From Spirochaetia bacterium (GTDB lineage: Bacteria > Spirochaetota > Spirochaetia > SZUA-6 > Bin103), in NCBI GenBank assembly GCA_965198005.1, contig CBDAOI010000004.1, positions 1,344,001 through 1,408,000 of the forward strand: a stretch of 64,000 nt of DNA, given 5' to 3'. The notes beneath the pieces were generated by a model. It did no database searches. It saw only the letters and a program-made list of their open reading frames with translations, and was not told the DNA's origin. This document shows positions 1-64,000 of the stretch, piece after piece. The translations under genes were made by a program, and so were the position numbers. The stretch's first letter is position 1. Each line of letters starts with the position of its first letter.

Positions 1-125
1 CGCCGTGGCTGGCTATCTGGCCCGGTCTTTGCCTGACGATTACCGTCTACAGTCTGAACATGTTCGGCGACGCCGTGCGGGACCTGCTGGATCCAAGGCT
101 CAGGGGCGGCGCGCCATTGATCTGA
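1..125 (+). CDS. C-terminus of DppC/OppC-type ABC permease (partial, window edge)
   Basis: Frame 3 reads PWLAIWPGLCLTITVYSLNMFGDAVRDLLDPRLRGGAPLI*, matching the ends of the other permease paralogs here. Confidence 0.85.
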   Translation, partial: PWLAIWPGLCLTITVYSLNMFGDAVRDLLDPRLRGGAPLI

Positions 126-282
126 CGAAGGCGGGATGCCCGGTCGGCGACCCGGGGGCGGCGCGCACTCAATTGAGCATCGCTCGTTGGCCTTGATCCG
201 GTGCTTGGCGCGACGGGGACCACCACGCAGCCCGCGCTGCCTTGGAGAACCTGAAACACACCGGGCGCTGGCTGGACCTGCG

Positions 283-1944
283 TCAGAAGCCGACCGCGTA
301 ACCGTCTCTGCGCGGATCCGAGCCGCCCAGCAGGGCGCCGGTGGCGGGATCGAGGCGGATGAACTGGGCGTTCCCGAGCGTATCCCAGGGGCCGACGGTC
401 CGGATGCGGTGCCCCTTGCGCTGCAGGGCGGCGCGCACCGCCGGCGGGAAGCGCGTCTCCAGTTCCAGCCGGTCCTCGCAGGTGTGGGGGACGGTGGACT
501 CCATCGGATTCTGCCAACTGCGCCAGCGCGGCGCCTCGACCGCCTCCTGCGGGGTCATCCCGAAGTGGATGGCGCTGGTGAGGAGTTGGAGGTTGGTCTG
601 GACCTGCGTGTCCGCCCCCGGCGTGCCGCAGACGATGACCGGGCGGCCGGCGCGCGTGACGATGACCGGGTTCATCGTGTGGCGGACCCGCTTGCCGGGC
701 GCCAGCGCGTTGGGGTGGCCGGGCTCGAGATGCCAGAAGGTCATGCGGTTGTTGAGCAGAATGCCGGTGTTGCGGGGGATCAGGCAGGAGCCGAACGCGG
801 TCTGGATGCTCTGCAGCAGGCACACGGCGTTGCCCGCGCCGTCGGCGGTGCACAGGCAGGTGGTGTCGCCCGGCTGGTCGGCGCGGAGCGGGGCGCCGGG
901 ACCGACGCCGGGGGTGGTGCGCGCCAGGTCGATCGCGGCCGCCCGCTGGCGGGCGTAGGCCTTGGACAGCAGGCGGTCGAGCGGCACGTCGACCCAGTCG
1001 GGATCCGCCACGTACCGTTCGCGGTCGGCGAAGGCGAGCCGAATCGCCTCGACCATGAGGTGGATGCTGTCGGCCGACAGGCAGCCCATGCCGGCGAGGT
1101 CGAACCGTTCGACCAGGTTGAGCGCCTGCAGCAGGACGTGGCCGCTCGAATTGGGCGGCATCTCGTACACCCGATGGCCGTGGTAGTCCACCTGGATCGG
1201 CTCGTCCCAGCGGGCGTGGTAGGCGGCGAGGTCGTCCTCGTCCAGCACGCCGCCGTGCGCGCGGCTGGCCTCCCCGATCCGACGCGCGATGGCGCCTTCG
1301 TAGAACCCCGCGCGCCCCTGCTCGGCGATCCGGCGCAGCGTCGTGCCCAGGTCGCGCTGCACCAGCAGTTCACCCGCGCGCAGCGGGCGCCCGCGCGGCG
1401 CGAACACCGCCCGGGCCGCGGCATCCGTCGCCAGCGACTCGTGCCCGGTCTCCAGAGCCGTGGCCAGCGTGTGAGTCACCGGGAAGCCGCGCTCGCACAG
1501 GTCGACCGCGGGGGCGAGCACCTGGGCAAGGTCCAGCGTGCCGAACCGGCGCTGCGCCAGCAGCCAGCCGTCGACCAGGCCCGGCACCGAGACGCTCAGC
1601 ATGCCGCGCATCGGAATGCCGCCGCGCGCCAGGTAGCGCTCGCGGGTCGCGCGTGCCGGCGCCGGCCCGGTGGCGTTGACGCCGTACGGCCGCCGGGTGG
1701 CGGCGTCGAAGATCAGGATGAAGCCGTCGCCGCCGACGCCCGACATCGCCGGCTCGACCACGCCCACCGCCGCCGCCGCGGCAATCGCCGCGTCGATCGC
1801 GTTGCCGCCCGCCTGCATGATGCGCACGCCGGCCTGGGAAGCGAGCGGATGAGCGGACGCCACCATGCCGTTGAGGCCGGCTACCGACGGCCGGTAGGCC
1901 GGATAGTTGATGCCGTGCGGGCCGCGCGGGGTCGGGAAACTCAC
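283..1944 (-). CDS. ggt: Gamma-glutamyltransferase family protein
   Basis: MVASAHPLAS..GGNAIDAA, SVSVPG, catalytic 'DTTCL' Thr, GTPGAD, GGSDPRRDG; GTG start at 1944 with upstream GAAGGAG. Confidence 0.9.
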   Translation of the reverse strand: MSFPTPRGPHGINYPAYRPSVAGLNGMVASAHPLASQAGVRIMQAGGNAIDAAIAAAAAVGVVEPAMSGVGGDGFILIFDAATRRPYGVNATGPAPARATRERYLARGGIPMRGMLSVSVPGLVDGWLLAQRRFGTLDLAQVLAPAVDLCERGFPVTHTLATALETGHESLATDAAARAVFAPRGRPLRAGELLVQRDLGTTLRRIAEQGRAGFYEGAIARRIGEASRAHGGVLDEDDLAAYHARWDEPIQVDYHGHRVYEMPPNSSGHVLLQALNLVERFDLAGMGCLSADSIHLMVEAIRLAFADRERYVADPDWVDVPLDRLLSKAYARQRAAAIDLARTTPGVGPGAPLRADQPGDTTCLCTADGAGNAVCLLQSIQTAFGSCLIPRNTGILLNNRMTFWHLEPGHPNALAPGKRVRHTMNPVIVTRAGRPVIVCGTPGADTQVQTNLQLLTSAIHFGMTPQEAVEAPRWRSWQNPMESTVPHTCEDRLELETRFPPAVRAALQRKGHRIRTVGPWDTLGNAQFIRLDPATGALLGGSDPRRDGYAVGF

Positions 1945-2257
1945 GCCGGGCCGGTCGCTCCTTCGATCAACCACAGCCCGTCGGCGGCTGCCTGCAGCCC
2001 GTTGGGTTGCGGCCCCGGCGCCCTGAATCTCTGGTCCACGGTCGCCGTAAACAGCAACCCATTGGCAGTGCTCATGGAACGCTGTGTCCTCCTTGGCGCG
2101 GACTATACGGGCTGCGCCATCGGCGGTCAATCGGTTGGGCTTCAGTCGGCGGCCTCAAACAGCCGCCCGAATGCCTCCGGATCAGGCACCTGGATCGCCG
2201 CACGATGCAACTGCCTGAGGCGCCTTCGCGTCGCCGTGACGCCGTGGTGTTTGTGGG

Positions 2258-2286
2258 TAGACGAATACATGGTACTCGTGTATCGT
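2258..2286 (+). promoter_or_regulatory. Putative sigma70 promoter of higBA
   Basis: TAGACG-17 bp-TATCGT just upstream of higB. Confidence 0.45.
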
Positions 2287-2302
2287 GTAACCGGTCAGGC
2301 AA

Positions 2303-2593
2303 ATGATACAGTCCTTTGCCGATGAGACGACCGCGGATCTGTTTCGTGAGCGCAACATGCGTCAATCGAGACGGATTCCACGAGATGTCTGGCGCGCCGC
2401 GCAACGGAAGCTGAAGGCCTTGGACGTGGCGGCCGGGCTCGACGACCTGCGGATTCCCGCAGGCAATCGACTGGAACGGTTGCGCGGTGCGCAGTCCGAA
2501 CTGCACAGCATGAGAGTGAACGATCAGTACCGCCTGACGTTTCGATGGGAGGATGGCCATGCCTACGAGGTCTGCGTCGAAGACTATCACTAG
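2303..2593 (+). CDS. higB: HigB-type (RelE/ParE superfamily) toxin
   Basis: MIQSFAD..DLRIPAGNRLERLRG..HSMRVNDQYRLTFRW..EDYH, typical of the plasmid-maintenance killer family. Confidence 0.9.
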   Translation: MIQSFADETTADLFRERNMRQSRRIPRDVWRAAQRKLKALDVAAGLDDLRIPAGNRLERLRGAQSELHSMRVNDQYRLTFRWEDGHAYEVCVEDYH

Positions 2594-2915
2594 AGACCCG
2601 AGTTGGCTCGGGCCGGCGGTTTCTCCGGGCGAGATGTTGCTCGAGGAGTTCATCAAGCCACTCGGTCTGCGTCAGAAGGATGCGGCGCGGCAGCTTGGGA
2701 TTTCGTTGAATCGGCTGAACGAAGTGGTGCGCGGCCGGCGGCGCATCACCGCGGACACGGCGATAAGATTGTCGAGCCTGTTGCAAACCTCTCCGCAGTT
2801 CTGGATGCGGCTGCAGGCGGACTGGGACCTGCACGAAGCCCTGGAGCGCCGTCCACGGGGGGCCGCACAGGGCGATCTTACCCACCGCACGCGTGCCCGG
2901 CAGCCACGATGTTAA
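2559..2915 (+). CDS. higA: HigA XRE-HTH antitoxin
   Basis: PGEMLLEEFIKPLGL..RRRITADTAIRL..SPQFWMRLQADWDL; GGAGG SD before ATG 2559; overlaps higB. Confidence 0.9.
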   Translation: MPTRSASKTITRDPSWLGPAVSPGEMLLEEFIKPLGLRQKDAARQLGISLNRLNEVVRGRRRITADTAIRLSSLLQTSPQFWMRLQADWDLHEALERRPRGAAQGDLTHRTRARQPRC

Positions 2916-3036
2916 CGGATATTCACCGGGTCTTTACCGGGACTATCCGGGAGTCTCGGTATTTTCGTCGCATTACGAGTCACGACGTTGAAGCAGCAGC
3001 GAACGCGTGGCCGTCGTAGAGGACGAGGTTGCACCA

Positions 3037-3372
3037 ATGACAATGACCAACACGCTACCACACACCGAAGACTCGACCCGGCATCTGGCGCTCCAGTACC
3101 TGGTGCTGGCGTTCTCGCAGTTACGGATACGGGATGAGGCGCTGCGCTACCTGGAGGACCTGCTGACCTACCTGGTCGCCGATCCGGCGGCCCTCCTGCC
3201 GGAAGGCTGGACCCGCGGCGAGCTGGGGGCCGCGTACATCGACAACCTGAGCCGCTACGGGCAGTGCCGGGAGTTCGATTTCCAGTGGCTGCGGGACGAT
3301 CCGGAGTTCCACGGCACCCTGGAGCGCTACCGAGCCAGGTTGCAGGCAGCCACCCCCGCGCCGTCGGCCTGA
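3037..3372 (+). CDS. Hypothetical protein
   Basis: Host-like codon usage, GAGG before ATG, non-low-complexity sequence. Confidence 0.6.
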   Translation: MTMTNTLPHTEDSTRHLALQYLVLAFSQLRIRDEALRYLEDLLTYLVADPAALLPEGWTRGELGAAYIDNLSRYGQCREFDFQWLRDDPEFHGTLERYRARLQAATPAPSA

Positions 3373-3472
3373 GACCGGTCCGGCCGGGCAGTTGTGTTCG
3401 CGTATACCGGAAGAAGGCAGCCATTTGTGGTATGATTTCGTGCGCGGTTGTTGCGGTGGTGGCGTCAGGTGG

Positions 3473-4159
3473 CTACAAGCCGAGCAGGCGCTGCGGCACC
3501 TGGAACACCGCGATCAGGTAGTAGCCGGCGATCGCGACCATCGCCGCGCCCGCGATGCGGTTGATCGGCGACTTGTACCGGGTCAGGAAGCCGATGATTC
3601 TCCTGCCGAAGGCGGCGCCCGCCACCGCCAGCACCAGCAGCGGCGTGCCGATGCCGAGCGCGAAGATCACCGAGTTGAGCGCGTTGAGGCCGAAGTCGCC
3701 GACCGAGAGCGCCAGTTGCTTGGAGAAGAAGGCGCCGATGAAGCCGGGGTTGCAGGGCAGGATGATGAAGGCGAAGAAGGCGCCGTAGCCGAACGCGGCC
3801 GCCACCGGACGGCTCGTGCTCGGCGCCCGCACCACCGGAAACAGGCGGCTGAAGTCGGCGTCGGCCAGCAGCAGCACGCCGATCACGGCCAGCAGCGCAA
3901 AGGCGATCGGCGAGGCGACGCCGGCCACGCCGGTGAGCGACAGCTCCAGCAGGGTCGAGAACACCAGCCCGATCGCCACCATGCAGGCGACCACGCCGGC
4001 CACCACCGCCAAGCCGAGCAGCAGCGGCGGCCGGCGGTCGCCCTCCTGCCGGCGATTGGACAGGAAGGCGATGAAGCCGGGGTACAGCGGCAGCACGCAC
4101 ACCGCGGTCAGCGGCGTGGCGAGTCCGAGCAGATAGCTGGCGGCGAGGTTGGCGAGCAC
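3473..4159 (-). CDS. CcdA/DsbD-family cytochrome c biogenesis membrane protein
   Basis: Multiple TM helices; 'CVLPLYP' and 'ILPCNP' Cys motifs; adjacent to a thioredoxin-like gene. Confidence 0.8.
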   Translation of the reverse strand: MLANLAASYLLGLATPLTAVCVLPLYPGFIAFLSNRRQEGDRRPPLLLGLAVVAGVVACMVAIGLVFSTLLELSLTGVAGVASPIAFALLAVIGVLLLADADFSRLFPVVRAPSTSRPVAAAFGYGAFFAFIILPCNPGFIGAFFSKQLALSVGDFGLNALNSVIFALGIGTPLLVLAVAGAAFGRRIIGFLTRYKSPINRIAGAAMVAIAGYYLIAVFQVPQRLLGL

Positions 4160-4684
4160 CTACGCTGCCGGCGCCGCGCAGGCGGCGGCCTGCTCCTGCA
4201 GGAAGTCCGCGCGCTTCACGCCGCGCCGCAACATCTCCCGGACGCTCTGGTCGGGGCAGATCAGCACTATCGGGGCCGACGGCGCGTTCAGAATGCCGAC
4301 GCCGAACTCCCCTTTCAGGGCGCGGATCAGCTCCACCGGAGCCACCGCGTAGCGCCAGTCGAACCCGTGGCGCTCGAGGTGGGCGGCGACCTTGGCGTGG
4401 TCTTCGTTGGGGTCGGTGTTGAGCGCGATCGACACCACCTCGTCGCCGACCTGCTCGTGCAGGGCGCGCACCTGCTTCTGTTGGCTGGTACAGATCGGGC
4501 ACCAGACCGCAAAGCTCTCCAGCAGCACCGGCGTGCCCGCGAACTCGGCGATCGTAAACGACTCACCGGTGCGCACGTCGGTGAGCTCGGTGGCCAGCCA
4601 CTCGGCGGCCGGCTCCTCGTCGGTGGCCCCGGCGGTCGCGGCCAGGGCCAGCATCAGGCAGATCAGGAGGAATGTGGATCGCAT
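4160..4684 (-). CDS. Exported TlpA/thioredoxin-like redoxin
   Basis: Signal peptide; FAVWCPIC CxxC motif. Confidence 0.85.
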   Translation of the reverse strand: MRSTFLLICLMLALAATAGATDEEPAAEWLATELTDVRTGESFTIAEFAGTPVLLESFAVWCPICTSQQKQVRALHEQVGDEVVSIALNTDPNEDHAKVAAHLERHGFDWRYAVAPVELIRALKGEFGVGILNAPSAPIVLICPDQSVREMLRRGVKRADFLQEQAAACAAPAA

Positions 4685-4917
4685 GTCGTCGTACCTCGTA
4701 TCGGTTTGACCACTCCGCGCGGCGAAGTCTTACGTACCGGGCTGGCGGTAACGGACTCGGATCCGGCCGGCGCTCCGGCGCCGCCCCCGGCGCCCGGGGC
4801 TTGACGCTGCCGGGCTGTTTGGTGATGCTCTGCTCACGTGGCCCGCTACGGCGGGTCCCTCCGGAATCAATCAATCACTTGCGATGCGATCCCGTTGACG
4901 GCATGGAGAACTATGAC

Positions 4918-5646
4918 ATGAGTATGCGCGCGCACTACCTGCAACACGTTCCGTTCGAGGGTCTGGGAAGTATCGAGTCCTGGCTGCAACGCGCCGGCTA
5001 CGACGTGACCGGGACCATGTTCCACGTCTCGGACGCGCTGCCGGCGCCGGCCGAGGTGGACCTGCTGGTGGCGATGGGCGGTCCGATGAGCGTCAACGAC
5101 GAGCAGCAGTATCCCTGGCTGGCGGCGGAGAAGCAGTTCATCCGCGCGGTGATCGAGCTGGAGCGACCGGTGCTCGGGGTGTGCCTCGGCGCACAACTGA
5201 TTGCGAGCGCGTGCGGGGCGGCGGTGTACCCCAACCCGGTCAAGGAGATCGGCTGGTTACCGATCCAGGGCGTGGTCCCCGAGGCCGGTGACGATGAAGG
5301 CGAGGAGCAGCCCGCTACGTTCCGGTTTCCGCCGTTTCTGGAGGTGTTCCACTGGCACGGGGAGACCTTCGAGCTGCCGGACGGAGCGGTCCGCCTGGCG
5401 CGCAGCAACGGCGCGCTGAACCAGGCGTTCCAGCTCGGCCGGTCGGTGATCGGCCTGCAGTTTCACCTTGACACCACCGCCGACAGCGCCCGCAAGCTGG
5501 TCGAGAACTGCCGCGCGGAGCTGGTGCCGTCGATGTACGTGCAGTCCGAGAAGGGCATTCTCGCCGCCGCCCCGGCAAAGTACCGGGCGCTCAACGGCTG
5601 GATGGACCAAGTGCTGGCGTTCATCACCGGCGTCGAGCCCCGGTAG
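4918..5646 (+). CDS. Type 1 glutamine amidotransferase (GMP-synthase-like GATase)
   Basis: LQHVPFEGLG, MGGPMSVND, GVCLGAQL, HWHGETF, GLQFHL. Confidence 0.9.
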   Translation: MSMRAHYLQHVPFEGLGSIESWLQRAGYDVTGTMFHVSDALPAPAEVDLLVAMGGPMSVNDEQQYPWLAAEKQFIRAVIELERPVLGVCLGAQLIASACGAAVYPNPVKEIGWLPIQGVVPEAGDDEGEEQPATFRFPPFLEVFHWHGETFELPDGAVRLARSNGALNQAFQLGRSVIGLQFHLDTTADSARKLVENCRAELVPSMYVQSEKGILAAAPAKYRALNGWMDQVLAFITGVEPR

Positions 5647-5678
5647 CCGGTCGCCCTCAAGCGCCGGTCAGACGCCGT

Positions 5679-6581
5679 TCAGGCGCCGCCGGCCGGCGGT
5701 GCGTCCTCCTCCAGCCGGCGGGCCAGGGTGAGCGTGCGTTGCGCCCGCCGCACCACCGGCAGGTCGATCATGTGTCCGTCCCGCGCCACGGCGCCGCGTC
5801 CCGCGGCCTGCGCCGCGTCGTAGGCGTCCACCACGGCGCGCGCTTCCGCCACCGCGGCCGGCGCCGGCGTGAACACCTCGTTGCACGGGGCGACCTGGAG
5901 CGGATGCACGCACAGCTTGCCCTGAAACCCGAGCCGGCGCGCCGCCAGCGCCTCCGCGCGCACGCGGTCCGGCGCGCGCAGGTGGGTGCTGGGCGAGTCG
6001 AGCGGCGGCTCCAGGCCGGCGGCGGCCGCGGCCACCGTCAACCGCACGCGCGGGTACAGCAGCTCCGGCTCGACGCCGGTGGCCTCGGTTCCCACTTCCA
6101 CGCCGTAGTCCAGCGCCCCGAACGCCGCCACGCAGTCGCGCCCGAGGCCGGCGGCCGCCTCCAGCAGCGCGTCCGCGTCGCGCACGCCGCGGGCGGTCTC
6201 GAGCAGCACCACCAGATAGGTGGAGCCCGCGGCCAGGTGCGCCGCCGCTTCCCGCCGCTCCAGCTCGCCGGCCAGATTCCGCAGCTCGGCCACGCGCTCC
6301 AGCTTCGGCACCATGAGACCGCCCACCGCGGCCAGCGGCACGGCCGCGAGGTCGGCGGCATGGTCGGGATCGCCGATCGGGTTGACCCGCACCAGCAGCC
6401 GGGCGCGCGGGACCTCCGGGAGGGCCGGCGCGATCATCTGGCGCGCCGCGGCGCGCTGGTCCGCCGGCACCGAGTCCTCCAGGTCGATGATCACCTTGTC
6501 CGCCCCGGCGGCCGCCGCCTTGGCGTACCGATCGGGCCGGTTGGCGGGCACGAACAGCAGCGACCGTGCCGGCAGCACCAT
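5679..6581 (-). CDS. CitE/HpcH-HpaI family CoA-ester lyase
   Basis: RSLLFVPANRP, IIDLEDSV, LLETARG, GFQGKLCVHP, MIDLPV. Confidence 0.9.
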   Translation of the reverse strand: MVLPARSLLFVPANRPDRYAKAAAAGADKVIIDLEDSVPADQRAAARQMIAPALPEVPRARLLVRVNPIGDPDHAADLAAVPLAAVGGLMVPKLERVAELRNLAGELERREAAAHLAAGSTYLVVLLETARGVRDADALLEAAAGLGRDCVAAFGALDYGVEVGTEATGVEPELLYPRVRLTVAAAAAGLEPPLDSPSTHLRAPDRVRAEALAARRLGFQGKLCVHPLQVAPCNEVFTPAPAAVAEARAVVDAYDAAQAAGRGAVARDGHMIDLPVVRRAQRTLTLARRLEEDAPPAGGA

Positions 6582-6584
6582 CGG

Positions 6585-7910
6585 TCAGCCCGAAGCGCCG
6601 GCGGCGGGGGCCGCACCGGATGCGGCCGCGGCGCCGCCCGCCGCCGCGCCCTCGCGGGCCGGCGCGCGCCAGCCCCGGGCGGCGCTGAACGCGCCGGTCG
6701 CCAGCAGCTCGGCGATCCGCGCGTCGTCGTAGCCCAGAACCTCGGCCAGCACTTCGCGGGTGTGCTGCCCGAGCCGCGGCGGCGCGGTGAACGCGTCGGG
6801 GCCGGCCGCGGACAGCTTGATCGGGTTGCCGGGCGCCCGGTAGGTGCCGCCGCCGGGCAGCGGCATCTCCGCTACCATGTGGCGCGCCGCCACCTGCGGG
6901 TCGGCCAGCGCCTCCTCCAGCGTGTTGACCGGCGCGAACGGCAGCCGCTCCGCGGCCAGCACCTCCATCCATTGTTCGCGCGGCCGGGTGGCGAGGATGG
7001 CGCTCATGGCCGCATTGATCGCCGCCCGCGCGCGGGTGCGGTTGAGCCGTTCCCGCAGCCGGGCGTCGGCGAGCGCCTCCAGGTACGCGCGCACCTCAGG
7101 CGGATGGTCGAGGGTCCCCAGCGCGCGCAGCAGGCCGCTCCACTGCGCGTCGGTCACCACCGTCACGAACAGCGGGCCGCTGGCGGTGCGGTACGCGTTG
7201 TACGGCACGTGCAGCTCATGCTCGTTGCCGAGCCGCCGCGTCGGCCGCCCGGAGGCCAGATGCATGGTGCAGAAGTAGTTCTGCATCGAGAGCTGCACGT
7301 CGAGCATCGACAGGTCGACGTGCTGGCCGCGGCCGGTGCGCTCGCGGCCGATCACCGCGGCCAGAATCCCCAGCGCGCCGGCCATTCCCGCGCACATGTC
7401 CCCGTACGCCGGCCCCGGGCGCACCGGCATCCCGCGCGGCTCTCCGGTTACGCTCATGATGCCCGCGTAGGCCTGAATGTTGGCATCGAACGCGGCCCGA
7501 TCCTTGCCCGGACCGGTCAGTCCGTAGCCGGTGATGGAGCACACGATGACGCGCGGGTTGAGGGCGGCGAGCGCCGGGTAGTCGATGCCCAGCCGCCCGG
7601 TCACGCCGGGGCGATAGTTCTCCATCACCACGTCGGCCCAACGCACCAGGTCGGCGAACGCCGCCTTGCCGGCGGGATGCTTCAGGTCGATCACGATACT
7701 GCGCTTGTTGCGCTGGTTGGTGAGGATATGCGGCGCCAGTCCGTCGGGATTGTGCCGCGGCTCGTCGGTGACCAGGGCGCGGGCCGCATCGCCGGACGGC
7801 GGCTCGACCTTGATCACGTCGGCCCCAAGGTCGGCCAGCAGCGCGGTGGAGTAGGGGCCGGCCAGGACCGTGGACAGGTCGATCAGGCGCAGCCCGGCCA
7901 GCGGTTTCAA
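6585..7910 (-). CDS. CaiB/BaiF family (class III) CoA-transferase
   Basis: PLAGLRLIDLS..LADLGADVIKVEPP..RNKRSI..ENYRPG; TTG start overlaps the MaoC stop (TTGA). Confidence 0.9.
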   Translation of the reverse strand: MKPLAGLRLIDLSTVLAGPYSTALLADLGADVIKVEPPSGDAARALVTDEPRHNPDGLAPHILTNQRNKRSIVIDLKHPAGKAAFADLVRWADVVMENYRPGVTGRLGIDYPALAALNPRVIVCSITGYGLTGPGKDRAAFDANIQAYAGIMSVTGEPRGMPVRPGPAYGDMCAGMAGALGILAAVIGRERTGRGQHVDLSMLDVQLSMQNYFCTMHLASGRPTRRLGNEHELHVPYNAYRTASGPLFVTVVTDAQWSGLLRALGTLDHPPEVRAYLEALADARLRERLNRTRARAAINAAMSAILATRPREQWMEVLAAERLPFAPVNTLEEALADPQVAARHMVAEMPLPGGGTYRAPGNPIKLSAAGPDAFTAPPRLGQHTREVLAEVLGYDDARIAELLATGAFSAARGWRAPAREGAAAGGAAAASGAAPAAGASG

Positions 7911-8458
7911 GATGACGGCGTCAGTGCTGTTTTCGGTTCCGGAAACGAGGCGGCCTGGGGCGAGGCCCCGCGCCTGTAGATCAGCGCGCTGCGGGTGTAG
8001 TCGATCACCACGTCGCCGGTCTGGTTGATGCCGCGCGACCGGAACCGCACGATGCCCGCTTCCGGATAGGACTTCGAGTCCCGCCGCGCGACGATCTCGG
8101 TCTCGCAGTACAGCGTGTCCCCCAGGAACACCGGATTGGGCAGCTTGATCTCCTCCCACCCCAGATTGGCCATGGCGTGCTCGGTGACGTCGTTCACGCT
8201 CATGCCGGTGATCAGCGCGAGGGTGAAGGTGCTGTTGACCAGGATCCGCCCCCAGCGCGAGTTGCCGGCGTAGTGGGCATCGAAGTGCAGCGCGTTGGTG
8301 TTGTGGGTCAGGTGGGTGAACAGCGCGTTGTCGGCCTCGGTCACGGTATGCCCGAACCGGCTGCGGTAGACGTCGCCCACGGCCAGGCCCTCGTAGAACC
8401 GGCCGGTCCAGCCGGGGCTTACCGGTTGTTCTGCATTGCTCATGTCGTTGGTGCTCAT
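7907..8458 (-). CDS. MaoC family (R)-enoyl-CoA hydratase/dehydratase
   Basis: GRFYE..TVTEADN..LHFDAHYA..ANLGWEEIKLPNPVFLGDTLY. Confidence 0.9.
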   Translation of the reverse strand: MSTNDMSNAEQPVSPGWTGRFYEGLAVGDVYRSRFGHTVTEADNALFTHLTHNTNALHFDAHYAGNSRWGRILVNSTFTLALITGMSVNDVTEHAMANLGWEEIKLPNPVFLGDTLYCETEIVARRDSKSYPEAGIVRFRSRGINQTGDVVIDYTRSALIYRRGASPQAASFPEPKTALTPSS

Positions 8459-8656
8459 GTCGATGCGTTCAGTGTATCCGCGCTCGGTCAGGTTGTCAGC
8501 CGGCGGCGTGCAGGCGCTGTTCGGCGCCGGCCGCGGCGGCTGATTCACCAGGCACCTCAGGCCCTCAGGCGCTGGTCTACCGGCGCCGGTACGTGGTACG
8601 TGTTTACCCGCCGTGTGCTCCGCGCGAGCGAGACGGGCACGGCGCAGGAGAATTTG

Positions 8657-10405
8657 ATGCAACCCAGCGCAACGCGCCCCACCACCCGCCCGTTCACCGG
8701 CAACCCGTCGCAGGTGCTGGTCGAGCAGCTCGCCGCCCTCGGCGTGCGCTACGTGTTCAACAATACCGGCTCCCACGAGGCGCCCTTTTTCGACGCGCTC
8801 TACGGCAACCCCGACATCCACGGCATTCTCGGCCTGCATGAAGGGGTCGTGACCGGCATGGCGGGCGGCTACAGCCAGGTCAACAAGGACCCGGCGGTGA
8901 TGATTCCCCACCTGGACTGCGGCCTCGGACAGTCGCTCGGCCAGATGCTCAACATCTACAACGCCAAGTTGCCGGTGGTCGTCCTGACCTTTGCGGCCGA
9001 CACCGGCAGCGCGGCGGACAAACGGGGGTTCGGCCACCACCTCGACCACAATTTCGGCCCCACCTACCTCACCGCGCCGTTCGTCAAGGCGAGCTGGACG
9101 GTAATCGACACGGACGGGGTCGCGCACGCCGCCTACCGCGCGTTGCTCACCGCCATGACCCCGCCGGTGGGTCCGGTCCACGTCGCCATCCACGAGGACG
9201 GGCTGAGCCGCGAGGCAGGCGACGCGACCATCGCCACCGGCCCCCTGCCGGAGTTGCGCGCCGGGTATCCCGCCGACGCCGACGTGGAGCTGGTGGTGCG
9301 CGCGCTGACCGCGGCACAGCGGCCGCTGCTGTTCGTGGGCGACGGCATCTGGAAGAGCGACGCGGTCGCCCTGCTCGACCGCTTCGCCGAACAGGTCGGC
9401 GCGCGGATCAACGAAAACGACCAGTTTCGGCGCTTCGTGCAGACCAATCATCCGCTCGGCTGCCAGGACCTGCCGGGGCTCGACCCCGACCTGGTGGTGG
9501 CGATCGGGGTCCGCCAGTTCGCGTTTGCCCGGTCGCAGGCGACCTACCGCGCGTTTCCCAACGCGCGGGTGATCGCCATCGGCGCCGACGTCGACAACCT
9601 GACCAACTTCGAGGGGCTCTGGCACGCGATCGTGGCCGACGAGCAGCGGACGCTGCAGCGCCTGCTGGAGGCGGTGGAGCAGTCGCCCGGCGGTGCCGGA
9701 CAGTTCGATGAGCGGCGCCGGGCGGCCCTGGCGGCGGCCGCGGCCGAGCACCGCACCCGGCTCGACGTGTTCCGCAACGAGCGGCCGCAGCCGGACAGCG
9801 TGCGGCCGTGGGTCCTGGCAGACGAGTTGCACGGCGCGCTGGAGAGCATCGGCGGCGGCCTGGTATCGATGGAGAACTTCGCGCTGAAGGGCTGTCTGGC
9901 CGGCCTGCAGCGCGCGGGGCGGACGGTCTACCTGCCGCCGGCCGGCGGCTCGGAGGGATACGGGATGGGGGCCGCGATCGGGGTCAAGCTGGCCGCCCCC
10001 GACCAGCCGGTCATCGGTCTGGTGGGAGACGGCTCGGTGTACTACGGCGACACCGCGTTCTGGACCGCCGCCCACCACCACGTGCCGGTGCTCTACGTGA
10101 TTCCCAACAACGGCGGGTACGGCGTGGTCAGCCAGAACTTCGCCGGACGCCTCGGCGGCGGCGCCATGGACACCGCGGGCGAGTGGGCCGGGGTGGTGCT
10201 GGACAAGATCGATCTGGTCGCCGTGGCGGATGCCTACGGCGTAGAGGGCCGCGAGATCCGCGAAGAACGTGAGCTGCAGGTGGCGCTCGACTACGGCCTG
10301 AAGGTGGTGGAGCAGGAGGGCCGGCCGTTCGTGCTCGACGTGCGGCTGCCGGGGTTCCTGCCGGCCGGCCACCGCCCGGCCGCGCCCTTCCGGTTGCGCG
10401 ACTGA
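8657..10405 (+). CDS. Thiamine-pyrophosphate enzyme (benzoylformate decarboxylase/acetolactate synthase-like)
   Basis: GLHEGVVTGMAGGY and GDGS..NNGGYG TPP motif; AGGAG SD before ATG 8657. Confidence 0.9.
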   Translation: MQPSATRPTTRPFTGNPSQVLVEQLAALGVRYVFNNTGSHEAPFFDALYGNPDIHGILGLHEGVVTGMAGGYSQVNKDPAVMIPHLDCGLGQSLGQMLNIYNAKLPVVVLTFAADTGSAADKRGFGHHLDHNFGPTYLTAPFVKASWTVIDTDGVAHAAYRALLTAMTPPVGPVHVAIHEDGLSREAGDATIATGPLPELRAGYPADADVELVVRALTAAQRPLLFVGDGIWKSDAVALLDRFAEQVGARINENDQFRRFVQTNHPLGCQDLPGLDPDLVVAIGVRQFAFARSQATYRAFPNARVIAIGADVDNLTNFEGLWHAIVADEQRTLQRLLEAVEQSPGGAGQFDERRRAALAAAAAEHRTRLDVFRNERPQPDSVRPWVLADELHGALESIGGGLVSMENFALKGCLAGLQRAGRTVYLPPAGGSEGYGMGAAIGVKLAAPDQPVIGLVGDGSVYYGDTAFWTAAHHHVPVLYVIPNNGGYGVVSQNFAGRLGGGAMDTAGEWAGVVLDKIDLVAVADAYGVEGREIREERELQVALDYGLKVVEQEGRPFVLDVRLPGFLPAGHRPAAPFRLRD

Positions 10406-10411
10406 CCGCGG

Positions 10412-11242
10412 TCAGCGGCGCCCGCCGCCGATCATGATGGTCTCGCCCGTGACGTAGTCGCTGAGGTCGGTGGCCAGAAACTCGACCACCTTGGCGCAAT
10501 CTTCGATCGTCCCTTCGCGCCGGAGCGGCAGGCGGTCCGCCATCTCGCTGCGGTCGCCGAGCCGGCCGGTGCGGATCACGGCCGGGGCGATTGCGTTGAC
10601 GTTGACGTTGTACGGGCCGAACTCGAGCGCCAGCTCCTGCGTGTAGTGGATGATGGCCGCCTTGGCGGTGCCGTAGGGATGGCGGTCGACCACGGTCCCG
10701 ACGCCGTTGGCGGACGACACCGTGATGATCTTCCCCGCGCGCTGCCGTTTCATGTAGGGCGCGACCGCCATGCAGGTGTAGATGCAGGTCATGAGATTGT
10801 TGTCGAGCACGCGGGTGAGCGCCTCCTGCGTGCAGTTCGACGCGGTCTCGGTCGAGTTGACGTCGGGCGCGGCCGCACCTTCCGCCGTGGGCCGGCGTTC
10901 GTCGGAGAAGGTGATGGTCCCGCCCCCGGCGTTGCAGACCGCGACGTCGATGCGCCCCAGCGTGGCGGCCACCCGGTCCACGGCCGCGGTGGTCTGCTCG
11001 CGGTCGGTCAGGTCGACCTCGATCTCCAGCGCGCGGACGCCGAGCGCCCGGCACTCCGCGACCACCGAATCCGCGGTCATCCGGGCGCGTTCGAAGTCGT
11101 ACACGTGCGCCCCGCGCAGGTTGCGGTCCAGAATGGCGATGTCGGCGCCCAGCCCCGCCAGGCGCAGCGCGTAGCCCCGCCCGAGCCCGCGCGCGCCGCC
11201 GGTGATCAGCGCCACCTTGCCGGCCAGCTTCGGTCCGCTCAC
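10412..11242 (-). CDS. SDR family oxidoreductase
   Basis: TGGARGLG, NAGG, YGTAK; GTG start overlaps the upstream stop. Confidence 0.9.
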   Translation of the reverse strand: MSGPKLAGKVALITGGARGLGRGYALRLAGLGADIAILDRNLRGAHVYDFERARMTADSVVAECRALGVRALEIEVDLTDREQTTAAVDRVAATLGRIDVAVCNAGGGTITFSDERRPTAEGAAAPDVNSTETASNCTQEALTRVLDNNLMTCIYTCMAVAPYMKRQRAGKIITVSSANGVGTVVDRHPYGTAKAAIIHYTQELALEFGPYNVNVNAIAPAVIRTGRLGDRSEMADRLPLRREGTIEDCAKVVEFLATDLSDYVTGETIMIGGGRR

Positions 11243-12297
11243 GCGCTCTCTCCCGGGATCAGCAGCACCTTGGCCGCCTGTTTCTGCAGCGCGAGCCGGA
11301 ACCCGTCCTCGGCCCGCCCCAGCGGCAGGCGGTGGGTGATGATCGGCTCCACGTCCAGGCGGCCGGCGGCCAGCAGCCGTAGCGCCCGCGTCCAGGTGGC
11401 GGCGTCGCCCGTCCCGTAGCCGTACGCGCTGACCAGGTTCTTTCTGGCCCGCACCATGGGCGTCGGATCGATCGCGGCCGGCGCGCCGTAGATCCCCAGC
11501 AGCACCACCTGCCCGCCGCGCTTGACCAGTTCGATGCTCTGCTGGATCGCCGGCGGGCTGCCGGTAGCTTCGAACACCAAGTCGAAGCCGCCACCGTTGA
11601 GACTGGCGGCGCGCGCGGCCAGGGCCGCCCCGGCGTCGGCGTCCACCTCCATCACCCCATCCGCCCCGAGGCGCTCGGCGAGGCCCAGGCGCACGCCGTC
11701 CGCGGCCGTGCCGGCCACCACGATCAGGCCGGCGCCGGCGGCGCGCAGCAGCGCCGTGGTCAGCAGCCCGATCGGCCCGGGGCCGAGCACCGCCGCCGTC
11801 TGCCCCACGCGCAGCCCCGATACGTCGATGGCGTTCAGGCAGATGCAGAGCGGTTCCATCATCGCGGCGGCGGCCGCACTCACCTCCGGCGGCAGCTTGA
11901 ACACCTGCGCAGCCGCCGTCAGCCGCCCGTACTCGGCAAAGAACCCGTCCGACCTGATGCCCGGCCCCAGCATGGCGCCGCACCGGTCGCCGCGCCCGGC
12001 GCGGCAGTCGGGGCAGGTTCCGCACGCCATCGTCGGCGGCGCGCAGATCCGGTCCCCGACCTGCACCGTCGTCACGCCCCTGCCTACCTCGACCACCTCC
12101 CCGGAGAACTCGTGGCCGAGGATCACCGGCACGCGCACGATTTCGGAGCCGCGCGTCCACTGGTAGTAGTGCACGTCGCTCCCGCAGATGCCGGCCGCGG
12201 CCACTTTCACCAGGATGTCGCCGTCGCCCACCGCCGGGACGCCGACCTCGCGCACCTCGATGCCCGGCGCCTGCCTGACCTTCATGACCGCTTGCAT
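11239..12297 (-). CDS. Zn-dependent alcohol/threonine dehydrogenase family
   Basis: GICGSDVH, GHEFSG, CGTCPDC..C, GPGPIG. Confidence 0.9.
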   Translation of the reverse strand: MQAVMKVRQAPGIEVREVGVPAVGDGDILVKVAAAGICGSDVHYYQWTRGSEIVRVPVILGHEFSGEVVEVGRGVTTVQVGDRICAPPTMACGTCPDCRAGRGDRCGAMLGPGIRSDGFFAEYGRLTAAAQVFKLPPEVSAAAAAMMEPLCICLNAIDVSGLRVGQTAAVLGPGPIGLLTTALLRAAGAGLIVVAGTAADGVRLGLAERLGADGVMEVDADAGAALAARAASLNGGGFDLVFEATGSPPAIQQSIELVKRGGQVVLLGIYGAPAAIDPTPMVRARKNLVSAYGYGTGDAATWTRALRLLAAGRLDVEPIITHRLPLGRAEDGFRLALQKQAAKVLLIPGESA

Positions 12298-12504
12298 GAC
12301 CGGCCCAGTATAGCCTAGCGGGCGCCGCGTGCGCCGCGTGGCCGTCCGCTCGCCGTCCCTTCCCATCCCCATCCCTTTCCATGCAGCGCACGATCTTCTA
12401 CCATTGGTTGGCGTGTGGTTGGCGTGGCGTGCATGGCGTGGCCGCGGCGGGCGCCCACGTCGGCCGTGCGCGCCGGCCCCGAGTCAGACCCATCGCATAC
12501 CGGC

Positions 12505-13431
12505 ATGAACATCGAAGTTTTCATACTTGGCACCGGCGGCATGATGCCGCTGCCCGGACGGGGGCTCACCTCGGTTCTGGTGCGGCGCGAGGGCGACCTG
12601 TTCCTGTTCGATTGCGGCGAAGGTACGCAGGTCGCGTTTCGCCGGCTGAATCTCCGCTGGAAGCGGATCACCCACATTTTCATCTCCCATACCCACGCCG
12701 ACCACGTCACCGGGTTGCCGGGCATCCTCTCGCTCTCCTCGCAGGTGGAGCGCACCGAGCCGCTACACGTCTACGGCCCGCCCAAGGTGCGCGCCTACCT
12801 CGAGCAGAGCCTGCGGGTGCTGGACATCTACATCAACTACGAGATCGTGATTCACGAGACGCTTGACAGCGGTCCCCTGGTGACCGGGGACGGCTATCAG
12901 GTGCACGCCTACCGGCTGCGCCACTCCAAGCCGTGTCTGGGCTACGCGCTGGTGGAAAATGAGCGGCCGGGGGTGTTCTTTCCCGAACGCGCGCAGGCGC
13001 TCGGCGTGCCGCGCGGGCCGCTGTGGGGACAGCTCCAGGGCGGGGCGACCGTTACCCTGGCGGATGGCATGGAGGTGCACTCCGCCCAGGTGATGGGGGA
13101 CAAGCGGCGCGGGCGCAAGTTCGCGTTCGTCACCGATACCGCCATGGTGCCCGGCCTCGACCGGTTCGTGGCGGGCGCCGATCTCATGATCTGCGAGGGG
13201 ATGTTCGCCCAGGACCTGCAGGAGAGCGCGCGCGACAAGAAGCATCTCACCGCGCGCCAAGCGGGGGCGTTGGCGCGGTCGGGCGCGGTCGGCCGCATGG
13301 GCCTGATCCACTACAGCCCGCGCTACACGGAGCGCGATCTCAAGCTGCTGCTGCGCGAGGCTCGGGCGGAATTCGGCGGTGCGTTTCTGACGCGCGACCT
13401 GCAGCGGATCGCGATTCCGTTTCGTGATTGA
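12505..13431 (+). CDS. rnz: Ribonuclease Z
   Basis: LGTGGMMP, DCGEGTQ, HTHADH, exosite GVPRGPLWG, KHLTARQAG, HYSPRY. Confidence 0.95.
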   Translation: MNIEVFILGTGGMMPLPGRGLTSVLVRREGDLFLFDCGEGTQVAFRRLNLRWKRITHIFISHTHADHVTGLPGILSLSSQVERTEPLHVYGPPKVRAYLEQSLRVLDIYINYEIVIHETLDSGPLVTGDGYQVHAYRLRHSKPCLGYALVENERPGVFFPERAQALGVPRGPLWGQLQGGATVTLADGMEVHSAQVMGDKRRGRKFAFVTDTAMVPGLDRFVAGADLMICEGMFAQDLQESARDKKHLTARQAGALARSGAVGRMGLIHYSPRYTERDLKLLLREARAEFGGAFLTRDLQRIAIPFRD

Positions 13432-13461
13432 TCGACACGGGGCGCGGGTCTGCCCGGGGGT

Positions 13462-14616
13462 TCAGGCGTCGGCGGTTTGCTGCAGCTCGCGGAACCGAAC
13501 CGGGTCGACCCGGAACCCGACCAGGTGGTCGCCGCCGCGTGCCATGGCGCGCCCGAGCGCGCGTTCGGTTTCCAGCACCAGCCGTTCCCCGCCGAGCAGG
13601 CGTCCGCACCGGTCGGCAATTCCCACTGCCACGGTCAGGCCGGAGTTGTCGTTCGCGTGCCCGCGCCAGTCATCCATCAGCGCGAGCGCCCGGTCGAGAT
13701 CGGTCTCGGGCAGAATCAGGGCAAATCCGGCGGCGCCGTACTGAAACGCGAGGTCGGGGGCCGGCGCCACCTCGCGCAGCAGCGCGGCCAGACGCTCCGA
13801 GCTGTCATCGGTGGTGGCGCGCACGGCGGTGAGCACTCCCAGCACCAGACTGAGGTCGTGGTCGTAGGCCGCCGCGCGTCCCAGTTCGCCGTCGAGTCGG
13901 TCCAGGAACATCTCCTGCGGTTCGAGGCCGAAGGCGGCCGGTTCGGGGTCGGGATCGGCGTGCGCGGGCGATTCCGCCGCCGCCGCTTCCCGGCGCGGGG
14001 CGAAGTCCGCGCCCACGGCTGACGCTGCTGCCGTGTCCGGCCACGGTGCGGCGGCCGTCCGGCGCAGCAGCGGCGCGAGGATGAGGATCAGCAGCAGGGC
14101 GATGGCGCAGGCCAGCAGGAACGCCAGCACCAGGAACAGCGCGTCGCGCAGCATGTAGAATCCCTGCTCGCGTCCCACCAGTTGGTAGGAGGCGGTCAGC
14201 GTCGCGGTCGGGTCGCCGGAAAACGGTGCGGAGAAGGTGCCGTGCAGGCCCCGTTTGCGGAGCGCCAGCGGGGCACCGGTTGCGGCATCCGACTCGATCA
14301 GGTCGCGCTCGACCGCGAACGCGTAGCGGACCCCTTCGGGGCCGTGAATGATCAGCCCTGCAAGCCCCGTTTCCGCCTTGTTGGCCAACGTCGCCGTGGC
14401 CGCCAGAAAGTGGGCCGACCTGACCGTCCGCTCGGCCAGGAACGCGCTGCCGAGTTCCTGATTCAATACCTCGAAGTCTATCGCGCTGGTGCGCTCGCCG
14501 CGTTCGAGGGATACGAGGAGCCGGACCGCCAGCAGCCCCACGAGGACCACCACGAACCCGGCCCCGGCGATCGCGAACAGGCGAACGACGAACGTCCGGT
14601 GAGAGCTAAGGAGCAT
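13462..14616 (-). CDS. Membrane protein with degenerate GGDEF-like C-terminal domain
   Basis: Two TM segments; LDGELGRAA..DLSLVLG..FQYGAAGFALILPETDLDRA resembles the GGDEF fold but lacks the GG[DE]EF motif. Confidence 0.65.
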   Translation of the reverse strand: MLLSSHRTFVVRLFAIAGAGFVVVLVGLLAVRLLVSLERGERTSAIDFEVLNQELGSAFLAERTVRSAHFLAATATLANKAETGLAGLIIHGPEGVRYAFAVERDLIESDAATGAPLALRKRGLHGTFSAPFSGDPTATLTASYQLVGREQGFYMLRDALFLVLAFLLACAIALLLILILAPLLRRTAAAPWPDTAAASAVGADFAPRREAAAAESPAHADPDPEPAAFGLEPQEMFLDRLDGELGRAAAYDHDLSLVLGVLTAVRATTDDSSERLAALLREVAPAPDLAFQYGAAGFALILPETDLDRALALMDDWRGHANDNSGLTVAVGIADRCGRLLGGERLVLETERALGRAMARGGDHLVGFRVDPVRFRELQQTADA

Positions 14617-14666
14617 GGCTGCTATGATTGTCGACCATCTGCGGCCACCTCTGGAGTGACGCCAAC

Positions 14667-15533
14667 CTAATCCTCCAGGTTCAACCGGTTGAACAGCCGT
14701 TTGTAGGTCGCGAAGTGCTCCGACTGGGCGAATTCTTCGATCTTGTCCTCGGGCAGCGAGTCCAGGAGCTGATCCAGATAGAGCAGCACGGACCGCATGT
14801 CCTGCTGGAGGTCGTCGGGGACTTCGCCGTTGGTGGGCGCCTCCGGCGGCGCGGCGTCGCCGGGCGGCTGCACCGGCTGCACCGGCTGTGCCCGCGGCGG
14901 CCGCGGTGGCGGCTCGTCGTCCACCGGCTCCAGGGAAATCGCGGTCGGCACGCGGTCGGCGTCGTCCGCCGCCGGCGGCAACTCGGGTTCGGCGACCGCC
15001 GGGCCCGCCACTTCGGCCGCCGCCGGCTCCGGCGCTGGTTCGGCGACCGCGGCCGGCGCAGCCGCGACGCCCGAACTGCGCAGGTCGGCCAGTTCCTGCT
15101 TGAGATCCGACAGTTCCACCATGATCGCCAGCAGGTCGCGTTCCAGCTTGGCCACCGCGTCGGAGGTCGCCGGTGCTGACGCGGCAGGCGCGGCCGGTGG
15201 GTCGGCCGTTGCGGGCGTGGACGGTTCGGCCTCGTCCTCCAGTTGGCTCAACAACGCCTCCTCTTCCTCGCTGAGCAGGCTGATCGTGGGCTCGTCCGAT
15301 TCCGGCTCGGATTCCGGATCCGCGCCCGGATCGACCGGCGTGTCCCATTCCGCCTGCGGTGTGCCGCCGGGCTCCGCGACGGCCGGCTCTGCGACGGCGG
15401 GCTCGAGCATCACCCAGTTGCCGTAGGCCTCAAGGTTGTCGCCACCGGATCCGGTGCCTTTGGTCGCGGCGGCCGCGGCGCGTTGAGAAAAGCGCCGGCG
15501 GCCACGGAGATCGGTCAGTTTGTCGAACGCCAT
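14667..15533 (-). CDS. Hypothetical Pro/Ala/Glu-rich protein with conserved C-terminal helical domain
   Basis: C-terminal SVLLYLDQLLDSLPEDKIEEFAQSEHFATYKRLF resembles a tail I recall from spirochaete hypothetical proteins. Confidence 0.6.
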   Translation of the reverse strand: MAFDKLTDLRGRRRFSQRAAAAATKGTGSGGDNLEAYGNWVMLEPAVAEPAVAEPGGTPQAEWDTPVDPGADPESEPESDEPTISLLSEEEEALLSQLEDEAEPSTPATADPPAAPAASAPATSDAVAKLERDLLAIMVELSDLKQELADLRSSGVAAAPAAVAEPAPEPAAAEVAGPAVAEPELPPAADDADRVPTAISLEPVDDEPPPRPPRAQPVQPVQPPGDAAPPEAPTNGEVPDDLQQDMRSVLLYLDQLLDSLPEDKIEEFAQSEHFATYKRLFNRLNLED

Positions 15534-15852
15534 AGCCATCCTGCCGGGGAACCGGTGGCACACTCACCGAGGCGGGTCGCCGCCGGCCTGGGGTTTTCGT
15601 TCTCTATAAGTATCGGCCGCTGACCGCCACAGCTTACCCCGTCCCTTCACTCCGCGGTGACCGTGCGGCTGCTGGCTGGTGTCCGTCGATGCGCGGCATG
15701 TTATCATCGAAACGACCAGCAGTCCGACGACGGGCGCGGCCTGATCGTCGGAGCGGCCTGGACCCTGCCGCACAACTGATGCAACGGGCACCGGATCGCG
15801 CGCCTGAGCTGGTGCCGGCGGGCGCCTGCAAGTCAATGGAGGGTAGAGAACG

Positions 15853-16884
15853 ATGCTGAAGAGTGTTCAGCTTGGGGGCCGGAGCGGCCTGAGAGTGTCA
15901 CAGTTGGGCCTGGGCACCATGAACTTCGGCGAGCCCGGCCGGGGCCACCAGGGGGACTGGACCCTCGATCCGGATCAGGCCAGGCCGATCTTCAAGAGCG
16001 CGATCGACAACGGTCTGTTCTATTTCGATTGTGCCGACGCCTACGGTCTGGGCGCCTGTGAAACGGTGGTTGGCCGACTCCTCAAGGAGCTGCTGCCCCG
16101 GGACGAGTACGTGTTGCAGACCAAGGTCTCCATGTCGACGGGTCCGGGGGCCAATCAGGGCGGCCTGTCGCGCAAGCACGTCATGGAGGGGGTGGACGCC
16201 TGCCTCCGGCGGTTGGGGCACGACTACATCGACGTGTTGGTGATCCACCGTCATCCGCATGGGGTCCCGGGCCACGTGGCGGTGCCGATCGAGGAGACGC
16301 TGGAGGCGCTGCACGACCTGGTGCGCGCCGGCAAGGTGCTGTACCTGGGCGGCTCGACGATGTTTGCCTGGCAGTTCGCGGAGCTGCAGCTCACCGCCCA
16401 GCTCCACGGTTGGACCAGGTTCGTGACCATGCAGAACCACTACAACCTGATCTACCGGGAAGAAGAGCGGGAGATGAATCCGTACTGCGTCAAGACCGAC
16501 GTTGCGCTCACGCCCTGGTCGCCGCTGGCGCGCGGCGTGCTGACCGGCTCCTACCGCGGCGGATTCGATCAAGGGTCCACCGCCCGCTCGCGGGGGCGGG
16601 ATCGGGTGCGTACCGAAGGGCTGTATCGCGGCCGGCAGGATTTCCGGATCGCCGAGCGGGTAGGGGAGGTGGCGCGCAAATACGGCATCTCGCGCGCTCA
16701 GGTCTGCATCGCCTGGCTCCTGGGCAAGCCCGGAATCGTCGCTCCCACCGTCGGCGTCTCGCAAGTGGCGCAGATCGAAGACCTGGTCGCCGGAACCGCC
16801 CTCACGCTCGCTCCCGAAGACCTCGCCTACCTGGAGGAGCTGTACGAGCCGCTGGTCAATCTGCTGTCGATCGGCACCTCTTGA
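15853..16884 (+). CDS. Aldo/keto reductase
   Basis: LGLGTMNFG, DCADAYG, MQNHYNL, WSPLARG; GGAGG SD. Confidence 0.92.
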   Translation: MLKSVQLGGRSGLRVSQLGLGTMNFGEPGRGHQGDWTLDPDQARPIFKSAIDNGLFYFDCADAYGLGACETVVGRLLKELLPRDEYVLQTKVSMSTGPGANQGGLSRKHVMEGVDACLRRLGHDYIDVLVIHRHPHGVPGHVAVPIEETLEALHDLVRAGKVLYLGGSTMFAWQFAELQLTAQLHGWTRFVTMQNHYNLIYREEEREMNPYCVKTDVALTPWSPLARGVLTGSYRGGFDQGSTARSRGRDRVRTEGLYRGRQDFRIAERVGEVARKYGISRAQVCIAWLLGKPGIVAPTVGVSQVAQIEDLVAGTALTLAPEDLAYLEELYEPLVNLLSIGTS

Positions 16885-16900
16885 GCCCCGGAGTGGGATA

Positions 16901-17005
16901 ATGCCCTTGGCTGCGCAGATCGTCGATCAGCACGTATCCGGCATCATCGAGCGGCACTCGGATGACTTCGGAGTCGACGCACTGTACTTCCGACCGCCGG
17001 ATGAC
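16901..17005 (+). pseudogene. Internally deleted N-terminal relic of an AIPR-family protein
   Basis: MPLAAQIVDQHVSGIIERH joined directly to DDFGVDALYFRPPDD (DxGxDA motif of AIPR N-terminal region); GGAG upstream. Confidence 0.45.
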
Positions 17006-17425
17006 CACCTCCGGGTACGCCCTCTGGCGGCCTGTACTGCAACTCCCGGCGGATTTCATCGGTATTCCGCGATTGTCGAAACAGGTTTTCCATGCGGTGT
17101 CGAACGATGTCGCGAACGACACGGGGGTGACTGAGCGCTCTTGAGGTCGCAATCGTATTGACGAAACGGTCGAGGAGCGAAAGGAGGCCGTCGTCACCGC
17201 TGTTCAGCATTTGCCGAGGGGCAGTTCCGAAATCAGGCAGTTTGGTGTCCAGCCACTCTTCTCCATGGTCGTTTCCCACGGCGGGAATCCAGGCGGCGGC
17301 GTGTCGCGCGGCCCATCAGGCTTCTCGAACAGGCGCGTCAGTCGCTGCTTGATTGCTTCCGGAGCAGGACGAGGTGTCACCTCGATCATTGTCGGCGTCG
17401 TCTCTTGCTTGGACCTTGCGGCCAT
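16944..17425 (-). pseudogene. Degraded MbcA/ParS/Xre-like antitoxin-domain gene
   Basis: EEWLDTKLPDFGTAPRQML resembles the Xre/MbcA C-terminal domain; split over two frames. Confidence 0.35.
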
Positions 17426-17429
17426 CACC

Positions 17430-17490
17430 TTACCCCTTGACGGTGCCGACGGTGAAGCCCTGGATCAGGCGGTCGAGGAACGAGGTAAAG
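17430..17490 (-). pseudogene. C-terminal fragment of carbohydrate ABC permease
   Basis: FTSFLDRLIQGFTVGTVKG*, the typical MalG-like terminal motif. Confidence 0.6.
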
Positions 17491-17530
17491 ATCGCGCACG
17501 TCGTCTCTGCCGTGTTCACTCAGTACTTAT

Positions 17531-17558
17531 TTGCGACAGACCTGAAATGGTGTATACT
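17531..17558 (+). promoter_or_regulatory. Putative sigma70 promoter of the three-gene operon
   Basis: TTGCGA-16 bp-TATACT, 7 nt before ATG 17566. Confidence 0.55.
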
Positions 17559-17565
17559 TGGAGCC

Positions 17566-18756
17566 ATGAGATCACGGACCCACGAAGTCCGAGACACCAT
17601 CCCGCGGCTCCAGCAACTCGTTCCCCATATGCGAGACCAGTTGACCGGCCTGCGCGACGGCGCAACGTTTGAGCACGCTCGACGGCGTTATGCGGGCACG
17701 GTTGACCGACTGAGTTTCCAAGGGCTGGGACGACGAACAGCCAGTCGCGTGGGAGACCAGGACCAGTACTGGTCGCCGACGCGTGAAGTGCTGGATGAGG
17801 CCATGCGCCTTGGATTCGTCGAGCGCCAGAAGCTTCCCTCGTCACGCCGATACGTGGACGCGCATCGACACCGTCAGCATACCCTCACTCAGCTCGGCCT
17901 TCACGCCGCGGAGGAAGCCGAGACAGACATGGCGGCGTTTTGCGACCGACTAGCTGTCGCCGTCTACGACCACCATCCCTACTTCCGCGCCTTCATCGAC
18001 ACGCTGCAGGCCGGGCCAATCGGGTGCCCGGAGGTCGCTGAAGGGGACGTCGAGGAATCTCGCCGCAGCGGCAAGAACACCGAACACTGGGTCGAAATCG
18101 CAAGCCATCGGATTCCCCGCCAGACGACTACCGGCGACGACAAGGCTCGCATCCACGAGGCCATCGTCGCCGTCGTGCGACACCGATTTGGACAGACGCC
18201 GGAGCGGCTCCCCACGAGTAAGCAATTGGCTGAGGCGCTCAACGACGCCTACATTGAAGCCGCTCTCCGTCTCCGTGGCCTCTCGATGGGTGCTATCGAC
18301 CTGAAGGTCATGAAGAAGTGGGGTTCGCAACTGATGCTGCTGGACGAGTCGCGGTACGTTCCCCGGTTCGCGAAGCAGAACATCATCTGGCTTGCCGCCA
18401 ACGTCAGCAACAATGGCGTTGTACGCATACAGCGCAGGACACTAGCGAACTATGAACGCTCAGTGGCCGAAGCAGTCGTTGCCGCCTACAACGCCCAGGC
18501 GGCCACAGAAGATACCAGCCTCAGAGCCCCATATCTTCCGATCTACGGCGTACGCGCACAAGCCGCTTTCGAGCGTCGGGTCACACGCGCCCTCGTCGAC
18601 TTGGTCATCGAGCGGTTGGCCGTTGGCTCCATTCGTGACCTCCACGTTCAAGTGTGGCTTCACCTCGGGAAGACGCGACAGCCGGATTCGGAACCGGTGT
18701 ATCGGCGCGGCGGCAATCGACGATACGAAATCACAATCCAGGCCCCAAGCATCTGA
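17566..18756 (+). CDS. Uncharacterised 396-aa protein, first gene of candidate defence operon
   Basis: Long stop-free ORF; 'TREVLDEAMRLGFVE..HTLTQLG' is winged-helix-like (inference). Confidence 0.8.
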   Translation: MRSRTHEVRDTIPRLQQLVPHMRDQLTGLRDGATFEHARRRYAGTVDRLSFQGLGRRTASRVGDQDQYWSPTREVLDEAMRLGFVERQKLPSSRRYVDAHRHRQHTLTQLGLHAAEEAETDMAAFCDRLAVAVYDHHPYFRAFIDTLQAGPIGCPEVAEGDVEESRRSGKNTEHWVEIASHRIPRQTTTGDDKARIHEAIVAVVRHRFGQTPERLPTSKQLAEALNDAYIEAALRLRGLSMGAIDLKVMKKWGSQLMLLDESRYVPRFAKQNIIWLAANVSNNGVVRIQRRTLANYERSVAEAVVAAYNAQAATEDTSLRAPYLPIYGVRAQAAFERRVTRALVDLVIERLAVGSIRDLHVQVWLHLGKTRQPDSEPVYRRGGNRRYEITIQAPSI

Positions 18757-18768
18757 AAGGAGACCATC

Positions 18769-20037
18769 ATGGCAGTTGACACACTCGACCACATGGAAGA
18801 AGCGTGGAATCTGGAGGCTAATCCGTTTCCCGCGGAGGCCATCCACGCCCAGGACACTCCTTATTCCCCAACCGTCTTCGATGAGGAGGCCCAGGAGTTC
18901 CGTCGGAAACTCATCCGCGGCTCCGTTCGCGGCAACGTAAACATCGGTTTCCTCTGGTCCCAAGGCGCGCAGGCGGACACCGGCTTCGGCAAGACGACCT
19001 TGATGCGTGAGATCACCAAGGAGATCAACCACGACCTGGGAGTCGACACCCTCACGAAGGCGCGCATCGGAGCCGACAAGCAGGTCCCCATAGCGGCCGC
19101 TTACTCCAACTTGAACAACCTCAATGCTTCCGGGCTGTACCCTGTGCTCTTCAATGCGGTCATCGACCTCACCCAGCCGCCGCAGATGGGCACTCCCGTA
19201 CTCGACCAAGCCAGGGCGCGTATTGTGCAAGACCTTGGCACTGCTGACCCCACCCATCTCTACCGTCACGTCACGGACACATGGCTCAACATATGCGGCA
19301 CTGCGCCGCCGTTGCGGCCCGAAGTGGTAAGCGCCTTTGCCGACGCGGGAGCCCAAGGGGTCAAGGCCGCCTTGGGGATGGTGTCCGCGACCGCCCGTCT
19401 TCGCAGCGGACTCCACTATCTCGACTTCGCCCTTGCTGCGCTCGCGGCGGCCGGTGTCGATCATCTGTACCTGATGATTGACCAGCTTGAAGATCTCGCA
19501 ACCACCCGCACCATGACTGCTGCAAAGCGCTCTCGGGAGGTCGGGCGTATCCGGGACATGCTCGAGGGCCCTCCCTATGCCAACAGGGTCCACTTCATTT
19601 TCACCTTCCACAACCGCGCAGCACAGGTTCTCGAACGATTCTGGGAGGAGAATCGGCTACCGCCGTTCGAGATCTCGCGGAGCAACGTCGCATCCGTTGT
19701 CGTACTTCGTGGGCTCAAGGAGGACACTCAGGTGTCCGACCTGCTGCGCGTGTACTTGGAGGAACAACGCGAAGGCCAAGTCGAGGACGACCTGCTTCCC
19801 TTCGACGCCGGCGCGATCACCGTGCTCAGGGAGGTTTCCGATGGTCGGGCGGGAATACTGTTGAACCGTGCACGAGAGATCTTCGACTTCGCCGCCGAAC
19901 ACGGTGCGCCACGCATTACTGGGGAGCTTGCGTCCAGATTCTTCGCCGGAGCCGACACTTCCGACCTCGAGCCGGGAAGCGACGACGGCAGCGGCTCTCA
20001 GGAAGGCGACATCGACGATCTCCTTGGCACCCGATGA
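18769..20037 (+). CDS. P-loop AAA+ ATPase
   Basis: Walker A (D)TGFGKTT, Walker B YLMIDQLEDL, AAA+ lid 'LLPFDAGAITVLREVSDGRAG'; GAAAGGAG SD. Confidence 0.85.
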   Translation: MAVDTLDHMEEAWNLEANPFPAEAIHAQDTPYSPTVFDEEAQEFRRKLIRGSVRGNVNIGFLWSQGAQADTGFGKTTLMREITKEINHDLGVDTLTKARIGADKQVPIAAAYSNLNNLNASGLYPVLFNAVIDLTQPPQMGTPVLDQARARIVQDLGTADPTHLYRHVTDTWLNICGTAPPLRPEVVSAFADAGAQGVKAALGMVSATARLRSGLHYLDFALAALAAAGVDHLYLMIDQLEDLATTRTMTAAKRSREVGRIRDMLEGPPYANRVHFIFTFHNRAAQVLERFWEENRLPPFEISRSNVASVVVLRGLKEDTQVSDLLRVYLEEQREGQVEDDLLPFDAGAITVLREVSDGRAGILLNRAREIFDFAAEHGAPRITGELASRFFAGADTSDLEPGSDDGSGSQEGDIDDLLGTR

Positions 20038-20044
20038 CGAGATC

Positions 20045-20812
20045 ATGCCGCGCGATCTCGAGCTCCTGGCCGAGTTCTCTCTGGACTCCTGGCTGCTAGC
20101 CCGGTCCACCCATCATACCTGCACGTCGCCAGTCGACGGGCGGGCCTGGGAGCGAGCCATCGGCGATCTGCTGCGGCGCGCTCCATTGCCCAACCGCCAA
20201 CGCGCCGGCTGGACGACCCTTTTCGGGGTCCAAGCGGCGTCTGGCGTGGCGCACGAGCTTGACGCATGTGCCGCGGGCGGCGGAACTCTGATAGTCGTGG
20301 AATGCAAATCGCAGACTTCGGGCGTGGCGAAAGCCGATGCAGCCTTGCTTCACGAGAAGACGCTTGACTTCTTTTGCGCGAAACCCGGCCACTTCTGCAA
20401 CCAGCGTTGGTGGCGAGTCGTCGCGTCGTCTACTCCGGTTGCGGACAGTGTCCGGGCATTCTGCGTCAGTCTCGGACTCGTTCTCACCGAACCCAATTAC
20501 TTGCCGCTACCTGTCGTGCTACGGATCGCGTCCCGGCCGGGTGCTGACATGCATCTGAGGGAGGCGTTGCTTCAGGACGCGGTTCGCCTAGGCGAACGCG
20601 CCTTGGTGCCGCAGCAGGACAAGTGGCGATACGACGCTCAAGCCGAGGAGATTCGCTTCCAGCCTACGACTCTGGCTCCCAACGAAATCCAGGATCTTCT
20701 CTGGTTACAGGGAGAGCTGGGTTCCGATATTCTTGACCTATACGATCTTCACCGCCCCGGCGCACTGGAACGTCGAGCAGAGGAACTTCTCCGGACGCTA
20801 CGTCCCACATGA
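20045..20812 (+). CDS. PD-(D/E)XK restriction-endonuclease-like protein (Mrr-like)
   Basis: GRAWE...SGVAHELDA...IVVECKS catalytic pattern; begins 7 nt after the ATPase stop. Confidence 0.8.
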   Translation: MPRDLELLAEFSLDSWLLARSTHHTCTSPVDGRAWERAIGDLLRRAPLPNRQRAGWTTLFGVQAASGVAHELDACAAGGGTLIVVECKSQTSGVAKADAALLHEKTLDFFCAKPGHFCNQRWWRVVASSTPVADSVRAFCVSLGLVLTEPNYLPLPVVLRIASRPGADMHLREALLQDAVRLGERALVPQQDKWRYDAQAEEIRFQPTTLAPNEIQDLLWLQGELGSDILDLYDLHRPGALERRAEELLRTLRPT

Positions 20813-21074
20813 CTTCATTACTGCCACCGAGTCGTTGCATGCGATCATGTTCGGAGAACGGTGAGCGGAGTCGGCGTCGCCGCGGTCGACTGGTCGCCTA
20901 CCGAACTCAGAATTATTGCCAGAGCTGGACACACCGCGTGCTTGTGGTAGACCGTGGCGCCGTCTCCCACCGCGCTCCGAGCACGGACTACCTGACCGCC
21001 ATCACCACTTTTATCCCGTCCGGCGTCGTGGCACCGATGGCGAATACGATTGGCTTCCCTTGCCCGCCGTCGCC

Positions 21075-21139
21075 GACCTGAGCGCGCGAGGTGCCGTATT
21101 TCCGCGCCCCCTCCCCTACCCTCCAGGTAGGCGAGGTCT
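21075..21139 (-). repeat. Inverted, order-permuted copy of two aldo/keto reductase segments
   Basis: 21075-21120 is the reverse complement of 16659-16704 (3 mismatches in 46); 21121-21139 is the exact reverse complement of 16818-16836. Confidence 0.9.
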
Positions 21140-21579
21140 CCGGTATGCCAGCAGCCAAACGCCTCTTCCGTCTGCTCAATCAGACCCAAAGCACCTGGAC
21201 GGGTGGCTCGCCAAGCCGTGTTGTAGTCAGCCTCATGACGGGCCTCCTGAAGATCGACAAATGCCCGAGCCACCTTCACAAGGTCGGGCTGGAGCGACTG
21301 GCCTTGCAGTCCCGGACTGAGCCTTGGGGCGACGCTCGTACCCGCGAACTGCTGGGCCACGGTCCTCATGTTCGAGTGCGCGAATGCGCGCCTTAAGCAA
21401 TCGCGTAGTGCGTACCGACGTGCGGAAACCATTCGGCATACCGCTTCGTCGACCAACAAGTGGAAGAGAGCGTAGTAGGCAGCCGACACCGCGCGGCGCA
21501 GGCTCGCCTGCAACGGCCGTCTCGATTCCTTGGTGGCAAGATGCCGGGCCTGTCGCAGCAGCTCGTTGTGGAGGCTCAA
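21140..21579 (-). pseudogene. HEPN-domain protein, C-terminus replaced
   Basis: LRRAVSAAYYALFH and LQEARHEADY; TTG start overlaps upstream stop; runs into the AKR-derived fragment. Confidence 0.75.
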
Positions 21580-21851
21580 GACGCGGCCTCGGACAACACC
21601 CCTTCGTGGAACCGTACGTATACCCAATGCGCATCCTCACCAACCCAGTCGCGGACCGAAGCGCGCACAAGTTCCCGCAGATCTGCCCGTTCCTTGGCAT
21701 CGACCTCGTCGTACTCGCGCTCCAGAGTGATCCATACCCAAACCGCTGGTTCGTCTGTCGTGTCGAGGCCCATCTCGACGATCCACGACCTCACGGGCGT
21801 AGGGAGGCCGGAAAGCTCTTTGAGTTTGGACTCGATCTCTGAGACCGTCAT
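21576..21851 (-). CDS. Small protein, probable partner (MNT-like antitoxin) of the HEPN gene
   Basis: GGAGG SD, coupled to the HEPN gene; GLDTTDEPAVWVWI...VYVRF. Confidence 0.6.
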   Translation of the reverse strand: MTVSEIESKLKELSGLPTPVRSWIVEMGLDTTDEPAVWVWITLEREYDEVDAKERADLRELVRASVRDWVGEDAHWVYVRFHEGVLSEAAS

Positions 21852-22010
21852 ACATCCTCCCGTATGCCGAGTAGACCCAATGGCACTCAGGAGAGTCGAA
21901 TTGGTCCATAAGTCTTCCAAGCAACGTAAGCAACATACGCCGGTGCGCAGCCACACTCAAGATGAGAACCCAGCGACAATCAAGAGGGCGACCCGCACCG
22001 TGCTCAGCAG

Positions 22011-22095
22011 TGACTGCGCGTGCGCCGAGGGCAAGCAGATTCGCGTTCGCAGGGCTGTCGAGGTGAGGATGACTTTCCCCGCCGCCGCGTGCTGA
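22011..22095 (-). repeat. Diverged copy of the 3' end of the DprA-like gene
   Basis: Aligns with about 23351-23436 (tgact..tgcgccgagggc..agattcgc..agggctgtcgag.gtgaggat.actttccccgccg.cgcgtgct). Confidence 0.85.
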
Positions 22096-22490
22096 CGGCG
22101 ACACCGAGACGGGCGTTGTTGACGCGCAGGCGTTGGCGCAGGACGGTCCTGGAGAGCGGCTGGCCGGCGCTACGGAGCGCGGCGCGCACCGCCTCGGCGA
22201 GCGGCGGCGGAGCGGCAGCACTGTCGACGATCAGCGAGAGCGGCTGGTCACCGCCGCCTGAGAGGCGCAGCAGGAGCGGGTCGGGAGCGGGAGCTGAGCG
22301 GTGCTCGACGGTGAGTTGCAGACGGTCGTCGGGGCGCCGCACCAGATAGCAGGCGGAGTCGATCCAGGCGTGCAGGTCGGAGGAGCCGCGCAGGGACTGG
22401 CCGAGATTGCGGCGGGAGCGCTTGGCCATGTGGTGGACGAGGACCAGAGCGAGTTGATAGCGGCGGTTGAGGGCGCGCACAAACCCGAGC
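22096..22490 (-). pseudogene. C-terminal fragment of RecA/AAA_25-like ATPase
   Basis: LVLVHHMAK..GQSLRGSSDLHAW..LTVEHRSAPAP. Confidence 0.6.
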
Positions 22491-22599
22491 AGAGAAGAGA
22501 TGTCTGACGCAAGAGACGCTGCCCTGGGATCAGGAAAGCGCCGGCAAAGCGGTTCATTGCCGGTGACTGCCCCTGCTTTCCCAGCTCCGGAGATCTCCG

Positions 22600-22800
22600 T
22601 TTCCTCCAACCTCGCAGGTTGGCGACGACGCGAAACGTCCGATACGCCACGCGTGCTTTCGTTAGCTGTAAGCGTTTTATGTCGTATTCGAGAGTCTTTT
22701 TCAGACGGCCCTTGGAGCGTGGGCCCACGATGACTCGACGGAGTATCAGATCGGGACCGAATGGCCAGAAGTGGTGGCGTCGGTGCTCGCGGGCGTCCAC
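22600..22800 (-). pseudogene. C-terminal fragment resembling DUF2971-type proteins
   Basis: HFWPFGPDLILRRVIVGPRS..TKARVAYRTFRVV. Confidence 0.35.
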
Positions 22801-22944
22801 AAGAGTGGGTCGCTCAGGAGCATTCGACAAAGCTGCGCGGAGGCGACCCGGACGGGTTCCGCACGTTGTAACCCAACCGATTCCGGAATACTTCTTTGCA
22901 TCGCGACGACTCTCATCGATGCCGGGTGCGCCGGGCCGTGTCGA

Positions 22945-23201
22945 TTCGGCGTTTATCTTGTCAAGGGTCATGCCGTCGGCTCCGATCTCGTGGGCGCGCT
23001 TCTGCATGGCGGCCACCGCGAGGTGGCACGCGCCTGCCACAGCGCGGAAAGCGACGCTTCCAACGTCGACGCCGTCGTGGCCGACAGAACGGCGATCGGC
23101 TTACCGTTGGAGGTGACAACCAAGTGCGTCTCGCGATCCAGAGACCGCCACACGGCCGCCGACCGGCTCCGTAGCTCGCGTACACTCACAAACTCCACCA
23201 C
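22945..23201 (-). pseudogene. Phd/YefM antitoxin, frameshifted; toxin absent
   Basis: EFVSVRELRSRSAAVW..VVTSNGKPIAVL continues in another frame as HLAVAAMQKRAHEIGADGMTLDKINAE. Confidence 0.65.
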
Positions 23202-23342
23202 TACTTCCTGAACACGTTAGCGTACTCCATGGTGTACACGGTGGAGGTTGAAGTCAAGCTGGCCACCCTCCGACCGTGCGTTGTCGGTCAGCCCCAGCCG
23301 GCGCCGACGGTGGCTCATTCTGCCTGCCGATGCGCACTGGTG

Positions 23343-24020
23343 TTAGGCCTTGACTACGAGTGCGCCGAGGGCGAGTAGATTCGCATTGGTAGGGCTGTCG
23401 AGGGTGAGGATTACTTTCCCCGCCGTCGCGTGCTTACGGGCGAGGGATTCGGTCTTGCCGCCGGGGGCGGCGTAAGGGATGAAGAGCTCGGTCGCGAATG
23501 CGGCGACGAGATCGTTGCGCTGCGCGGCAAGCGCCGCCGTTGGCCGATGCTTAGAGCGCCCGAACGGGGACAGGATAAGCAATCGGCCCTCGGAGATTGG
23601 CGTACGCCACTCCCGCGGGATGCGCATGTTCTCGATGCTTCGCGCCGGACAGACCACGACACGCGCCGAGCCCCGCAACAGCAAGTCCAGGAACTCTTTC
23701 TCCATCGGCGACTGAAAGCCGCCGATAAGTGTCATGTTCGTGCCTCGAAGCGCGCGAGCGAGATCATAGATCCTCAGTATGATGTCGCCGGGACATCGTA
23801 TCGAGCAGAAGAAGCCGGTGAGCGTTCCGTCGAGTATGCCGATGTCGCCCCGTGCCGTGACCACAAGCGGATGCACGCTGTCGAAATAACGCCGTAAGAC
23901 CGCCGGAGTCTCGGGGGTCCCCGGTTCGTAGCATCTGGTTTGCAGGACGCTTCTCGCAGTGGCTAAGCGCCGGTTGCTCATTCCACGGTGTCCAGCAGTC
24001 GGACGATTTCTTGGGTCCAA
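23343..24020 (-). CDS. DprA/Smf (SLOG-fold) DNA-processing protein-like; start uncertain
   Basis: GFFCSIRCPG, IGGFQSPMEKE, CPARS, LILSPF, RNDLVAAFA..YAAPGGKT. Confidence 0.75.
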   Translation of the reverse strand: MDPRNRPTAGHRGMSNRRLATARSVLQTRCYEPGTPETPAVLRRYFDSVHPLVVTARGDIGILDGTLTGFFCSIRCPGDIILRIYDLARALRGTNMTLIGGFQSPMEKEFLDLLLRGSARVVVCPARSIENMRIPREWRTPISEGRLLILSPFGRSKHRPTAALAAQRNDLVAAFATELFIPYAAPGGKTESLARKHATAGKVILTLDSPTNANLLALGALVVKA

Positions 24021-24130
24021 TCGACTTGTGCAACCAGCCGTTGCACTTGCGGCACGTCTCGATAGAACAGGTAGAATTCCCTCATGTAAGACACGTTCCG
24101 TCGGGACAACCCGTCTAGGCGCGCGAACCC
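23990..24130 (-). pseudogene. DUF1016/YhcG N-terminal fragment
   Basis: GLSRRNVSYMREFYLFY..VQRLVAQVDWT. Confidence 0.65.
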
Positions 24131-24368
24131 GGCCGCGCAGCGGGCTATGCCCTCAGGGTCGATGGCGGTAGGCCAGCGGTCGGCCTCCCGGTGGAACAGG
24201 TCGTAGGGGCCTCCCACCATAGCCACGCAGGGCGCCTCTGGCAGCTATGAGGCTGGACTCAGCAGGCGATACCGCCTCCGCGCTCTCCGGCGCAGTGCCA
24301 CCAGCCGCTGCGAGGCGTCATGACGACCACCGGGGCAAGGCTGGGATCTCGACCGGGAATCGTGGCCG

Positions 24369-24990
24369 TTACGTTGGCGGCACGCGCTCGCGACGCCGCT
24401 GCCACACGGTGGGGCGACAGACAGGATCGATCAGGTGCTGCAAAGGATGTTGCACGTCGAGACTGGCGAGGGCCTCCAGGTAGCGTTCGTTGGCCGCCTG
24501 CGAGAGCTGCGCCCGGCTCGCCAGGTCGCTGATGCCCCGCCGCATCGGTCGCTGGCTGCGCGGGCCGTCGGGGTTGCCCTGTACCGCGCGCAGGATCTTG
24601 AACGGGCTCGGGTCGTTGATCGTGGTCTCCACCCGCAAGCTGCGGCCGTGCTTGTCGTCTGATACACCGTCCAGTAGTACTCCACCGGATAGTCGCCAGA
24701 CACCTCCTGGAAGGTCGGATGGATGCGGGCGGCGATGCGCCTCAGCTCCGGGTGCCACGCAAACTCCACCTGCTGATCCAGCAGGCGCTGGCGCCTGCTG
24801 CCAGTCCGCCACCTCCAGCAAGCAGTTGTCGAGCCGCTCGTACCTCACTCCGTGGTTGTCCAACTGGCGCGCCAGCCATTCCCGACCGTTGAGGCAGATC
24901 TGGATGGCGAACGGAAACCAGGTCTGCAACCGGGCGCTGATGCAGCCAAACACCGGATCGATCCAGTAGTGGTAGAGATGCAGACACTTC
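24369..24990 (-). pseudogene. Degraded putative transposase-like gene
   Basis: [58 protein letters not shown]; frameshifts and deletion. Confidence 0.5.
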
Positions 24991-25069
24991 CATCACCAGT
25001 TGCTGGCGGGCGGGGCGGCCGAGACGACCGGACGGATCGACTGGCTGCTGACCGCCGACGATGTGATGA

Positions 25070-25250
25070 CGGGCACCTTGCCGTACACCAGATATTCCTG
25101 CATCTGCGCGCTGTCGATGAGGAACTCCGGTTGAAAGGTTGCGTTCCCCAGGGTCTGGTAGTCTTCGATGGCCTGATCGAGATCCGGGACGGGGATTCCG
25201 AGGTGATGCAGTTTCCAGGTTTCTGGCGTGACTACCGACCGTACCACATG
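25070..25250 (-). pseudogene. VOC/methylmalonyl-CoA epimerase-like N-terminal fragment
   Basis: WKLHHLGIPVPDLDQAIEDYQTLG. Confidence 0.55.
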
Positions 25251-25444
25251 CACCGCATAACAACTGCGCATATCGGAAGTCGTTCTTTCCCGGAATCAGT
25301 TTTCAGCTGAAACGGACGTCGAGATCCTGAGCCCGGTTGAGTTTCTGCGGCTCGACGGCTTCGCGCCGTGAGGTGTCATGCCCCAGTGTTTGGGCGTGGT
25401 CATATTGGTTTGACACACTAGCATCGTTGGTGGATGATGCCTAC

Positions 25445-25687
25445 ATGGCAACCAGACCCGTCCAGATCTCGATCGACGAAGAGCTTTTGCGCCGCCTGGA
25501 CGCGGATCCGGACGCCCGGCAACAGGGTCGGTCGGCTTTCGTGCGGACGGCGGTACGGTTCTACCTGGAGGCAAAACAGCGGCGCGAGGTAGAAGCTCAG
25601 CTCGGGCGAGCGTACCAGGGCCGCGCGGATGAATTGCTCGGTGAGGTGGCGGATATGATCACCGATCAGGAATGGCCCGCGAGCTGA
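25445..25687 (+). CDS. Ribbon-helix-helix (CopG) antitoxin
   Basis: RPVQISIDEELLRRLD..GRSAFVRTAV; TTGACA-17 bp-GATGAT 6 nt upstream. Confidence 0.85.
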   Translation: MATRPVQISIDEELLRRLDADPDARQQGRSAFVRTAVRFYLEAKQRREVEAQLGRAYQGRADELLGEVADMITDQEWPAS

Positions 25688-25826
25688 ACCGCGGGGAGAT
25701 CTGGCTGCTCGACCTCCCGCGCCCGGACAAGCGGCGTCCGGTTCTGATCCTGACGCGGCGCAGGCTGATCGGCCTCCTGCACACCGTTACGGTGGTCGCT
25801 ATCACCTCCACCCTTCGCGGCGCCCC
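25672..25826 (+). pseudogene. PemK/MazF toxin, truncated after about 51 aa
   Basis: RGEIW..DKRRPVLILTR..VTVVAITSTLRGAP, then unrelated DNA. Confidence 0.8.
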
Positions 25827-25827
25827 C

Positions 25828-26045
25828 AGACAGCACCTCGCTGATGTTGCACGCCGCCTTGGTGGCCAGCTCCACCGACGACTCTTCAGTGTACCACGCC
25901 AGGTGGTTGCTCACGATCACGTCGTCCAGGCCGGTCAGCGGGCTGTCGGTGGGCAGCGGCTCGGCTTCGAACACGTCCAGTCCCGCCGCCGCGATGGTGC
26001 CGTCGGTCAGCGTCACGGCCAAGGTCGCCTCGTCGACCACGATCA
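25828..26045 (-). pseudogene. C-terminal fragment of D-2-hydroxyacid dehydrogenase
   Basis: VVDEATL..AAAGLDVFEAEPLPTDSPL..SNHLAWYTEES. Confidence 0.8.
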
Positions 26046-26183
26046 AGCATTCCGACACTCCGACATCACATCGCGACTGTCAGCTATGATTTCGTCCACT
26101 TCGCGTACAGCACGAATGGCGTCATCTTCAGCGATGTGGGGCTTCAGATTCGTGATCTTCGTGACCCTCTGTGCGGCGGGCCT

Positions 26184-26240
26184 TGCGTGGGAGAACGGCA
26201 GGTGACCGACATCGTGACACAGCGCTGCCATCCGCAAGAC
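26184..26240 (-). pseudogene. HD-domain phosphohydrolase fragment
   Basis: RMAALCHDVGHLPFSHA. Confidence 0.65.
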
Positions 26241-26438
26241 TCGTCGCCAGTATCACGCGTCGACGTCGCGCACTGCGGCGTACAGTTCTTTGCGGGTCTT
26301 GACCCGGTTGTAGACCACCTCGGCCAGCGGCTCGAGAACGGTACGCTCCGGCAGGACGGCGAAGTCGGGCGCGAGCAGTGAACTTGCCGCGCGCTCGCGG
26401 CACGTGCTATACAGTTCCTACCAACGCAGGTTACGTGT

Positions 26439-26672
26439 ATGAAACCGATACAGGTCATGTTCGACGAGGCGCTTCTGGCGCGGCTCGACGCGTCGGCAGA
26501 GGTGCGCCGGGTGGGGCGGTCGGCGGTTCTGCGGCGGGCGGCGGCGGAGTTTTTGCAACGCAGGCAGCGGCAGATGATCGCCGAGCAGTACCGCGAGGCG
26601 TATGCGGCCGGGCTCGACGGCGACGAGGAACTGGCCGGCTGGAGTGAGGAGGGCTCGTGGCCGGGAAGCTGA
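26439..26672 (+). CDS. Ribbon-helix-helix antitoxin
   Basis: MKPIQVMFDEALLARLD..GRSAVLRRAA; paralog of 25445. Confidence 0.85.
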   Translation: MKPIQVMFDEALLARLDASAEVRRVGRSAVLRRAAAEFLQRRQRQMIAEQYREAYAAGLDGDEELAGWSEEGSWPGS

Positions 26673-26983
26673 ATCGAGGCGAGATCTGGCAGTACACGTT
26701 CAAGGCTCCGGACAAACGGCGGCCGGTGGTGATCATCAGCCGCCAGGAGGTAATCCCGCTGCTGCGCACCGTGATGGTCGCTCCCATTACCTCGACCATC
26801 CACGGTTCCCCCGCCGAAGTGGCGGTCGGTGTAGACGAGGGGCTCAAGCGCGCCTCGGCCGCCAACCTCGATCACGTACAGACCGTGGACAAGGCACGGC
26901 TGAGCCGGTTCAGCGGACGCCTCCCGGCGAGCAAGATGCACCAGATCTGCCTCGCCCTCGCTCGCGCTACCGGCTGCGACTGA
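26657..26983 (+). CDS. PemK/MazF toxin (intact)
   Basis: RGEIW..DKRRPVVIISR..APITST..ANLDHVQTVDK. Confidence 0.9.
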   Translation: MAGKLNRGEIWQYTFKAPDKRRPVVIISRQEVIPLLRTVMVAPITSTIHGSPAEVAVGVDEGLKRASAANLDHVQTVDKARLSRFSGRLPASKMHQICLALARATGCD

Positions 26984-27169
26984 GCTTGAGCCGCGACCGC
27001 CTGCCGCGGTGCGTCCCGAGGCGCCCGGCGGCGGCTGCGGGAGATGTGGACGCGGAGTGGTGAGCGGTCAGGCCCTTAGAGGCTACAACCACTCGGCCAA
27101 CGTTGACCGAATAGGGTCCGGCCCGCTGCACGCCGCTTGCAGCCGGACCACGGTCGGGGGGTCTCACCT

Positions 27170-27900
27170 CCGCGCCGATCACCGCGCCCCGGACCACCCG
27201 CGAGCCGCCGATGCCGCCCAGCACGCCCAGCACCACGATGATCCGCAGCACCCCCCGGCCGACCACCGACATCACCGTCAGCAGGATCAGCAGGCCGGGA
27301 ATCGACATCCAGGCATCGACGAAGCGCTGCACCGTCAGGTCGAGCCGGCCGCCGATGAAGCCGGAAACGCCGCCCACGGCCAGCGTCACCGGCACGTTGA
27401 CGAAGGTCGCGGCCAGGCCGACGCCCAGGGTAAGGCGCGCGCCGTAGATCAGCCGGCTGGCGAAGTCGCGGCCCAACTGGTCGGTGCCCAGCGGGTAGCG
27501 CGCCGAGGAGCCCTGCAGCCGGTCCATCAGGAACACCTCGTTGGGCCCGAACGGCGCCAGCACGTCGGCCAGCAGTGCCACCCCGATCAACAGCAGCAGC
27601 ACGATCCCGAGCACCACCGCCAACGGCTTCTCCCGGCGCAACCGGACAAAGAAATCGGCGAACGCGCGTATCAGTGCCCTACCGGTAGCGCACGCGCGGG
27701 TCGATCAGCGCGTACGAGAGGTCGGTGACGAGATTGACCGCCACCACCACGGTGGCGAACACCAGGTTGACGCCGGACACGATCGGGTAGTCTCTGATGG
27801 TGAGCGCATCCACCAGCAGCCGTCCCAGCCCCGGCAGGTTGAAGATGTTCTCCATGATGACCGAGCCGCCCACCAGGATCGGCACCTGCAGGGCGACCAG
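27170..27900 (-). pseudogene. Relic dppB 3' end + truncated dppC
   Basis: 27679-27900 PILVGGSVIMENIFNLPGLG..DPRVRYR; next ORF REKPL..LGTDQLGRD..RVVRGAVIG stops at about half length. Confidence 0.85.
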
Positions 27901-27904
27901 GCTG

Positions 27905-28106
27905 CAGTTCTCGACCTTCTACCACGCGTGCCCGATCCTGCAGGCGCCGCCGCCGCTGCGTGAGGCGCGCCTGCTGCTGGCGGCCGCCACCCGTCAGGTG
28001 CTGGCCAACTGCCTCAGGCTGATCGGGATCGACCCCCTGGAGCGGATGTAGCGGTCCACCCCACGGCCGGTCAGGAAGGCAGTCGGCGCAACGCCCGCCG
28101 CCGGCC
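27905..28106 (+). repeat. 202-bp direct copy of argS 3' end and downstream sequence
   Basis: Matches 50513-50714 with two synonymous differences (CAG/CAA, CTG/TTG). Confidence 0.95.
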
Positions 28107-28254
28107 GACGAGGTATTCCACGTCGCGTGGTCCCGGTGTCCGCAGCCACCACGTGGCGGCGCTGAGACCCCGCACCTGGTGATTGACGGCACGTGGCAAC
28201 CAGCATTATGTTGGCATGCAATAAGCATCTAAAACGATGCCCGAGAGGCGTGTA

Positions 28255-28536
28255 ATGGACATCACAGAGGATATTCGACCGCTCACCGAGTTCAAGCGCG
28301 ATACGTCGCGCTTCGTTTCGCGCCTGAAGGACACGGGGCGACCCTCCGTTTTGACCGTGAACGGCAAACCCGAACTGGTCGTGATACATGCCCAGGCTTG
28401 GCAGGAGGTTCAGGATCAACTCGACTATGCCGCCGCGGTGGCCGGCATCCGCAAGGGGCTCGGTCAGATCCGCGACGGACGCGGTGTTCCTGCGTCGACC
28501 TTTTTCGAGGAGTTTGCCACCCACACCGCCGAGTAG
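28255..28536 (+). CDS. Phd/YefM antitoxin
   Basis: DIRPLTEFKR..GRPSVLTVNGKPELVV. Confidence 0.88.
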   Translation: MDITEDIRPLTEFKRDTSRFVSRLKDTGRPSVLTVNGKPELVVIHAQAWQEVQDQLDYAAAVAGIRKGLGQIRDGRGVPASTFFEEFATHTAE

Positions 28537-28769
28537 TGGTCAAGCGCTTCAGCGTCATCATCACCCCGTTCGCTGCCGCCAACGTTCGTGAAGCGTACGA
28601 GTGGTTGTCGGCGAGGAACCCTGCCTACGCAAAGCGGTGGCTCACGGCGATTCGAGACCAGATCCCGGGCCTCGACACGCTGCCGAAAGCCCACCCCGTG
28701 GCTCCGGAGAGTGCTGGGAAGCTGACTCCACTGGAAGAGACTGCGAAGGAATACGGTGTCGACATCTGA
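28536..28769 (+). pseudogene. RelE/ParE toxin, truncated and fused to a foreign tail
   Basis: FSVIITPFAAANVREAYEWL..LDTLPKAHPVAPES, then AGKLTPLEETAKEYGVDI; the C-terminal half is missing. Confidence 0.7.
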
Positions 28770-28947
28770 CCTATCGGGTCAGTCATTTGGAGTGATCTGA
28801 CCGCGGAGCTTGGTCTGGATGATAGACCCAGCGACAGCAGGCCCGTCTAGTCCCGCACACGGGCGCCCGTGCCCATGGTGGATCGGGCGCACGTCAGTTG
28901 GGGCCCCCAAAAAAGGAAATGGCGGGTGGGGATCGAGCGGGCGCTCG

Positions 28948-29235
28948 CTACTGGGTGATGGCGCCGAGACTGGCCGACGAGACCAGGCGCGCGTACTTGG
29001 CCAGGGCGCCGCGACGGTAGGGGATTTCGCGCTGCGGCAGGGCATCCAGCCGACTGGCGAGCTCCGCGTCGGACAGGTCGACGTCGATGGTGGCGGCGTC
29101 GAGGTCGATGGTGATGGTGTCGCCCTCCTGGATCGCCGCGATGGGCCCGCCGGCCTGCGCCTCGGGTGCGATGTGGCCGACCACGATGCCGTGGCTGCCG
29201 CCGGAAAAGCGGCCGTCGGTGATGAGGGCGAGCAG
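28948..29235 (-). pseudogene. ilvD: C-terminal fragment of dihydroxy-acid dehydratase
   Basis: ALITDGRFSGGSHGIVVGHIAPEAQAGGPIA..GALAKYARLVSSASLGA. Confidence 0.9.
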
Positions 29236-29383
29236 CGCGTAGATCGCGCATTCGGCGATGCTGCATCGCAGGTTGCAGGTAGGTTGCAGTTGTTTGACGT
29301 GGACGAACAATTGCCGTAGATTATCTATTGCGATCCACATGGTACCAGACTGAGTACGGTGTAAGAGTTCGTCAAAAGCGAGC

Positions 29384-30217
29384 ATGGCAAGAGAGCATCC
29401 AGTCCATACAGGCGTCGGAATGGAGCTGGTCAGGAAGCTCGCAGAGTCCGGTCAGCGCCTGTTCACGGCCGAAGACGCCCGCAAGGTTGCTCCGACTCTC
29501 GGCATCTCTCCGGGCTACTTCCGGCAGGTCCTTCACCATCTGGCTCGGTCTGGTTGGGTCGTCCGCTTGAAGAAGGGGCTCTACTCACTTTCCGGGTCGC
29601 TTCCGGGCGTGACGCCGGTCCACGAGTTCGAGATCGCGATGGCGCTGGTCAAGCCTGCGGCTGTCAGCCACTGGTCGGCCCTCAGCCACCACGGCCTCAC
29701 CGAACAGGCGCCTCGGCGTGTGTTCGCGCTTACCACCTCCGGGTGGGTGCCTCGGCGCCGCGACGCGAAGGCGCAACGCACCGACGAGGGCTACCCGGTA
29801 GGCGAGACCACCTACCAGTTCGTCCAGGTCAATCCCGAGCGGTTTTTCGGTCTCGAGGACGTATGGGTACACGAGGCCCGAATCAAGATCACGGACCCCG
29901 AGCGGACGCTGTTGGACGGCCTCACGCGGCCCCGGTACTGCGGCGACTTCTTCGAGGTGCTCCACGCCTTCGAGGTCCGGGCCCCCAAGCTCGATGTGGA
30001 CCGCATCGTCCGCTACGCACTCGAGCTGGACGGCGCGACGGCCAAGCGCGTGGGCTGGATCTTGGAACAGCAAGGGGTCGGGAGCGATCAGCTTGTACCG
30101 CTCCGCCAAGTAGCGACTAAGGGATACCGCGTGCTCGATCCGACCGGCCCGCGCCAGGGGCCCTGCGACGCCACCTGGATGATCCAGGTTAATCTGCCGG
30201 GAAAAGTGCGGTCATGA
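29384..30217 (+). CDS. Type IV TA antitoxin AbiEi
   Basis: GWVVRLKKGLY, SHWSALSHHGLTEQ, ITDPERTLLD; ATGA overlap with the toxin. Confidence 0.88.
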   Translation: MAREHPVHTGVGMELVRKLAESGQRLFTAEDARKVAPTLGISPGYFRQVLHHLARSGWVVRLKKGLYSLSGSLPGVTPVHEFEIAMALVKPAAVSHWSALSHHGLTEQAPRRVFALTTSGWVPRRRDAKAQRTDEGYPVGETTYQFVQVNPERFFGLEDVWVHEARIKITDPERTLLDGLTRPRYCGDFFEVLHAFEVRAPKLDVDRIVRYALELDGATAKRVGWILEQQGVGSDQLVPLRQVATKGYRVLDPTGPRQGPCDATWMIQVNLPGKVRS

Positions 30218-30504
30218 AGCCGGTGCGGGTTCGACTGCAGGAAGCCCACAAACGGCTGGGGATTCCTTGGGAGGTGCTCGAACGGGACTACCTCCTCTCG
30301 TGGCTTCTGGCCGGCATCGAGGAAGTGGACGTGCTTCGCGATACCATCGCGTTCAAGGGCGGAACCGCGCTCAAGAAGTGCTACTTTGGCGACTACCGTT
30401 TTTCCGTAGACTTGGATTTCAGCGCCGTCGGCTCGGCTCCGACCGGCGCAGCGTTAGCCCGTCTTTGGATCGACCAGGATCTGAAGCGGGAGATGGGATT
30501 CTGA
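30214..30504 (+). pseudogene. AbiEii nucleotidyltransferase toxin, truncated and fused to an SBP C-terminus
   Basis: LERDYLLSWLL..FKGGTALKKCY..RFSVDLDF, then ARLWIDQDLKREMGF*. Confidence 0.85.
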
Positions 30505-30673
30505 GCATGGACCCCGCCTAAGGGCGGGGTCCGCGAGCGTTTTCGCGCTCGTCTTGCTTGCAGAAAAGGGCGCTGGGCGGCCTCACGGTTCCCGGCGCCC
30601 ATTTACTATGAAGACATGAGAGCGTATGTCATCCGCCGCGTTTTGCTCCTGATACCCACCTTCTTGCTGCTGT
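30457..30673 (+). pseudogene. Relic of SBP-dppB junction
   Basis: SBP tail RLWIDQDLKREMGF*, an intergenic stretch, then ATG 30616 MRAYVIRRVLLLIPTFLLL. Confidence 0.8.
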
Positions 30674-30750
30674 CAGAGAGGACATAGTGTGGCTCCGATG
30701 CACGGCCAGGGAAAGCCACTTGTGTGGCGGGCCGGGCAGAGGCGAGATAG

Positions 30751-30927
30751 GAGCAACTGGCGAGGAAGCTGGGCTCGAGCCAGTCGCGAGTGGCGAAGAT
30801 GGAGGCCGCCGACGCAACGGTGCGCTCCATCCTCTGCAGCGCCTTGAAGATTCTGGCCCGCCGTCGTAGCAAGGTCGGAATCGCGGACAGGTACGTTGTC
30901 CGACAGCTGCCACCGTACTCGGGGTAG
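30751..30927 (+). pseudogene. XRE-HTH fragment
   Basis: EQLARKLGSSQSRVAKMEAAD. Confidence 0.6.
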
Positions 30928-30958
30928 AAAACGGCTTGCGATTTGCTCTCGGGCGCGC

Positions 30959-31834
30959 CTAGACCGACCTGGCGGCATCGGCACCCAGGCGGCCGCCACC
31001 ACCCCGCAACCTTGGGTCTAGCAGGTCCCGCACCGCATCGCCGAACATGTTCAGGCAGTACACAACGATCGTCAGGCACAGCCCTGGCCACAGCGCCAGC
31101 CGTGGCGCCACCTCCATGAACTCGCGCCCTTCCCGGCTGAGCATCCCTCCCCAGCTCGGCACCGAAATCGGCAGACCGAATCCCAAAAAGCTCAGCGCGG
31201 CCTCACTGATGATCACCGCCCCGACGTTGATGGTGAAGATGATGATGATCGGAGCGCCGATATTGGGCAAGACGTGGCGGAGAAGCGTTCTCCACCTGGT
31301 GCTGCCGATCGCCTCTGCCGCCTGGAAATAGACGTTCTCCTTTACCCCAATAACCGCGCCGCGGATTACGCGCGAGCCGCCGATGCCGCCCGTTACCCCC
31401 AGCACCACGATGATCTGCGGCAAACCCCGCCCCACCAGCGACATGATGGTGAGCAACAGCAGCAGCCCCGGGAACGCCATCCAGGCGTCGACAAATCTCT
31501 GCACCGCCAGGTCCAGTCTGCCGCCGAAGAATCCCGAGATTCCGCCTATCAGCACCGCCACCACGACGTTGACCGTGGTCGCCGCCAGACCGACGGTCAG
31601 AGAGATCTGAGCCCCGAAGACAAGGCGGCTCAGCAGGTCCCGGCCCAACTGGTCGGTCCCCAACAGATACCGGTCCGAGGGCGCCTGCATCCGGTCTACG
31701 ATGTTGACTTCATCATGCGGAAAAGGCGCCAGCACATCGGCAAAGATCGCCACGAGCATCAACAGCAGGATGACGACCCCGGCGATGATGCTCAGTGGCT
31801 TCTCCTTGACCAGCCTGCGCAAGAAATCAGTCAT
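30959..31834 (-). CDS. DppC/OppC-type ABC permease
   Basis: LLGTDQLGRD, EAA loop YFQAAEAIG..RHVLPN, GDAVRDLLDPR. Confidence 0.93.
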   Translation of the reverse strand: MTDFLRRLVKEKPLSIIAGVVILLLMLVAIFADVLAPFPHDEVNIVDRMQAPSDRYLLGTDQLGRDLLSRLVFGAQISLTVGLAATTVNVVVAVLIGGISGFFGGRLDLAVQRFVDAWMAFPGLLLLLTIMSLVGRGLPQIIVVLGVTGGIGGSRVIRGAVIGVKENVYFQAAEAIGSTRWRTLLRHVLPNIGAPIIIIFTINVGAVIISEAALSFLGFGLPISVPSWGGMLSREGREFMEVAPRLALWPGLCLTIVVYCLNMFGDAVRDLLDPRLRGGGGRLGADAARSV

Positions 31835-32786
31835 AGCGGACCCTGGGGTCCAGGACGGCGTAGAGCACGTCGATGAGCAGATTGATCACCACCACCCCAG
31901 TGGCGAAGAACAGGTTGATGCCGGAGACCATCGGGTAGTCTCTGTCGTTGAGGGCATTCAGCAGGAGGCGCCCGAGCCCCGGCAGGTTGAAGATGTTCTC
32001 CATGATCACGGCGCCCCCGACCAGGATCGGCAACTGCAGGCCGATCAGGGACACCACCGGGATGAGGGCGTTCTTGACGGCGTGTCGGATCACCACGGCC
32101 CGCTCCCTGAGCCCCTTGGACCAGGCGGTTCGAATATAGTCCTGCCTCAGCACCTCCAGCATCATGGTGCGCGTCATCCGCATGGTGGCGGCAGCCGCGG
32201 CCGTTCCCAGAATCAGGCTGGGAATGAGGAACACCGCCAGATTCCCCAGCGGGTCCTCTGTGAAAGAAACCAGCTCCAGCGGCGGCGCCCAGCCCCACCA
32301 GATGGCTGGGTAGATCATGACCATGATGCCGAGCCAGAAGTTGGGCGTGGCCAGGCCGATGATGGCGACCGAGCGCCCCAGGAAGTCGGCGACGGTATCC
32401 TGGCGAATCGCCGAGTAGATGCCGACCGGCAACGCGATCACCAGCCCGATGAGGATTGCCATCAAACCAAGCTCGATGGTTACCGGCAGTCTATCTATTA
32501 TCTTCTGCTCCACCGCCCCGCGGCCCATCAGTGATTCGCCGAGGCTGCCGTGCACGAAAATGCCTCCTAGCCAGCGTCCATACTGCACGTAGGCAGGCAC
32601 GTCCAATCCCAGCCGGCGCTCAACGGCTGCACGGTCAAGCGCCCCCATCGTTTGGTATTCCATCCTACCTGTCATCACGTCTACTACATCTCCCGGGATG
32701 AAGCGCACCGAGAGAAAGACCAGGATGCTCAAGATGAACAGCGTGGGCAGAATCAGCAATAACCGCCTGATGATATAGGCTTTCAT
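31827..32786 (-). CDS. DppB/OppB-type ABC permease
   Basis: MKAYIIRRLL, QDYIRTAWSKGL, NDRDYP, LDPRVRY. Confidence 0.93.
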   Translation of the reverse strand: MKAYIIRRLLLILPTLFILSILVFLSVRFIPGDVVDVMTGRMEYQTMGALDRAAVERRLGLDVPAYVQYGRWLGGIFVHGSLGESLMGRGAVEQKIIDRLPVTIELGLMAILIGLVIALPVGIYSAIRQDTVADFLGRSVAIIGLATPNFWLGIMVMIYPAIWWGWAPPLELVSFTEDPLGNLAVFLIPSLILGTAAAAATMRMTRTMMLEVLRQDYIRTAWSKGLRERAVVIRHAVKNALIPVVSLIGLQLPILVGGAVIMENIFNLPGLGRLLLNALNDRDYPMVSGINLFFATGVVVINLLIDVLYAVLDPRVRYD

Positions 32787-32810
32787 GGGGACACCTGATT
32801 CAATGAGTCA

Positions 32811-32850
32811 GGGGCTGGGAGGCTCGCTCCGAACGCAACCTCCCAGCCCC
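32811..32850 (-). terminator. Intercistronic hairpin between SBP and dppB
   Basis: ggggctgggagg...cctcccagcccc 12-bp stem. Confidence 0.6.
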
Positions 32851-33159
32851 TTTCGTGTAGGTCAGTAGGGGTGGGCTCCCTCTAGCGACCCATTTCTTTC
32901 TTCAGATCCTGGCCAATCCAGAGGCGGGTGAAGACGGTGTTACTTTGACCGCCTCCCAACGTGAATTCACCGTTGTAACCCATGACCCACGGCTGGCTTG
33001 CCTGAAAATGTGGAGCCAGAGGACCCCATATCTGCCAGAACTTCTCTATCGCATACAGATCCAACTCTCCAACTATCCTGTTGCGCCCCTCGAGGGTGGA
33101 AGCGGCTCCGCCCGCTTCAAACAAGGCTTCATAAACCGGGTCGTTGACATTTGAGGTGT

Positions 33160-34279
33160 TCTGGGGTATCCATTTAACCGGACTAATGCTGTAGACTGTC
33201 GCCATGGAATACCCGCGCGGCGGCGCGCACTACCCGAGGTCGGTCGGAGAGTTCCAGGCTTGGTTCCAGAACGATGAGGACTGCTTGGACTACTTGGAGT
33301 GGCTGCGATGGCCGGCCGGCTTCGTGTGCTCGGCTTGTGGTCATCATGGGGAGTGGCGGCTGGGGGACGGTAGGCTCAGGTGCTCCGGGTGCGGCGGCCG
33401 CACTTCGGCGACCGCCGGCACGATTTTCGACCGGACACGAACGCCGCTGACGGTGTGGTTCACTGCCTGCTGGCTGTTCGCCACCGGTAAAGATGGGATT
33501 TCGGCGCTGAGCCTGAAGCGGACGCTGGAGATCGGCTCCTACCAGACGGCATGGACTATGCTGCATCGTCTGCGCGCGGTACTGGTACGTCCGGGGCGGG
33601 ATCGGCTGCGCGGGCTGGTGGAGGTAGATGAGACTTACATCGGCGGTGAGGAGCCGGGGCTGCGCGGCGGCCGGGCCGCGGGCAAGAAGGTACTGACCGG
33701 CGTAGCGGTCGAAGTCCGGGAGCCGAAAGGGATGGGCCGGTGTCGGATCGCACCGGTCCCGGATGCATCGGGGGCCTCGTTGCACCGGTTCGTGACGGAT
33801 CACGTCGAACCGGGTGCGACGGTCATCACCGACGGCTGGCAGGGCTATAGCGGACTGGAGCAGCTCGGCTATGCCCACGACCGGCGCAGCCAGCGGGCGG
33901 CTCGATTACGCGGAGAGGAGCCCGGCAAGCTGCTTCCCGCCGTGCACCAAGTTGCCTCGCTGGCCAAGCGGTGGCTGCTCGGCACCCATCAAGGCTCGGC
34001 GGAACACACGCACTTGGCCAGCTACCTCAATGAATTCGTGTTCCGCTTCAACCGTCGCCGTTCCCGGAGTCGCGGGATGGTATTCTTTCGGGTGCTAGAG
34101 CTCGCCGTCACGCACGCCCCAGTGCGCTACCAGGATCTCATCGCCAGCCATCGACCTCGGAAAGTTCCGCCAACACCGCCGCGGGGGCGCGGGCATCCGC
34201 CGAGCTTAGCGCGGCCTCCAGCGAACCGCCCGTGGAGAACAGCGAATCCAGCTAAGTCCGGTTAAATGGATACCCCAGA
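33160..34279 (+). mobile_element. IS1595-family insertion sequence
   Basis: Perfect 25-bp TIR tctggggtatccatttaaccggact; 8-bp TSD TGAGGTGT (33152-33159, 34280-34287). Confidence 0.95.
33204..34265 (+). CDS. IS1595-family DDE transposase
   Basis: Zn ribbon CxxC..CxxC, VEVDETYIGG, TDGWQGY, YLNEFVFRFNRR. Confidence 0.95.
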   Translation: MEYPRGGAHYPRSVGEFQAWFQNDEDCLDYLEWLRWPAGFVCSACGHHGEWRLGDGRLRCSGCGGRTSATAGTIFDRTRTPLTVWFTACWLFATGKDGISALSLKRTLEIGSYQTAWTMLHRLRAVLVRPGRDRLRGLVEVDETYIGGEEPGLRGGRAAGKKVLTGVAVEVREPKGMGRCRIAPVPDASGASLHRFVTDHVEPGATVITDGWQGYSGLEQLGYAHDRRSQRAARLRGEEPGKLLPAVHQVASLAKRWLLGTHQGSAEHTHLASYLNEFVFRFNRRRSRSRGMVFFRVLELAVTHAPVRYQDLIASHRPRKVPPTPPRGRGHPPSLARPPANRPWRTANPAKSG

Positions 34280-35806
34280 TGAGGTGTTATGGTTTGCGGT
34301 CGACGTATAGCGAGCTTGCAATCCCAATGGGAACCACCTATTGGCCGCTTCCGAACTCATCATTTCGAAATCCCTATCACTTCTTCTAGCGACGAATTCG
34401 GCTACTGGCTGTACATCGATCTCCACATCAACGCCAATTTTTTTCCAGTATGAAACGGCTAATTCTACATAGTTCAAATCGCGCCGGTCGAGGTGCACCA
34501 ACTCGGTCTTGAATCTGATGCCGTCCGCTCCGCGAGGATATCCAGCCTCATCAAGCAACGCCTCGGCACCTTCCGGGTCGTAGTCGAATACCTTCTTGAC
34601 ATCTTCGGACCACTCTTCAAATGGGGTGATAATGTCTGCAAAAGTACGGTTTGCCTGCCCCTGGGGTGTCGTATCTGCATAACCTCTATAGTAGGCGTTG
34701 TTAATTTCGTCGAGATTCAATGCCTTCTGCATTGCTTTGCGCACCCTGATATCGGAAAAATATGGCAACTGAATGTTCATACCAAAAGCGTTATCCGACC
34801 GAGTGTAAAATGGCCATATCACGAGTTCGGGGTTGGTCCGCCGGAGGCTCTCCACCTGGTCGAGAGTCCTCATTTGAGATATCCCGATCGGACCTATGTA
34901 ATCAACCTGACCCGTGCGCAGTGCCGCCATATATGTTGCCACTTCGGGCATAATCAGGGCCCTTAACCTGTCAACATAGGGCAAGCGGTTCTCCGGGTAT
35001 TTTTCGTCGAAACCCCAGTAGTCGGGATTCTTGTCCCAGGTTACCGAGCTGCCCTCGGTCCAGTCAGTTAGCATCATGGGTCCGGTGCCGACCAGATTCC
35101 TCCAATCCGTAACGTCACCGTGTTCCTTGATTACCTCGGGAGGATATGTCCAGCCAAGCAGGCCGTCGAGGATACCAGCCAGTGCACCAAGGTTTAGCTG
35201 CTTCAGCTTCATAACAACCGTCCATCTGTCGGTGGCCGTTATCGATTCAAATTGCACACCTTGCAACGCAGTAACAAATTGGCTAGGTTCGGTGAAACCG
35301 CTGCCCAGACCCAGAAAACGGTGATAGTTATAGACGATGTCATCGGCAGTCAGCTCGCGACCGTTCATCGGTGGTTTATCATGCCAGTGAACGCCCTGGC
35401 GGACGTTGAAGACATAAGTCAGTGGGTCGGGGGTTTCCCAGCTTTCCGCCAGATGCCCTGTGAAGGCAGAGAAAGGAACGAATGCGAGCGCTTTAAAGTC
35501 AAATTCATCCCTGGGCGTTGCCCAGTCCGCGATGGCCAGCTTCTCCAAAACGCCAGCGACGTAGGTGGACGCCCACACACCATGGGGCACGACGTCAGGA
35601 CCCTCAGGCTCTTCTTTTTGGGCGAAGGTTATTGTCCCGCCGTACTGGGGCGCCACCACCACCTTGCCGGTGGAGGGGTCGGTGACGTACTTCTTGTCAG
35701 CGGCGGCTGCCGGCTCCTCTTCTGCGCCAGCGGCCCACAGGCCGGTTGCGGTCAGGGCGAGGACCAACGCAATCGCGAAGGTCATTCTGATTTTTACAAT
35801 GTTCAT

Positions 35807-36200
35807 ACGTTTCTCCGTATGTGGATTTTTCGAGAGTATTGCGAAGCGGATTGCCGCTCCCTGGCTACTCTCGCGCCCGCGTTGCAGGCGGCCAGACCGA
35901 GTCAAATCTGCATGTGCGCGCGGCGTGTAACTCAGCGGGCTCAGGCCGCGCGCAGGTGCGGTTCTTTGAGTACCATGTGCACCTCCTGTGCGCCGGGAAT
36001 ACCGGCAGGGTTGTAATGGATGTGATTGACCGGCAACGCCGGCGGTTGGTTCTGCGACGGTGTGTCGGGGTCGGGGATGCAGTGGACTGAGCCGGCGCCA
36101 CGCGGAGCCGGCCGCTCCCCCGGTGCTGCAGGCGAAGCCGCCCGCGGTGCGGTGAGCCCGAGCGGTTAGTTGTTTCTCTGTTCGAAAAGTGGGGGGGGGA
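35807..36200 (-). promoter_or_regulatory. Conserved SBP leader (copy 2): C9 tract, conserved box, uORF, hairpins
   Basis: Colinear similarity to 53181-53664. Confidence 0.75.
35941..35976 (-). CDS. Putative leader peptide MVLKEPHLRAA
   Basis: AGGAGGT SD 4 nt upstream; conserved at 53483-53518. Confidence 0.55.
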   Translation of the reverse strand: MVLKEPHLRAA

Positions 36201-36870
36201 CTCCTCACCATTAAGCAAGCGCGCCGCGAGCTGATTTTCAGCAAATCTCGGCGCGCGGCTGTCAGGGGAACAGAGTGTCATAAGCGTTGACGTGTTATAA
36301 GTCACTCAAGCCCTCCGCAGGTGAGGCACAGCCATACCCAGATGTAGTCGCGATGTCGCGATTGACTGGATCCCACCCTATCGTAACCTCCGCTCCCGTG
36401 GACGTCAACCACGAATCGGCCCAGCAATTCTCGGTGAACGGCAGTCGATGGCCTGAAGAGACAGTCTGGAGGGGCCCCCACCATTTGTCAACCCCCGCCG
36501 CGAAAGGATTTCCGGGGGGGAGGGGATGGGCAAGGGTAGGACGCGCCGGTTGCGTTGCCCCTAACCGGTGGCAGCGCTGAGTAGTGTTTTCAGCCATCTT
36601 TTGCATCCGTTCAAACCTGAGACTTTTTACTATGCCACCCCTGCGGCAAACACGTCGACAGGAAGAACTGGCGAATTGAAGGTTTCTTGAGATTTCTTTC
36701 GGGCAGCCGCGGCAGCCGAGAGCCCCTCGCGGCGCCGACTCGGGCGCATCGCCCCTCCGGAGCCGTCATTCGCCGGCGATGTGGCCGTCCGCAGGCCGTT
36801 CACCGTCCACGTCGGCCTCACAGCGGCCCGCTGAGGGCCTTCCAGCCCCTCGGGGGTAAGCCTGGGGTAC

Positions 36871-38786
36871 GAGCGCCAGGCTAACTGGCATATGACAGAG
36901 GGTGAAAGTCCCTCGGAACGAAGGAGCAGCCAATCCACGTTTCTCCGCGAGCCGTGCGTTGGCACCTGCGAGGGTGCAGGCGAAGCGTCGGCAGCGGTGC
37001 GTGCGGGCAGAGTTATGGAGCGCCGCAAAATACGACATCTGGAGTGCCGAGACTCTGTACTCGGTCGAAGGCAACACCGGTCGAGCCAGTATGGTGAGGA
37101 TCGACCGGGCTCCACGGCGTCGAAGAACTCAGGCACGTGCGTACGTCATATACCGGGACCTGGGAGGTCTTCGGGTCGTCCCGGCGAGTCGTCGCCGGGA
37201 CCGCGGAGGGAAGGCGTGAGGCTGGACCAAAGATGAACGACCCGAAGGAGTCGGACATGGGCATAGTAGCGGCGAAGCCGGCGAACAAGGGAGCGCAAGC
37301 GACTGCGGAGACGGTGGAGCGAAGGCCCATGACCAACGGGAATTCGCAAGGTCAAAGCACGGGCCGGACGCAGAGTCGGGCAACCGTGACACAGGCGGCC
37401 GAGCGGATACGGCAATTCGTAAAGAGAGAACCGCAGGAGAAACTCACTGCGCTGCTGCACCACGTGACGCCGGAAGCGCTGCGGGTGGCCTATTACGCGC
37501 TGAAGCGTGAAGCGGCCCCGGGGGTGGACGGGATGACGTGGCGGGAGTACGAGACGGGGTTGGAAGTGCGCTTGCACGACCTGCACCGGCGAGTACACAC
37601 AGGAGCGTACCGAGCGACCCCGGTACGGCGGGTCAACATCGACAAGCCGGACGGAGGCACACGACCGCTGGGGGTGGCCGCGCTGGAGGACAAGATCGTC
37701 CAGAAGGCCGTGGTGGATGTGATCCTGACACCGATCTATGAGGAGGAATTTCTCGGGATCAGCTATGGGTTTCGACCGGGGCGCGGGGCACACGATGCGT
37801 TGGACGCACTGGCCTACGCCATCGAACGGCGCGAAGTGAACTGGATATTGGACGCGGACATTCGCGCCTACTTCGACACGATCTCGCGGGACTGGTTGAT
37901 CAGATTCCTGGAGCATCGGATTGGAGATCGGCGGGTGCTGCGGCTGATAAAGAAGTGGCTGCGCGCTGGGGTACTGGAAGAAGGCCGACAGATCGACGCG
38001 GGGCGGGGTACAGCGCAAGGGTCGGTGATTTCACCGATGCTCGCGAATATATACTTGCACTACGTGTTGGACCTGTGGGTCACCAAGAAGTGGCGGCCGC
38101 AGGAGGCGCGCGGAGACATGATCATAGTGCGCTACGCAGATGACTATGTCGCCGGGTTCGAGCATCGTGACGATGCGGAACGCTTCCTGCGGGAACTGAA
38201 GGAGCGATTCAGAGGCTTCGAGCTGGAACTGAACGCCGACAAGACCCGACTCCTCGAGTTTGGACGGTATGCCGAAAGGAACCGCCGAGCACGTGGGGAA
38301 GGGCGACCGGAGACGTTCGACTTTCTGGGTTTCACGCATTATTGCAGGAAGGACAGGAAAGGACGCTTCGGGCTGGGGCGGAAGCCAATTCGGAAGCGGA
38401 TGAATCGTACGCTGAAGAGGATCAAGATCGAGCTCCGCAGACGAATGCATGATGACGTGATGGAAACCGGGCGCTGGCTGGGACGGGTACTGCGCGGATG
38501 GCTCAACTACTACGCGGTACCCACCAGCTACCGCTATCTGCACCGATTCGTGTGGCGTCTGCGAGGAATCTGGGTAAAGATTCTACGCCGGAGGTCCCAG
38601 AAGGACCGATTCTCCTGGGCTTGGATGCTGGCGATCAGCATCAAGCTGTGGCCCCAACCCCGAATCGTACACTCATGGCCGGACCGGCGATTTGCCGTCA
38701 ACCACCGAAGGTAGGAGCCGGATGGTTTAACGACCACGTCCGGATCTGTGCGGGGGGCGCCGGGTAACCGGCGTTCCTACCGCGCC
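36871..38786 (+). mobile_element. Group II intron (no endonuclease domain)
   Basis: Domain V gagccggatggtttaacgaccacgtccggatc and domain VI gggggcgccgggtaaccggcgttcctacc right after the RT stop; 5' end GAGCG at 36871; 3' end ambiguous within a C run. Confidence 0.85.
37329..38714 (+). CDS. ltrA: Group II intron reverse transcriptase/maturase (start uncertain)
   Basis: APGVDG, RPLG, SYGFRPGRG, QGSVISP.LANIYLH, RYADD, FDFLGF, GWLNYY. Confidence 0.95.
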   Translation: MTNGNSQGQSTGRTQSRATVTQAAERIRQFVKREPQEKLTALLHHVTPEALRVAYYALKREAAPGVDGMTWREYETGLEVRLHDLHRRVHTGAYRATPVRRVNIDKPDGGTRPLGVAALEDKIVQKAVVDVILTPIYEEEFLGISYGFRPGRGAHDALDALAYAIERREVNWILDADIRAYFDTISRDWLIRFLEHRIGDRRVLRLIKKWLRAGVLEEGRQIDAGRGTAQGSVISPMLANIYLHYVLDLWVTKKWRPQEARGDMIIVRYADDYVAGFEHRDDAERFLRELKERFRGFELELNADKTRLLEFGRYAERNRRARGEGRPETFDFLGFTHYCRKDRKGRFGLGRKPIRKRMNRTLKRIKIELRRRMHDDVMETGRWLGRVLRGWLNYYAVPTSYRYLHRFVWRLRGIWVKILRRRSQKDRFSWAWMLAISIKLWPQPRIVHSWPDRRFAVNHRR

Positions 38787-39046
38787 CCCCTGCAACACCC
38801 GTCAACGCCGATTCCCGGCACCGCTGGCTCCGTATTGACCGCGCCGCCACCGCCCGCAGCCCAGCCTGGTCGGGTCGCAGCCACCTCCAGGACCAGCTAC
38901 TAGCGACGGCAGACCTCCTCGAGCGTCAAGCCGCCGCTCCGTCAGTCGCCGCGCGCGGGGGGAATGGGCCGTTGCTGCGGCCGTCGCGGCGCTCCGGAGG
39001 TGCAACCGCGAGCCGCTCGTCGGTTGAGTTCGAGGCTGCTCGGACA

Positions 39047-39215
39047 GGAGCGGCAGCACGAGCGCCGCCGCGGCGACGATCTCGGCACTCGGACCCGTTC
39101 AGGGCCGGCATTCACCGCCGATTGGCCGGCAGCGGGCCGCTCGGCGTCCGAGTCGGCCTCATAGCGGCCCCCTGACGGCCTTCCAAACCCAGGGAGATAC
39201 CCCAGGGCACCCCCC
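39047..39215 (+). repeat. Degenerate direct copy of the sequence preceding the intron insertion site (about 36705-36870)
   Basis: 39152-39185 vs 36811-36844 differ at 3 of 34 positions, with weaker similarity on both sides. Confidence 0.7.
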
Positions 39216-39388
39216 GGAATCCCGCAAAATGCCCGTCGAAGCCGTTTCCCACCACCGCTGACACCGCTGACACGCCGCGCGGTCCGCCACCCGGCTCCCG
39301 TGTGCCACCTCGAACATCAATCCGAGACCGGCACTGATCAGCGCTTGCAGGTCAGGAACGACGTGAGGTGCGGGCTGCAGAGCCCCCC

Positions 39389-39676
39389 TCAGTCGCGCCC
39401 ATACCCGCGCGGCGGCTCGACGCTCTCCAGTTCGGCAAGATCAAGCCCGCACATCGCCTCCAGCCGCTGTGCGAGCGCGGACTCCTGGAGACTGTCGGGC
39501 AAGTGGTCGAGCCACGCTTGATACTCACCCTGGAGGTCAAGCAGGGTGCCTACCGCATCCTGCCAACGCTGCGGTCGGGACCTGCGGTCTTGCGGCCTGC
39601 GGTACTGCACCCGGGGCTGCGCTGCCTTGCGGCGCTCTCGATAGCGCCGTTGTCGTTCCGCGTTACTTACCGCCAC
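39389..39676 (-). CDS. Conserved small mobile-element-associated hypothetical protein
   Basis: SNAERQRRYRER basic helix; RSRPQRW.DAV..EPPRGYGRD tail. Confidence 0.75.
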   Translation of the reverse strand: MAVSNAERQRRYRERRKAAQPRVQYRRPQDRRSRPQRWQDAVGTLLDLQGEYQAWLDHLPDSLQESALAQRLEAMCGLDLAELESVEPPRGYGRD

Positions 39677-39815
39677 TGCTCTACTTCCCGTTACGCTCCG
39701 TTACGTAACAGGTTCGGATTATCCGTGCACCGGTGCCGGTTCGCGCCGCGCAGTCTCCGGTCGCTCCCGTGAGCGGCGGGGACGACGCTTCCCGCGCCCG
39801 GCCCACCTTCCCCCA

Positions 39816-40060
39816 TCAGGCGGTCAGCGGTCGCGGAGCCCGGTGCTGTGGATCAAACTGCGTGCGGTCACGCAGCATCGCGCACGCCACCGCGAGCAAC
39901 CGGTCCGCGACCGTACGCAGCGCCCGGCCATGGCGCTGCCCGCGCGCGCGCAGCGCCGCATACCGCTCCCGACTCACCGGATCGTGCTGGATCGCCACCC
40001 GCGCCCAGTGATACATCGCGTTGCTCAGCCGCTGGTTGCAGGCACGGCGCATGCTCACCT
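39816..40060 (-). pseudogene. IS110-family transposase C-terminal fragment
   Basis: MRRACNQRL..YHWARVAIQHD..YAALRARG..ALRTVADRLL. Confidence 0.8.
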
Positions 40061-40797
40061 GGCAACTCTTCCCCGACCACCTGTTCACGTTGCAACAAGC
40101 GCGGCTGACCTATGCGCACTACCAGCAACTCATCGACACGTGTGATCAGGAGATCGAAACCGTGATCCGCGCGTTGGACACGGCCCCGGAGGCACCCCCC
40201 GACGCTCCCTCCGCCGGCGCCGACCGTACCGGCGAGGCAACCGTCGAAGGCGAGGCGCCCACCTCCCCGAGCACCCCTGAACCTGAACCGTTCGTCCTGC
40301 GCCTCCACCTCATGCGACTGTTCGGTACCGATCTGATGCTCATTCCCGGCATCGGCGAGAGCACTGCCTTCACCTTGTTCGCCGAAGTCGGAGCCGATCT
40401 GTGACGCTTTCCCGATGCTGGGCACTTTGCATCCTGGTTGAATCTCTGCCCCGACAACAAGATCACCGGCGGCAAGATCATCAGTTCGAAGACCGGACCC
40501 GGCTCCAATCGCGCCGCTCAGGCGCTGCGCATGGCAACCCAGGCGCTGTATCGGAGCCACTCCTCGCTCGGAGATCACTTTCGCCGCAAGCGTGCCCGCC
40601 TCGGCACTCCGGAGGCAATCACCGCCACCGCCCACAAGTTAGCCCGCATCATCTACCACCTCGTCACGCACCATGTGCCCTACGATGACAGCCTGCTCGA
40701 CGCCCATCAGCGCCAGGACCGGAAACGCCTTGAACGCCGCCTTCGCAACCAAGCCCGAACTCTTGGCTTCGATCTCGTTCTGGAGGCCGCCGCCTGA
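40060..40797 (+). pseudogene. IS110-family transposase, 5' truncated with internal stop
   Basis: IPGIG..AEVGADL*RFPDAGHFASWLNLCP..ITGG..AITATAHKLARIIYH. Confidence 0.85.
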
Positions 40798-40965
40798 CTA
40801 GGTGTTTCTCAGAAGCTCTCCCACCGGAGCGTGGTGCGATTTACCGCGGCCGCGCCCGCATCGTCCTGGTCGCTGCCAGCCTCCCGACCCTCATTCCACC
40901 GGTTCCACGGCGAGCTCGGCGCGCGGCTCGGGTGGCAACCATTAGCCGTCCCCGGGTAGGATGGG

Positions 40966-42534
40966 GTGGTGGTGAAGCGCAGACTGCCGCTCGGCATACA
41001 GACCTTCCGCGAAATTCGCGAGGACAACTGCTACTACGTGGACAAGACCGCCTACCTCGACCGGCTGCTCGACGAGGGCAAGCACTGGTTCCTGTCGCGG
41101 CCGCGGCGGTTCGGCAAGAGCCTGTTCGTGGACACCCTGAAGGAGTTCTTCGAGGGCAACGAGGAGCTTTTTCGCGATCTGTACATTCACGACCGGCGGG
41201 ACTGCTCGCAGCGCCACCCGGTGGTGCGGTTGAGCTTCGCCGGCGGCAACTTCGCGCAGCCGGGTTACCTGCCCAAGAACGTGATCGCCCAACTGGGCGG
41301 CATCGAGCGCCAACTCTCCGTCAGCGGGCGCTACGACACCGCTGCGGACCGCTTTCGGGATCTGCTGGAGACCCTGCACCACGAGACCGGACAGCGGGTG
41401 GCGGTGCTGGTCGACGAGTACGACAAGCCGATCCTGGACGCGCTGCAGCAGCCGGAGCTAGCGGTCGCCAACCGTGACGAGCTGAGCGGCGTGTACGGGG
41501 TGATCAAGGACGCCGACGCCCACGTGTGCTTTACCTTCTTCACCGGGGTGAGCAAGTTCTCGAAGGTCAACCTGTTCTCGGGGCTGAACAACCTCACCGA
41601 CCTCACCCTCGATCCGTCCTACGCGGCGATCTGCGGCTACACCGACGAGGATCTGGATACGGTGTTCGCCGCAGAACTCCCCGGCCTGGACCGCGAGCAG
41701 ATCCGCGACTGGTACAACGGCTACAACTGGCGCGGCAGTGAGCGAGTATACAACCCCTACGACGTGCTGCGGCTGTTCCGCAGCCGCGAGTTCGATGCCC
41801 ACTGGTTCGAGACCGGTTCGCCGGCGTTCCTGGTGAAGATGCTGTTCGAACGCCGCGTCACCTCGGTGTCACTGGGGGACACGGTGAGCACCGCGGAGCT
41901 GCTGTCGGCGTTCGACGTCGGCGGCCGCCACGCCGCTGAGCACATCGGCACCGAGGCACTGCTGTTCCAGACCGGCTACCTGACCATCGATACCGAGGAG
42001 CGGCGGGCCGGCAGGATGCTGTATCGCCTCGGCTACCCCAACCGGGAGGTGCGCCAGAGCCTGAACGACCACCTGCTGCGCCACTTGGTGCAGGACACCA
42101 GCCGCCAGACCGCCAACAGCATCCGCCTCTACGACCTGCTGGAGGCGAATGATTTCGACGGCATGCAGGCGCTGTTCCAGGCATTCTTCGCCAGCATCCC
42201 GTACCAGTGGTACACGAACAATGACATCGCCGAGTACGAGGGCTACTACGCGAGCGTTTTTTTCTCGTACTTCGCGGCCCTGGGTTATGAGATTACCGTG
42301 GAGGACTCCAGCAGCCACGGGCGGCTGGACATGGCGGTGCGGGCTGGCGGGCAGGTGTACCTGTTCGAGTTCAAGGTGGTGGAGATGGAACCGGAGGGCG
42401 GTGCGCTGGCGCAGCTTCAGAGCCGGGACTACGCGGCCAAGTACCGCCACCTGGGTGAGCCCATCCACCTGGTCGGGGTGGAGTTCAGCCGCGCTACCCG
42501 CAACGTGACCGCGTTCGCGGTGGCGCCGGGCTGA
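40966..42534 (+). CDS. AAA-ATPase-like protein with C-terminal PD-(D/E)XK nuclease domain
   Basis: LPLGIQTF, SRPRRFGKS, LVDEYDKP, YEGYYAS, GRLDM..FEFK. Confidence 0.92.
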   Translation: MVVKRRLPLGIQTFREIREDNCYYVDKTAYLDRLLDEGKHWFLSRPRRFGKSLFVDTLKEFFEGNEELFRDLYIHDRRDCSQRHPVVRLSFAGGNFAQPGYLPKNVIAQLGGIERQLSVSGRYDTAADRFRDLLETLHHETGQRVAVLVDEYDKPILDALQQPELAVANRDELSGVYGVIKDADAHVCFTFFTGVSKFSKVNLFSGLNNLTDLTLDPSYAAICGYTDEDLDTVFAAELPGLDREQIRDWYNGYNWRGSERVYNPYDVLRLFRSREFDAHWFETGSPAFLVKMLFERRVTSVSLGDTVSTAELLSAFDVGGRHAAEHIGTEALLFQTGYLTIDTEERRAGRMLYRLGYPNREVRQSLNDHLLRHLVQDTSRQTANSIRLYDLLEANDFDGMQALFQAFFASIPYQWYTNNDIAEYEGYYASVFFSYFAALGYEITVEDSSSHGRLDMAVRAGGQVYLFEFKVVEMEPEGGALAQLQSRDYAAKYRHLGEPIHLVGVEFSRATRNVTAFAVAPG

Positions 42535-42631
42535 CGAGCAGCCGGTGGCCTGGTCCGAAAAAGGGGACCAGCGGTCGATGCTTGAGCATCGATTTTGTTG
42601 GTCTTCCGTGTCACGGAGTGACCGTGCCGAC

Positions 42632-43915
42632 TCATAGCACATCGTAGAACAGGCCTTCGTACAGGAACGCAGGTCGGATCGCTTCACAGTCGCGCTCGCT
42701 CACTCCGGCGCGCCGCATCTCGGAACGCCATCCTGCGCGCACCGTGCTCGCGATACCGTCGAACACCGCCGCCGCCGCCGTACGATCGAGCAGAAAACGC
42801 CCGTGAGCGCTCAGCAGGTTCGTCTTGTTGGCATAACGCCCGAAACGGCCGCAGGTCATCGCGAGGTCGCGCCGCTCCAGCGCCACCACGGGCGAAGGCG
42901 TCAGGTCGTAGGCGGGGCTCAGCCGCCACTGTCGTCCCTTGGCGAGGAGCGCGTGATTGCGCGGGTGATCGTCCAGGTTGGACACCGCCGCGTTGAAGCA
43001 GATCCGACCGAACAGCTCGCGCAGATCGTCTTCCGGTCGCGCGCTCGCGCGGCGAACCTCATCGGCGAGCAGCAGATAGGACCAGTCGCCGCGGTCTGCA
43101 AGTCCGTCGCCGGTGCGCAGCAGCGTCAGGGCGCTGACCATCCGGTGGCGGCGATAGCCGGCCCCGCTTCGACCGTCATCGGCCCGGTCGCGGTCGAACC
43201 GCCGCACCAGCAACACGTCGCGTCCCCCCACGGTCTCGATCCGGCTGTCGGCGGCGGCGTTCAGGCCGCATGCCCGGGCCAGCGCCAGCATGCCGTGTTC
43301 GACCCGGGAATCGTTCCAGCGGTCGTCGCTGCGCCCGAACTTGGCGATCCGGAGATCGCCCTCGTGCTCGACTACCGCCTTCGGACGCGCCCCGCCCATT
43401 GACGTGCCGAGCAGCAACAGCTCCTCGGCCTGCGCCCCGGCGGACCCCGCGTACTCCCGGTCGTCATCGAGGATGGCATCGGCCGCCCGCTGCAGTGCCG
43501 CAAGATTCAGCGTCCGGTTGAACCGGTGCCGCGCGGCGGGGGGCTCGACGGAAGAGCCGAAGCCCAACGCTCCGGCGCGGTCGTCCGGCCCCTGCATCAG
43601 GTAGTCGAACTCGCTGAGCTCCGTCACGCCGCAGTTGCGCTCGATCACCCGCCGTCCCCAGAAGTCGGGCATCGAGTCCCGGATCGCGCCGAAGAACCCC
43701 TGCATGCGCCCCGTTTCGTAGACCTGGGCGGACAGACGCAGCTCGACCGGATCGAGCTCGACCGCATCGGCCCGCTCCCGGTAGGAGCGGCCATACACGA
43801 ACCGGCCGACCGCTGCGGCCCCGTCGTCGATCCAGCGGAAACGGCCGGCCGTCACGAATTCGGTCCAGCCCGGTGGCACGATGTAGACGAAGCACTCCCG
43901 TTCAGAAGTCATCAC
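42632..43915 (-). CDS. HipA-family kinase toxin
   Basis: GTSMGGARPK, RRFDR, NLDDHPRNH, LSPAYDL. Confidence 0.92.
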   Translation of the reverse strand: MMTSERECFVYIVPPGWTEFVTAGRFRWIDDGAAAVGRFVYGRSYRERADAVELDPVELRLSAQVYETGRMQGFFGAIRDSMPDFWGRRVIERNCGVTELSEFDYLMQGPDDRAGALGFGSSVEPPAARHRFNRTLNLAALQRAADAILDDDREYAGSAGAQAEELLLLGTSMGGARPKAVVEHEGDLRIAKFGRSDDRWNDSRVEHGMLALARACGLNAAADSRIETVGGRDVLLVRRFDRDRADDGRSGAGYRRHRMVSALTLLRTGDGLADRGDWSYLLLADEVRRASARPEDDLRELFGRICFNAAVSNLDDHPRNHALLAKGRQWRLSPAYDLTPSPVVALERRDLAMTCGRFGRYANKTNLLSAHGRFLLDRTAAAAVFDGIASTVRAGWRSEMRRAGVSERDCEAIRPAFLYEGLFYDVL

Positions 43916-44243
43916 TCAGCGACCGGCGGCTTCGTGCCCGCCTCGGGCTGCGGGCGCGTTCCAGCGCCTTGCCCTCCTCGTCACGGTCCGGCTCGGCCAC
44001 CTCGGACAGGTCGCCGAGCAGGCCCAGCACCCACAGTGCGCCCACGTAAGCCGCCACGCCGGTGGTCGGCTTGCCTCGTTCCACGTCGGCTACCACGAAC
44101 CGGGATACGCCGATGCGCTCGGCGAGTGCGGTTTGCGGGAGGCGGCGGCGCAACCGCGCCGTGCGGATGTTCCGCCCCAGGCGTTGCAGCGCGTCCTCGA
44201 CCGCGGCCGGGGGAGAGCCGGCTATTCTCGTCAGCCTCGTCAT
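43902..44243 (-). CDS. XRE-HTH antitoxin of HipA
   Basis: LGRNIRTARLRR..LAERIGVSR..VERGKP. Confidence 0.88.
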   Translation of the reverse strand: MTRLTRIAGSPPAAVEDALQRLGRNIRTARLRRRLPQTALAERIGVSRFVVADVERGKPTTGVAAYVGALWVLGLLGDLSEVAEPDRDEEGKALERARSPRRARSRRSLSDDF

Positions 44244-44437
44244 ATCTATGTCCAGCTACATATACCTGTTTAATGTTATATCAAATAAACTACTCGTGCA
44301 TCTCGTCAATCGCCGCGGCCTGACCGATTCGTGAGACACGGCTTTCGCGTCGAGGTCACGACCACGCCGTCGCTCTGGGTTGCGGCGGCCTGGTGAGGCG
44401 ATGATGAGCCGGTCGCCGCTGTAGTACAATAGCGGGG

Positions 44438-44780
44438 ATGGGCAAGGCAGCCGCAACGTACCGTGTGGATCACGTGCTCGACTCGTTCCTCCGCCGCATC
44501 GCCGCAGTTCGTGGTGATGTGATCGGTTTGTATCTGTACGGGTCGCGCGCGCGGGACTCATCAGCCCGATTCCGACTATGACGTGTTCGTCGTCCTGCGT
44601 GGGCGCTCTCAAATCACCGTCGATGCGCTCTACGACGCCGTGGTTGATGTAATATGTGAAACCGGCTCGCTCATTTCACTGAAGATCGTCTCCGGAGAGA
44701 ACCTCGAGAGGTTGGTTGCCGCGGGCAATCCGCTCGTCGCCAACGTTCTGCACGATGGAGTGGAGCTTGCACTCCACTAA
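44438..44780 (+). pseudogene. Minimal nucleotidyltransferase (MNT), frameshifted
   Basis: LYLYGSRAR then HQPDSDYDVFVV in a different frame; the shift lies in a (GC)n run near 44545. Confidence 0.75.
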
Positions 44781-45168
44781 CAAGCAACTCATTGAGGCCT
44801 ACATGGATAAGGCGCGGCAGAAGCTGGGAGTCGCCCGGCGCTTGCGCGACTCCGGGGATCACGAGGATGCGGTCTCGCGCGCTTACTATGCTGCGTTCCA
44901 CGCGGTCAAAGCGCTGTTGGCCAGCGCCGGCGAACAGCCGCGCACCCATCACGGGGCCGTGACTCTGTTCAATCTCCTGTTCGTGAAGACCGAGAAGCTG
45001 AGCAAGCGGACGGGGCGGTTCTTCGCCAACTTGAAGGACGATCGCGAGAGCGCGGATGACGAATTGTTCTCGTACGCCGATGCGGATACGGCACGTCTCG
45101 CCGTCGAGGAGGCGCAGAGTATCATCACCGAAGCAGCGAGCTACCTGGAGGGGTTGGCCGGGGAGTAG
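44767..45168 (+). CDS. HEPN-domain protein with altered motif (RESADD rather than RxxADY)
   Basis: AVSRAYYAAFH, RTHHG; coupled to the MNT gene. Confidence 0.8.
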   Translation: MHSTNKQLIEAYMDKARQKLGVARRLRDSGDHEDAVSRAYYAAFHAVKALLASAGEQPRTHHGAVTLFNLLFVKTEKLSKRTGRFFANLKDDRESADDELFSYADADTARLAVEEAQSIITEAASYLEGLAGE

Positions 45169-45248
45169 ACTGAGAGCTCCTACCGCGGCCTCCCCCTGGG
45201 GGCGTTTACGGTCATCATGCCGGCGATGAGGCGGGCGGCAAGTCGACC

Positions 45249-45809
45249 GTGCGTGACAGCCTGCGGCGGGTGGCCCCGGTGGTGCGTGACCGGCGGCGCT
45301 ACCGCACCGTGCTGCTGTTTCTGGCCGCCTACTTCTTCTACATTGATGGGGTTGGCACGATCATCAAGCTGGCCACGGCGTACGGCACCGACCTGGGGCT
45401 GTCGGCCGACACGTTGCTGGTGGTGCTGCTGGTTGTGCAGGTGGTCGCGTTTCCCTGCGCGCTGCTGTACGGCCACTTGGCGCGGACCCGCGCCGCGTCG
45501 ATCTCGATGCTGGTAGCCAGCTCCCAGGGCGGGATCCAGGCGCTCTCCCGCTCCTACTCCGGACAACTGATCCCGGCCACCGCGTCCGCGGAGTTCTTCG
45601 GGTTCTACAACATGTTCGGGAAGTTCGCGGCGATCCTGGGGCCGCTGCTGGTAGGGGTGTTCGCGCAACTCACCGGCGACACCAGCACCGGCGTGCTCAG
45701 TATCGCGCTGCTGTTCGCGGTCGGCGGCGTGCTCCTGCTGCGCGTACCGCCTCATCCGACCGGCGTGACGCCCGCGGGAGACGCCGCTACAGTGGCGCCG
45801 GCCGGCTGA
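45249..45809 (+). pseudogene. MFS transporter (UMF1/ATG22-like) C-terminal relic with internal deletion
   Basis: FLAAYFFYIDGVGTII..QGGIQALSRS..EFFGFYNMFGKFAAILGP. Confidence 0.75.
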
Positions 45810-45817
45810 GGAGTCGA

Positions 45818-46630
45818 ATGGACCAACGCCTGGAGATCAACCGTCGCAACTGGGATGAACGGGTTCCCGTGCACGCCGCCTCCACCTTCTACAACGTGGA
45901 GAGCTTCAAGGCGGGGCGGATCACCATCAACCGGATCGAATGTGAGGAGGTCGGCCCGGTCGCGGGCAAATCCCTGCTGCACCTGCAGTGCCACTTCGGT
46001 ATGGACACGATGTCGTGGGCACGGCTCGGCGCACGCGCCACCGGGGTCGACTTTTCCGGTGCCGCGATCGACCTGGCGCACGGGTTGAACGAGGAGTTGG
46101 GACTGAATGCCCGCTTCATCCGCTCCGACGTCTACGATCTGCCGCAGGTGCTCGAGGAGCGGTTCGACGTGGTGACCACCTCCCTGGGGGTGCTCGTGTG
46201 GTTGCCCGACCTGGTGGCGTGGGCCAGGGTGGTTGCCACCTTCGTCAAGCCGGGCGGCATTTTCTACCTCCTCGACCAGCACCCCCTGTCCCACGTATTT
46301 GATGAGGAGAGCCGGGGCGGCGAGGCTCGGGAACTGCGCATCCGCAACTCCTACTTTCGGGATCCGGCAGGAGAGTTGTTCTCCGGGGATGCACCGAGTT
46401 ACGCGGGCACCAAGCAGATCAGGTCGTCCAACTATCAATGGCAACACAGCGTCGCGGACATCCTGAACGCGCTCACGGATGCCGGACTGCGCCTCCACTT
46501 CTTTCACGAATTTCCGTTCAGTTTCTTTCAACAGTATCCCGGTATGGTGCGCGACGCTGACGGGTGGTGGCGCCTCCCGCAACACAAAGACTCGATCCCG
46601 CTGATCTTCTCGCTGCGCGCCACCCGATAG
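45818..46630 (+). CDS. Class I SAM-dependent methyltransferase
   Basis: LLHLQCHFGMDT, GVDFS, WLPDL, KPGGIFY. Confidence 0.9.
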   Translation: MDQRLEINRRNWDERVPVHAASTFYNVESFKAGRITINRIECEEVGPVAGKSLLHLQCHFGMDTMSWARLGARATGVDFSGAAIDLAHGLNEELGLNARFIRSDVYDLPQVLEERFDVVTTSLGVLVWLPDLVAWARVVATFVKPGGIFYLLDQHPLSHVFDEESRGGEARELRIRNSYFRDPAGELFSGDAPSYAGTKQIRSSNYQWQHSVADILNALTDAGLRLHFFHEFPFSFFQQYPGMVRDADGWWRLPQHKDSIPLIFSLRATR

Positions 46631-46672
46631 CGGTGGTCAAGGACCGACCATTGAGATGTGGCTGCTGCGGGC

Positions 46673-47671
46673 CTACCAGGCGTAGGCGGCAGGTGCTTCG
46701 CCGCCGGGGCCCGGCCAGATCTCGTCCAGGCGGGCGAGGGTGGCCTCGTCCAGCGTCAGCTCGGTGGCCCGCACGGCGCTCTCCAACTGCTCCATGGTGC
46801 GCGGGCCGATGATCGGAGCGGTGACGGCCGGATTGTGCAGCAGCCAGGCGAGCGCCACCTCCGCCGGCGCGACGCCGAGCTCGGCGCAGTAGTCCTCGTA
46901 CTGCTGGAGGCGCTCGGGGTACCTGGTGGCGGCGCGCTGTGCGTACGCGCTATAGCGGCGGCGGCCCTCCGGTTGGCCGAGCACGCCGGCCAGGGCGCCG
47001 CCCTCGACGGGGCTGTAGGGCAGCAGCCCCAGCCCGTAGTGGCGGCAGGCGGGGATCACCTCCAACTCCGGTTCGCGGGTCGCCAAGTTGTAGCGGCTCT
47101 GCTCGCTGACCAAGCCCAGGCGGTTGCGCCGGGCCGCCTCCTGGCAGGCGGTAGCGATGTGCCAGCCGCCAAAGTTGGACGACCCGATGTAGGTCACCTT
47201 GCCCTGCTGCACCAGCGTGTCGAACGCCTGCCACGCCTCGTCCCACGGGCACGCCGGATCGATGTGGTGCATCTGGTACAGGTCGATGGTGTCGGTTTGC
47301 AGACGGCGCAACGACCCTTCCACCTGCCGCCGGATCTTCACCGCGCCGATGCCGCGACTCTGCCGGTTCGGCTCGGGTCGCATCCCCTCGCGCAGAAAGG
47401 CGGAGTACACCTTGGTCGCCAGCACCACCGCGTCACGCCGGCCGCCGCCCTGGGCCATCCAGCGGCCGAGCAGCTCCTCGACCAGGCCGTAGCCGTGCTC
47501 GTAGCCGTACACGTCGGCGGTGTCGATCAGGTTGATCCCCAACTCCAGTGCCCGGTCCAGGATCGCAAAGCTCTCCTGCTCGCTGGCGTTGGTGCCGAAG
47601 TTGACCGTGCCCAGCGCCAGGTTGCTGACCAGCGTCCCATGCCGGCCCAGCCGGCGGTATTCGATTCCCAT
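46673..47671 (-). CDS. Aldo/keto reductase
   Basis: LGTVNFG, DTADVYG, DLYQMHH, SEQSRYNL. Confidence 0.92.
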   Translation of the reverse strand: MGIEYRRLGRHGTLVSNLALGTVNFGTNASEQESFAILDRALELGINLIDTADVYGYEHGYGLVEELLGRWMAQGGGRRDAVVLATKVYSAFLREGMRPEPNRQSRGIGAVKIRRQVEGSLRRLQTDTIDLYQMHHIDPACPWDEAWQAFDTLVQQGKVTYIGSSNFGGWHIATACQEAARRNRLGLVSEQSRYNLATREPELEVIPACRHYGLGLLPYSPVEGGALAGVLGQPEGRRRYSAYAQRAATRYPERLQQYEDYCAELGVAPAEVALAWLLHNPAVTAPIIGPRTMEQLESAVRATELTLDEATLARLDEIWPGPGGEAPAAYAW

Positions 47672-47746
47672 CTCGCCCGCCAGTATAGCTCAACCGACGG
47701 CCGAGTGCCGCCGACCAAGCAGAAAACTGCCCAGCGCCAATTCAAC

Positions 47747-48650
47747 TCAACGTTCGCCGCCTCTGAGCCGCGGGTCGAGCAGGTCCCGCACGGCGTCGCC
47801 GAACATGTTCAGACTGTAGATGGTAACGGTCAGGCACAGACCCGGCCAGATAGCCAGCCACGGCGCCGCCTCCATGTACAGCCGCCCTTCCCGGCTGAGC
47901 ATACCTCCCCAGTCAGGAATGCTCAGGCGGCTGAGCAGGTCTCTCCCCGCCTGGTCGGTACCCAGCAGATACTGGGACGATGCGCCCTGCAGCCGGTCTA
48001 TCAGGTGTATTTCGTTATATGGATAAGGGGATACCCGACCGCCAAAGAGAGCCACCAGGATCAATAGCAATATGACAATTCCGCTGGCCGTTGCCAGGCC
48101 GATAACGGCGACGGTGCGCCCGGCGTAGTCGGTGGCCGTATCCTGGCGGATCGCCGAGTAGATACCGACTGGCAGGGCTATGACGAGCCCGATTACGATC
48201 GCCATGACGCCAAGCTCAATGGTTACCGGCAATCTACCGAGTATCCTCTCCTCTATCGACCAACCACCAGTCAGTGATTCACCAAAGGTGCCCTGGAGGA
48301 GACCCATGAAGTGGGGCCCGGCACCCAGCTCGGTTACGCCGATGACCGAGCCGGAGCCCAGGGCACCCAACGGGCCTGAGACACCCTCCGGCCCGGTCAG
48401 GCCGCCGTCGAACAGGGGTACGCCCGCGGCCCTGCGGCCGCCGGTCTCCACGTAGGCCAGGCCGGGGTCGAGGCGGTCGAAGGGAACTCTCTCCAGCGTC
48501 GGCTCAAGGCCGCCGCCGGCGGCCCTGTCGGCCAGCCACCGCGCCGAGGCGCCGTCTACCTCTGTGCCGCTCCGATGCCAGCGCGCCCTGGAGGTCGTAC
48601 TCCTCGATGACCCACGCAATGCGCCTCTCCTGTTCACTCTGTGCGATCAT
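47747..48650 (-). pseudogene. Four-part chimera: unknown N-terminus + dppB middle + dppC start + dppC end
   Basis: ..GAGPH|FMGLLQG..IGLAT|ASGIVI..RDLLSRL|SIPDWGG..; native start (ATG 48650) is frameshifted. Confidence 0.85.
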
Positions 48651-48838
48651 CTTCGTGGTTGACCTGCGGCAGTACCATATTCGAACGCCCGAGATTCCAT
48701 GCAGGCGTTCACCCGCGCAGGCATGATCGTCCGGCGCCTCCAGCTTCAAGTCCAAGGAGGGCAAGCCGCATCCGGCGATGGGTCCAGCGCCGGCGCGCCG
48801 TTGTGATACGGCGGGGGATTGGGTAAGGTCGCGCCACT

Positions 48839-50659
48839 GTGGATCAGCCGGCACGGTCACCCGGTAAGACGGAAGACCTTGAACAGCGACGCGCGGCCAC
48901 CGGGGCAGCTTCTTCGGGTCACGTGACCGCCGCGATCACGCGCATCGTCCGCGCGGCGGTGCACCAGGTAGCCGCCGCCAACGCGCAGCCGGGTACGACC
49001 AGCCCCGATCCGGCCGCCGGCGCCGCCCTGGAGATCGCGCTCACCACGCCGCCCGACCCGGCGCTCGGCGACTACGCGGTGCCGTGCTTCCGCCTCGCGC
49101 AACAGGTCGCCCAGAAGCCGGTGGCGCTGGCGGCTCAACTCCTGCATCTGCTTCAGCAAACCGATCTGGCCGCCCTCGGCATCGCCCGGGTGGAAACCCG
49201 CGGCCCCTACCTCAACTTCCACCTGCGCAAGGGCGACCTCGCGGCGCGGGTCATCAGCGCCGTGCTGGAGCAGGGCGAGCACTACGGCACCACCGGGTCG
49301 GGGTTGGGCCAACAGGCGCTGATGGAGCACACCAGCATCAATCCCAACGCCTCCCCCCACCTGGGGCGCGCGCGCAACGCCTGGATCGGCGACACCCTGG
49401 TACGGCTGCTCCGATTCGAGGGCTACGGCCTGCAGGTCCGCTTCTTCGTCAACGACGTCGGCCGCCAGATCGCGCTGCTCACCCTGGGCGTGGGGGATGC
49501 CACCCCCAGTTTTGCCGAGCTGCTGGAAATCTACGTGGGGATGAACCGCCGGCTCGAACGGGAACCGGAGTTGACCGACCAGGTGGACAAGCTGCTCGAG
49601 CGCCTGGAGAGCGGCGATCAGGCCACGCGCGCCGCGTTTCGGCGCGTAGTGGAGATCTCGGTGCGCGGCATGGAACAGATCTTCGCCGACGCCGGCGTGC
49701 ACTACGACCGCTTCGATTACGAATCGGACTACCTCACGCCCGCCCGCTACCTCGAGATCGTGGAGCGGCTGCGCGCCACCGGCAAGCTGTTCGAGGATGA
49801 GCACGGCCGCCTGGTACTCGACCTGGACGGGTTCGACCTCCCGTCACGCAACCCCGTGCTGGTGATCACGCGCGGCAACAAGACCTCGCTCTACGTGCTG
49901 CGCGATATCGCCTACACCCTGGACAAGGTGGCCGCGGCCGCCGATCTCAACCTGGTGGTGCTGGGCGAGGATCAGAAGCTGTACCACCGCCAGCTCCAGG
50001 CGGCGCTCTCCCTGCTGGGGTCCGCCGCCCCGACCGCCGTCCACTACAGCTACGTGATCCTGGGCAAGGAGTCGATGTCCACCCGCCAGGGCAACGTCGT
50101 GCTGCTCGAGGAGTTCACGGCCGAGGCCAAGCGCAAGGCCGCGGCCGAGCTGGCCGCCCGCGGCCACCCTGCCGACCCGGCGGTGGCGGCGACGGTGGCA
50201 TACAGCGCGCTGAAGTACTCCTTCCTGCGCGTGGCCAACGACAAGCAGGTGGTGTTCGACTGGGCCAGCGCGATGTCGTTCGAGGGGGAGAGCGGTCCCT
50301 ACCTGCTGTACAGCCACGCACGCATCTGCTCGATCCTGCGCAAGTACGGCGGCGCCCTTCCGGCTGCGGCCGACACCGCGTTCGCGGCGCTGGAGATGGT
50401 CGAGGAGCTGGAGTTGGTCAAGCTGCTTGAGACGCTCCCGGAGCAGGTAACGCGCGCCCTGCGGGTGCGCAGTCCGCACGTCATCGCCGGCTACACCTTC
50501 GCAGTGGCCCGCCAGTTCTCGACCTTCTACCACGCGTGCCCGATCCTGCAAGCGCCGCCGCCGTTGCGTGAGGCGCGCCTGCTGCTGGCGGCCGCCACCC
50601 GTCAGGTGCTGGCCAACTGCCTCAGGCTGATCGGGATCGACCCCCTGGAGCGGATGTAG
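48839..50659 (+). CDS. argS: Arginyl-tRNA synthetase (start may be GTG about 48923)
   Basis: GDYAVPCF, EHTSINPN..HLGR (HIGH), MSTRQG (KMSKS), FEGESGPYL.Y, LERM end. Confidence 0.93.
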   Translation: MDQPARSPGKTEDLEQRRAATGAASSGHVTAAITRIVRAAVHQVAAANAQPGTTSPDPAAGAALEIALTTPPDPALGDYAVPCFRLAQQVAQKPVALAAQLLHLLQQTDLAALGIARVETRGPYLNFHLRKGDLAARVISAVLEQGEHYGTTGSGLGQQALMEHTSINPNASPHLGRARNAWIGDTLVRLLRFEGYGLQVRFFVNDVGRQIALLTLGVGDATPSFAELLEIYVGMNRRLEREPELTDQVDKLLERLESGDQATRAAFRRVVEISVRGMEQIFADAGVHYDRFDYESDYLTPARYLEIVERLRATGKLFEDEHGRLVLDLDGFDLPSRNPVLVITRGNKTSLYVLRDIAYTLDKVAAAADLNLVVLGEDQKLYHRQLQAALSLLGSAAPTAVHYSYVILGKESMSTRQGNVVLLEEFTAEAKRKAAAELAARGHPADPAVAATVAYSALKYSFLRVANDKQVVFDWASAMSFEGESGPYLLYSHARICSILRKYGGALPAAADTAFAALEMVEELELVKLLETLPEQVTRALRVRSPHVIAGYTFAVARQFSTFYHACPILQAPPPLREARLLLAAATRQVLANCLRLIGIDPLERM

Positions 50660-50911
50660 CGGTCCACCCCACGGCCGGTCAGGAAGGCAGTCGGCGCAAC
50701 GCCCGCCGCCGGCCCGCAAGGCGATGCAGATGGCACTGGACCTTGAGACATTTAATGATACCTCGACTCGTTTCCTTTGAGCTTTATCGAATTGCTCGCT
50801 GCATACTGGAGTGACATGCCTCCCGTGGGCGGCGCCGGAGCAGCGCGGGCAGCGCGGGGGCCATTGCCCGGTCGTGCGGCGGTGAGTACACTCGGAGCAT
50901 CGAGTTGCGGC

Positions 50912-51538
50912 ATGGCTGACCACGACGGACACCGGGAATCGGCGACGCCGGAGGAGATCTGGAACATCCTGCGCGAGTTAGCGGAGAGCCAGCAGGAGAC
51001 CGACCGCCGCATGCAGGAGACCGACCGCCGCATGCAGGAGACCGACCGCCACATGCAGGAGACCGACCTGCGCTTGCGCCGGCTTGACGAGCTGTTCAAC
51101 GGGCAGTGGGGAAAGCTGATGGAGTCCCTGGTGGAGGGCGACCTCGTGCACCTGCTGAATCAGCGTGGCATCGCAGTGGACCACACGCTAGCCAATCCGA
51201 AGAAGAACTACGGGGAGCGGCGCTGGGAGTTCGACATTCTGGCGGTCAACGGCGAGCAGGTCGTGGTGGTGGAGGTAAAGACCACGCTCAAGGTCGCCGA
51301 CGTCGATTATTTCGTGGAGCGGTTGCAGGAGTTCCCGGAACTGATGCCGGAATACGACGATCGGCGAGCGTACGGGGCGGTGGCCTACCTGAAGGCGGAT
51401 GGATCGGTGACGGTCCATGCCGGGCGGCAGGGACTGTACGTGATCCGGGCCACCGGCAGCAGCGCGAGCATCACCAACCCCGAAGGCTTCACGCCGCGCA
51501 CCTTCGGTCAGCGCAGTCCGGCTCGCAGCGGCGCGTAG
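50912..51538 (+). CDS. Coiled-coil + PD-(D/E)XK protein (DUF3782-like)
   Basis: QETDRRM repeats, WGKLMESLV, EFDILAVN..VVEVK. Confidence 0.8.
   Translation: MADHDGHRESATPEEIWNILRELAESQQETDRRMQETDRRMQETDRHMQETDLRLRRLDELFNGQWGKLMESLVEGDLVHLLNQRGIAVDHTLANPKKNYGERRWEFDILAVNGEQVVVVEVKTTLKVADVDYFVERLQEFPELMPEYDDRRAYGAVAYLKADGSVTVHAGRQGLYVIRATGSSASITNPEGFTPRTFGQRSPARSGA
50993..51068 (+). repeat. 21-bp coding tandem repeat, about 3.6 copies
   Basis: caggagaccgaccgccgcatg. Confidence 0.95.
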
Positions 51539-51639
51539 CCGGTCCCTGGTCAGACACCAGCCATGAATGACGACGAAAATGACACGAACGTAAACTTCCA
51601 CATTACGGTGTCCGCTCTCAGGAAGTCTGAACTTAGTGC

Positions 51640-52494
51640 CTAACCGGGCTTCGCGGCGCCGGCTAGTAGCTCCCCGCGCGCTCGGCTTCCCTCGACCAGG
51701 TCCGACTGGGCGGCCATGCGCACGGTGATGCCGGCATCGACCATCAGGTTGTGGCCGGTGGTGTGGCGGCTCTCGTCGCTGGCCAGGTAGAGGGCCGCGT
51801 AGGCGATGTCTTCGGGGGTGCCGGCGCGGTTGAGCGGCAGCTGCTCGGCAAAGTGCTCGGTGAGCCGTTGGGCGCGCAGCTCGTTCTCCTCGGCGGATTG
51901 AGTGTGGTGGCCGCCCCAGAAGATGGGGGTGACGATCGCACCCGGGGAGATGCAGTTGACGCGAATACCGAACTCCGCCAATTGCGTGGCCCAGACCTTG
52001 GTCATATGGATGACCGCGGCCTTGCTGGCCGAATAGACCGGGCCGGAGCCATCGGTGGTGACCCCGGCGGTGCTGCCGTTGTTGATGATGCTGCCGCCGC
52101 CCTGCTGCTTCATGATCGCGGTGACGTACTTGAGGCCGAGAAAGCAGGAGCCGAGATTGGTCATGATTACGCGGTTGAAGTCGTCGAGCGCCAAATCTTC
52201 GGGACTGACGAAGCCCTGGCCGATGCCGGCGTTGTTGAACAGCACATCCACGCGCCCCCACTTGGCCATGGTGGCATCGACCATGGCCTTTACATCGGCC
52301 TCGACAGAAACGTCGGCACGGACGAACAGGGCACTGTCGCCGAGCCGGTCGGCCAGGGCCTGGCCCAATTCTTCACCGCGGGCGGCGATGACGACACGCG
52401 CCCCTTCGGCCACGAACAGCTCCACCGTGCCGGCGCCCATCCCACTGTTGCCGCCGGTGACGATGGCGACCTTGTCTGCAAGTCTTCCTGGCAC
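51640..52494 (-). CDS. SDR family oxidoreductase
   Basis: TGGNSGMG, NNAG, YSASK; AAGGAGG before GTG 52494. Confidence 0.92.
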   Translation of the reverse strand: MPGRLADKVAIVTGGNSGMGAGTVELFVAEGARVVIAARGEELGQALADRLGDSALFVRADVSVEADVKAMVDATMAKWGRVDVLFNNAGIGQGFVSPEDLALDDFNRVIMTNLGSCFLGLKYVTAIMKQQGGGSIINNGSTAGVTTDGSGPVYSASKAAVIHMTKVWATQLAEFGIRVNCISPGAIVTPIFWGGHHTQSAEENELRAQRLTEHFAEQLPLNRAGTPEDIAYAALYLASDESRHTTGHNLMVDAGITVRMAAQSDLVEGSRARGELLAGAAKPG

Positions 52495-52679
52495 TGTTGC
52501 CTCCTTGTGCGTGCGGGGAATGTAGGTGGTGGCGGCGGGGAAGTCAAAGCGCGAGCGGGCGAGCGCGGCTCGCGCGTGGTCAGAGGCGCCGTGGTGGCCA
52601 CCAAGGGGTGAGGCGCGCAAGTTCAGCCGATCGCAGAGCCGGGCGTGGCAGGGTGCACGAGGCCAGCGAGGCCAGAATC

Positions 52680-53200
52680 GCTGTTGACTTTTCTGAGTCG
52701 CCCGCGGAAGATGGTGATTCGGGTTGATCAGATGCGGATGGAGCGCCATGATGACAGTCAGCGCGGTGGCCGGGTTGGCGGTGACGTTCGGTGACCGCGG
52801 TGACCGCCGCGTCGTTGACAGGCGCGCCGCGCCTATGCTAGCGTGCCTCGCTTGGGTTTCGACGGATGCAGATGAAGCGCCATGATGGTCGGCGCAGTGG
52901 CCGGTTGGCCGTGATGACCTCCGATGGGTTGACAGGGTGGGCCGCGCCCATGCAAGCTTGCCTCGCTTGGGGTCGGGCGGAACGGTGATGACGCGTCATG
53001 ACGACAGTCAGCGCAATGGCCGGTTGGCGGTCACGTTCGGTGACCGCCGCGTCGTTGACAGGTTTCCGGCCGCATGCGACGGTTCACCGCTCGGGGTTGG
53101 ATGGATGAGGATGAAGCGCCGTGACGACAGTCAGCGCAGTGGCCGGTTGGCAGTGACGCAGCCGGTGCATCCCCTCCTGTCCCCCCCCCCCCCCCCCCCC
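52680..53200 (+). repeat. Tandem degenerate 116-134-bp units followed by C20 (array A)
   Basis: Units begin atga(a/c)gcg(c/t)c(a/g)tga.gacagtcagcgc at 52738, 52872, 52988, 53111; TTGACA at 52815, 52929, 53055. Confidence 0.9.
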
Positions 53201-53482
53201 AATTTCGAACCGACAAACAACTAACCGCTCCGGCTGATTGGCGCGTACGCGAAAGCGCGCACGCCGTTACCTTTACCACCGGCTCGGTCCATCGCCGAAC
53301 CGGGATGCAGACCGCCCGTGCCCTTCCCGTCGACTCGGGCCGTCGCGGATCCCCGCCCGCGACCGACTGCCAGCAAAACCCACCGCCGGCGTTGCCGGCC
53401 ATTCAGACTCGCTGCTGCGCCGACCACCGCCCCGCGTGGCGTTGTGACGCAGGGCACCCCGTGCCCCAGGAAGGAGGTGAAG

Positions 53483-53518
53483 ATGATACTGAAAGAACCG
53501 CACGCGCGCGCGGCGTGA
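53483..53518 (+). CDS. Putative leader peptide MILKEPHARAA
   Basis: AAGGAGGTGA SD; conserved at 35941-35976. Confidence 0.55.
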   Translation: MILKEPHARAA

Positions 53519-53577
53519 GCCCGGGTGAACCCGGATGAGTCACACGCTGCGCGCTTTGTGACTCGACTCAGACTGGC

Positions 53578-53636
53578 CGCCTGCGTTGCGGGCGCGAGAG
53601 TAGCCAGGCAGCGACAAGTCGCTACGCAATACTCTC
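53578..53636 (+). promoter_or_regulatory. Conserved hairpin pair upstream of SBP
   Basis: cgcctgc-gtt-gcgggcg; GAGAGTA...TACTCTC enclosing agcga-caag-tcgct. Confidence 0.65.
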
Positions 53637-53664
53637 AATAATTCGACATATTACGGAGATATGG

Positions 53665-55482
53665 ATGAATATTGTAATGATCACCAGGACTTTCGCGGTT
53701 GCGCTGGTCCTGGTCCTGACCGCAACCGGCCTCTGGGCCAGCGGTGCAGACGACAGCGACGAATCGGCAGCAGCCGCTACCGACAGAGAGACGGTGTTCG
53801 ATCCCGCCAGCGGCCTGACGTGGACGGCGCCAGAGTATGGCGGGACACTCAGTTGGGCCCATAAGCAGTTTCCTAAGAGTACTGACCCGCACATCGTTGG
53901 TGGCTGGGGACCTCACTTCATCAGTGGCGTCAATGAGAAGCTAGCCTACGGCGACTGGGCAGTATCCAGGGACAAGGTGGTTGAACTAGCCTGGACTTAT
54001 ACGGGCCCAGAGATGTACCGAGGGGCTCTGGCTGAAAGCTGGGAATTCCCCGACGCCACAACGGTGATCTTCCACATCCGCCAGGGCGTTCATTGGCATG
54101 ACAAGGCGCCGATGAACGGTCGGGAGCTGACTGCCGATGATGTCGTATTCAACTGGCACCGTTATTTGGGTCTGGGCGATTTCGCCGAAGACGGACCTTC
54201 CACGTTAGGTTATATGACGCAAGGTCTAGAGGAAGCATCGGTAACGGCCACCGACAAATGGACGGTCGAGTTCAAGCTGGCGAGGCCCAAACCCGATATC
54301 GAGTTTGCAATGACCCACAACGCAAACTATATACTAGCCCCCGAGGTAATCAAGGAACACGGAGACTATGCGGATTGGCGGAACGTGGTCGGCACCGGGC
54401 CCTATCGACTGACTGACCATGTCGAGGACACCTCGGCAACCTGGGAGAAGAATCCCAACTACTGGGGCTACGACGAAAAATTCCCGGACAACCGCCTGCC
54501 CTATATTGACACGTTAAGGTCCCTCCTTATAGCAGACCTTTCAGCACGTCTGGCGGCAATGCGCACGGGTAAGATTGATATGATAAGCAACACCGGCGAC
54601 GCTCATATATCCGAGATAGAACATATAGAGAGCCTCCAGGCTACCAACCCAGAAATCGAGGCCTGGCCCGTGTATCGCACTCCAATGGGCTCTTATTTGT
54701 ATGACCAGTCTCAGCCGGTGATGCAGGATGTCAATGTGCGCAAGGCACTGCAGATGTCCCAGGACCGAGAGACTATTTCGGCTGCCTTCTTTAAGGGTTG
54801 GGGAGATCCCGCACCTAATGGGTATATAAGTCAAGCTTCTACAGGGTATAGCTGGCCATATGAAGAGTGGCCCGAAGAGGTCAAGCGTGAGTATGAGTAT
54901 GACCCCGAAAGGGCAGAAGCGTTGCTTGATGCGGCTGGATATCCACGCGGCGACGACGGCTATAGATTCACGATCAAGATAGGCCATTTCGGGAGGTACG
55001 AACCGGAGTATACAGAAATCATCATGGGCTACTTCGACGCCATTGGCGTTAACAGCGAGATGGTTGTGGTTATGGACCCTGAGCTGCCACCTATCCTCGA
55101 GGCGGACACGTCCGAGTTCGCGTTGATTAGTTGGGTGACATATCCGCTAGCTGTCCCCGATACGTATGTATATTATATAGATAACCGCGACTATGGTGGT
55201 GTTGACTGGAGCAGGGCGAACGATCCGGAAATGGACGCCCTGCTGGCCGGCATGAGGAATGCTACCGAAGCGGAGGAGTGGCAAAGGTATCACCGACAGC
55301 TCGATGAGAAAACTGTACGGGAGCACTGGGGCCTGGTGAGAGCCAACTCCCCTATATTCGCCGTGAGCCAGCCGTGGGTCGAGGGTTATGCCGGTGAATG
55401 GAGTCTGGGATACTCTGAACGTAATACCCACTTTGCCCGCCTCTGGATTGATAGTGAGCTGAAGGAATCAATGGGTCATTAG
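53665..55482 (+). CDS. ABC substrate-binding protein (family 5)
   Basis: Signal peptide ..LTATGLWASG, PEYGG, LAESWE, MNGRELTADDV, VGTGP, RLPYID. Confidence 0.93.
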   Translation: MNIVMITRTFAVALVLVLTATGLWASGADDSDESAAAATDRETVFDPASGLTWTAPEYGGTLSWAHKQFPKSTDPHIVGGWGPHFISGVNEKLAYGDWAVSRDKVVELAWTYTGPEMYRGALAESWEFPDATTVIFHIRQGVHWHDKAPMNGRELTADDVVFNWHRYLGLGDFAEDGPSTLGYMTQGLEEASVTATDKWTVEFKLARPKPDIEFAMTHNANYILAPEVIKEHGDYADWRNVVGTGPYRLTDHVEDTSATWEKNPNYWGYDEKFPDNRLPYIDTLRSLLIADLSARLAAMRTGKIDMISNTGDAHISEIEHIESLQATNPEIEAWPVYRTPMGSYLYDQSQPVMQDVNVRKALQMSQDRETISAAFFKGWGDPAPNGYISQASTGYSWPYEEWPEEVKREYEYDPERAEALLDAAGYPRGDDGYRFTIKIGHFGRYEPEYTEIIMGYFDAIGVNSEMVVVMDPELPPILEADTSEFALISWVTYPLAVPDTYVYYIDNRDYGGVDWSRANDPEMDALLAGMRNATEAEEWQRYHRQLDEKTVREHWGLVRANSPIFAVSQPWVEGYAGEWSLGYSERNTHFARLWIDSELKESMGH

Positions 55483-55495
55483 GGTTTCACCAAAA

Positions 55496-55528
55496 GGGAG
55501 CTGGGGGGGTTCAAACCTCCTGGCTCCC
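55496..55528 (+). terminator. Intercistronic hairpin after SBP
   Basis: gggagctggggggg-ttcaaa-cctcctggctccc. Confidence 0.6.
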
Positions 55529-55587
55529 GATAACTCCTCGAATAATGAGTGTGGCAATGACGGGGAAGTCGCAATGAGGATTGTCAC

Positions 55588-56598
55588 ATGAGAGCCTACC
55601 TTATCAGGCGGTTATTGCTGATATTCCCCACCCTGTTCATATTGAGCATCGTAGTCTTTCTCTCGGTCCGCTTCATCCCCGGCGATGTAATAGACGTAAT
55701 GGTGGCCCAGATGGGAGGATGGTGGGCCGTGGGTGGCGATATAGACCGCGAAGCTCTTGAGCGCAGGCTGGGATTGGACGTGCCTGTGTACGTACAGTAC
55801 GGACGCTGGATAGGAGTGTTGCCAACCCCTGACTGGATTACCGGTGAGTCCCACTTTAGAGGTCTCCTCCAGGGCACCCTTGGCGAACCACTGATTGGCG
55901 GTTTTTCTACGATAGACGAGATGATAATGAGTAGATTGCCGGTAACCATTGAGCTTGGCGTTATGGCAATCGTAATCGGGCTAGTGATAGCCCTGCCAGT
56001 CGGCATCTACTCGGCGATTCGCCAGGATACGGCCACCGACTACCTAGGCCGCACCGTCGCCGTCATCGGCCTGGCAACGCCAAACTTCTGGCTGGGAGTC
56101 ATGGTCATGCTCTACCCGGCAATCTGGTGGGGCTGGTCGCCGTCGATGGAGTACATCCCTCTTGGCGAAGATCCGCTGGGGAATCTCGGGATGCTCATCA
56201 TTCCTGCTGTGATTCTGGGAACGGGCATGTCTGCAGCCACCATGCGGATGACGCGCACCATGATGCTGGAGGAGCTCAGGCAGGACTACGTCAGGACGGC
56301 ATGGTCCAAGGGTATCAAGGAAAGAGTGATTGTTATCAGACACGTCATCAAGAATGCATTCATCCCGATTCTTACGCTGATAGGCCTGCAGTTCCCCCTC
56401 CTGATAGGTGGCGCCGTCATCATGGAGAACATCTTCAACCTTCCGGGGATAGGTCGTCTGTTTATGGATGCCCTCGAAGGAAGAGACTACCCGGTAGTCT
56501 CCGGAATAAACCTGGTTTTCGCGACCCTAGTTATGCTTAGCATTGTACTTATCGACATGATCTATCCCTATTTGGATCCCAGGATCCGCTACAAGTGA
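55588..56598 (+). CDS. DppB/OppB-type ABC permease
   Basis: MRAYLIRRLL, QDYVRTAWSKG, RDYP, LDPRIRY. Confidence 0.93.
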   Translation: MRAYLIRRLLLIFPTLFILSIVVFLSVRFIPGDVIDVMVAQMGGWWAVGGDIDREALERRLGLDVPVYVQYGRWIGVLPTPDWITGESHFRGLLQGTLGEPLIGGFSTIDEMIMSRLPVTIELGVMAIVIGLVIALPVGIYSAIRQDTATDYLGRTVAVIGLATPNFWLGVMVMLYPAIWWGWSPSMEYIPLGEDPLGNLGMLIIPAVILGTGMSAATMRMTRTMMLEELRQDYVRTAWSKGIKERVIVIRHVIKNAFIPILTLIGLQFPLLIGGAVIMENIFNLPGIGRLFMDALEGRDYPVVSGINLVFATLVMLSIVLIDMIYPYLDPRIRYK

Positions 56599-57566
56599 TG
56601 CCACAGGTACACACCGCTAAAGTGAGTGAGCCCAGGAGAAGTGGCGCGGTGGCTGTTTTCTTTATCAGGCTGTGGCGGGAGAAGCCACTGGGTATGGCCA
56701 GCGGAATTGTCATATTTCTAGTGCTGTTTGTGGCTTTATTCGGGGGTCAATTAGCCCCTTATAGATTTACCGAGATGAACCTGATAGACAGGATGCAGGG
56801 CTCATCAGTCCGGCATCTGATGGGTACCGACCAGATGGGGCGAGACGTTCTCAGCCGCGTTATATTCGGGGCCCGTATTTCGGTACTTGTCGGTCTGGCA
56901 GTGACCACGCTCAGTGTATTGATCAGTACGCTGATAGGCGGCATTTCAGGATTCGTTGGTGGTAGATTCGACATCATAGTGCAGAGAGTTGTCGATGCCT
57001 GGATTTGTTTCCCGGGACTGCTCCTATTGTTAACCCTGATGTCCATTGTGGGAAAGGGTGTGCCACAGATAATACTGGTCCTGGGGATATCAGGAGGCAT
57101 CGGCGGCTCAAGAGTAATCAGAGGCGCCGTTCTTGGCATTAAGGAGAATGTGTATTTTCAGACGGCGGAGGCTATTGGCAGCAGAAAATGGAGATCATTA
57201 GTCCGCCATGTCTTGCCCAACATCATGCCTGCCGTAATCATTTTATTCAGCACCAGCATAGGGGGCGTAATCATATCTTTGGCTTCTCTGAGCTTCCTCG
57301 GATACGGTCTGCCTCCCACGCTTCCTGACTGGGGAGGTCTGCTCAGTAGGGAGGGGCGTAAATACATGGAGCAGGCGCCATGGCTGGCTCTCTGGCCCGG
57401 TCTTTGTCTGACGGTAACCGTTTACAGTCTGAACATGTTCGGCGACGCAGCGCGTGACCTGCTGGACCCGAGGCTGAAGGGCGGCGTGGGGCAGCCCGGT
57501 GCCTATGGCACGAAGTCGGTCAAGAAAGCCAGGAAGAAGCTGGAGGCCAGGGACGAAACGCATTAG
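56595..57566 (+). CDS. DppC/OppC-type ABC permease
   Basis: GTDQMGRD, RHVLPN, GDAARDLLDPR. Confidence 0.93.
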   Translation: MMPQVHTAKVSEPRRSGAVAVFFIRLWREKPLGMASGIVIFLVLFVALFGGQLAPYRFTEMNLIDRMQGSSVRHLMGTDQMGRDVLSRVIFGARISVLVGLAVTTLSVLISTLIGGISGFVGGRFDIIVQRVVDAWICFPGLLLLLTLMSIVGKGVPQIILVLGISGGIGGSRVIRGAVLGIKENVYFQTAEAIGSRKWRSLVRHVLPNIMPAVIILFSTSIGGVIISLASLSFLGYGLPPTLPDWGGLLSREGRKYMEQAPWLALWPGLCLTVTVYSLNMFGDAARDLLDPRLKGGVGQPGAYGTKSVKKARKKLEARDETH

Positions 57567-58146
57567 TCGACTCCTGTGACAGACCGTGCCCGTCTGTTCC
57601 CGGGAGCTCGAAATCCGTCACCCGGACGATCAGGCGGTGCCGGAACTGAGGCACGGTCGCTGCTGACCTCGGCATCAACCGCGTCCTGGTCGCCGTGTTG
57701 GCCGACTGGGAGAGCGGCTGAACGACCTCTACCACCCGCACGACGTGATCTACCGCATCGATCGGGCAACCGGGTCGCCCGTCGTCAGCCACCTGCGCGA
57801 AAGTCGCCGACGTGCACAGGGTCGAAGCAAGCGGCTTCGACGGTCCGGTTGTGATGGCGTTGTTCGAGGCGCCTTCTGCGCCGGGGGGTCCCGGCCAGAG
57901 CGGGCGCAGTAGTGACGGGGCACCGGCTCGAAATCGCAGTCGAAGATGGGCAGGTCCGACTGGACCGAGTGCCGTGATCGGTTGACAATGCCGTATCGTA
58001 CGTTTACCCTCGCAGACGCGGTTCACGTTGTCCGCGATGGGTGCCCATATTGAACCCGAGCACTGGCGCTGTATCCGTCGGAGCATGGAGCAGGCGATCC
58101 GGCTCCACGAGGCGCCCAGTACACGCAGCCATGGGACTGATCAAGT

Positions 58147-58383
58147 ATGGGTGAGCCGGGAAAAAAATCCCAATCGTATCCAGGGTATCGATGGGTCGTC
58201 TCTCATCCCGATTTGCTGGGTGGCAGACCGACCGTGAGAGGGACGCGAATATCCGTTTCGCATGTTTTGGAATGCCTCTCCATCGGGATGACGGCAAAAG
58301 AGATTGCTAACGATTATCCTGGTTTCCCTGCAGAGAGTGTGCCTGAGGTTCTGAGATTCGCTTCAGCCCATGTGGCTGCTTGA
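58147..58383 (+). CDS. DUF433 antitoxin
   Basis: PDLLGGRPTVRGTRISV..EIANDYP. Confidence 0.88.
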   Translation: MGEPGKKSQSYPGYRWVVSHPDLLGGRPTVRGTRISVSHVLECLSIGMTAKEIANDYPGFPAESVPEVLRFASAHVAA

Positions 58384-58610
58384 CCACAATCTACCGAAGC
58401 AATTGGTCGGTTCGCTGAAGTCCCTGGGAATCGACTGTGATACGACCGCACATCGGGGGTGGAACGATGGATCGGTTCCCGCAGATGGCTATCGTATTGA
58501 TTACGATACCTCAGACTAGAGGACACGAATATGCAGCACAATTCGTCAAGCACTGGAGAAGCTCACCAATTTCTCCAGAACCACACGGAATGATTCGTTG
58601 GCCATCGTAG
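58370..58610 (+). pseudogene. DUF5615 PIN-like toxin with internal deletion and frameshift
   Basis: MWLLDHNLP..TTAHRGWN, then FPQMAIVLI..IRWPS* in another frame. Confidence 0.7.
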
Positions 58611-58714
58611 CAAGTCAACGGCGTGGCGGGATGCTCCCCACGCGGGCGATGTACTCTCTTATCTCCGAGATCGGCGTTCGGCACGCCGGTCCTAAACCTA
58701 ACCCTTAACCACGA

Positions 58715-58879
58715 TGTCCTTCGTAGGCCAGGTAGAACGTGTAGCTGTTCTCGTGGGCATGACGGTCGACGAAGCCACGAGAGGCAGTAGTCGCGCTCCA
58801 GGACGGTCTCCGGGATACGCCGGCCTCCCCGCTGGGCGAGTCGGTTGGAAAGAAGCGAGAGATCGCGCTGCGGGATGAT
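58715..58879 (-). pseudogene. AbiEii toxin relic
   Basis: IPQRDLSLLSNRL..IPETVLERDYCLSWL with ATC in place of a start codon; then HENSYTFYLAYEG out of frame. Confidence 0.75.
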
Positions 58880-58882
58880 GGA

Positions 58883-59716
58883 TCAGGTCCTCACGACGGC
58901 GCGGAGCTCTTGGGGATCGACGTTGAGTTGAAGGCGCCAGCGGCGCAGGTGTTTCCCCTCGGCCGGAAGGACCGGGTCGAGGCGGACGTAGGTCGCCGTC
59001 AAGCCGGCACGAACACGGTCCAGATCCGGCGGCGCCGCCATCTCGTAGGTCTCCAGCAGGAACCCCAGACGGCGCACGACGGCGCCGACACCGATCCGCT
59101 TGGCGTACTGGACCAGCCGGTCGACCTTCACGTCTTCGCGCCGCATCCAAAGGCCTTTGGCGACCTCGGTCAGCCCGCCGCAATGCTCGGGCTGCTTGAG
59201 TCCGTCGATAATCGTCCTCTCCAGGTCGCTCACGCGCACTTTCTCTTGCTTGGTGGCCCAGTGGTCAGTGAGCCCGAAGAGGTGCTTGTGCTGGCAGCGA
59301 ACGAACCGGAATTCCACGCCCAGCGCCGTCAGGGATCGCCGGGGCTTCAGGGTGCTGACTATGACTACCAGTTGGGGCTGGGTCGTCATGCCGTGGATCT
59401 CCATGGCGGTGGCGTGCGAGAGGTAGTAGTCCTCCCCGTGCATGATCTCCCGGGCGACGACGAGAGGGTTTCCCAGGTAGTGCCGCTCCCTTCCCAGCTC
59501 GAAGGGGACCAGGACGTACAGACCGGACTTGAGCCGGGCCGCCACACCCCGATCCACGAGCTTGCGGGCGAAGCTCCTCGCGGAGGTTGCGGAGAGACCC
59601 GTGATGTCCCGGACATCCTCCAGGCGGAAAACAGCACGGCTCCGTTCGTGGAGCGCCGTCAACAACTTCGCCGCCTGGGGCCCCAGGGTCTTGAGCGGTG
59701 TACTGTTCATGAGCAT
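58883..59716 (-). CDS. Type IV TA antitoxin AbiEi
   Basis: RLKSGLY, YYLSHATAMEIHG, VSDLERTIID, RRLGFLLE. Confidence 0.88.
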   Translation of the reverse strand: MLMNSTPLKTLGPQAAKLLTALHERSRAVFRLEDVRDITGLSATSARSFARKLVDRGVAARLKSGLYVLVPFELGRERHYLGNPLVVAREIMHGEDYYLSHATAMEIHGMTTQPQLVVIVSTLKPRRSLTALGVEFRFVRCQHKHLFGLTDHWATKQEKVRVSDLERTIIDGLKQPEHCGGLTEVAKGLWMRREDVKVDRLVQYAKRIGVGAVVRRLGFLLETYEMAAPPDLDRVRAGLTATYVRLDPVLPAEGKHLRRWRLQLNVDPQELRAVVRT

Positions 59717-59719
59717 TTC

Positions 59720-59810
59720 GTGCCCTTCAAGGACACATTCTAAGTCAAGGATAGAACTCCGTAAAGTGGAAACTATCTTCTGGCTTTCGTTCGTGCCCCT
59801 TGAAGGCACG
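59720..59810. promoter_or_regulatory. Two related inverted repeats upstream of abiEi (candidate operators)
   Basis: gtgccctt-c-aaggacac (59720-59736) and cgtgcc-ccttgaa-ggcacg (59792-59810). Confidence 0.5.
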
Positions 59811-60319
59811 TGTTACATCTCAAGTATAATCGTCGCACCGGCATGGCCTCCACACTCCTCTCCTTCCTTGGGCAGCCGCAGACTGAAAACCGCCGAGGGG
59901 CGCTGGCGCGGCGGACGCCGTCGCTGGTCAAGCGCAGCTCGCTGGTGGTGTTGTTCCCCGAGCGGCCTGCCGCCGGTCGGTGGGGAGCGGGCTCACAGCT
60001 GGTGTTCGCTGTGGCGACGAGTATCGAGAGTGCACCGATGAGAGACGTACGAGAGACCAGCGTCGAGATCGGTGCGGTCGCCGGTCGCCCGGCTCAACAC
60101 CTGGCGCGCTTCTTGAGCCAGCTCTACGGGCCCCCTCGCTATACTTCGCCGACTCGATCCTCGGTGCCCTGACGCTCCACAGCTTCGCTATGGATGATGC
60201 CCTGACGCTACGACGTGGGGCGCCACTCCGAGCTGACCGGCCAGGCCACGCCCATCCACAGCCCGGCGCCCGTACGACCTGGTCGGCCGCGTTCCGGGCG
60301 CGCCTCCGGAGTACCGACG

Positions 60320-61238
60320 GCTCCCGGCCCACGACGTCCCTGTCGCGGGCCGGGAGCTACATGCCACCCGTGGCGGCAGGGAGGGCGCCACGGGTGGAGG
60401 TCACCGTGCATCCGGCGTGACACCGCGCGTTGGCGGTCGGGCGCGCACCCACGGCTCGGCGCTGTTGACAGGGTGGCCACGCCCACCCATAGCAAGCTTG
60501 CCTCGCCTGGGGTTCGACGGATCGATGATGACGCGCCATGACGACAGTCAGCGCAGTGGCCGGTGGCCGGTGATGTTCGGTGACGGCGGTGACGCGGTGA
60601 CGTCCGAGTCGTTGACAGGGTGGTCGCGCCCACGCTAGCATGCCTCGCTTGGGGCGACGGATGCCGATGAAGCGCCATGATGACAGTCAGCGCAGTGACG
60701 GGTTGCCGGTGACCTTCGCTTACCCCGGTGACCCCCACGAGTCGTTGACGGCGCGCCGCGCCTAGGCTAGCGTGCCTCACTTGGGGTTCGACGGATGGTC
60801 ATGAAGCGTCACGATGACAGGCAGCGCAGTGACCGGTTCGCTGTGACGCGACCGGTGCATCATACCCCCCCCCCCCCCCACTTTTTCGAACCGAGAAACA
60901 ACTAACCGCTCCGGCTGATCGCTCCGTACGCGACCCCGCGCACGCGGTCGCCTTCACCACCGCCGTAGCTATCGGTGGCACCGGCTCCGTCCATCGCCGA
61001 ACCGGCATGCGGGCCGCCCGCGCCGTTATCGTCGACCGCGACCGTGCCGGATCCCCGCCCGCGACTGACTGCCCGCAAAACCCACCGCCGGCGTTGCCGG
61101 TCAACGCGAGGCACCCCGACATGGGGAAGCAACAACCGCTCCCAGCCCACGACGTCCCTGTCGCGGGCCGGGAGCTGCATGCCACCCGTGGCGGCAGGGA
61201 GGGCGCCACGGGTGGAGGTCACCGTTCATCCGGCGTGA
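60320..61238 (+). repeat. Array B: tandem units + C15 + conserved leader, flanked by 101-bp direct repeats
   Basis: ATG units at 60528, 60667, 60801; C15 at 60865-60879; direct repeats 60320-60420 and 61138-61238 (3 mismatches). Confidence 0.9.
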
Positions 61239-61267
61239 TACTGGGTGCGGAACGCACGCGCACTCTC

Positions 61268-61610
61268 TCAAACCGACGTGGCGCCGCTGCCAGCGGCGAT
61301 CCCTTCTTGCTCGGTGTATTGCAGAACGGCAGCACTCGGCGAAGCGCCGTGGGCTGAGTAAGCAGCGTCTGCGTATGGCTGGGGTTTGACCTGGCGGCCG
61401 GCGGCGGCGATGACGGGCATCTCCTGCGCGCCAAAACCGGTGACGGCTGGATTCAGCGCATAGACCCGGTCGGGATAGTCAGCCTGAACGAGCTTGAGAT
61501 CGCCAATGTCACCTCGTTCCAGGATGGCTCGCGCATGCTCGATTGCGGGGAAACACCGCGTCCACATCCCTTCCTGGCAGAAGAGTCCGGCCTTGTCCGC
61601 GGCGTGGGAC
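61268..61610 (-). pseudogene. Gfo/Idh/MocA oxidoreductase fragment
   Basis: GLFCQEGMWTRCFPAI..GDIGDLKLVQAD. Confidence 0.65.
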
Positions 61611-61619
61611 TGCCGGCCA

Positions 61620-61990
61620 CCCGATGCCAGTCGATCGGCGTCTCCGGATCGCAAGTGCGTAACGAAACCGCGAGGCGCCGATCGTCGCTCGTCTGCGTCG
61701 CGTGTATGGTGTTGAGGCTCAGCAGCAGCAGGTCACCAGGCCCCACCTCCGGCGTCTCCACAACATCCTCGATTTCGAGGTCCTCGTCATGCCAGAGGAC
61801 CCCACTCCAGTCGGAAAAGTACAAGGTGCCCCCGTCACGAAGCGGGAACAGTCTACTCGCGCCCGCGCGCCGACAGAGGTTGAACACTCGTGGCGACTTT
61901 TCGGGAAGCCGATCCCAGGGAATCAGGTGCAGTCCCGCCTCGGTGCGGGCAGGCTTGACCAACGGAATCCAGTAATTGAGATGGGTCCGA
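61620..61990 (-). pseudogene. 2OG-Fe(II)/PhyH-like dioxygenase fragment
   Basis: NYWIPLVKP..PEVGPGDLLLL..IHATQ..RLAVSLR. Confidence 0.55.
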
Positions 61991-62000
61991 TCGTACTCGG

Positions 62001-62495
62001 TCAGGAAGAAGGAGGTGCGGTGAAGCCGCTGCCCAACCCCAAAAGACGGTGAAAGTTATATTCGATATCTTGGGCCGTCAGCTCGCGGCCGTTCATCGGT
62101 GCCTTATTATGCCAGCGAACCCCTTCGCGTATTTTGAAGACTATCGTGGTGGCGTCCGGCGTTTCCCAGCTTTCCGCTAGTCGACCGGTAAGAACGGATT
62201 CGGGGAAGTAGCTGAAAGCACCGGTAAGGTCATACACGTCCCTGTCGATTCCCCAGTTGACCATGCCCAGCTTCTCGGCAACACCATCAACTTCCCCACC
62301 GAACAGCGGGTCAGTCGTCGGACTTTCCCGGTTGGCGAAGGTGAATGTCCCGCCGTACTCCGGCGCGGTCACCATCTTGCCGGTCGTCGGATCGAGCACC
62401 ATTTCCCTTTCGGCGGCGGACGCCGAGTCGTCTGGTTCGCTGCCGCCCCCCGCAAACGCAGCGGTCGCCACCAGCGCGAACGCCAGTGTGATCGA
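62001..62495 (-). pseudogene. N-terminal fragment of ABC substrate-binding protein (start deleted)
   Basis: ALVATAAFAGG..PEYGG..LAESWETPD..MNGRELTAQD..LGLGSGF, then stop. Confidence 0.85.
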
Positions 62496-63459
62496 TATCC
62501 GTGGCTTCCAATCTTTCCCCGACTTTCTTAATCGACTTCGAGCCATGGACACCCAGACGACCGACGCCGCCCTTCAGCCTAGGATCAAGAAGGTCCCTTA
62601 CCGCATCGCCGAACATGCTCAGACTGTAGACGACAATCGTCAGGCAAAGCCCTGGCCAGAGCGCCAGCCGTGGTGCCATCTCCATGTACTGTTTTCCACC
62701 CCGGCTGAGCAGACCTCCCCACTCAGGAAGCTGGACTGGCAGACCGAATCCGAGGAAGCTCAGAGAAGCCGCACTCAGGATTACGCCTCCGATGCTTATG
62801 GTGAATATGATGATTACGACAGGCATAATATTGGGCAGGACATGTCGGATAAGTGTTCGCCATCTTGAACTACCAGTCGCCTCCGCCGCCTGAAAATAGA
62901 CATTCTCTTTTAAACCAATAACGGCGCCTCTGACTACTCTTGAGCCGCCGATGCCTCCCGATATCCCCAGGACTAGTATTACCTGTGGCACACCCCGCCC
63001 CACTATGGACATTATGGTTAACAAGAGGAGCAGTCCCGGGAAACACACCCAGGCATCGACAAATCTCTGCACAGCCAGGTCCAATTTACCACCAAGAAAC
63101 CCCGAAGTGCCGCCTATCAGGGTAGCCACCACAACATTGAGACTGGTCGCCGCCAGACCGACAGCTATCGAAAGACGAGCCCCGTAGATAAGGCGGCTCA
63201 AGAAGTCTCGCCCCAGCTGGTCGGTACCCAGGAGATACCGGGCTGATGGTCCCTGCAGCCTGTCTGCCAGGTGTGGTTCATCATATGGATAAGGAGCCAG
63301 AACATCGGCAAAGAGAGCCACAATAACTAAAATCAATAAGACAATCCCACTGGCAGTACCCAGTGGCTTCTCCCTCCACAGCCTGCTCAAGAAATCAACC
63401 GGTCCTTTACGTCTCTTTGACTCGCTTACTCGTGACGGTATCTCGGTGGCATAAGTCAC
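62311..63459 (-). CDS. DppC-type permease lacking its native stop (reads into the SBP relic)
   Basis: Complete permease to DLLDPRLKGG..LEATD, then an out-of-frame extension. Confidence 0.85.
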   Translation of the reverse strand: MTYATEIPSRVSESKRRKGPVDFLSRLWREKPLGTASGIVLLILVIVALFADVLAPYPYDEPHLADRLQGPSARYLLGTDQLGRDFLSRLIYGARLSIAVGLAATSLNVVVATLIGGTSGFLGGKLDLAVQRFVDAWVCFPGLLLLLTIMSIVGRGVPQVILVLGISGGIGGSRVVRGAVIGLKENVYFQAAEATGSSRWRTLIRHVLPNIMPVVIIIFTISIGGVILSAASLSFLGFGLPVQLPEWGGLLSRGGKQYMEMAPRLALWPGLCLTIVVYSLSMFGDAVRDLLDPRLKGGVGRLGVHGSKSIKKVGERLEATDIDHTGVRAGGDRCVCGGRQRTRRLGVRRRKGNGARSDDRQDGDRAGVRRDIHLRQPGKSDD

Positions 63460-63477
63460 GTTGTCGATCTTCCCCCT

Positions 63478-64000
63478 CTATCTATAACGGACCCTGGGGT
63501 CTAAATAGGGATAAATCAGGTCGGTAAGCAGAATGGTGAGCATAACCACGGTGGCGAAAAACAGGTTTATTCCGGAGACCACCGGGTAGTCTCTGTTATT
63601 GAGTGCCATCAGCATGAGACGACCTAGCCCCGGCAGGTTGAATATGTTCTCCATGATAACCGAGCCACCTACAAGCAGAGGCAACTGCAGGCCGATCAGG
63701 GTCACCACCGGGATGAGGGCATTCTTGATGGCGTGTCTGATAACAACCATCCTCTCCTTGAGCCCCTTTGACCAGGCCGTTCTGATATAGTCTTGCCTGA
63801 GCACCTCGAGCATCATGGTGCGCGTCATCCGCATTGTGGTTGCAGAAGAAGCCGTCCCCAGAATCAGGCTGGGAATGATGAGCACCCCGAGATTCCCCAG
63901 CGGGTCTTCGGTGAAAGGAACCCACTGAATCGGTGGCGACCAGCCCCACCAGATTGCAGGAAAGACGATCACCATCATTCCCAGCCAGAAGTTAGGGGTC
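63478..64000 (-). CDS. DppB-type permease (partial, window edge)
   Basis: PNFWLG..QDYIRTAWSKG..LDPRVRYR. Confidence 0.9.
   Translation of the reverse strand, partial: TPNFWLGMMVIVFPAIWWGWSPPIQWVPFTEDPLGNLGVLIIPSLILGTASSATTMRMTRTMMLEVLRQDYIRTAWSKGLKERMVVIRHAIKNALIPVVTLIGLQLPLLVGGSVIMENIFNLPGLGRLMLMALNNRDYPVVSGINLFFATVVMLTILLTDLIYPYLDPRVRYR

What the first reader, a model, noticed from the sequence alone, without database searches (positions are those of the whole stretch)
17531..20812. Candidate undescribed three-gene anti-phage system: unknown (wHTH-like) protein + AAA+ ATPase + Mrr-like nuclease
Seen: a promoter (TTGCGA-16-TATACT) followed by three intact, closely spaced co-oriented ORFs of 396, 422 and 255 aa (gaps 12 and 7 nt). 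Codon usage is less GC3-biased than the flanking metabolic genes. ORF2 has Walker A GFGKTT, Walker B IDQLED, an AAA+ lid and an acidic tail. ORF3 has E..D..ExK PD-(D/E)XK residues. No methyltransferase, PglZ, SMC or toprim gene is present. Known: ATPase + nuclease pairs without a methylase occur in modification-dependent restriction and abortive-infection systems. I cannot assign this trio to a named system. Inference: ORF1 senses DNA or a phage protein, the ATPase remodels or oligomerises, and ORF3 cleaves.
Basis: partly seen in the sequence, partly recalled or inferred. Interest (0 to 1): 0.85.

Follow-up and report, generated by a model that had tools for sequence, protein, structure and literature searches.

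The report
Mobile three-gene DNA-reader/ATPase/nuclease defence-like cassette
Three tightly packed genes (a multi-winged-helix DNA binder, an ORC/BrxD-like ATPase and an Mrr-like nuclease) form a self-contained cassette that hops between distant bacteria and most likely cuts foreign DNA, but nobody has tested it.

Summary
Three intact co-oriented ORFs (396, 422 and 255 aa; gaps 12 and 7 nt) follow a promoter at 17531-17558.

None of the three matches Pfam, NCBIfam or PADLOC v2.0.0 significantly.
- ORF1 folds as a FokI/BrxA-type multi-(w)HTH module plus a C-terminal winged helix.
- ORF3 has an invariant E-D-ExK core, aligns weakly with Mrr_cat, and is predicted to dock on ORF2.

The trio is conserved in 44 fetched loci. 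ORF1 lies upstream in 36 of 36 assessable loci. ORF3 lies intact downstream in 25 of 30. It is patchy among relatives (1 of 40) and has lower GC3 than host genes. In one relative it is a clean 3.3 kb insertion.

It carries its own palindromic operator over the -35 box, with compensatory half-site changes between clades, and probably makes a leaderless mRNA. Some loci adjoin Iet, Qat, PDC-S24 or type IIG genes.

The class (Orc/Cdc6 + REase + triple-wHTH operons) was predicted in one sentence of a 2024 paper. I found no experimental study in four literature searches.

Verdict: a real, untested defence-like cassette and a new variant of a computationally predicted kind.

The parts
17520..17558 (+). 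Promoter with an overlapping palindromic operator. Left arm 17520-17528, -35 TTGCGA 17531-17536, right arm 17537-17545, -10 TATACT 17553-17558. The -10 box ends 7 nt before the ATG.
   Evidence: This is the only promoter-like site in 17000-21400. The homologous position in other loci carries TCA-NNN-CTC/TTGCAA/GAG-NNN-TGA, with compensatory changes in both arms. The window's own copy is imperfect, at 6 of 9 arm positions.
17566..18756 (+). ORF1, 396 aa: multi-(w)HTH DNA-binding protein. Residues about 17-290 (17614-18435) form a FokI/BrxA-type recognition module. Residues 295-396 (18448-18753) form a winged helix.
   Evidence: AF2 model has pLDDT 85.5 and pTM 0.84.

VIA matches:
- FokI: Z 7.6, 184 aligned
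- N.BspD6I: Z 7.4
- PaqCI: Z 7.2
- BrxA 7zge: Z 7.2, 157 of 199
- 3bhw: Z 7.7
- SAMD1 WH: Z 8.2 for the C-terminus

There are 273 homologues, none with a Pfam domain.
18769..20037 (+). ORF2, 422 aa: ORC/Cdc6-clade AAA+ ATPase.
- Walker A: 18982-18999
- Walker B (IDQLED): 19477-19494
- Conserved N-terminal peptide, residues 4-21: 18778-18831
- Conserved C-terminal tail DIDDLLG, residues 414-420: 20008-20028
   Evidence: - Foldseek: 11 hits at E<=1e-3, best Aeropyrum ORC2 at 6.8e-5.
- VIA: ORC2 Z 11.9, Cdc6 10.8, TnsC 9.8, BrxC 8.7.
- hhalign of the broad family alignment against BrxD: probability 89%, E 2.2e-6.
- Invariant motifs.
- Both conserved termini have pLDDT below 50 in the model.
20045..20812 (+). 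ORF3, 255 aa: PD-(D/E)xK nuclease. The catalytic residues E71, D73, E86 and K88 lie at 20255-20308. A C-terminal helical region follows; its residues 162-184 (20528-20596) are the predicted contact with ORF2.
   Evidence: - The catalytic residues are invariant in 32 homologues.
- hhalign against Mrr_cat: probability 39.7%, E 3e-4, 108 columns. Against NERD: 0.9%.
- Complex model: score 0.72 against 0.00 for the best control.
17495..20825 (+). Approximate extent of the transferable unit: operator to about 12 nt past the ORF3 stop.
   Evidence: In a same-family genome the homologous 3.3 kb block is inserted between two host genes. Those genes lie 32-50 nt apart in 6 same-genus genomes. Homology between loci ends at these points. 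The window's own ends are inferred by analogy.

Best explanation
This is a self-contained, horizontally mobile, ATP-dependent DNA-targeting defence cassette.

Proposed mechanism:
- ORF1 reads DNA through a FokI/BrxA/SspB-type multi-winged-helix module. It, or ORF2's winged helix, probably also represses the cassette's own promoter at the palindromic operator.
- ORF2 is a small ORC/Cdc6-clade AAA+ ATPase related to BrxD. It assembles on ORF1-marked DNA as an ATP-driven switch.
- ORF2 holds ORF3 through a contact between its helical insert and ORF3's C-terminal helices.
- ORF3, an Mrr-like PD-(D/E)xK nuclease, then cuts the DNA.
- There is no modification enzyme and ORF1 is not hypervariable. 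Non-self is therefore most likely recognised through a generic mark, such as modified phage DNA (Type IV-like logic), and not through a strain-specific sequence.

Shown: the folds and motifs, the conserved trio, its mobility, the operator covariation, and the defence neighbours in some loci.

Inferred: DNA cleavage, the order of events, the self/non-self rule, the identity of the repressor, and the leaderless transcript.
For: Domains:
- ORF1 multi-wHTH.
- ORF2 ORC/Cdc6 AAA+ with intact Walker A and B. It is remotely related to BrxD: hhalign 89%, E 2.2e-6. 2 of 10 distant relatives reach PF10923 at E 9e-5 and 6e-4.
- ORF3 has an invariant E-D-ExK core and a weak Mrr_cat alignment.

Linkage:
- ORF1 lies directly upstream of the ATPase in 36 of 36 assessable loci (one truncated).
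- ORF3 lies intact downstream in 25 of 30, broken in 3 and replaced in 2.
- A distant Azospirillum variant (24.5% identity) keeps all three genes in a permuted order.

Mobility:
- Present in 1 of 40 relatives.
- Record labels span Spirochaetia, Pseudomonadales, Gammaproteobacteria, Latescibacteria and Alphaproteobacteria.
- GC3 is low.
- Clean 3.3 kb insertion.

Binding: complex model score 0.72, best of 3 controls 0.00. That mark was reached by 58 of 80 solved complexes and 2 of 110 mismatched pairs. These counts hold only roughly because my own alignments were used. The runs agree in at least 25% of contacts and the partner's pLDDT is at least 85.

Defence context:
- PDC-S24 lies 150 nt upstream in L016.
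- IetS lies 360 nt upstream in L045.
- QatA lies in L017.
- A type IIG-like gene lies in L046.
- AbiE pairs occur in further loci.

Precedent: the class was predicted as anti-invader in PMC10853773 (passages read).
Against: - There are no experimental data of any kind.
- Many flanks are ordinary metabolic or transport genes. Defence-neighbour enrichment was not tested against a background.
- 6 of the 10 neighbours re-scanned had no PADLOC hit.
- No homologue was found in phage records or viral contigs, so there is no direct link to phages.
- One of three complex runs scored 0.01. The predicted ORF2 interface is no more conserved than the rest of the protein (0.80 against 0.75, p 0.23).
- ORF1 matches are middling (Z 7-8), a range the tool warns can be a common arrangement.
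- The Mrr_cat link has only 40% probability.
- ORF3 itself was not folded on its own.
- The window's own operator is an imperfect palindrome at 6 of 9.
Confidence: 0.55

Rival explanations
1. Abortive-infection module. ORF1/ORF2 sense a phage protein or a replication intermediate and release ORF3 to degrade DNA indiscriminately, host DNA included. The infected cell is killed; incoming DNA is not selectively restricted.
For: - There is no modification gene for self-protection.
- Tight autoregulation by an operator over the -35 box fits a toxic effector.
- Neighbours in other loci include the abortive-type systems AbiE and Iet.
- Related ORC/STAND-type ATPases in the fold list (Avs, RdrA) act this way.
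Against: - ORF1 looks like a DNA-recognition module of restriction enzymes (FokI, PaqCI, N.BspD6I) and not like a protein sensor.
- The sequences show no evidence of toxicity or of a trigger.
Confidence: 0.17
2. Selfish addiction or inter-element competition module. The cassette persists and spreads because losing it, or the entry of rival elements, triggers nuclease damage. Any benefit to the host is incidental.
For: - It is an extremely compact unit that carries its own promoter and operator.
- It is inserted cleanly with no recombinase.
- It spreads across phyla at 60-95% identity.
- Decayed copies exist in L016, L018 and L047.
- In the window it sits in a junkyard of gene fragments.
Against: - There is no antitoxin-like or methylase partner to create addiction.
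- It overlaps strongly with the defence reading, so the two cannot be told apart by sequence.
Confidence: 0.13
3. Part of a transposition or replication apparatus of a mobile element, either TnsA/TnsC-like or an Orc-type initiator with accessory proteins.
For: - TnsC and MuB appear among the structural matches (TnsC Z 9.8, 9.5).
- TnsA is a PD-(D/E)xK nuclease that binds TnsC (recalled, not from a call).
- The cassette is clearly mobile.
Against: - No DDE transposase or integrase lies within the unit.
- No conserved sequence lies beyond the ORF3 stop, and no terminal inverted repeats or target duplication appear at the resolved junctions.
- It is single-copy in its genome.
- ORC/Cdc6 proteins outrank TnsC in the matches.
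Confidence: 0.05
4. A housekeeping DNA repair or recombination function of the host.
For: PD-(D/E)xK nucleases and AAA+ loaders also act in repair (general knowledge).
Against: - It is present in 1 of 40 relatives.
- Its composition is foreign.
- It is an insertion relative to six same-genus genomes.
- Only 271 proteins among 1.84 billion representatives reach E<=1e-3.
Confidence: 0.03

Closest known systems
Operons of Orc/Cdc6 AAA+ ATPase + REase fused to ASCH + DndG-like triple-wHTH protein, noted computationally by Rakesh, Aravind & Krishnan, NAR 2024 (PMC10853773; passages of sections 19, 22, 24-26 read, supplements not visible)
   Same: The three parts are the same: an ORC/Cdc6-clade ATPase, a restriction-type nuclease and a multi-wHTH protein of the FokI/SspB/DndG kind. 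Both are mobile neighbourhoods without a modification enzyme.
   Different: - No ASCH domain was detected in ORF3. None of the 32 members had a Pfam ASCH hit at E<=1. ORF3 was not folded on its own, so this remains open.
- ORF3 instead has a C-terminal helical region predicted to bind the ATPase.
- Whether this family is among that paper's examples cannot be checked, because its supplementary data are closed.
BREX components BrxA and BrxD (PMC12839542, sections 20 and 24 read)
   Same: - ORF1 resembles BrxA and its FokI-type HTH modules plus a C-terminal wHTH (Z 7.2-7.7).
- ORF2 is a stand-alone ORC/Cdc6 AAA+ ATPase remotely related to BrxD.
   Different: - The unit has no PglX methyltransferase, PglZ, BrxC, BrxB, BrxL or BrxHI.
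- Neither protein reaches the Pfam thresholds.
- The effector here is a PD-(D/E)xK nuclease.
SspB-SspC pair of SspABCD phosphorothioation systems (as described in PMC10853773, passages read)
   Same: [quoted passage not shown] SspB chains 6juf and 6lb9 appear among the Foldseek rows for ORF1 (E 0.15 and 0.58).
   Different: There is no SspA/SspD sulphur-transfer machinery and no SspE. The SspB matches are not significant.
Mrr-type (Type IV) restriction endonucleases, Pfam Mrr_cat PF04471
   Same: The catalytic D...ExK core aligns in register over 108 columns. There is no cognate methylase.
   Different: - The Pfam HMM does not match, and the profile-profile probability is only 40%.
- ORF3 lacks Mrr's own N-terminal DNA-binding domain. 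It relies on two partner proteins.
Similar trios noted earlier in this scan (e1-2394894, e1-4979888, e1-5003823, e1-2141178, e1-1235421)
   Same: They have the same three kinds of protein and the same closest literature precedent. e1-2394894 also has the wHTH-ATPase-nuclease order and a conserved promoter.
   Different: They are in other genomes. A look-up with the ORF2 sequence found no look-alike window, so they are at best distant relatives. They are unchecked AI notes.

Membership tests
Orc/Cdc6 + REase(-ASCH) + triple-wHTH operons (PMC10853773) | ORC/Cdc6-clade AAA+ ATPase | tested here: met
   Top structural matches are ORC2 (Z 11.9, 200 aligned), Cdc6 (10.8) and Cdc6/Orc1 (10.2). Foldseek gives ORC2 at E 6.8e-5.
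Orc/Cdc6 + REase(-ASCH) + triple-wHTH operons (PMC10853773) | DndG/SspB/FokI-like triple-wHTH protein in the operon | tested here: inconclusive
   FokI recognition domain Z 7.6 (184 aligned), PaqCI 7.2, BrxA 7.2, C-terminal WH Z 8.2. These Z values lie in the range the tool calls middling. No DndG chain was listed.
Orc/Cdc6 + REase(-ASCH) + triple-wHTH operons (PMC10853773) | REase domain with intact catalytic residues | tested here: met
   E71, D73 and E86-x-K88 are invariant in 32 sequences.
Orc/Cdc6 + REase(-ASCH) + triple-wHTH operons (PMC10853773) | ASCH domain fused to the REase | tested here: inconclusive
   No ASCH family was among the Pfam hits of the 32 ORF3 homologues at E<=1. ORF3 was not folded on its own, so a divergent ASCH cannot be excluded.
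BrxC_BrxD (Pfam PF10923) | Match to the family HMM above its cut-off of 22.2 bits | tested here: not met
   - ORF2 has no PF10923 hit at E<=1, and a genome-wide PF10923 search did not mark ORF2.
- Two distant relatives score 22.0 and 19.3 bits.
- Profile-profile comparison with BrxD gives 89%, E 2.2e-6.
- ORF2 is therefore a remote relative and not a member.
BREX system (any type) | PglZ, a methyltransferase (PglX) or PAPS reductase, and BrxC in the locus | tested here: not met
   - The unit holds only three genes.
- None of the three has such domains.
- Window neighbours lack them.
BrxA (Pfam PF08849) | Match to the family HMM, or a profile-profile match | tested here: inconclusive
   - No HMM hit at E<=1 for 32 members.
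- Structural match to BrxA 7zge: Z 7.2, 157 of 199 residues. To 3bhw: Z 7.7.
- The profile-profile test could not be run because no BrxA sequences were obtainable.
Mrr_cat (Pfam PF04471) | Family HMM match; D...(E/Q)xK catalytic core | tested here: inconclusive
   - No HMM hit.
- hhalign probability 39.7%, E 3e-4, 108 columns with the catalytic residues in register.
- Atlas lead: Mrr_cat in 17% of one cluster, score 0.89.
NERD (Pfam PF08378) | Family HMM match above 22.1 bits | tested here: not met
   13.7 bits, E 0.09, and only 2 of 32 members. hhalign probability is 0.9%, the same as the NERD-versus-Mrr control at 0.8%.
Any system in PADLOC-DB v2.0.0 (2023) | HMM match of a component | tested here: not met
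   ORF1 and ORF2 have no hits. ORF3 has only CARF_PDDEXK models at E 0.02-0.04 over about 30 residues. Later PADLOC and DefenseFinder releases were not available.
Tn7-like TnsA/TnsC module | DDE transposase (TnsB) and conserved element ends | tested here: not met
   No further conserved gene was found. No conserved sequence lies past the ORF3 stop, and no repeats or target duplication appear at the junctions.

The most novel reading that the evidence does not exclude
The cassette is a minimal, stand-alone restriction engine built from the same reader-plus-loader pair (BrxA/SspB-type multi-wHTH and BrxD/SspC-type ORC-like ATPase) that sits inside BREX and Ssp systems. Here that pair is wired directly to an Mrr-like nuclease and to its own co-evolving operator, with no modification enzyme. 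If so, it is the simplest experimental handle on what this still-unexplained reader/loader pair does in the large systems. It would also define a new family of modification-independent or modification-dependent restriction.
Probability: 0.3. Interest if true: 0.75.

Novelty: new variant of a known kind. Interest (0 to 1): 0.6.

Why it matters
- **Gap in catalogues.** None of the three proteins has a family in Pfam, NCBIfam or PADLOC v2.0.0. Yet they form one of the most tightly conserved small operons one could ask for, and they move between phyla. If the cassette defends cells, it adds a compact 3.3 kb immune system with its own portable regulation.
- **Link to larger systems.** It joins the poorly understood BrxA/BrxD and SspB/SspC modules to a simple nuclease read-out that can be assayed.
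- **Ready-made handles.** The operator covariation gives a system for studying how specificity co-evolves with a mobile cassette. The probable leaderless transcript may help explain expression in very different hosts.

Tried and rejected
- **PDB profile searches.** Profile searches of all three families against PDB sequences found nothing below E 0.1.
- **ORF1 Foldseek.** No hit at E<=1e-3.
- **Phage records.** Phage records and viral contigs held no relative of ORF2.
- **Narrow ORF2 alignment against BrxD.** hhalign gave only 6.4%. The broad alignment was needed.
- **BrxA sequences.** None could be obtained for a profile test. 0 of 151 genomes matched and the controls were silent.
- **NERD.** The link was rejected.
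- **Transposon or integron cassette.** No ends, no attC-like conserved 3' sequence and no recombinase were found.
- **Empty site for the window itself.** Only the aldo-keto reductase gene is shared with relatives, so the window's junctions could not be resolved.
- **Interface conservation.** It is weakly raised for ORF3 (0.80 against 0.67, p 0.03) and not for ORF2 (p 0.23; broad alignment 0.39 against 0.40). It is therefore not used as support.
- **Transcription.** Four RNA-library runs labelled sponge metagenome (one study) hold short contigs (166-460 nt, depth 2-4) on all three ORFs, several without any difference. Contigs cannot show transcription and DNA carry-over is not excluded. No contig covered 17300-17630.
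- **Neighbouring ORFs.** PDB sequence look-ups for two of them (21144-21627, 22004-22609) found nothing.
- **Earlier-findings look-ups.** Look-ups by place and by sequence found nothing.
- **Literature.** Four searches found no experimental study of such a trio. The supplementary data of PMC10853773 and PMC12839542 could not be seen and may list this family.


Full report
**Observation.** The window is about 70% G+C, but 16.5-26.5 kb drops to 61-65%. Within that stretch three ORFs lie on the + strand:
- ORF1: 17566-18756, 396 aa.
- ORF2: 18769-20037, 422 aa.
- ORF3: 20045-20812, 255 aa.

The gaps between them are 12 and 7 nt. Their GC3 (0.70-0.74) is below that of the flanking genes (0.84-0.93). 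The promoter TTGCGA-16-TATACT at 17531-17558 is the only promoter-like site in 17000-21400. No terminator-like site was found.

**What the proteins are.** None has a significant match in Pfam, NCBIfam or PADLOC v2.0.0. Scanning 32 homologues of ORF1 and of ORF3 one by one did not change that.

ORF1 folds confidently (pLDDT 85.5, pTM 0.84). Foldseek finds nothing at E<=1e-3. The full-library aligner splits the protein in two:
- Residues about 6-290 align with the DNA-recognition modules of Type IIS enzymes: FokI (Z 7.6, 184 aligned), N.BspD6I (Z 7.4) and PaqCI (Z 7.2).
- The same region also aligns with BrxA (7zge, Z 7.2, 157 of 199 residues) and with 3bhw (Z 7.7).
- Residues 295-396 form a winged helix (SAMD1 WH, Z 8.2).

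These Z values lie in a range the tool calls middling. The fold class (several HTH/wHTH modules) is well supported, but family membership is not. The BREX survey PMC12839542 (section 20 read) describes BrxA as two HTH modules homologous to the FokI/BpuJI DNA-binding domains and SspB, sometimes with an extra C-terminal wHTH. That is the arrangement seen here.

ORF2 (pLDDT 71.8) is an AAA+ ATPase of the ORC/Cdc6 clade.
- Foldseek gives 11 hits at E<=1e-3, led by Aeropyrum ORC2.
- VIA gives ORC2 Z 11.9, Cdc6 10.8, Cdc6/Orc1 10.2, TnsC 9.8 and BrxC 8.7.
- The language-model atlas pointed to BrxC_BrxD/AAA_22/KAP clusters.
- A profile of the family against 1.84 billion representatives found only 271 proteins at E<=1e-3, so the family is small and isolated.
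- Of 10 distant full-length relatives, 2 reach PF10923 at 22.0 and 19.3 bits, against a cut-off of 22.2.
- A narrow alignment against five BrxD proteins gave 6.4%. A broad alignment (37 sequences) gave 89%, E 2.2e-6 over 188 columns.

ORF2 is therefore a remote relative of BrxD and not a member of that family. Its N-terminal peptide (residues 4-21) and C-terminal tail (DIDDLLG, 414-420) are almost invariant, yet both have pLDDT below 50 in the model. That pattern suggests docking motifs; this is an inference.

ORF3 has invariant E71, D73 and E86-C-K88. A broad ORF3 alignment (43 sequences) aligns with an Mrr_cat domain alignment at 39.7%, E 3e-4. The 108 aligned columns keep the catalytic residues in register. 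The same ORF3 alignment against NERD gives 0.9%, no better than the NERD-versus-Mrr control at 0.8%.

**Do the proteins work together?**
- In nine genome loci the order ORF1-ORF2-ORF3 is kept (8 of 8 complete loci; one is cut by a contig end).
- With 34 metagenome loci added, ORF1 lies directly upstream of the ATPase in 36 of 36 assessable loci. One of these, L023, is truncated.
- ORF3 lies intact directly downstream in 25 of 30 assessable loci. It is broken in 3 (L016 frameshift, L018 truncated, L047 decayed) and replaced by unrelated ORFs in 2 (L033, L037). L014/L020 and L018/L019 are near-duplicates.
- An Azospirillum brasilense replicon carries a distant variant (24.5% identity) with all three genes in the order ATPase-ORF1-ORF3, followed by a UvrD-like helicase.
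- A complex model of ORF2 with ORF3 scored 0.72. The best of 3 controls scored 0.00. That mark was reached by 58 of 80 solved complexes and 2 of 110 mismatched pairs; these counts hold only roughly because my own alignments were used. The runs agree in at least 25% of contacts and the partner's pLDDT is at least 85. One of the three runs scored 0.01.
- The predicted contact joins ORF3 residues 162-184 to ORF2 residues 206-216 and 248-256. Interface conservation is only weakly raised for ORF3 and not for ORF2.

**Mobility.**
- Only 1 of 40 relatives has the cassette.
- Close homologues (60-95% identity) carry labels from several phyla.
- In that one relative the homologous 3.3 kb block sits between two host genes that are 32-50 nt apart in six same-genus genomes. 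The junctions show no target duplication. The right end is about 12 nt past the ORF3 stop.
- No recombinase, terminal repeat or conserved 3' sequence belongs to the unit.
- How it moves is unexplained.

**Regulation.** Homology between loci begins just upstream of a palindrome that straddles the -35 box. Its form is TCA-NNN-CTC, TTGCAA, GAG-NNN-TGA. The variable triplet is GGT/ACC, CGT/ACG, CAT/ATG or TAT/ATA in different clades, and it changes in both arms together. In 18 of 30 loci the best palindrome within 100 nt upstream matches at 8 or more of 9 positions. The window's own copy matches at 6 of 9. Compensatory half-site changes that track the cassette clade point to a dimeric repressor encoded by the cassette. 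ORF1 is the obvious candidate (inference). The -10 box ends 5-9 nt before the start codon in most loci, and 7 nt before it in the window. The mRNA is therefore probably leaderless (inference).

**Context.**
- Among 118 flank ORFs of 11 loci, PADLOC found one AbiEi/AbiEii pair and a few weak or generic hits. Pfam found mostly metabolic and transport genes, plus two IS66 transposases, two other DDE transposases and two integrases.
- Among 109 flank ORFs of 19 metagenome loci there were strong hits to AbiE, IetA/IetS, QatA, PDC-S24, PDC-S66 and a Type II methyltransferase.
- Ten of these ORFs were re-scanned. PDC-S24 lies 150 nt upstream of the cassette in L016, IetS lies 360 nt upstream in L045, QatA lies in L017, and a type IIG-like gene lies in L046. 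The other six had no hit.
- This is suggestive of defence islands, but it was not tested against a background.
- In the window the cassette lies at the edge of a block of gene fragments.

**Comparison with what is known.**
- The closest printed description is one sentence in PMC10853773 (passages read). [quoted passage not shown]
- The present family shares the three kinds of parts. No ASCH domain was detected. ORF3 instead has a helical region that is predicted to bind the ATPase.
- The cassette is not BREX, Ssp, Dnd or a Tn7-like module, because their defining genes are absent.
- Four literature searches found no experimental work. Supplementary tables that might list this family were closed.
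- Earlier notes of this scan describe similar trios in other genomes and reached the same precedent. I had found the precedent independently beforehand.

**Verdict.** The feature is real, conserved and mobile, and it is most likely an untested ATP-dependent DNA-targeting defence cassette. I rate it a new variant of a computationally predicted kind, with interest 0.6.

Noticed in passing
window 16658-16837 and 21062-21143: The 3' end of the aldo-keto reductase gene (15853-16884) recurs in inverted orientation just beyond the cassette: 60 nt at 87% and 24 nt at 96%, with about 97 nt missing between the two pieces. Remnants of a convergent paralogue therefore bracket the cassette. Another broken paralogue lies at G000:C4:894809-895397.
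   Followed up: partly
window 22000-22098 and 23340-23439: This is a direct repeat of about 100 nt (81-92% identity). It duplicates the 3' end of a weakly DprA-like ORF at 23343-24020 (-), which matches Pfam DNA_processg_A at E 0.004, below the cut-off.
   Followed up: partly
window 25666-26205: Two gene fragments overlap on opposite strands. One is the N-terminal 50 residues of a PemK/MazF-type toxin (25672 onward, E 4e-7). The other is the C-terminal end of a 2-hydroxyacid dehydrogenase (25666-26058, -).
   Followed up: no
G000:C4:248657-250165, 714221-714415, 1805808-1806224 (outside the window): The same genome holds other ORFs that match the BrxC_BrxD family, while ORF2 itself does not.
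   Followed up: no
L013 (Azospirillum brasilense plasmid p1, NZ_CP032346.1) 6953-13155: This distant variant of the trio has a permuted gene order (ATPase, ORF1-like, ORF3-like). A 925-aa UvrD-like helicase follows on the same strand and may be a fourth component.
   Followed up: partly
L033:5901-7619 and L037:1188-1886: In two metagenome loci the nuclease gene is replaced by unrelated ORFs (573 aa, and at least 233 aa) that have no Pfam match. They may be alternative effectors.
   Followed up: partly
L047:140-4110: Two decayed copies of the ATPase-nuclease pair lie in inverted orientation, riddled with frame breaks.
   Followed up: no
window 17631-20992: Short contigs from four metatranscriptome runs labelled sponge metagenome (one study) match parts of all three ORFs, and 7 of the 15 pieces have no difference. 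Seven runs of unstated library type (most likely DNA) from other studies hold half or more of the stretch's sampled words.
   Followed up: partly
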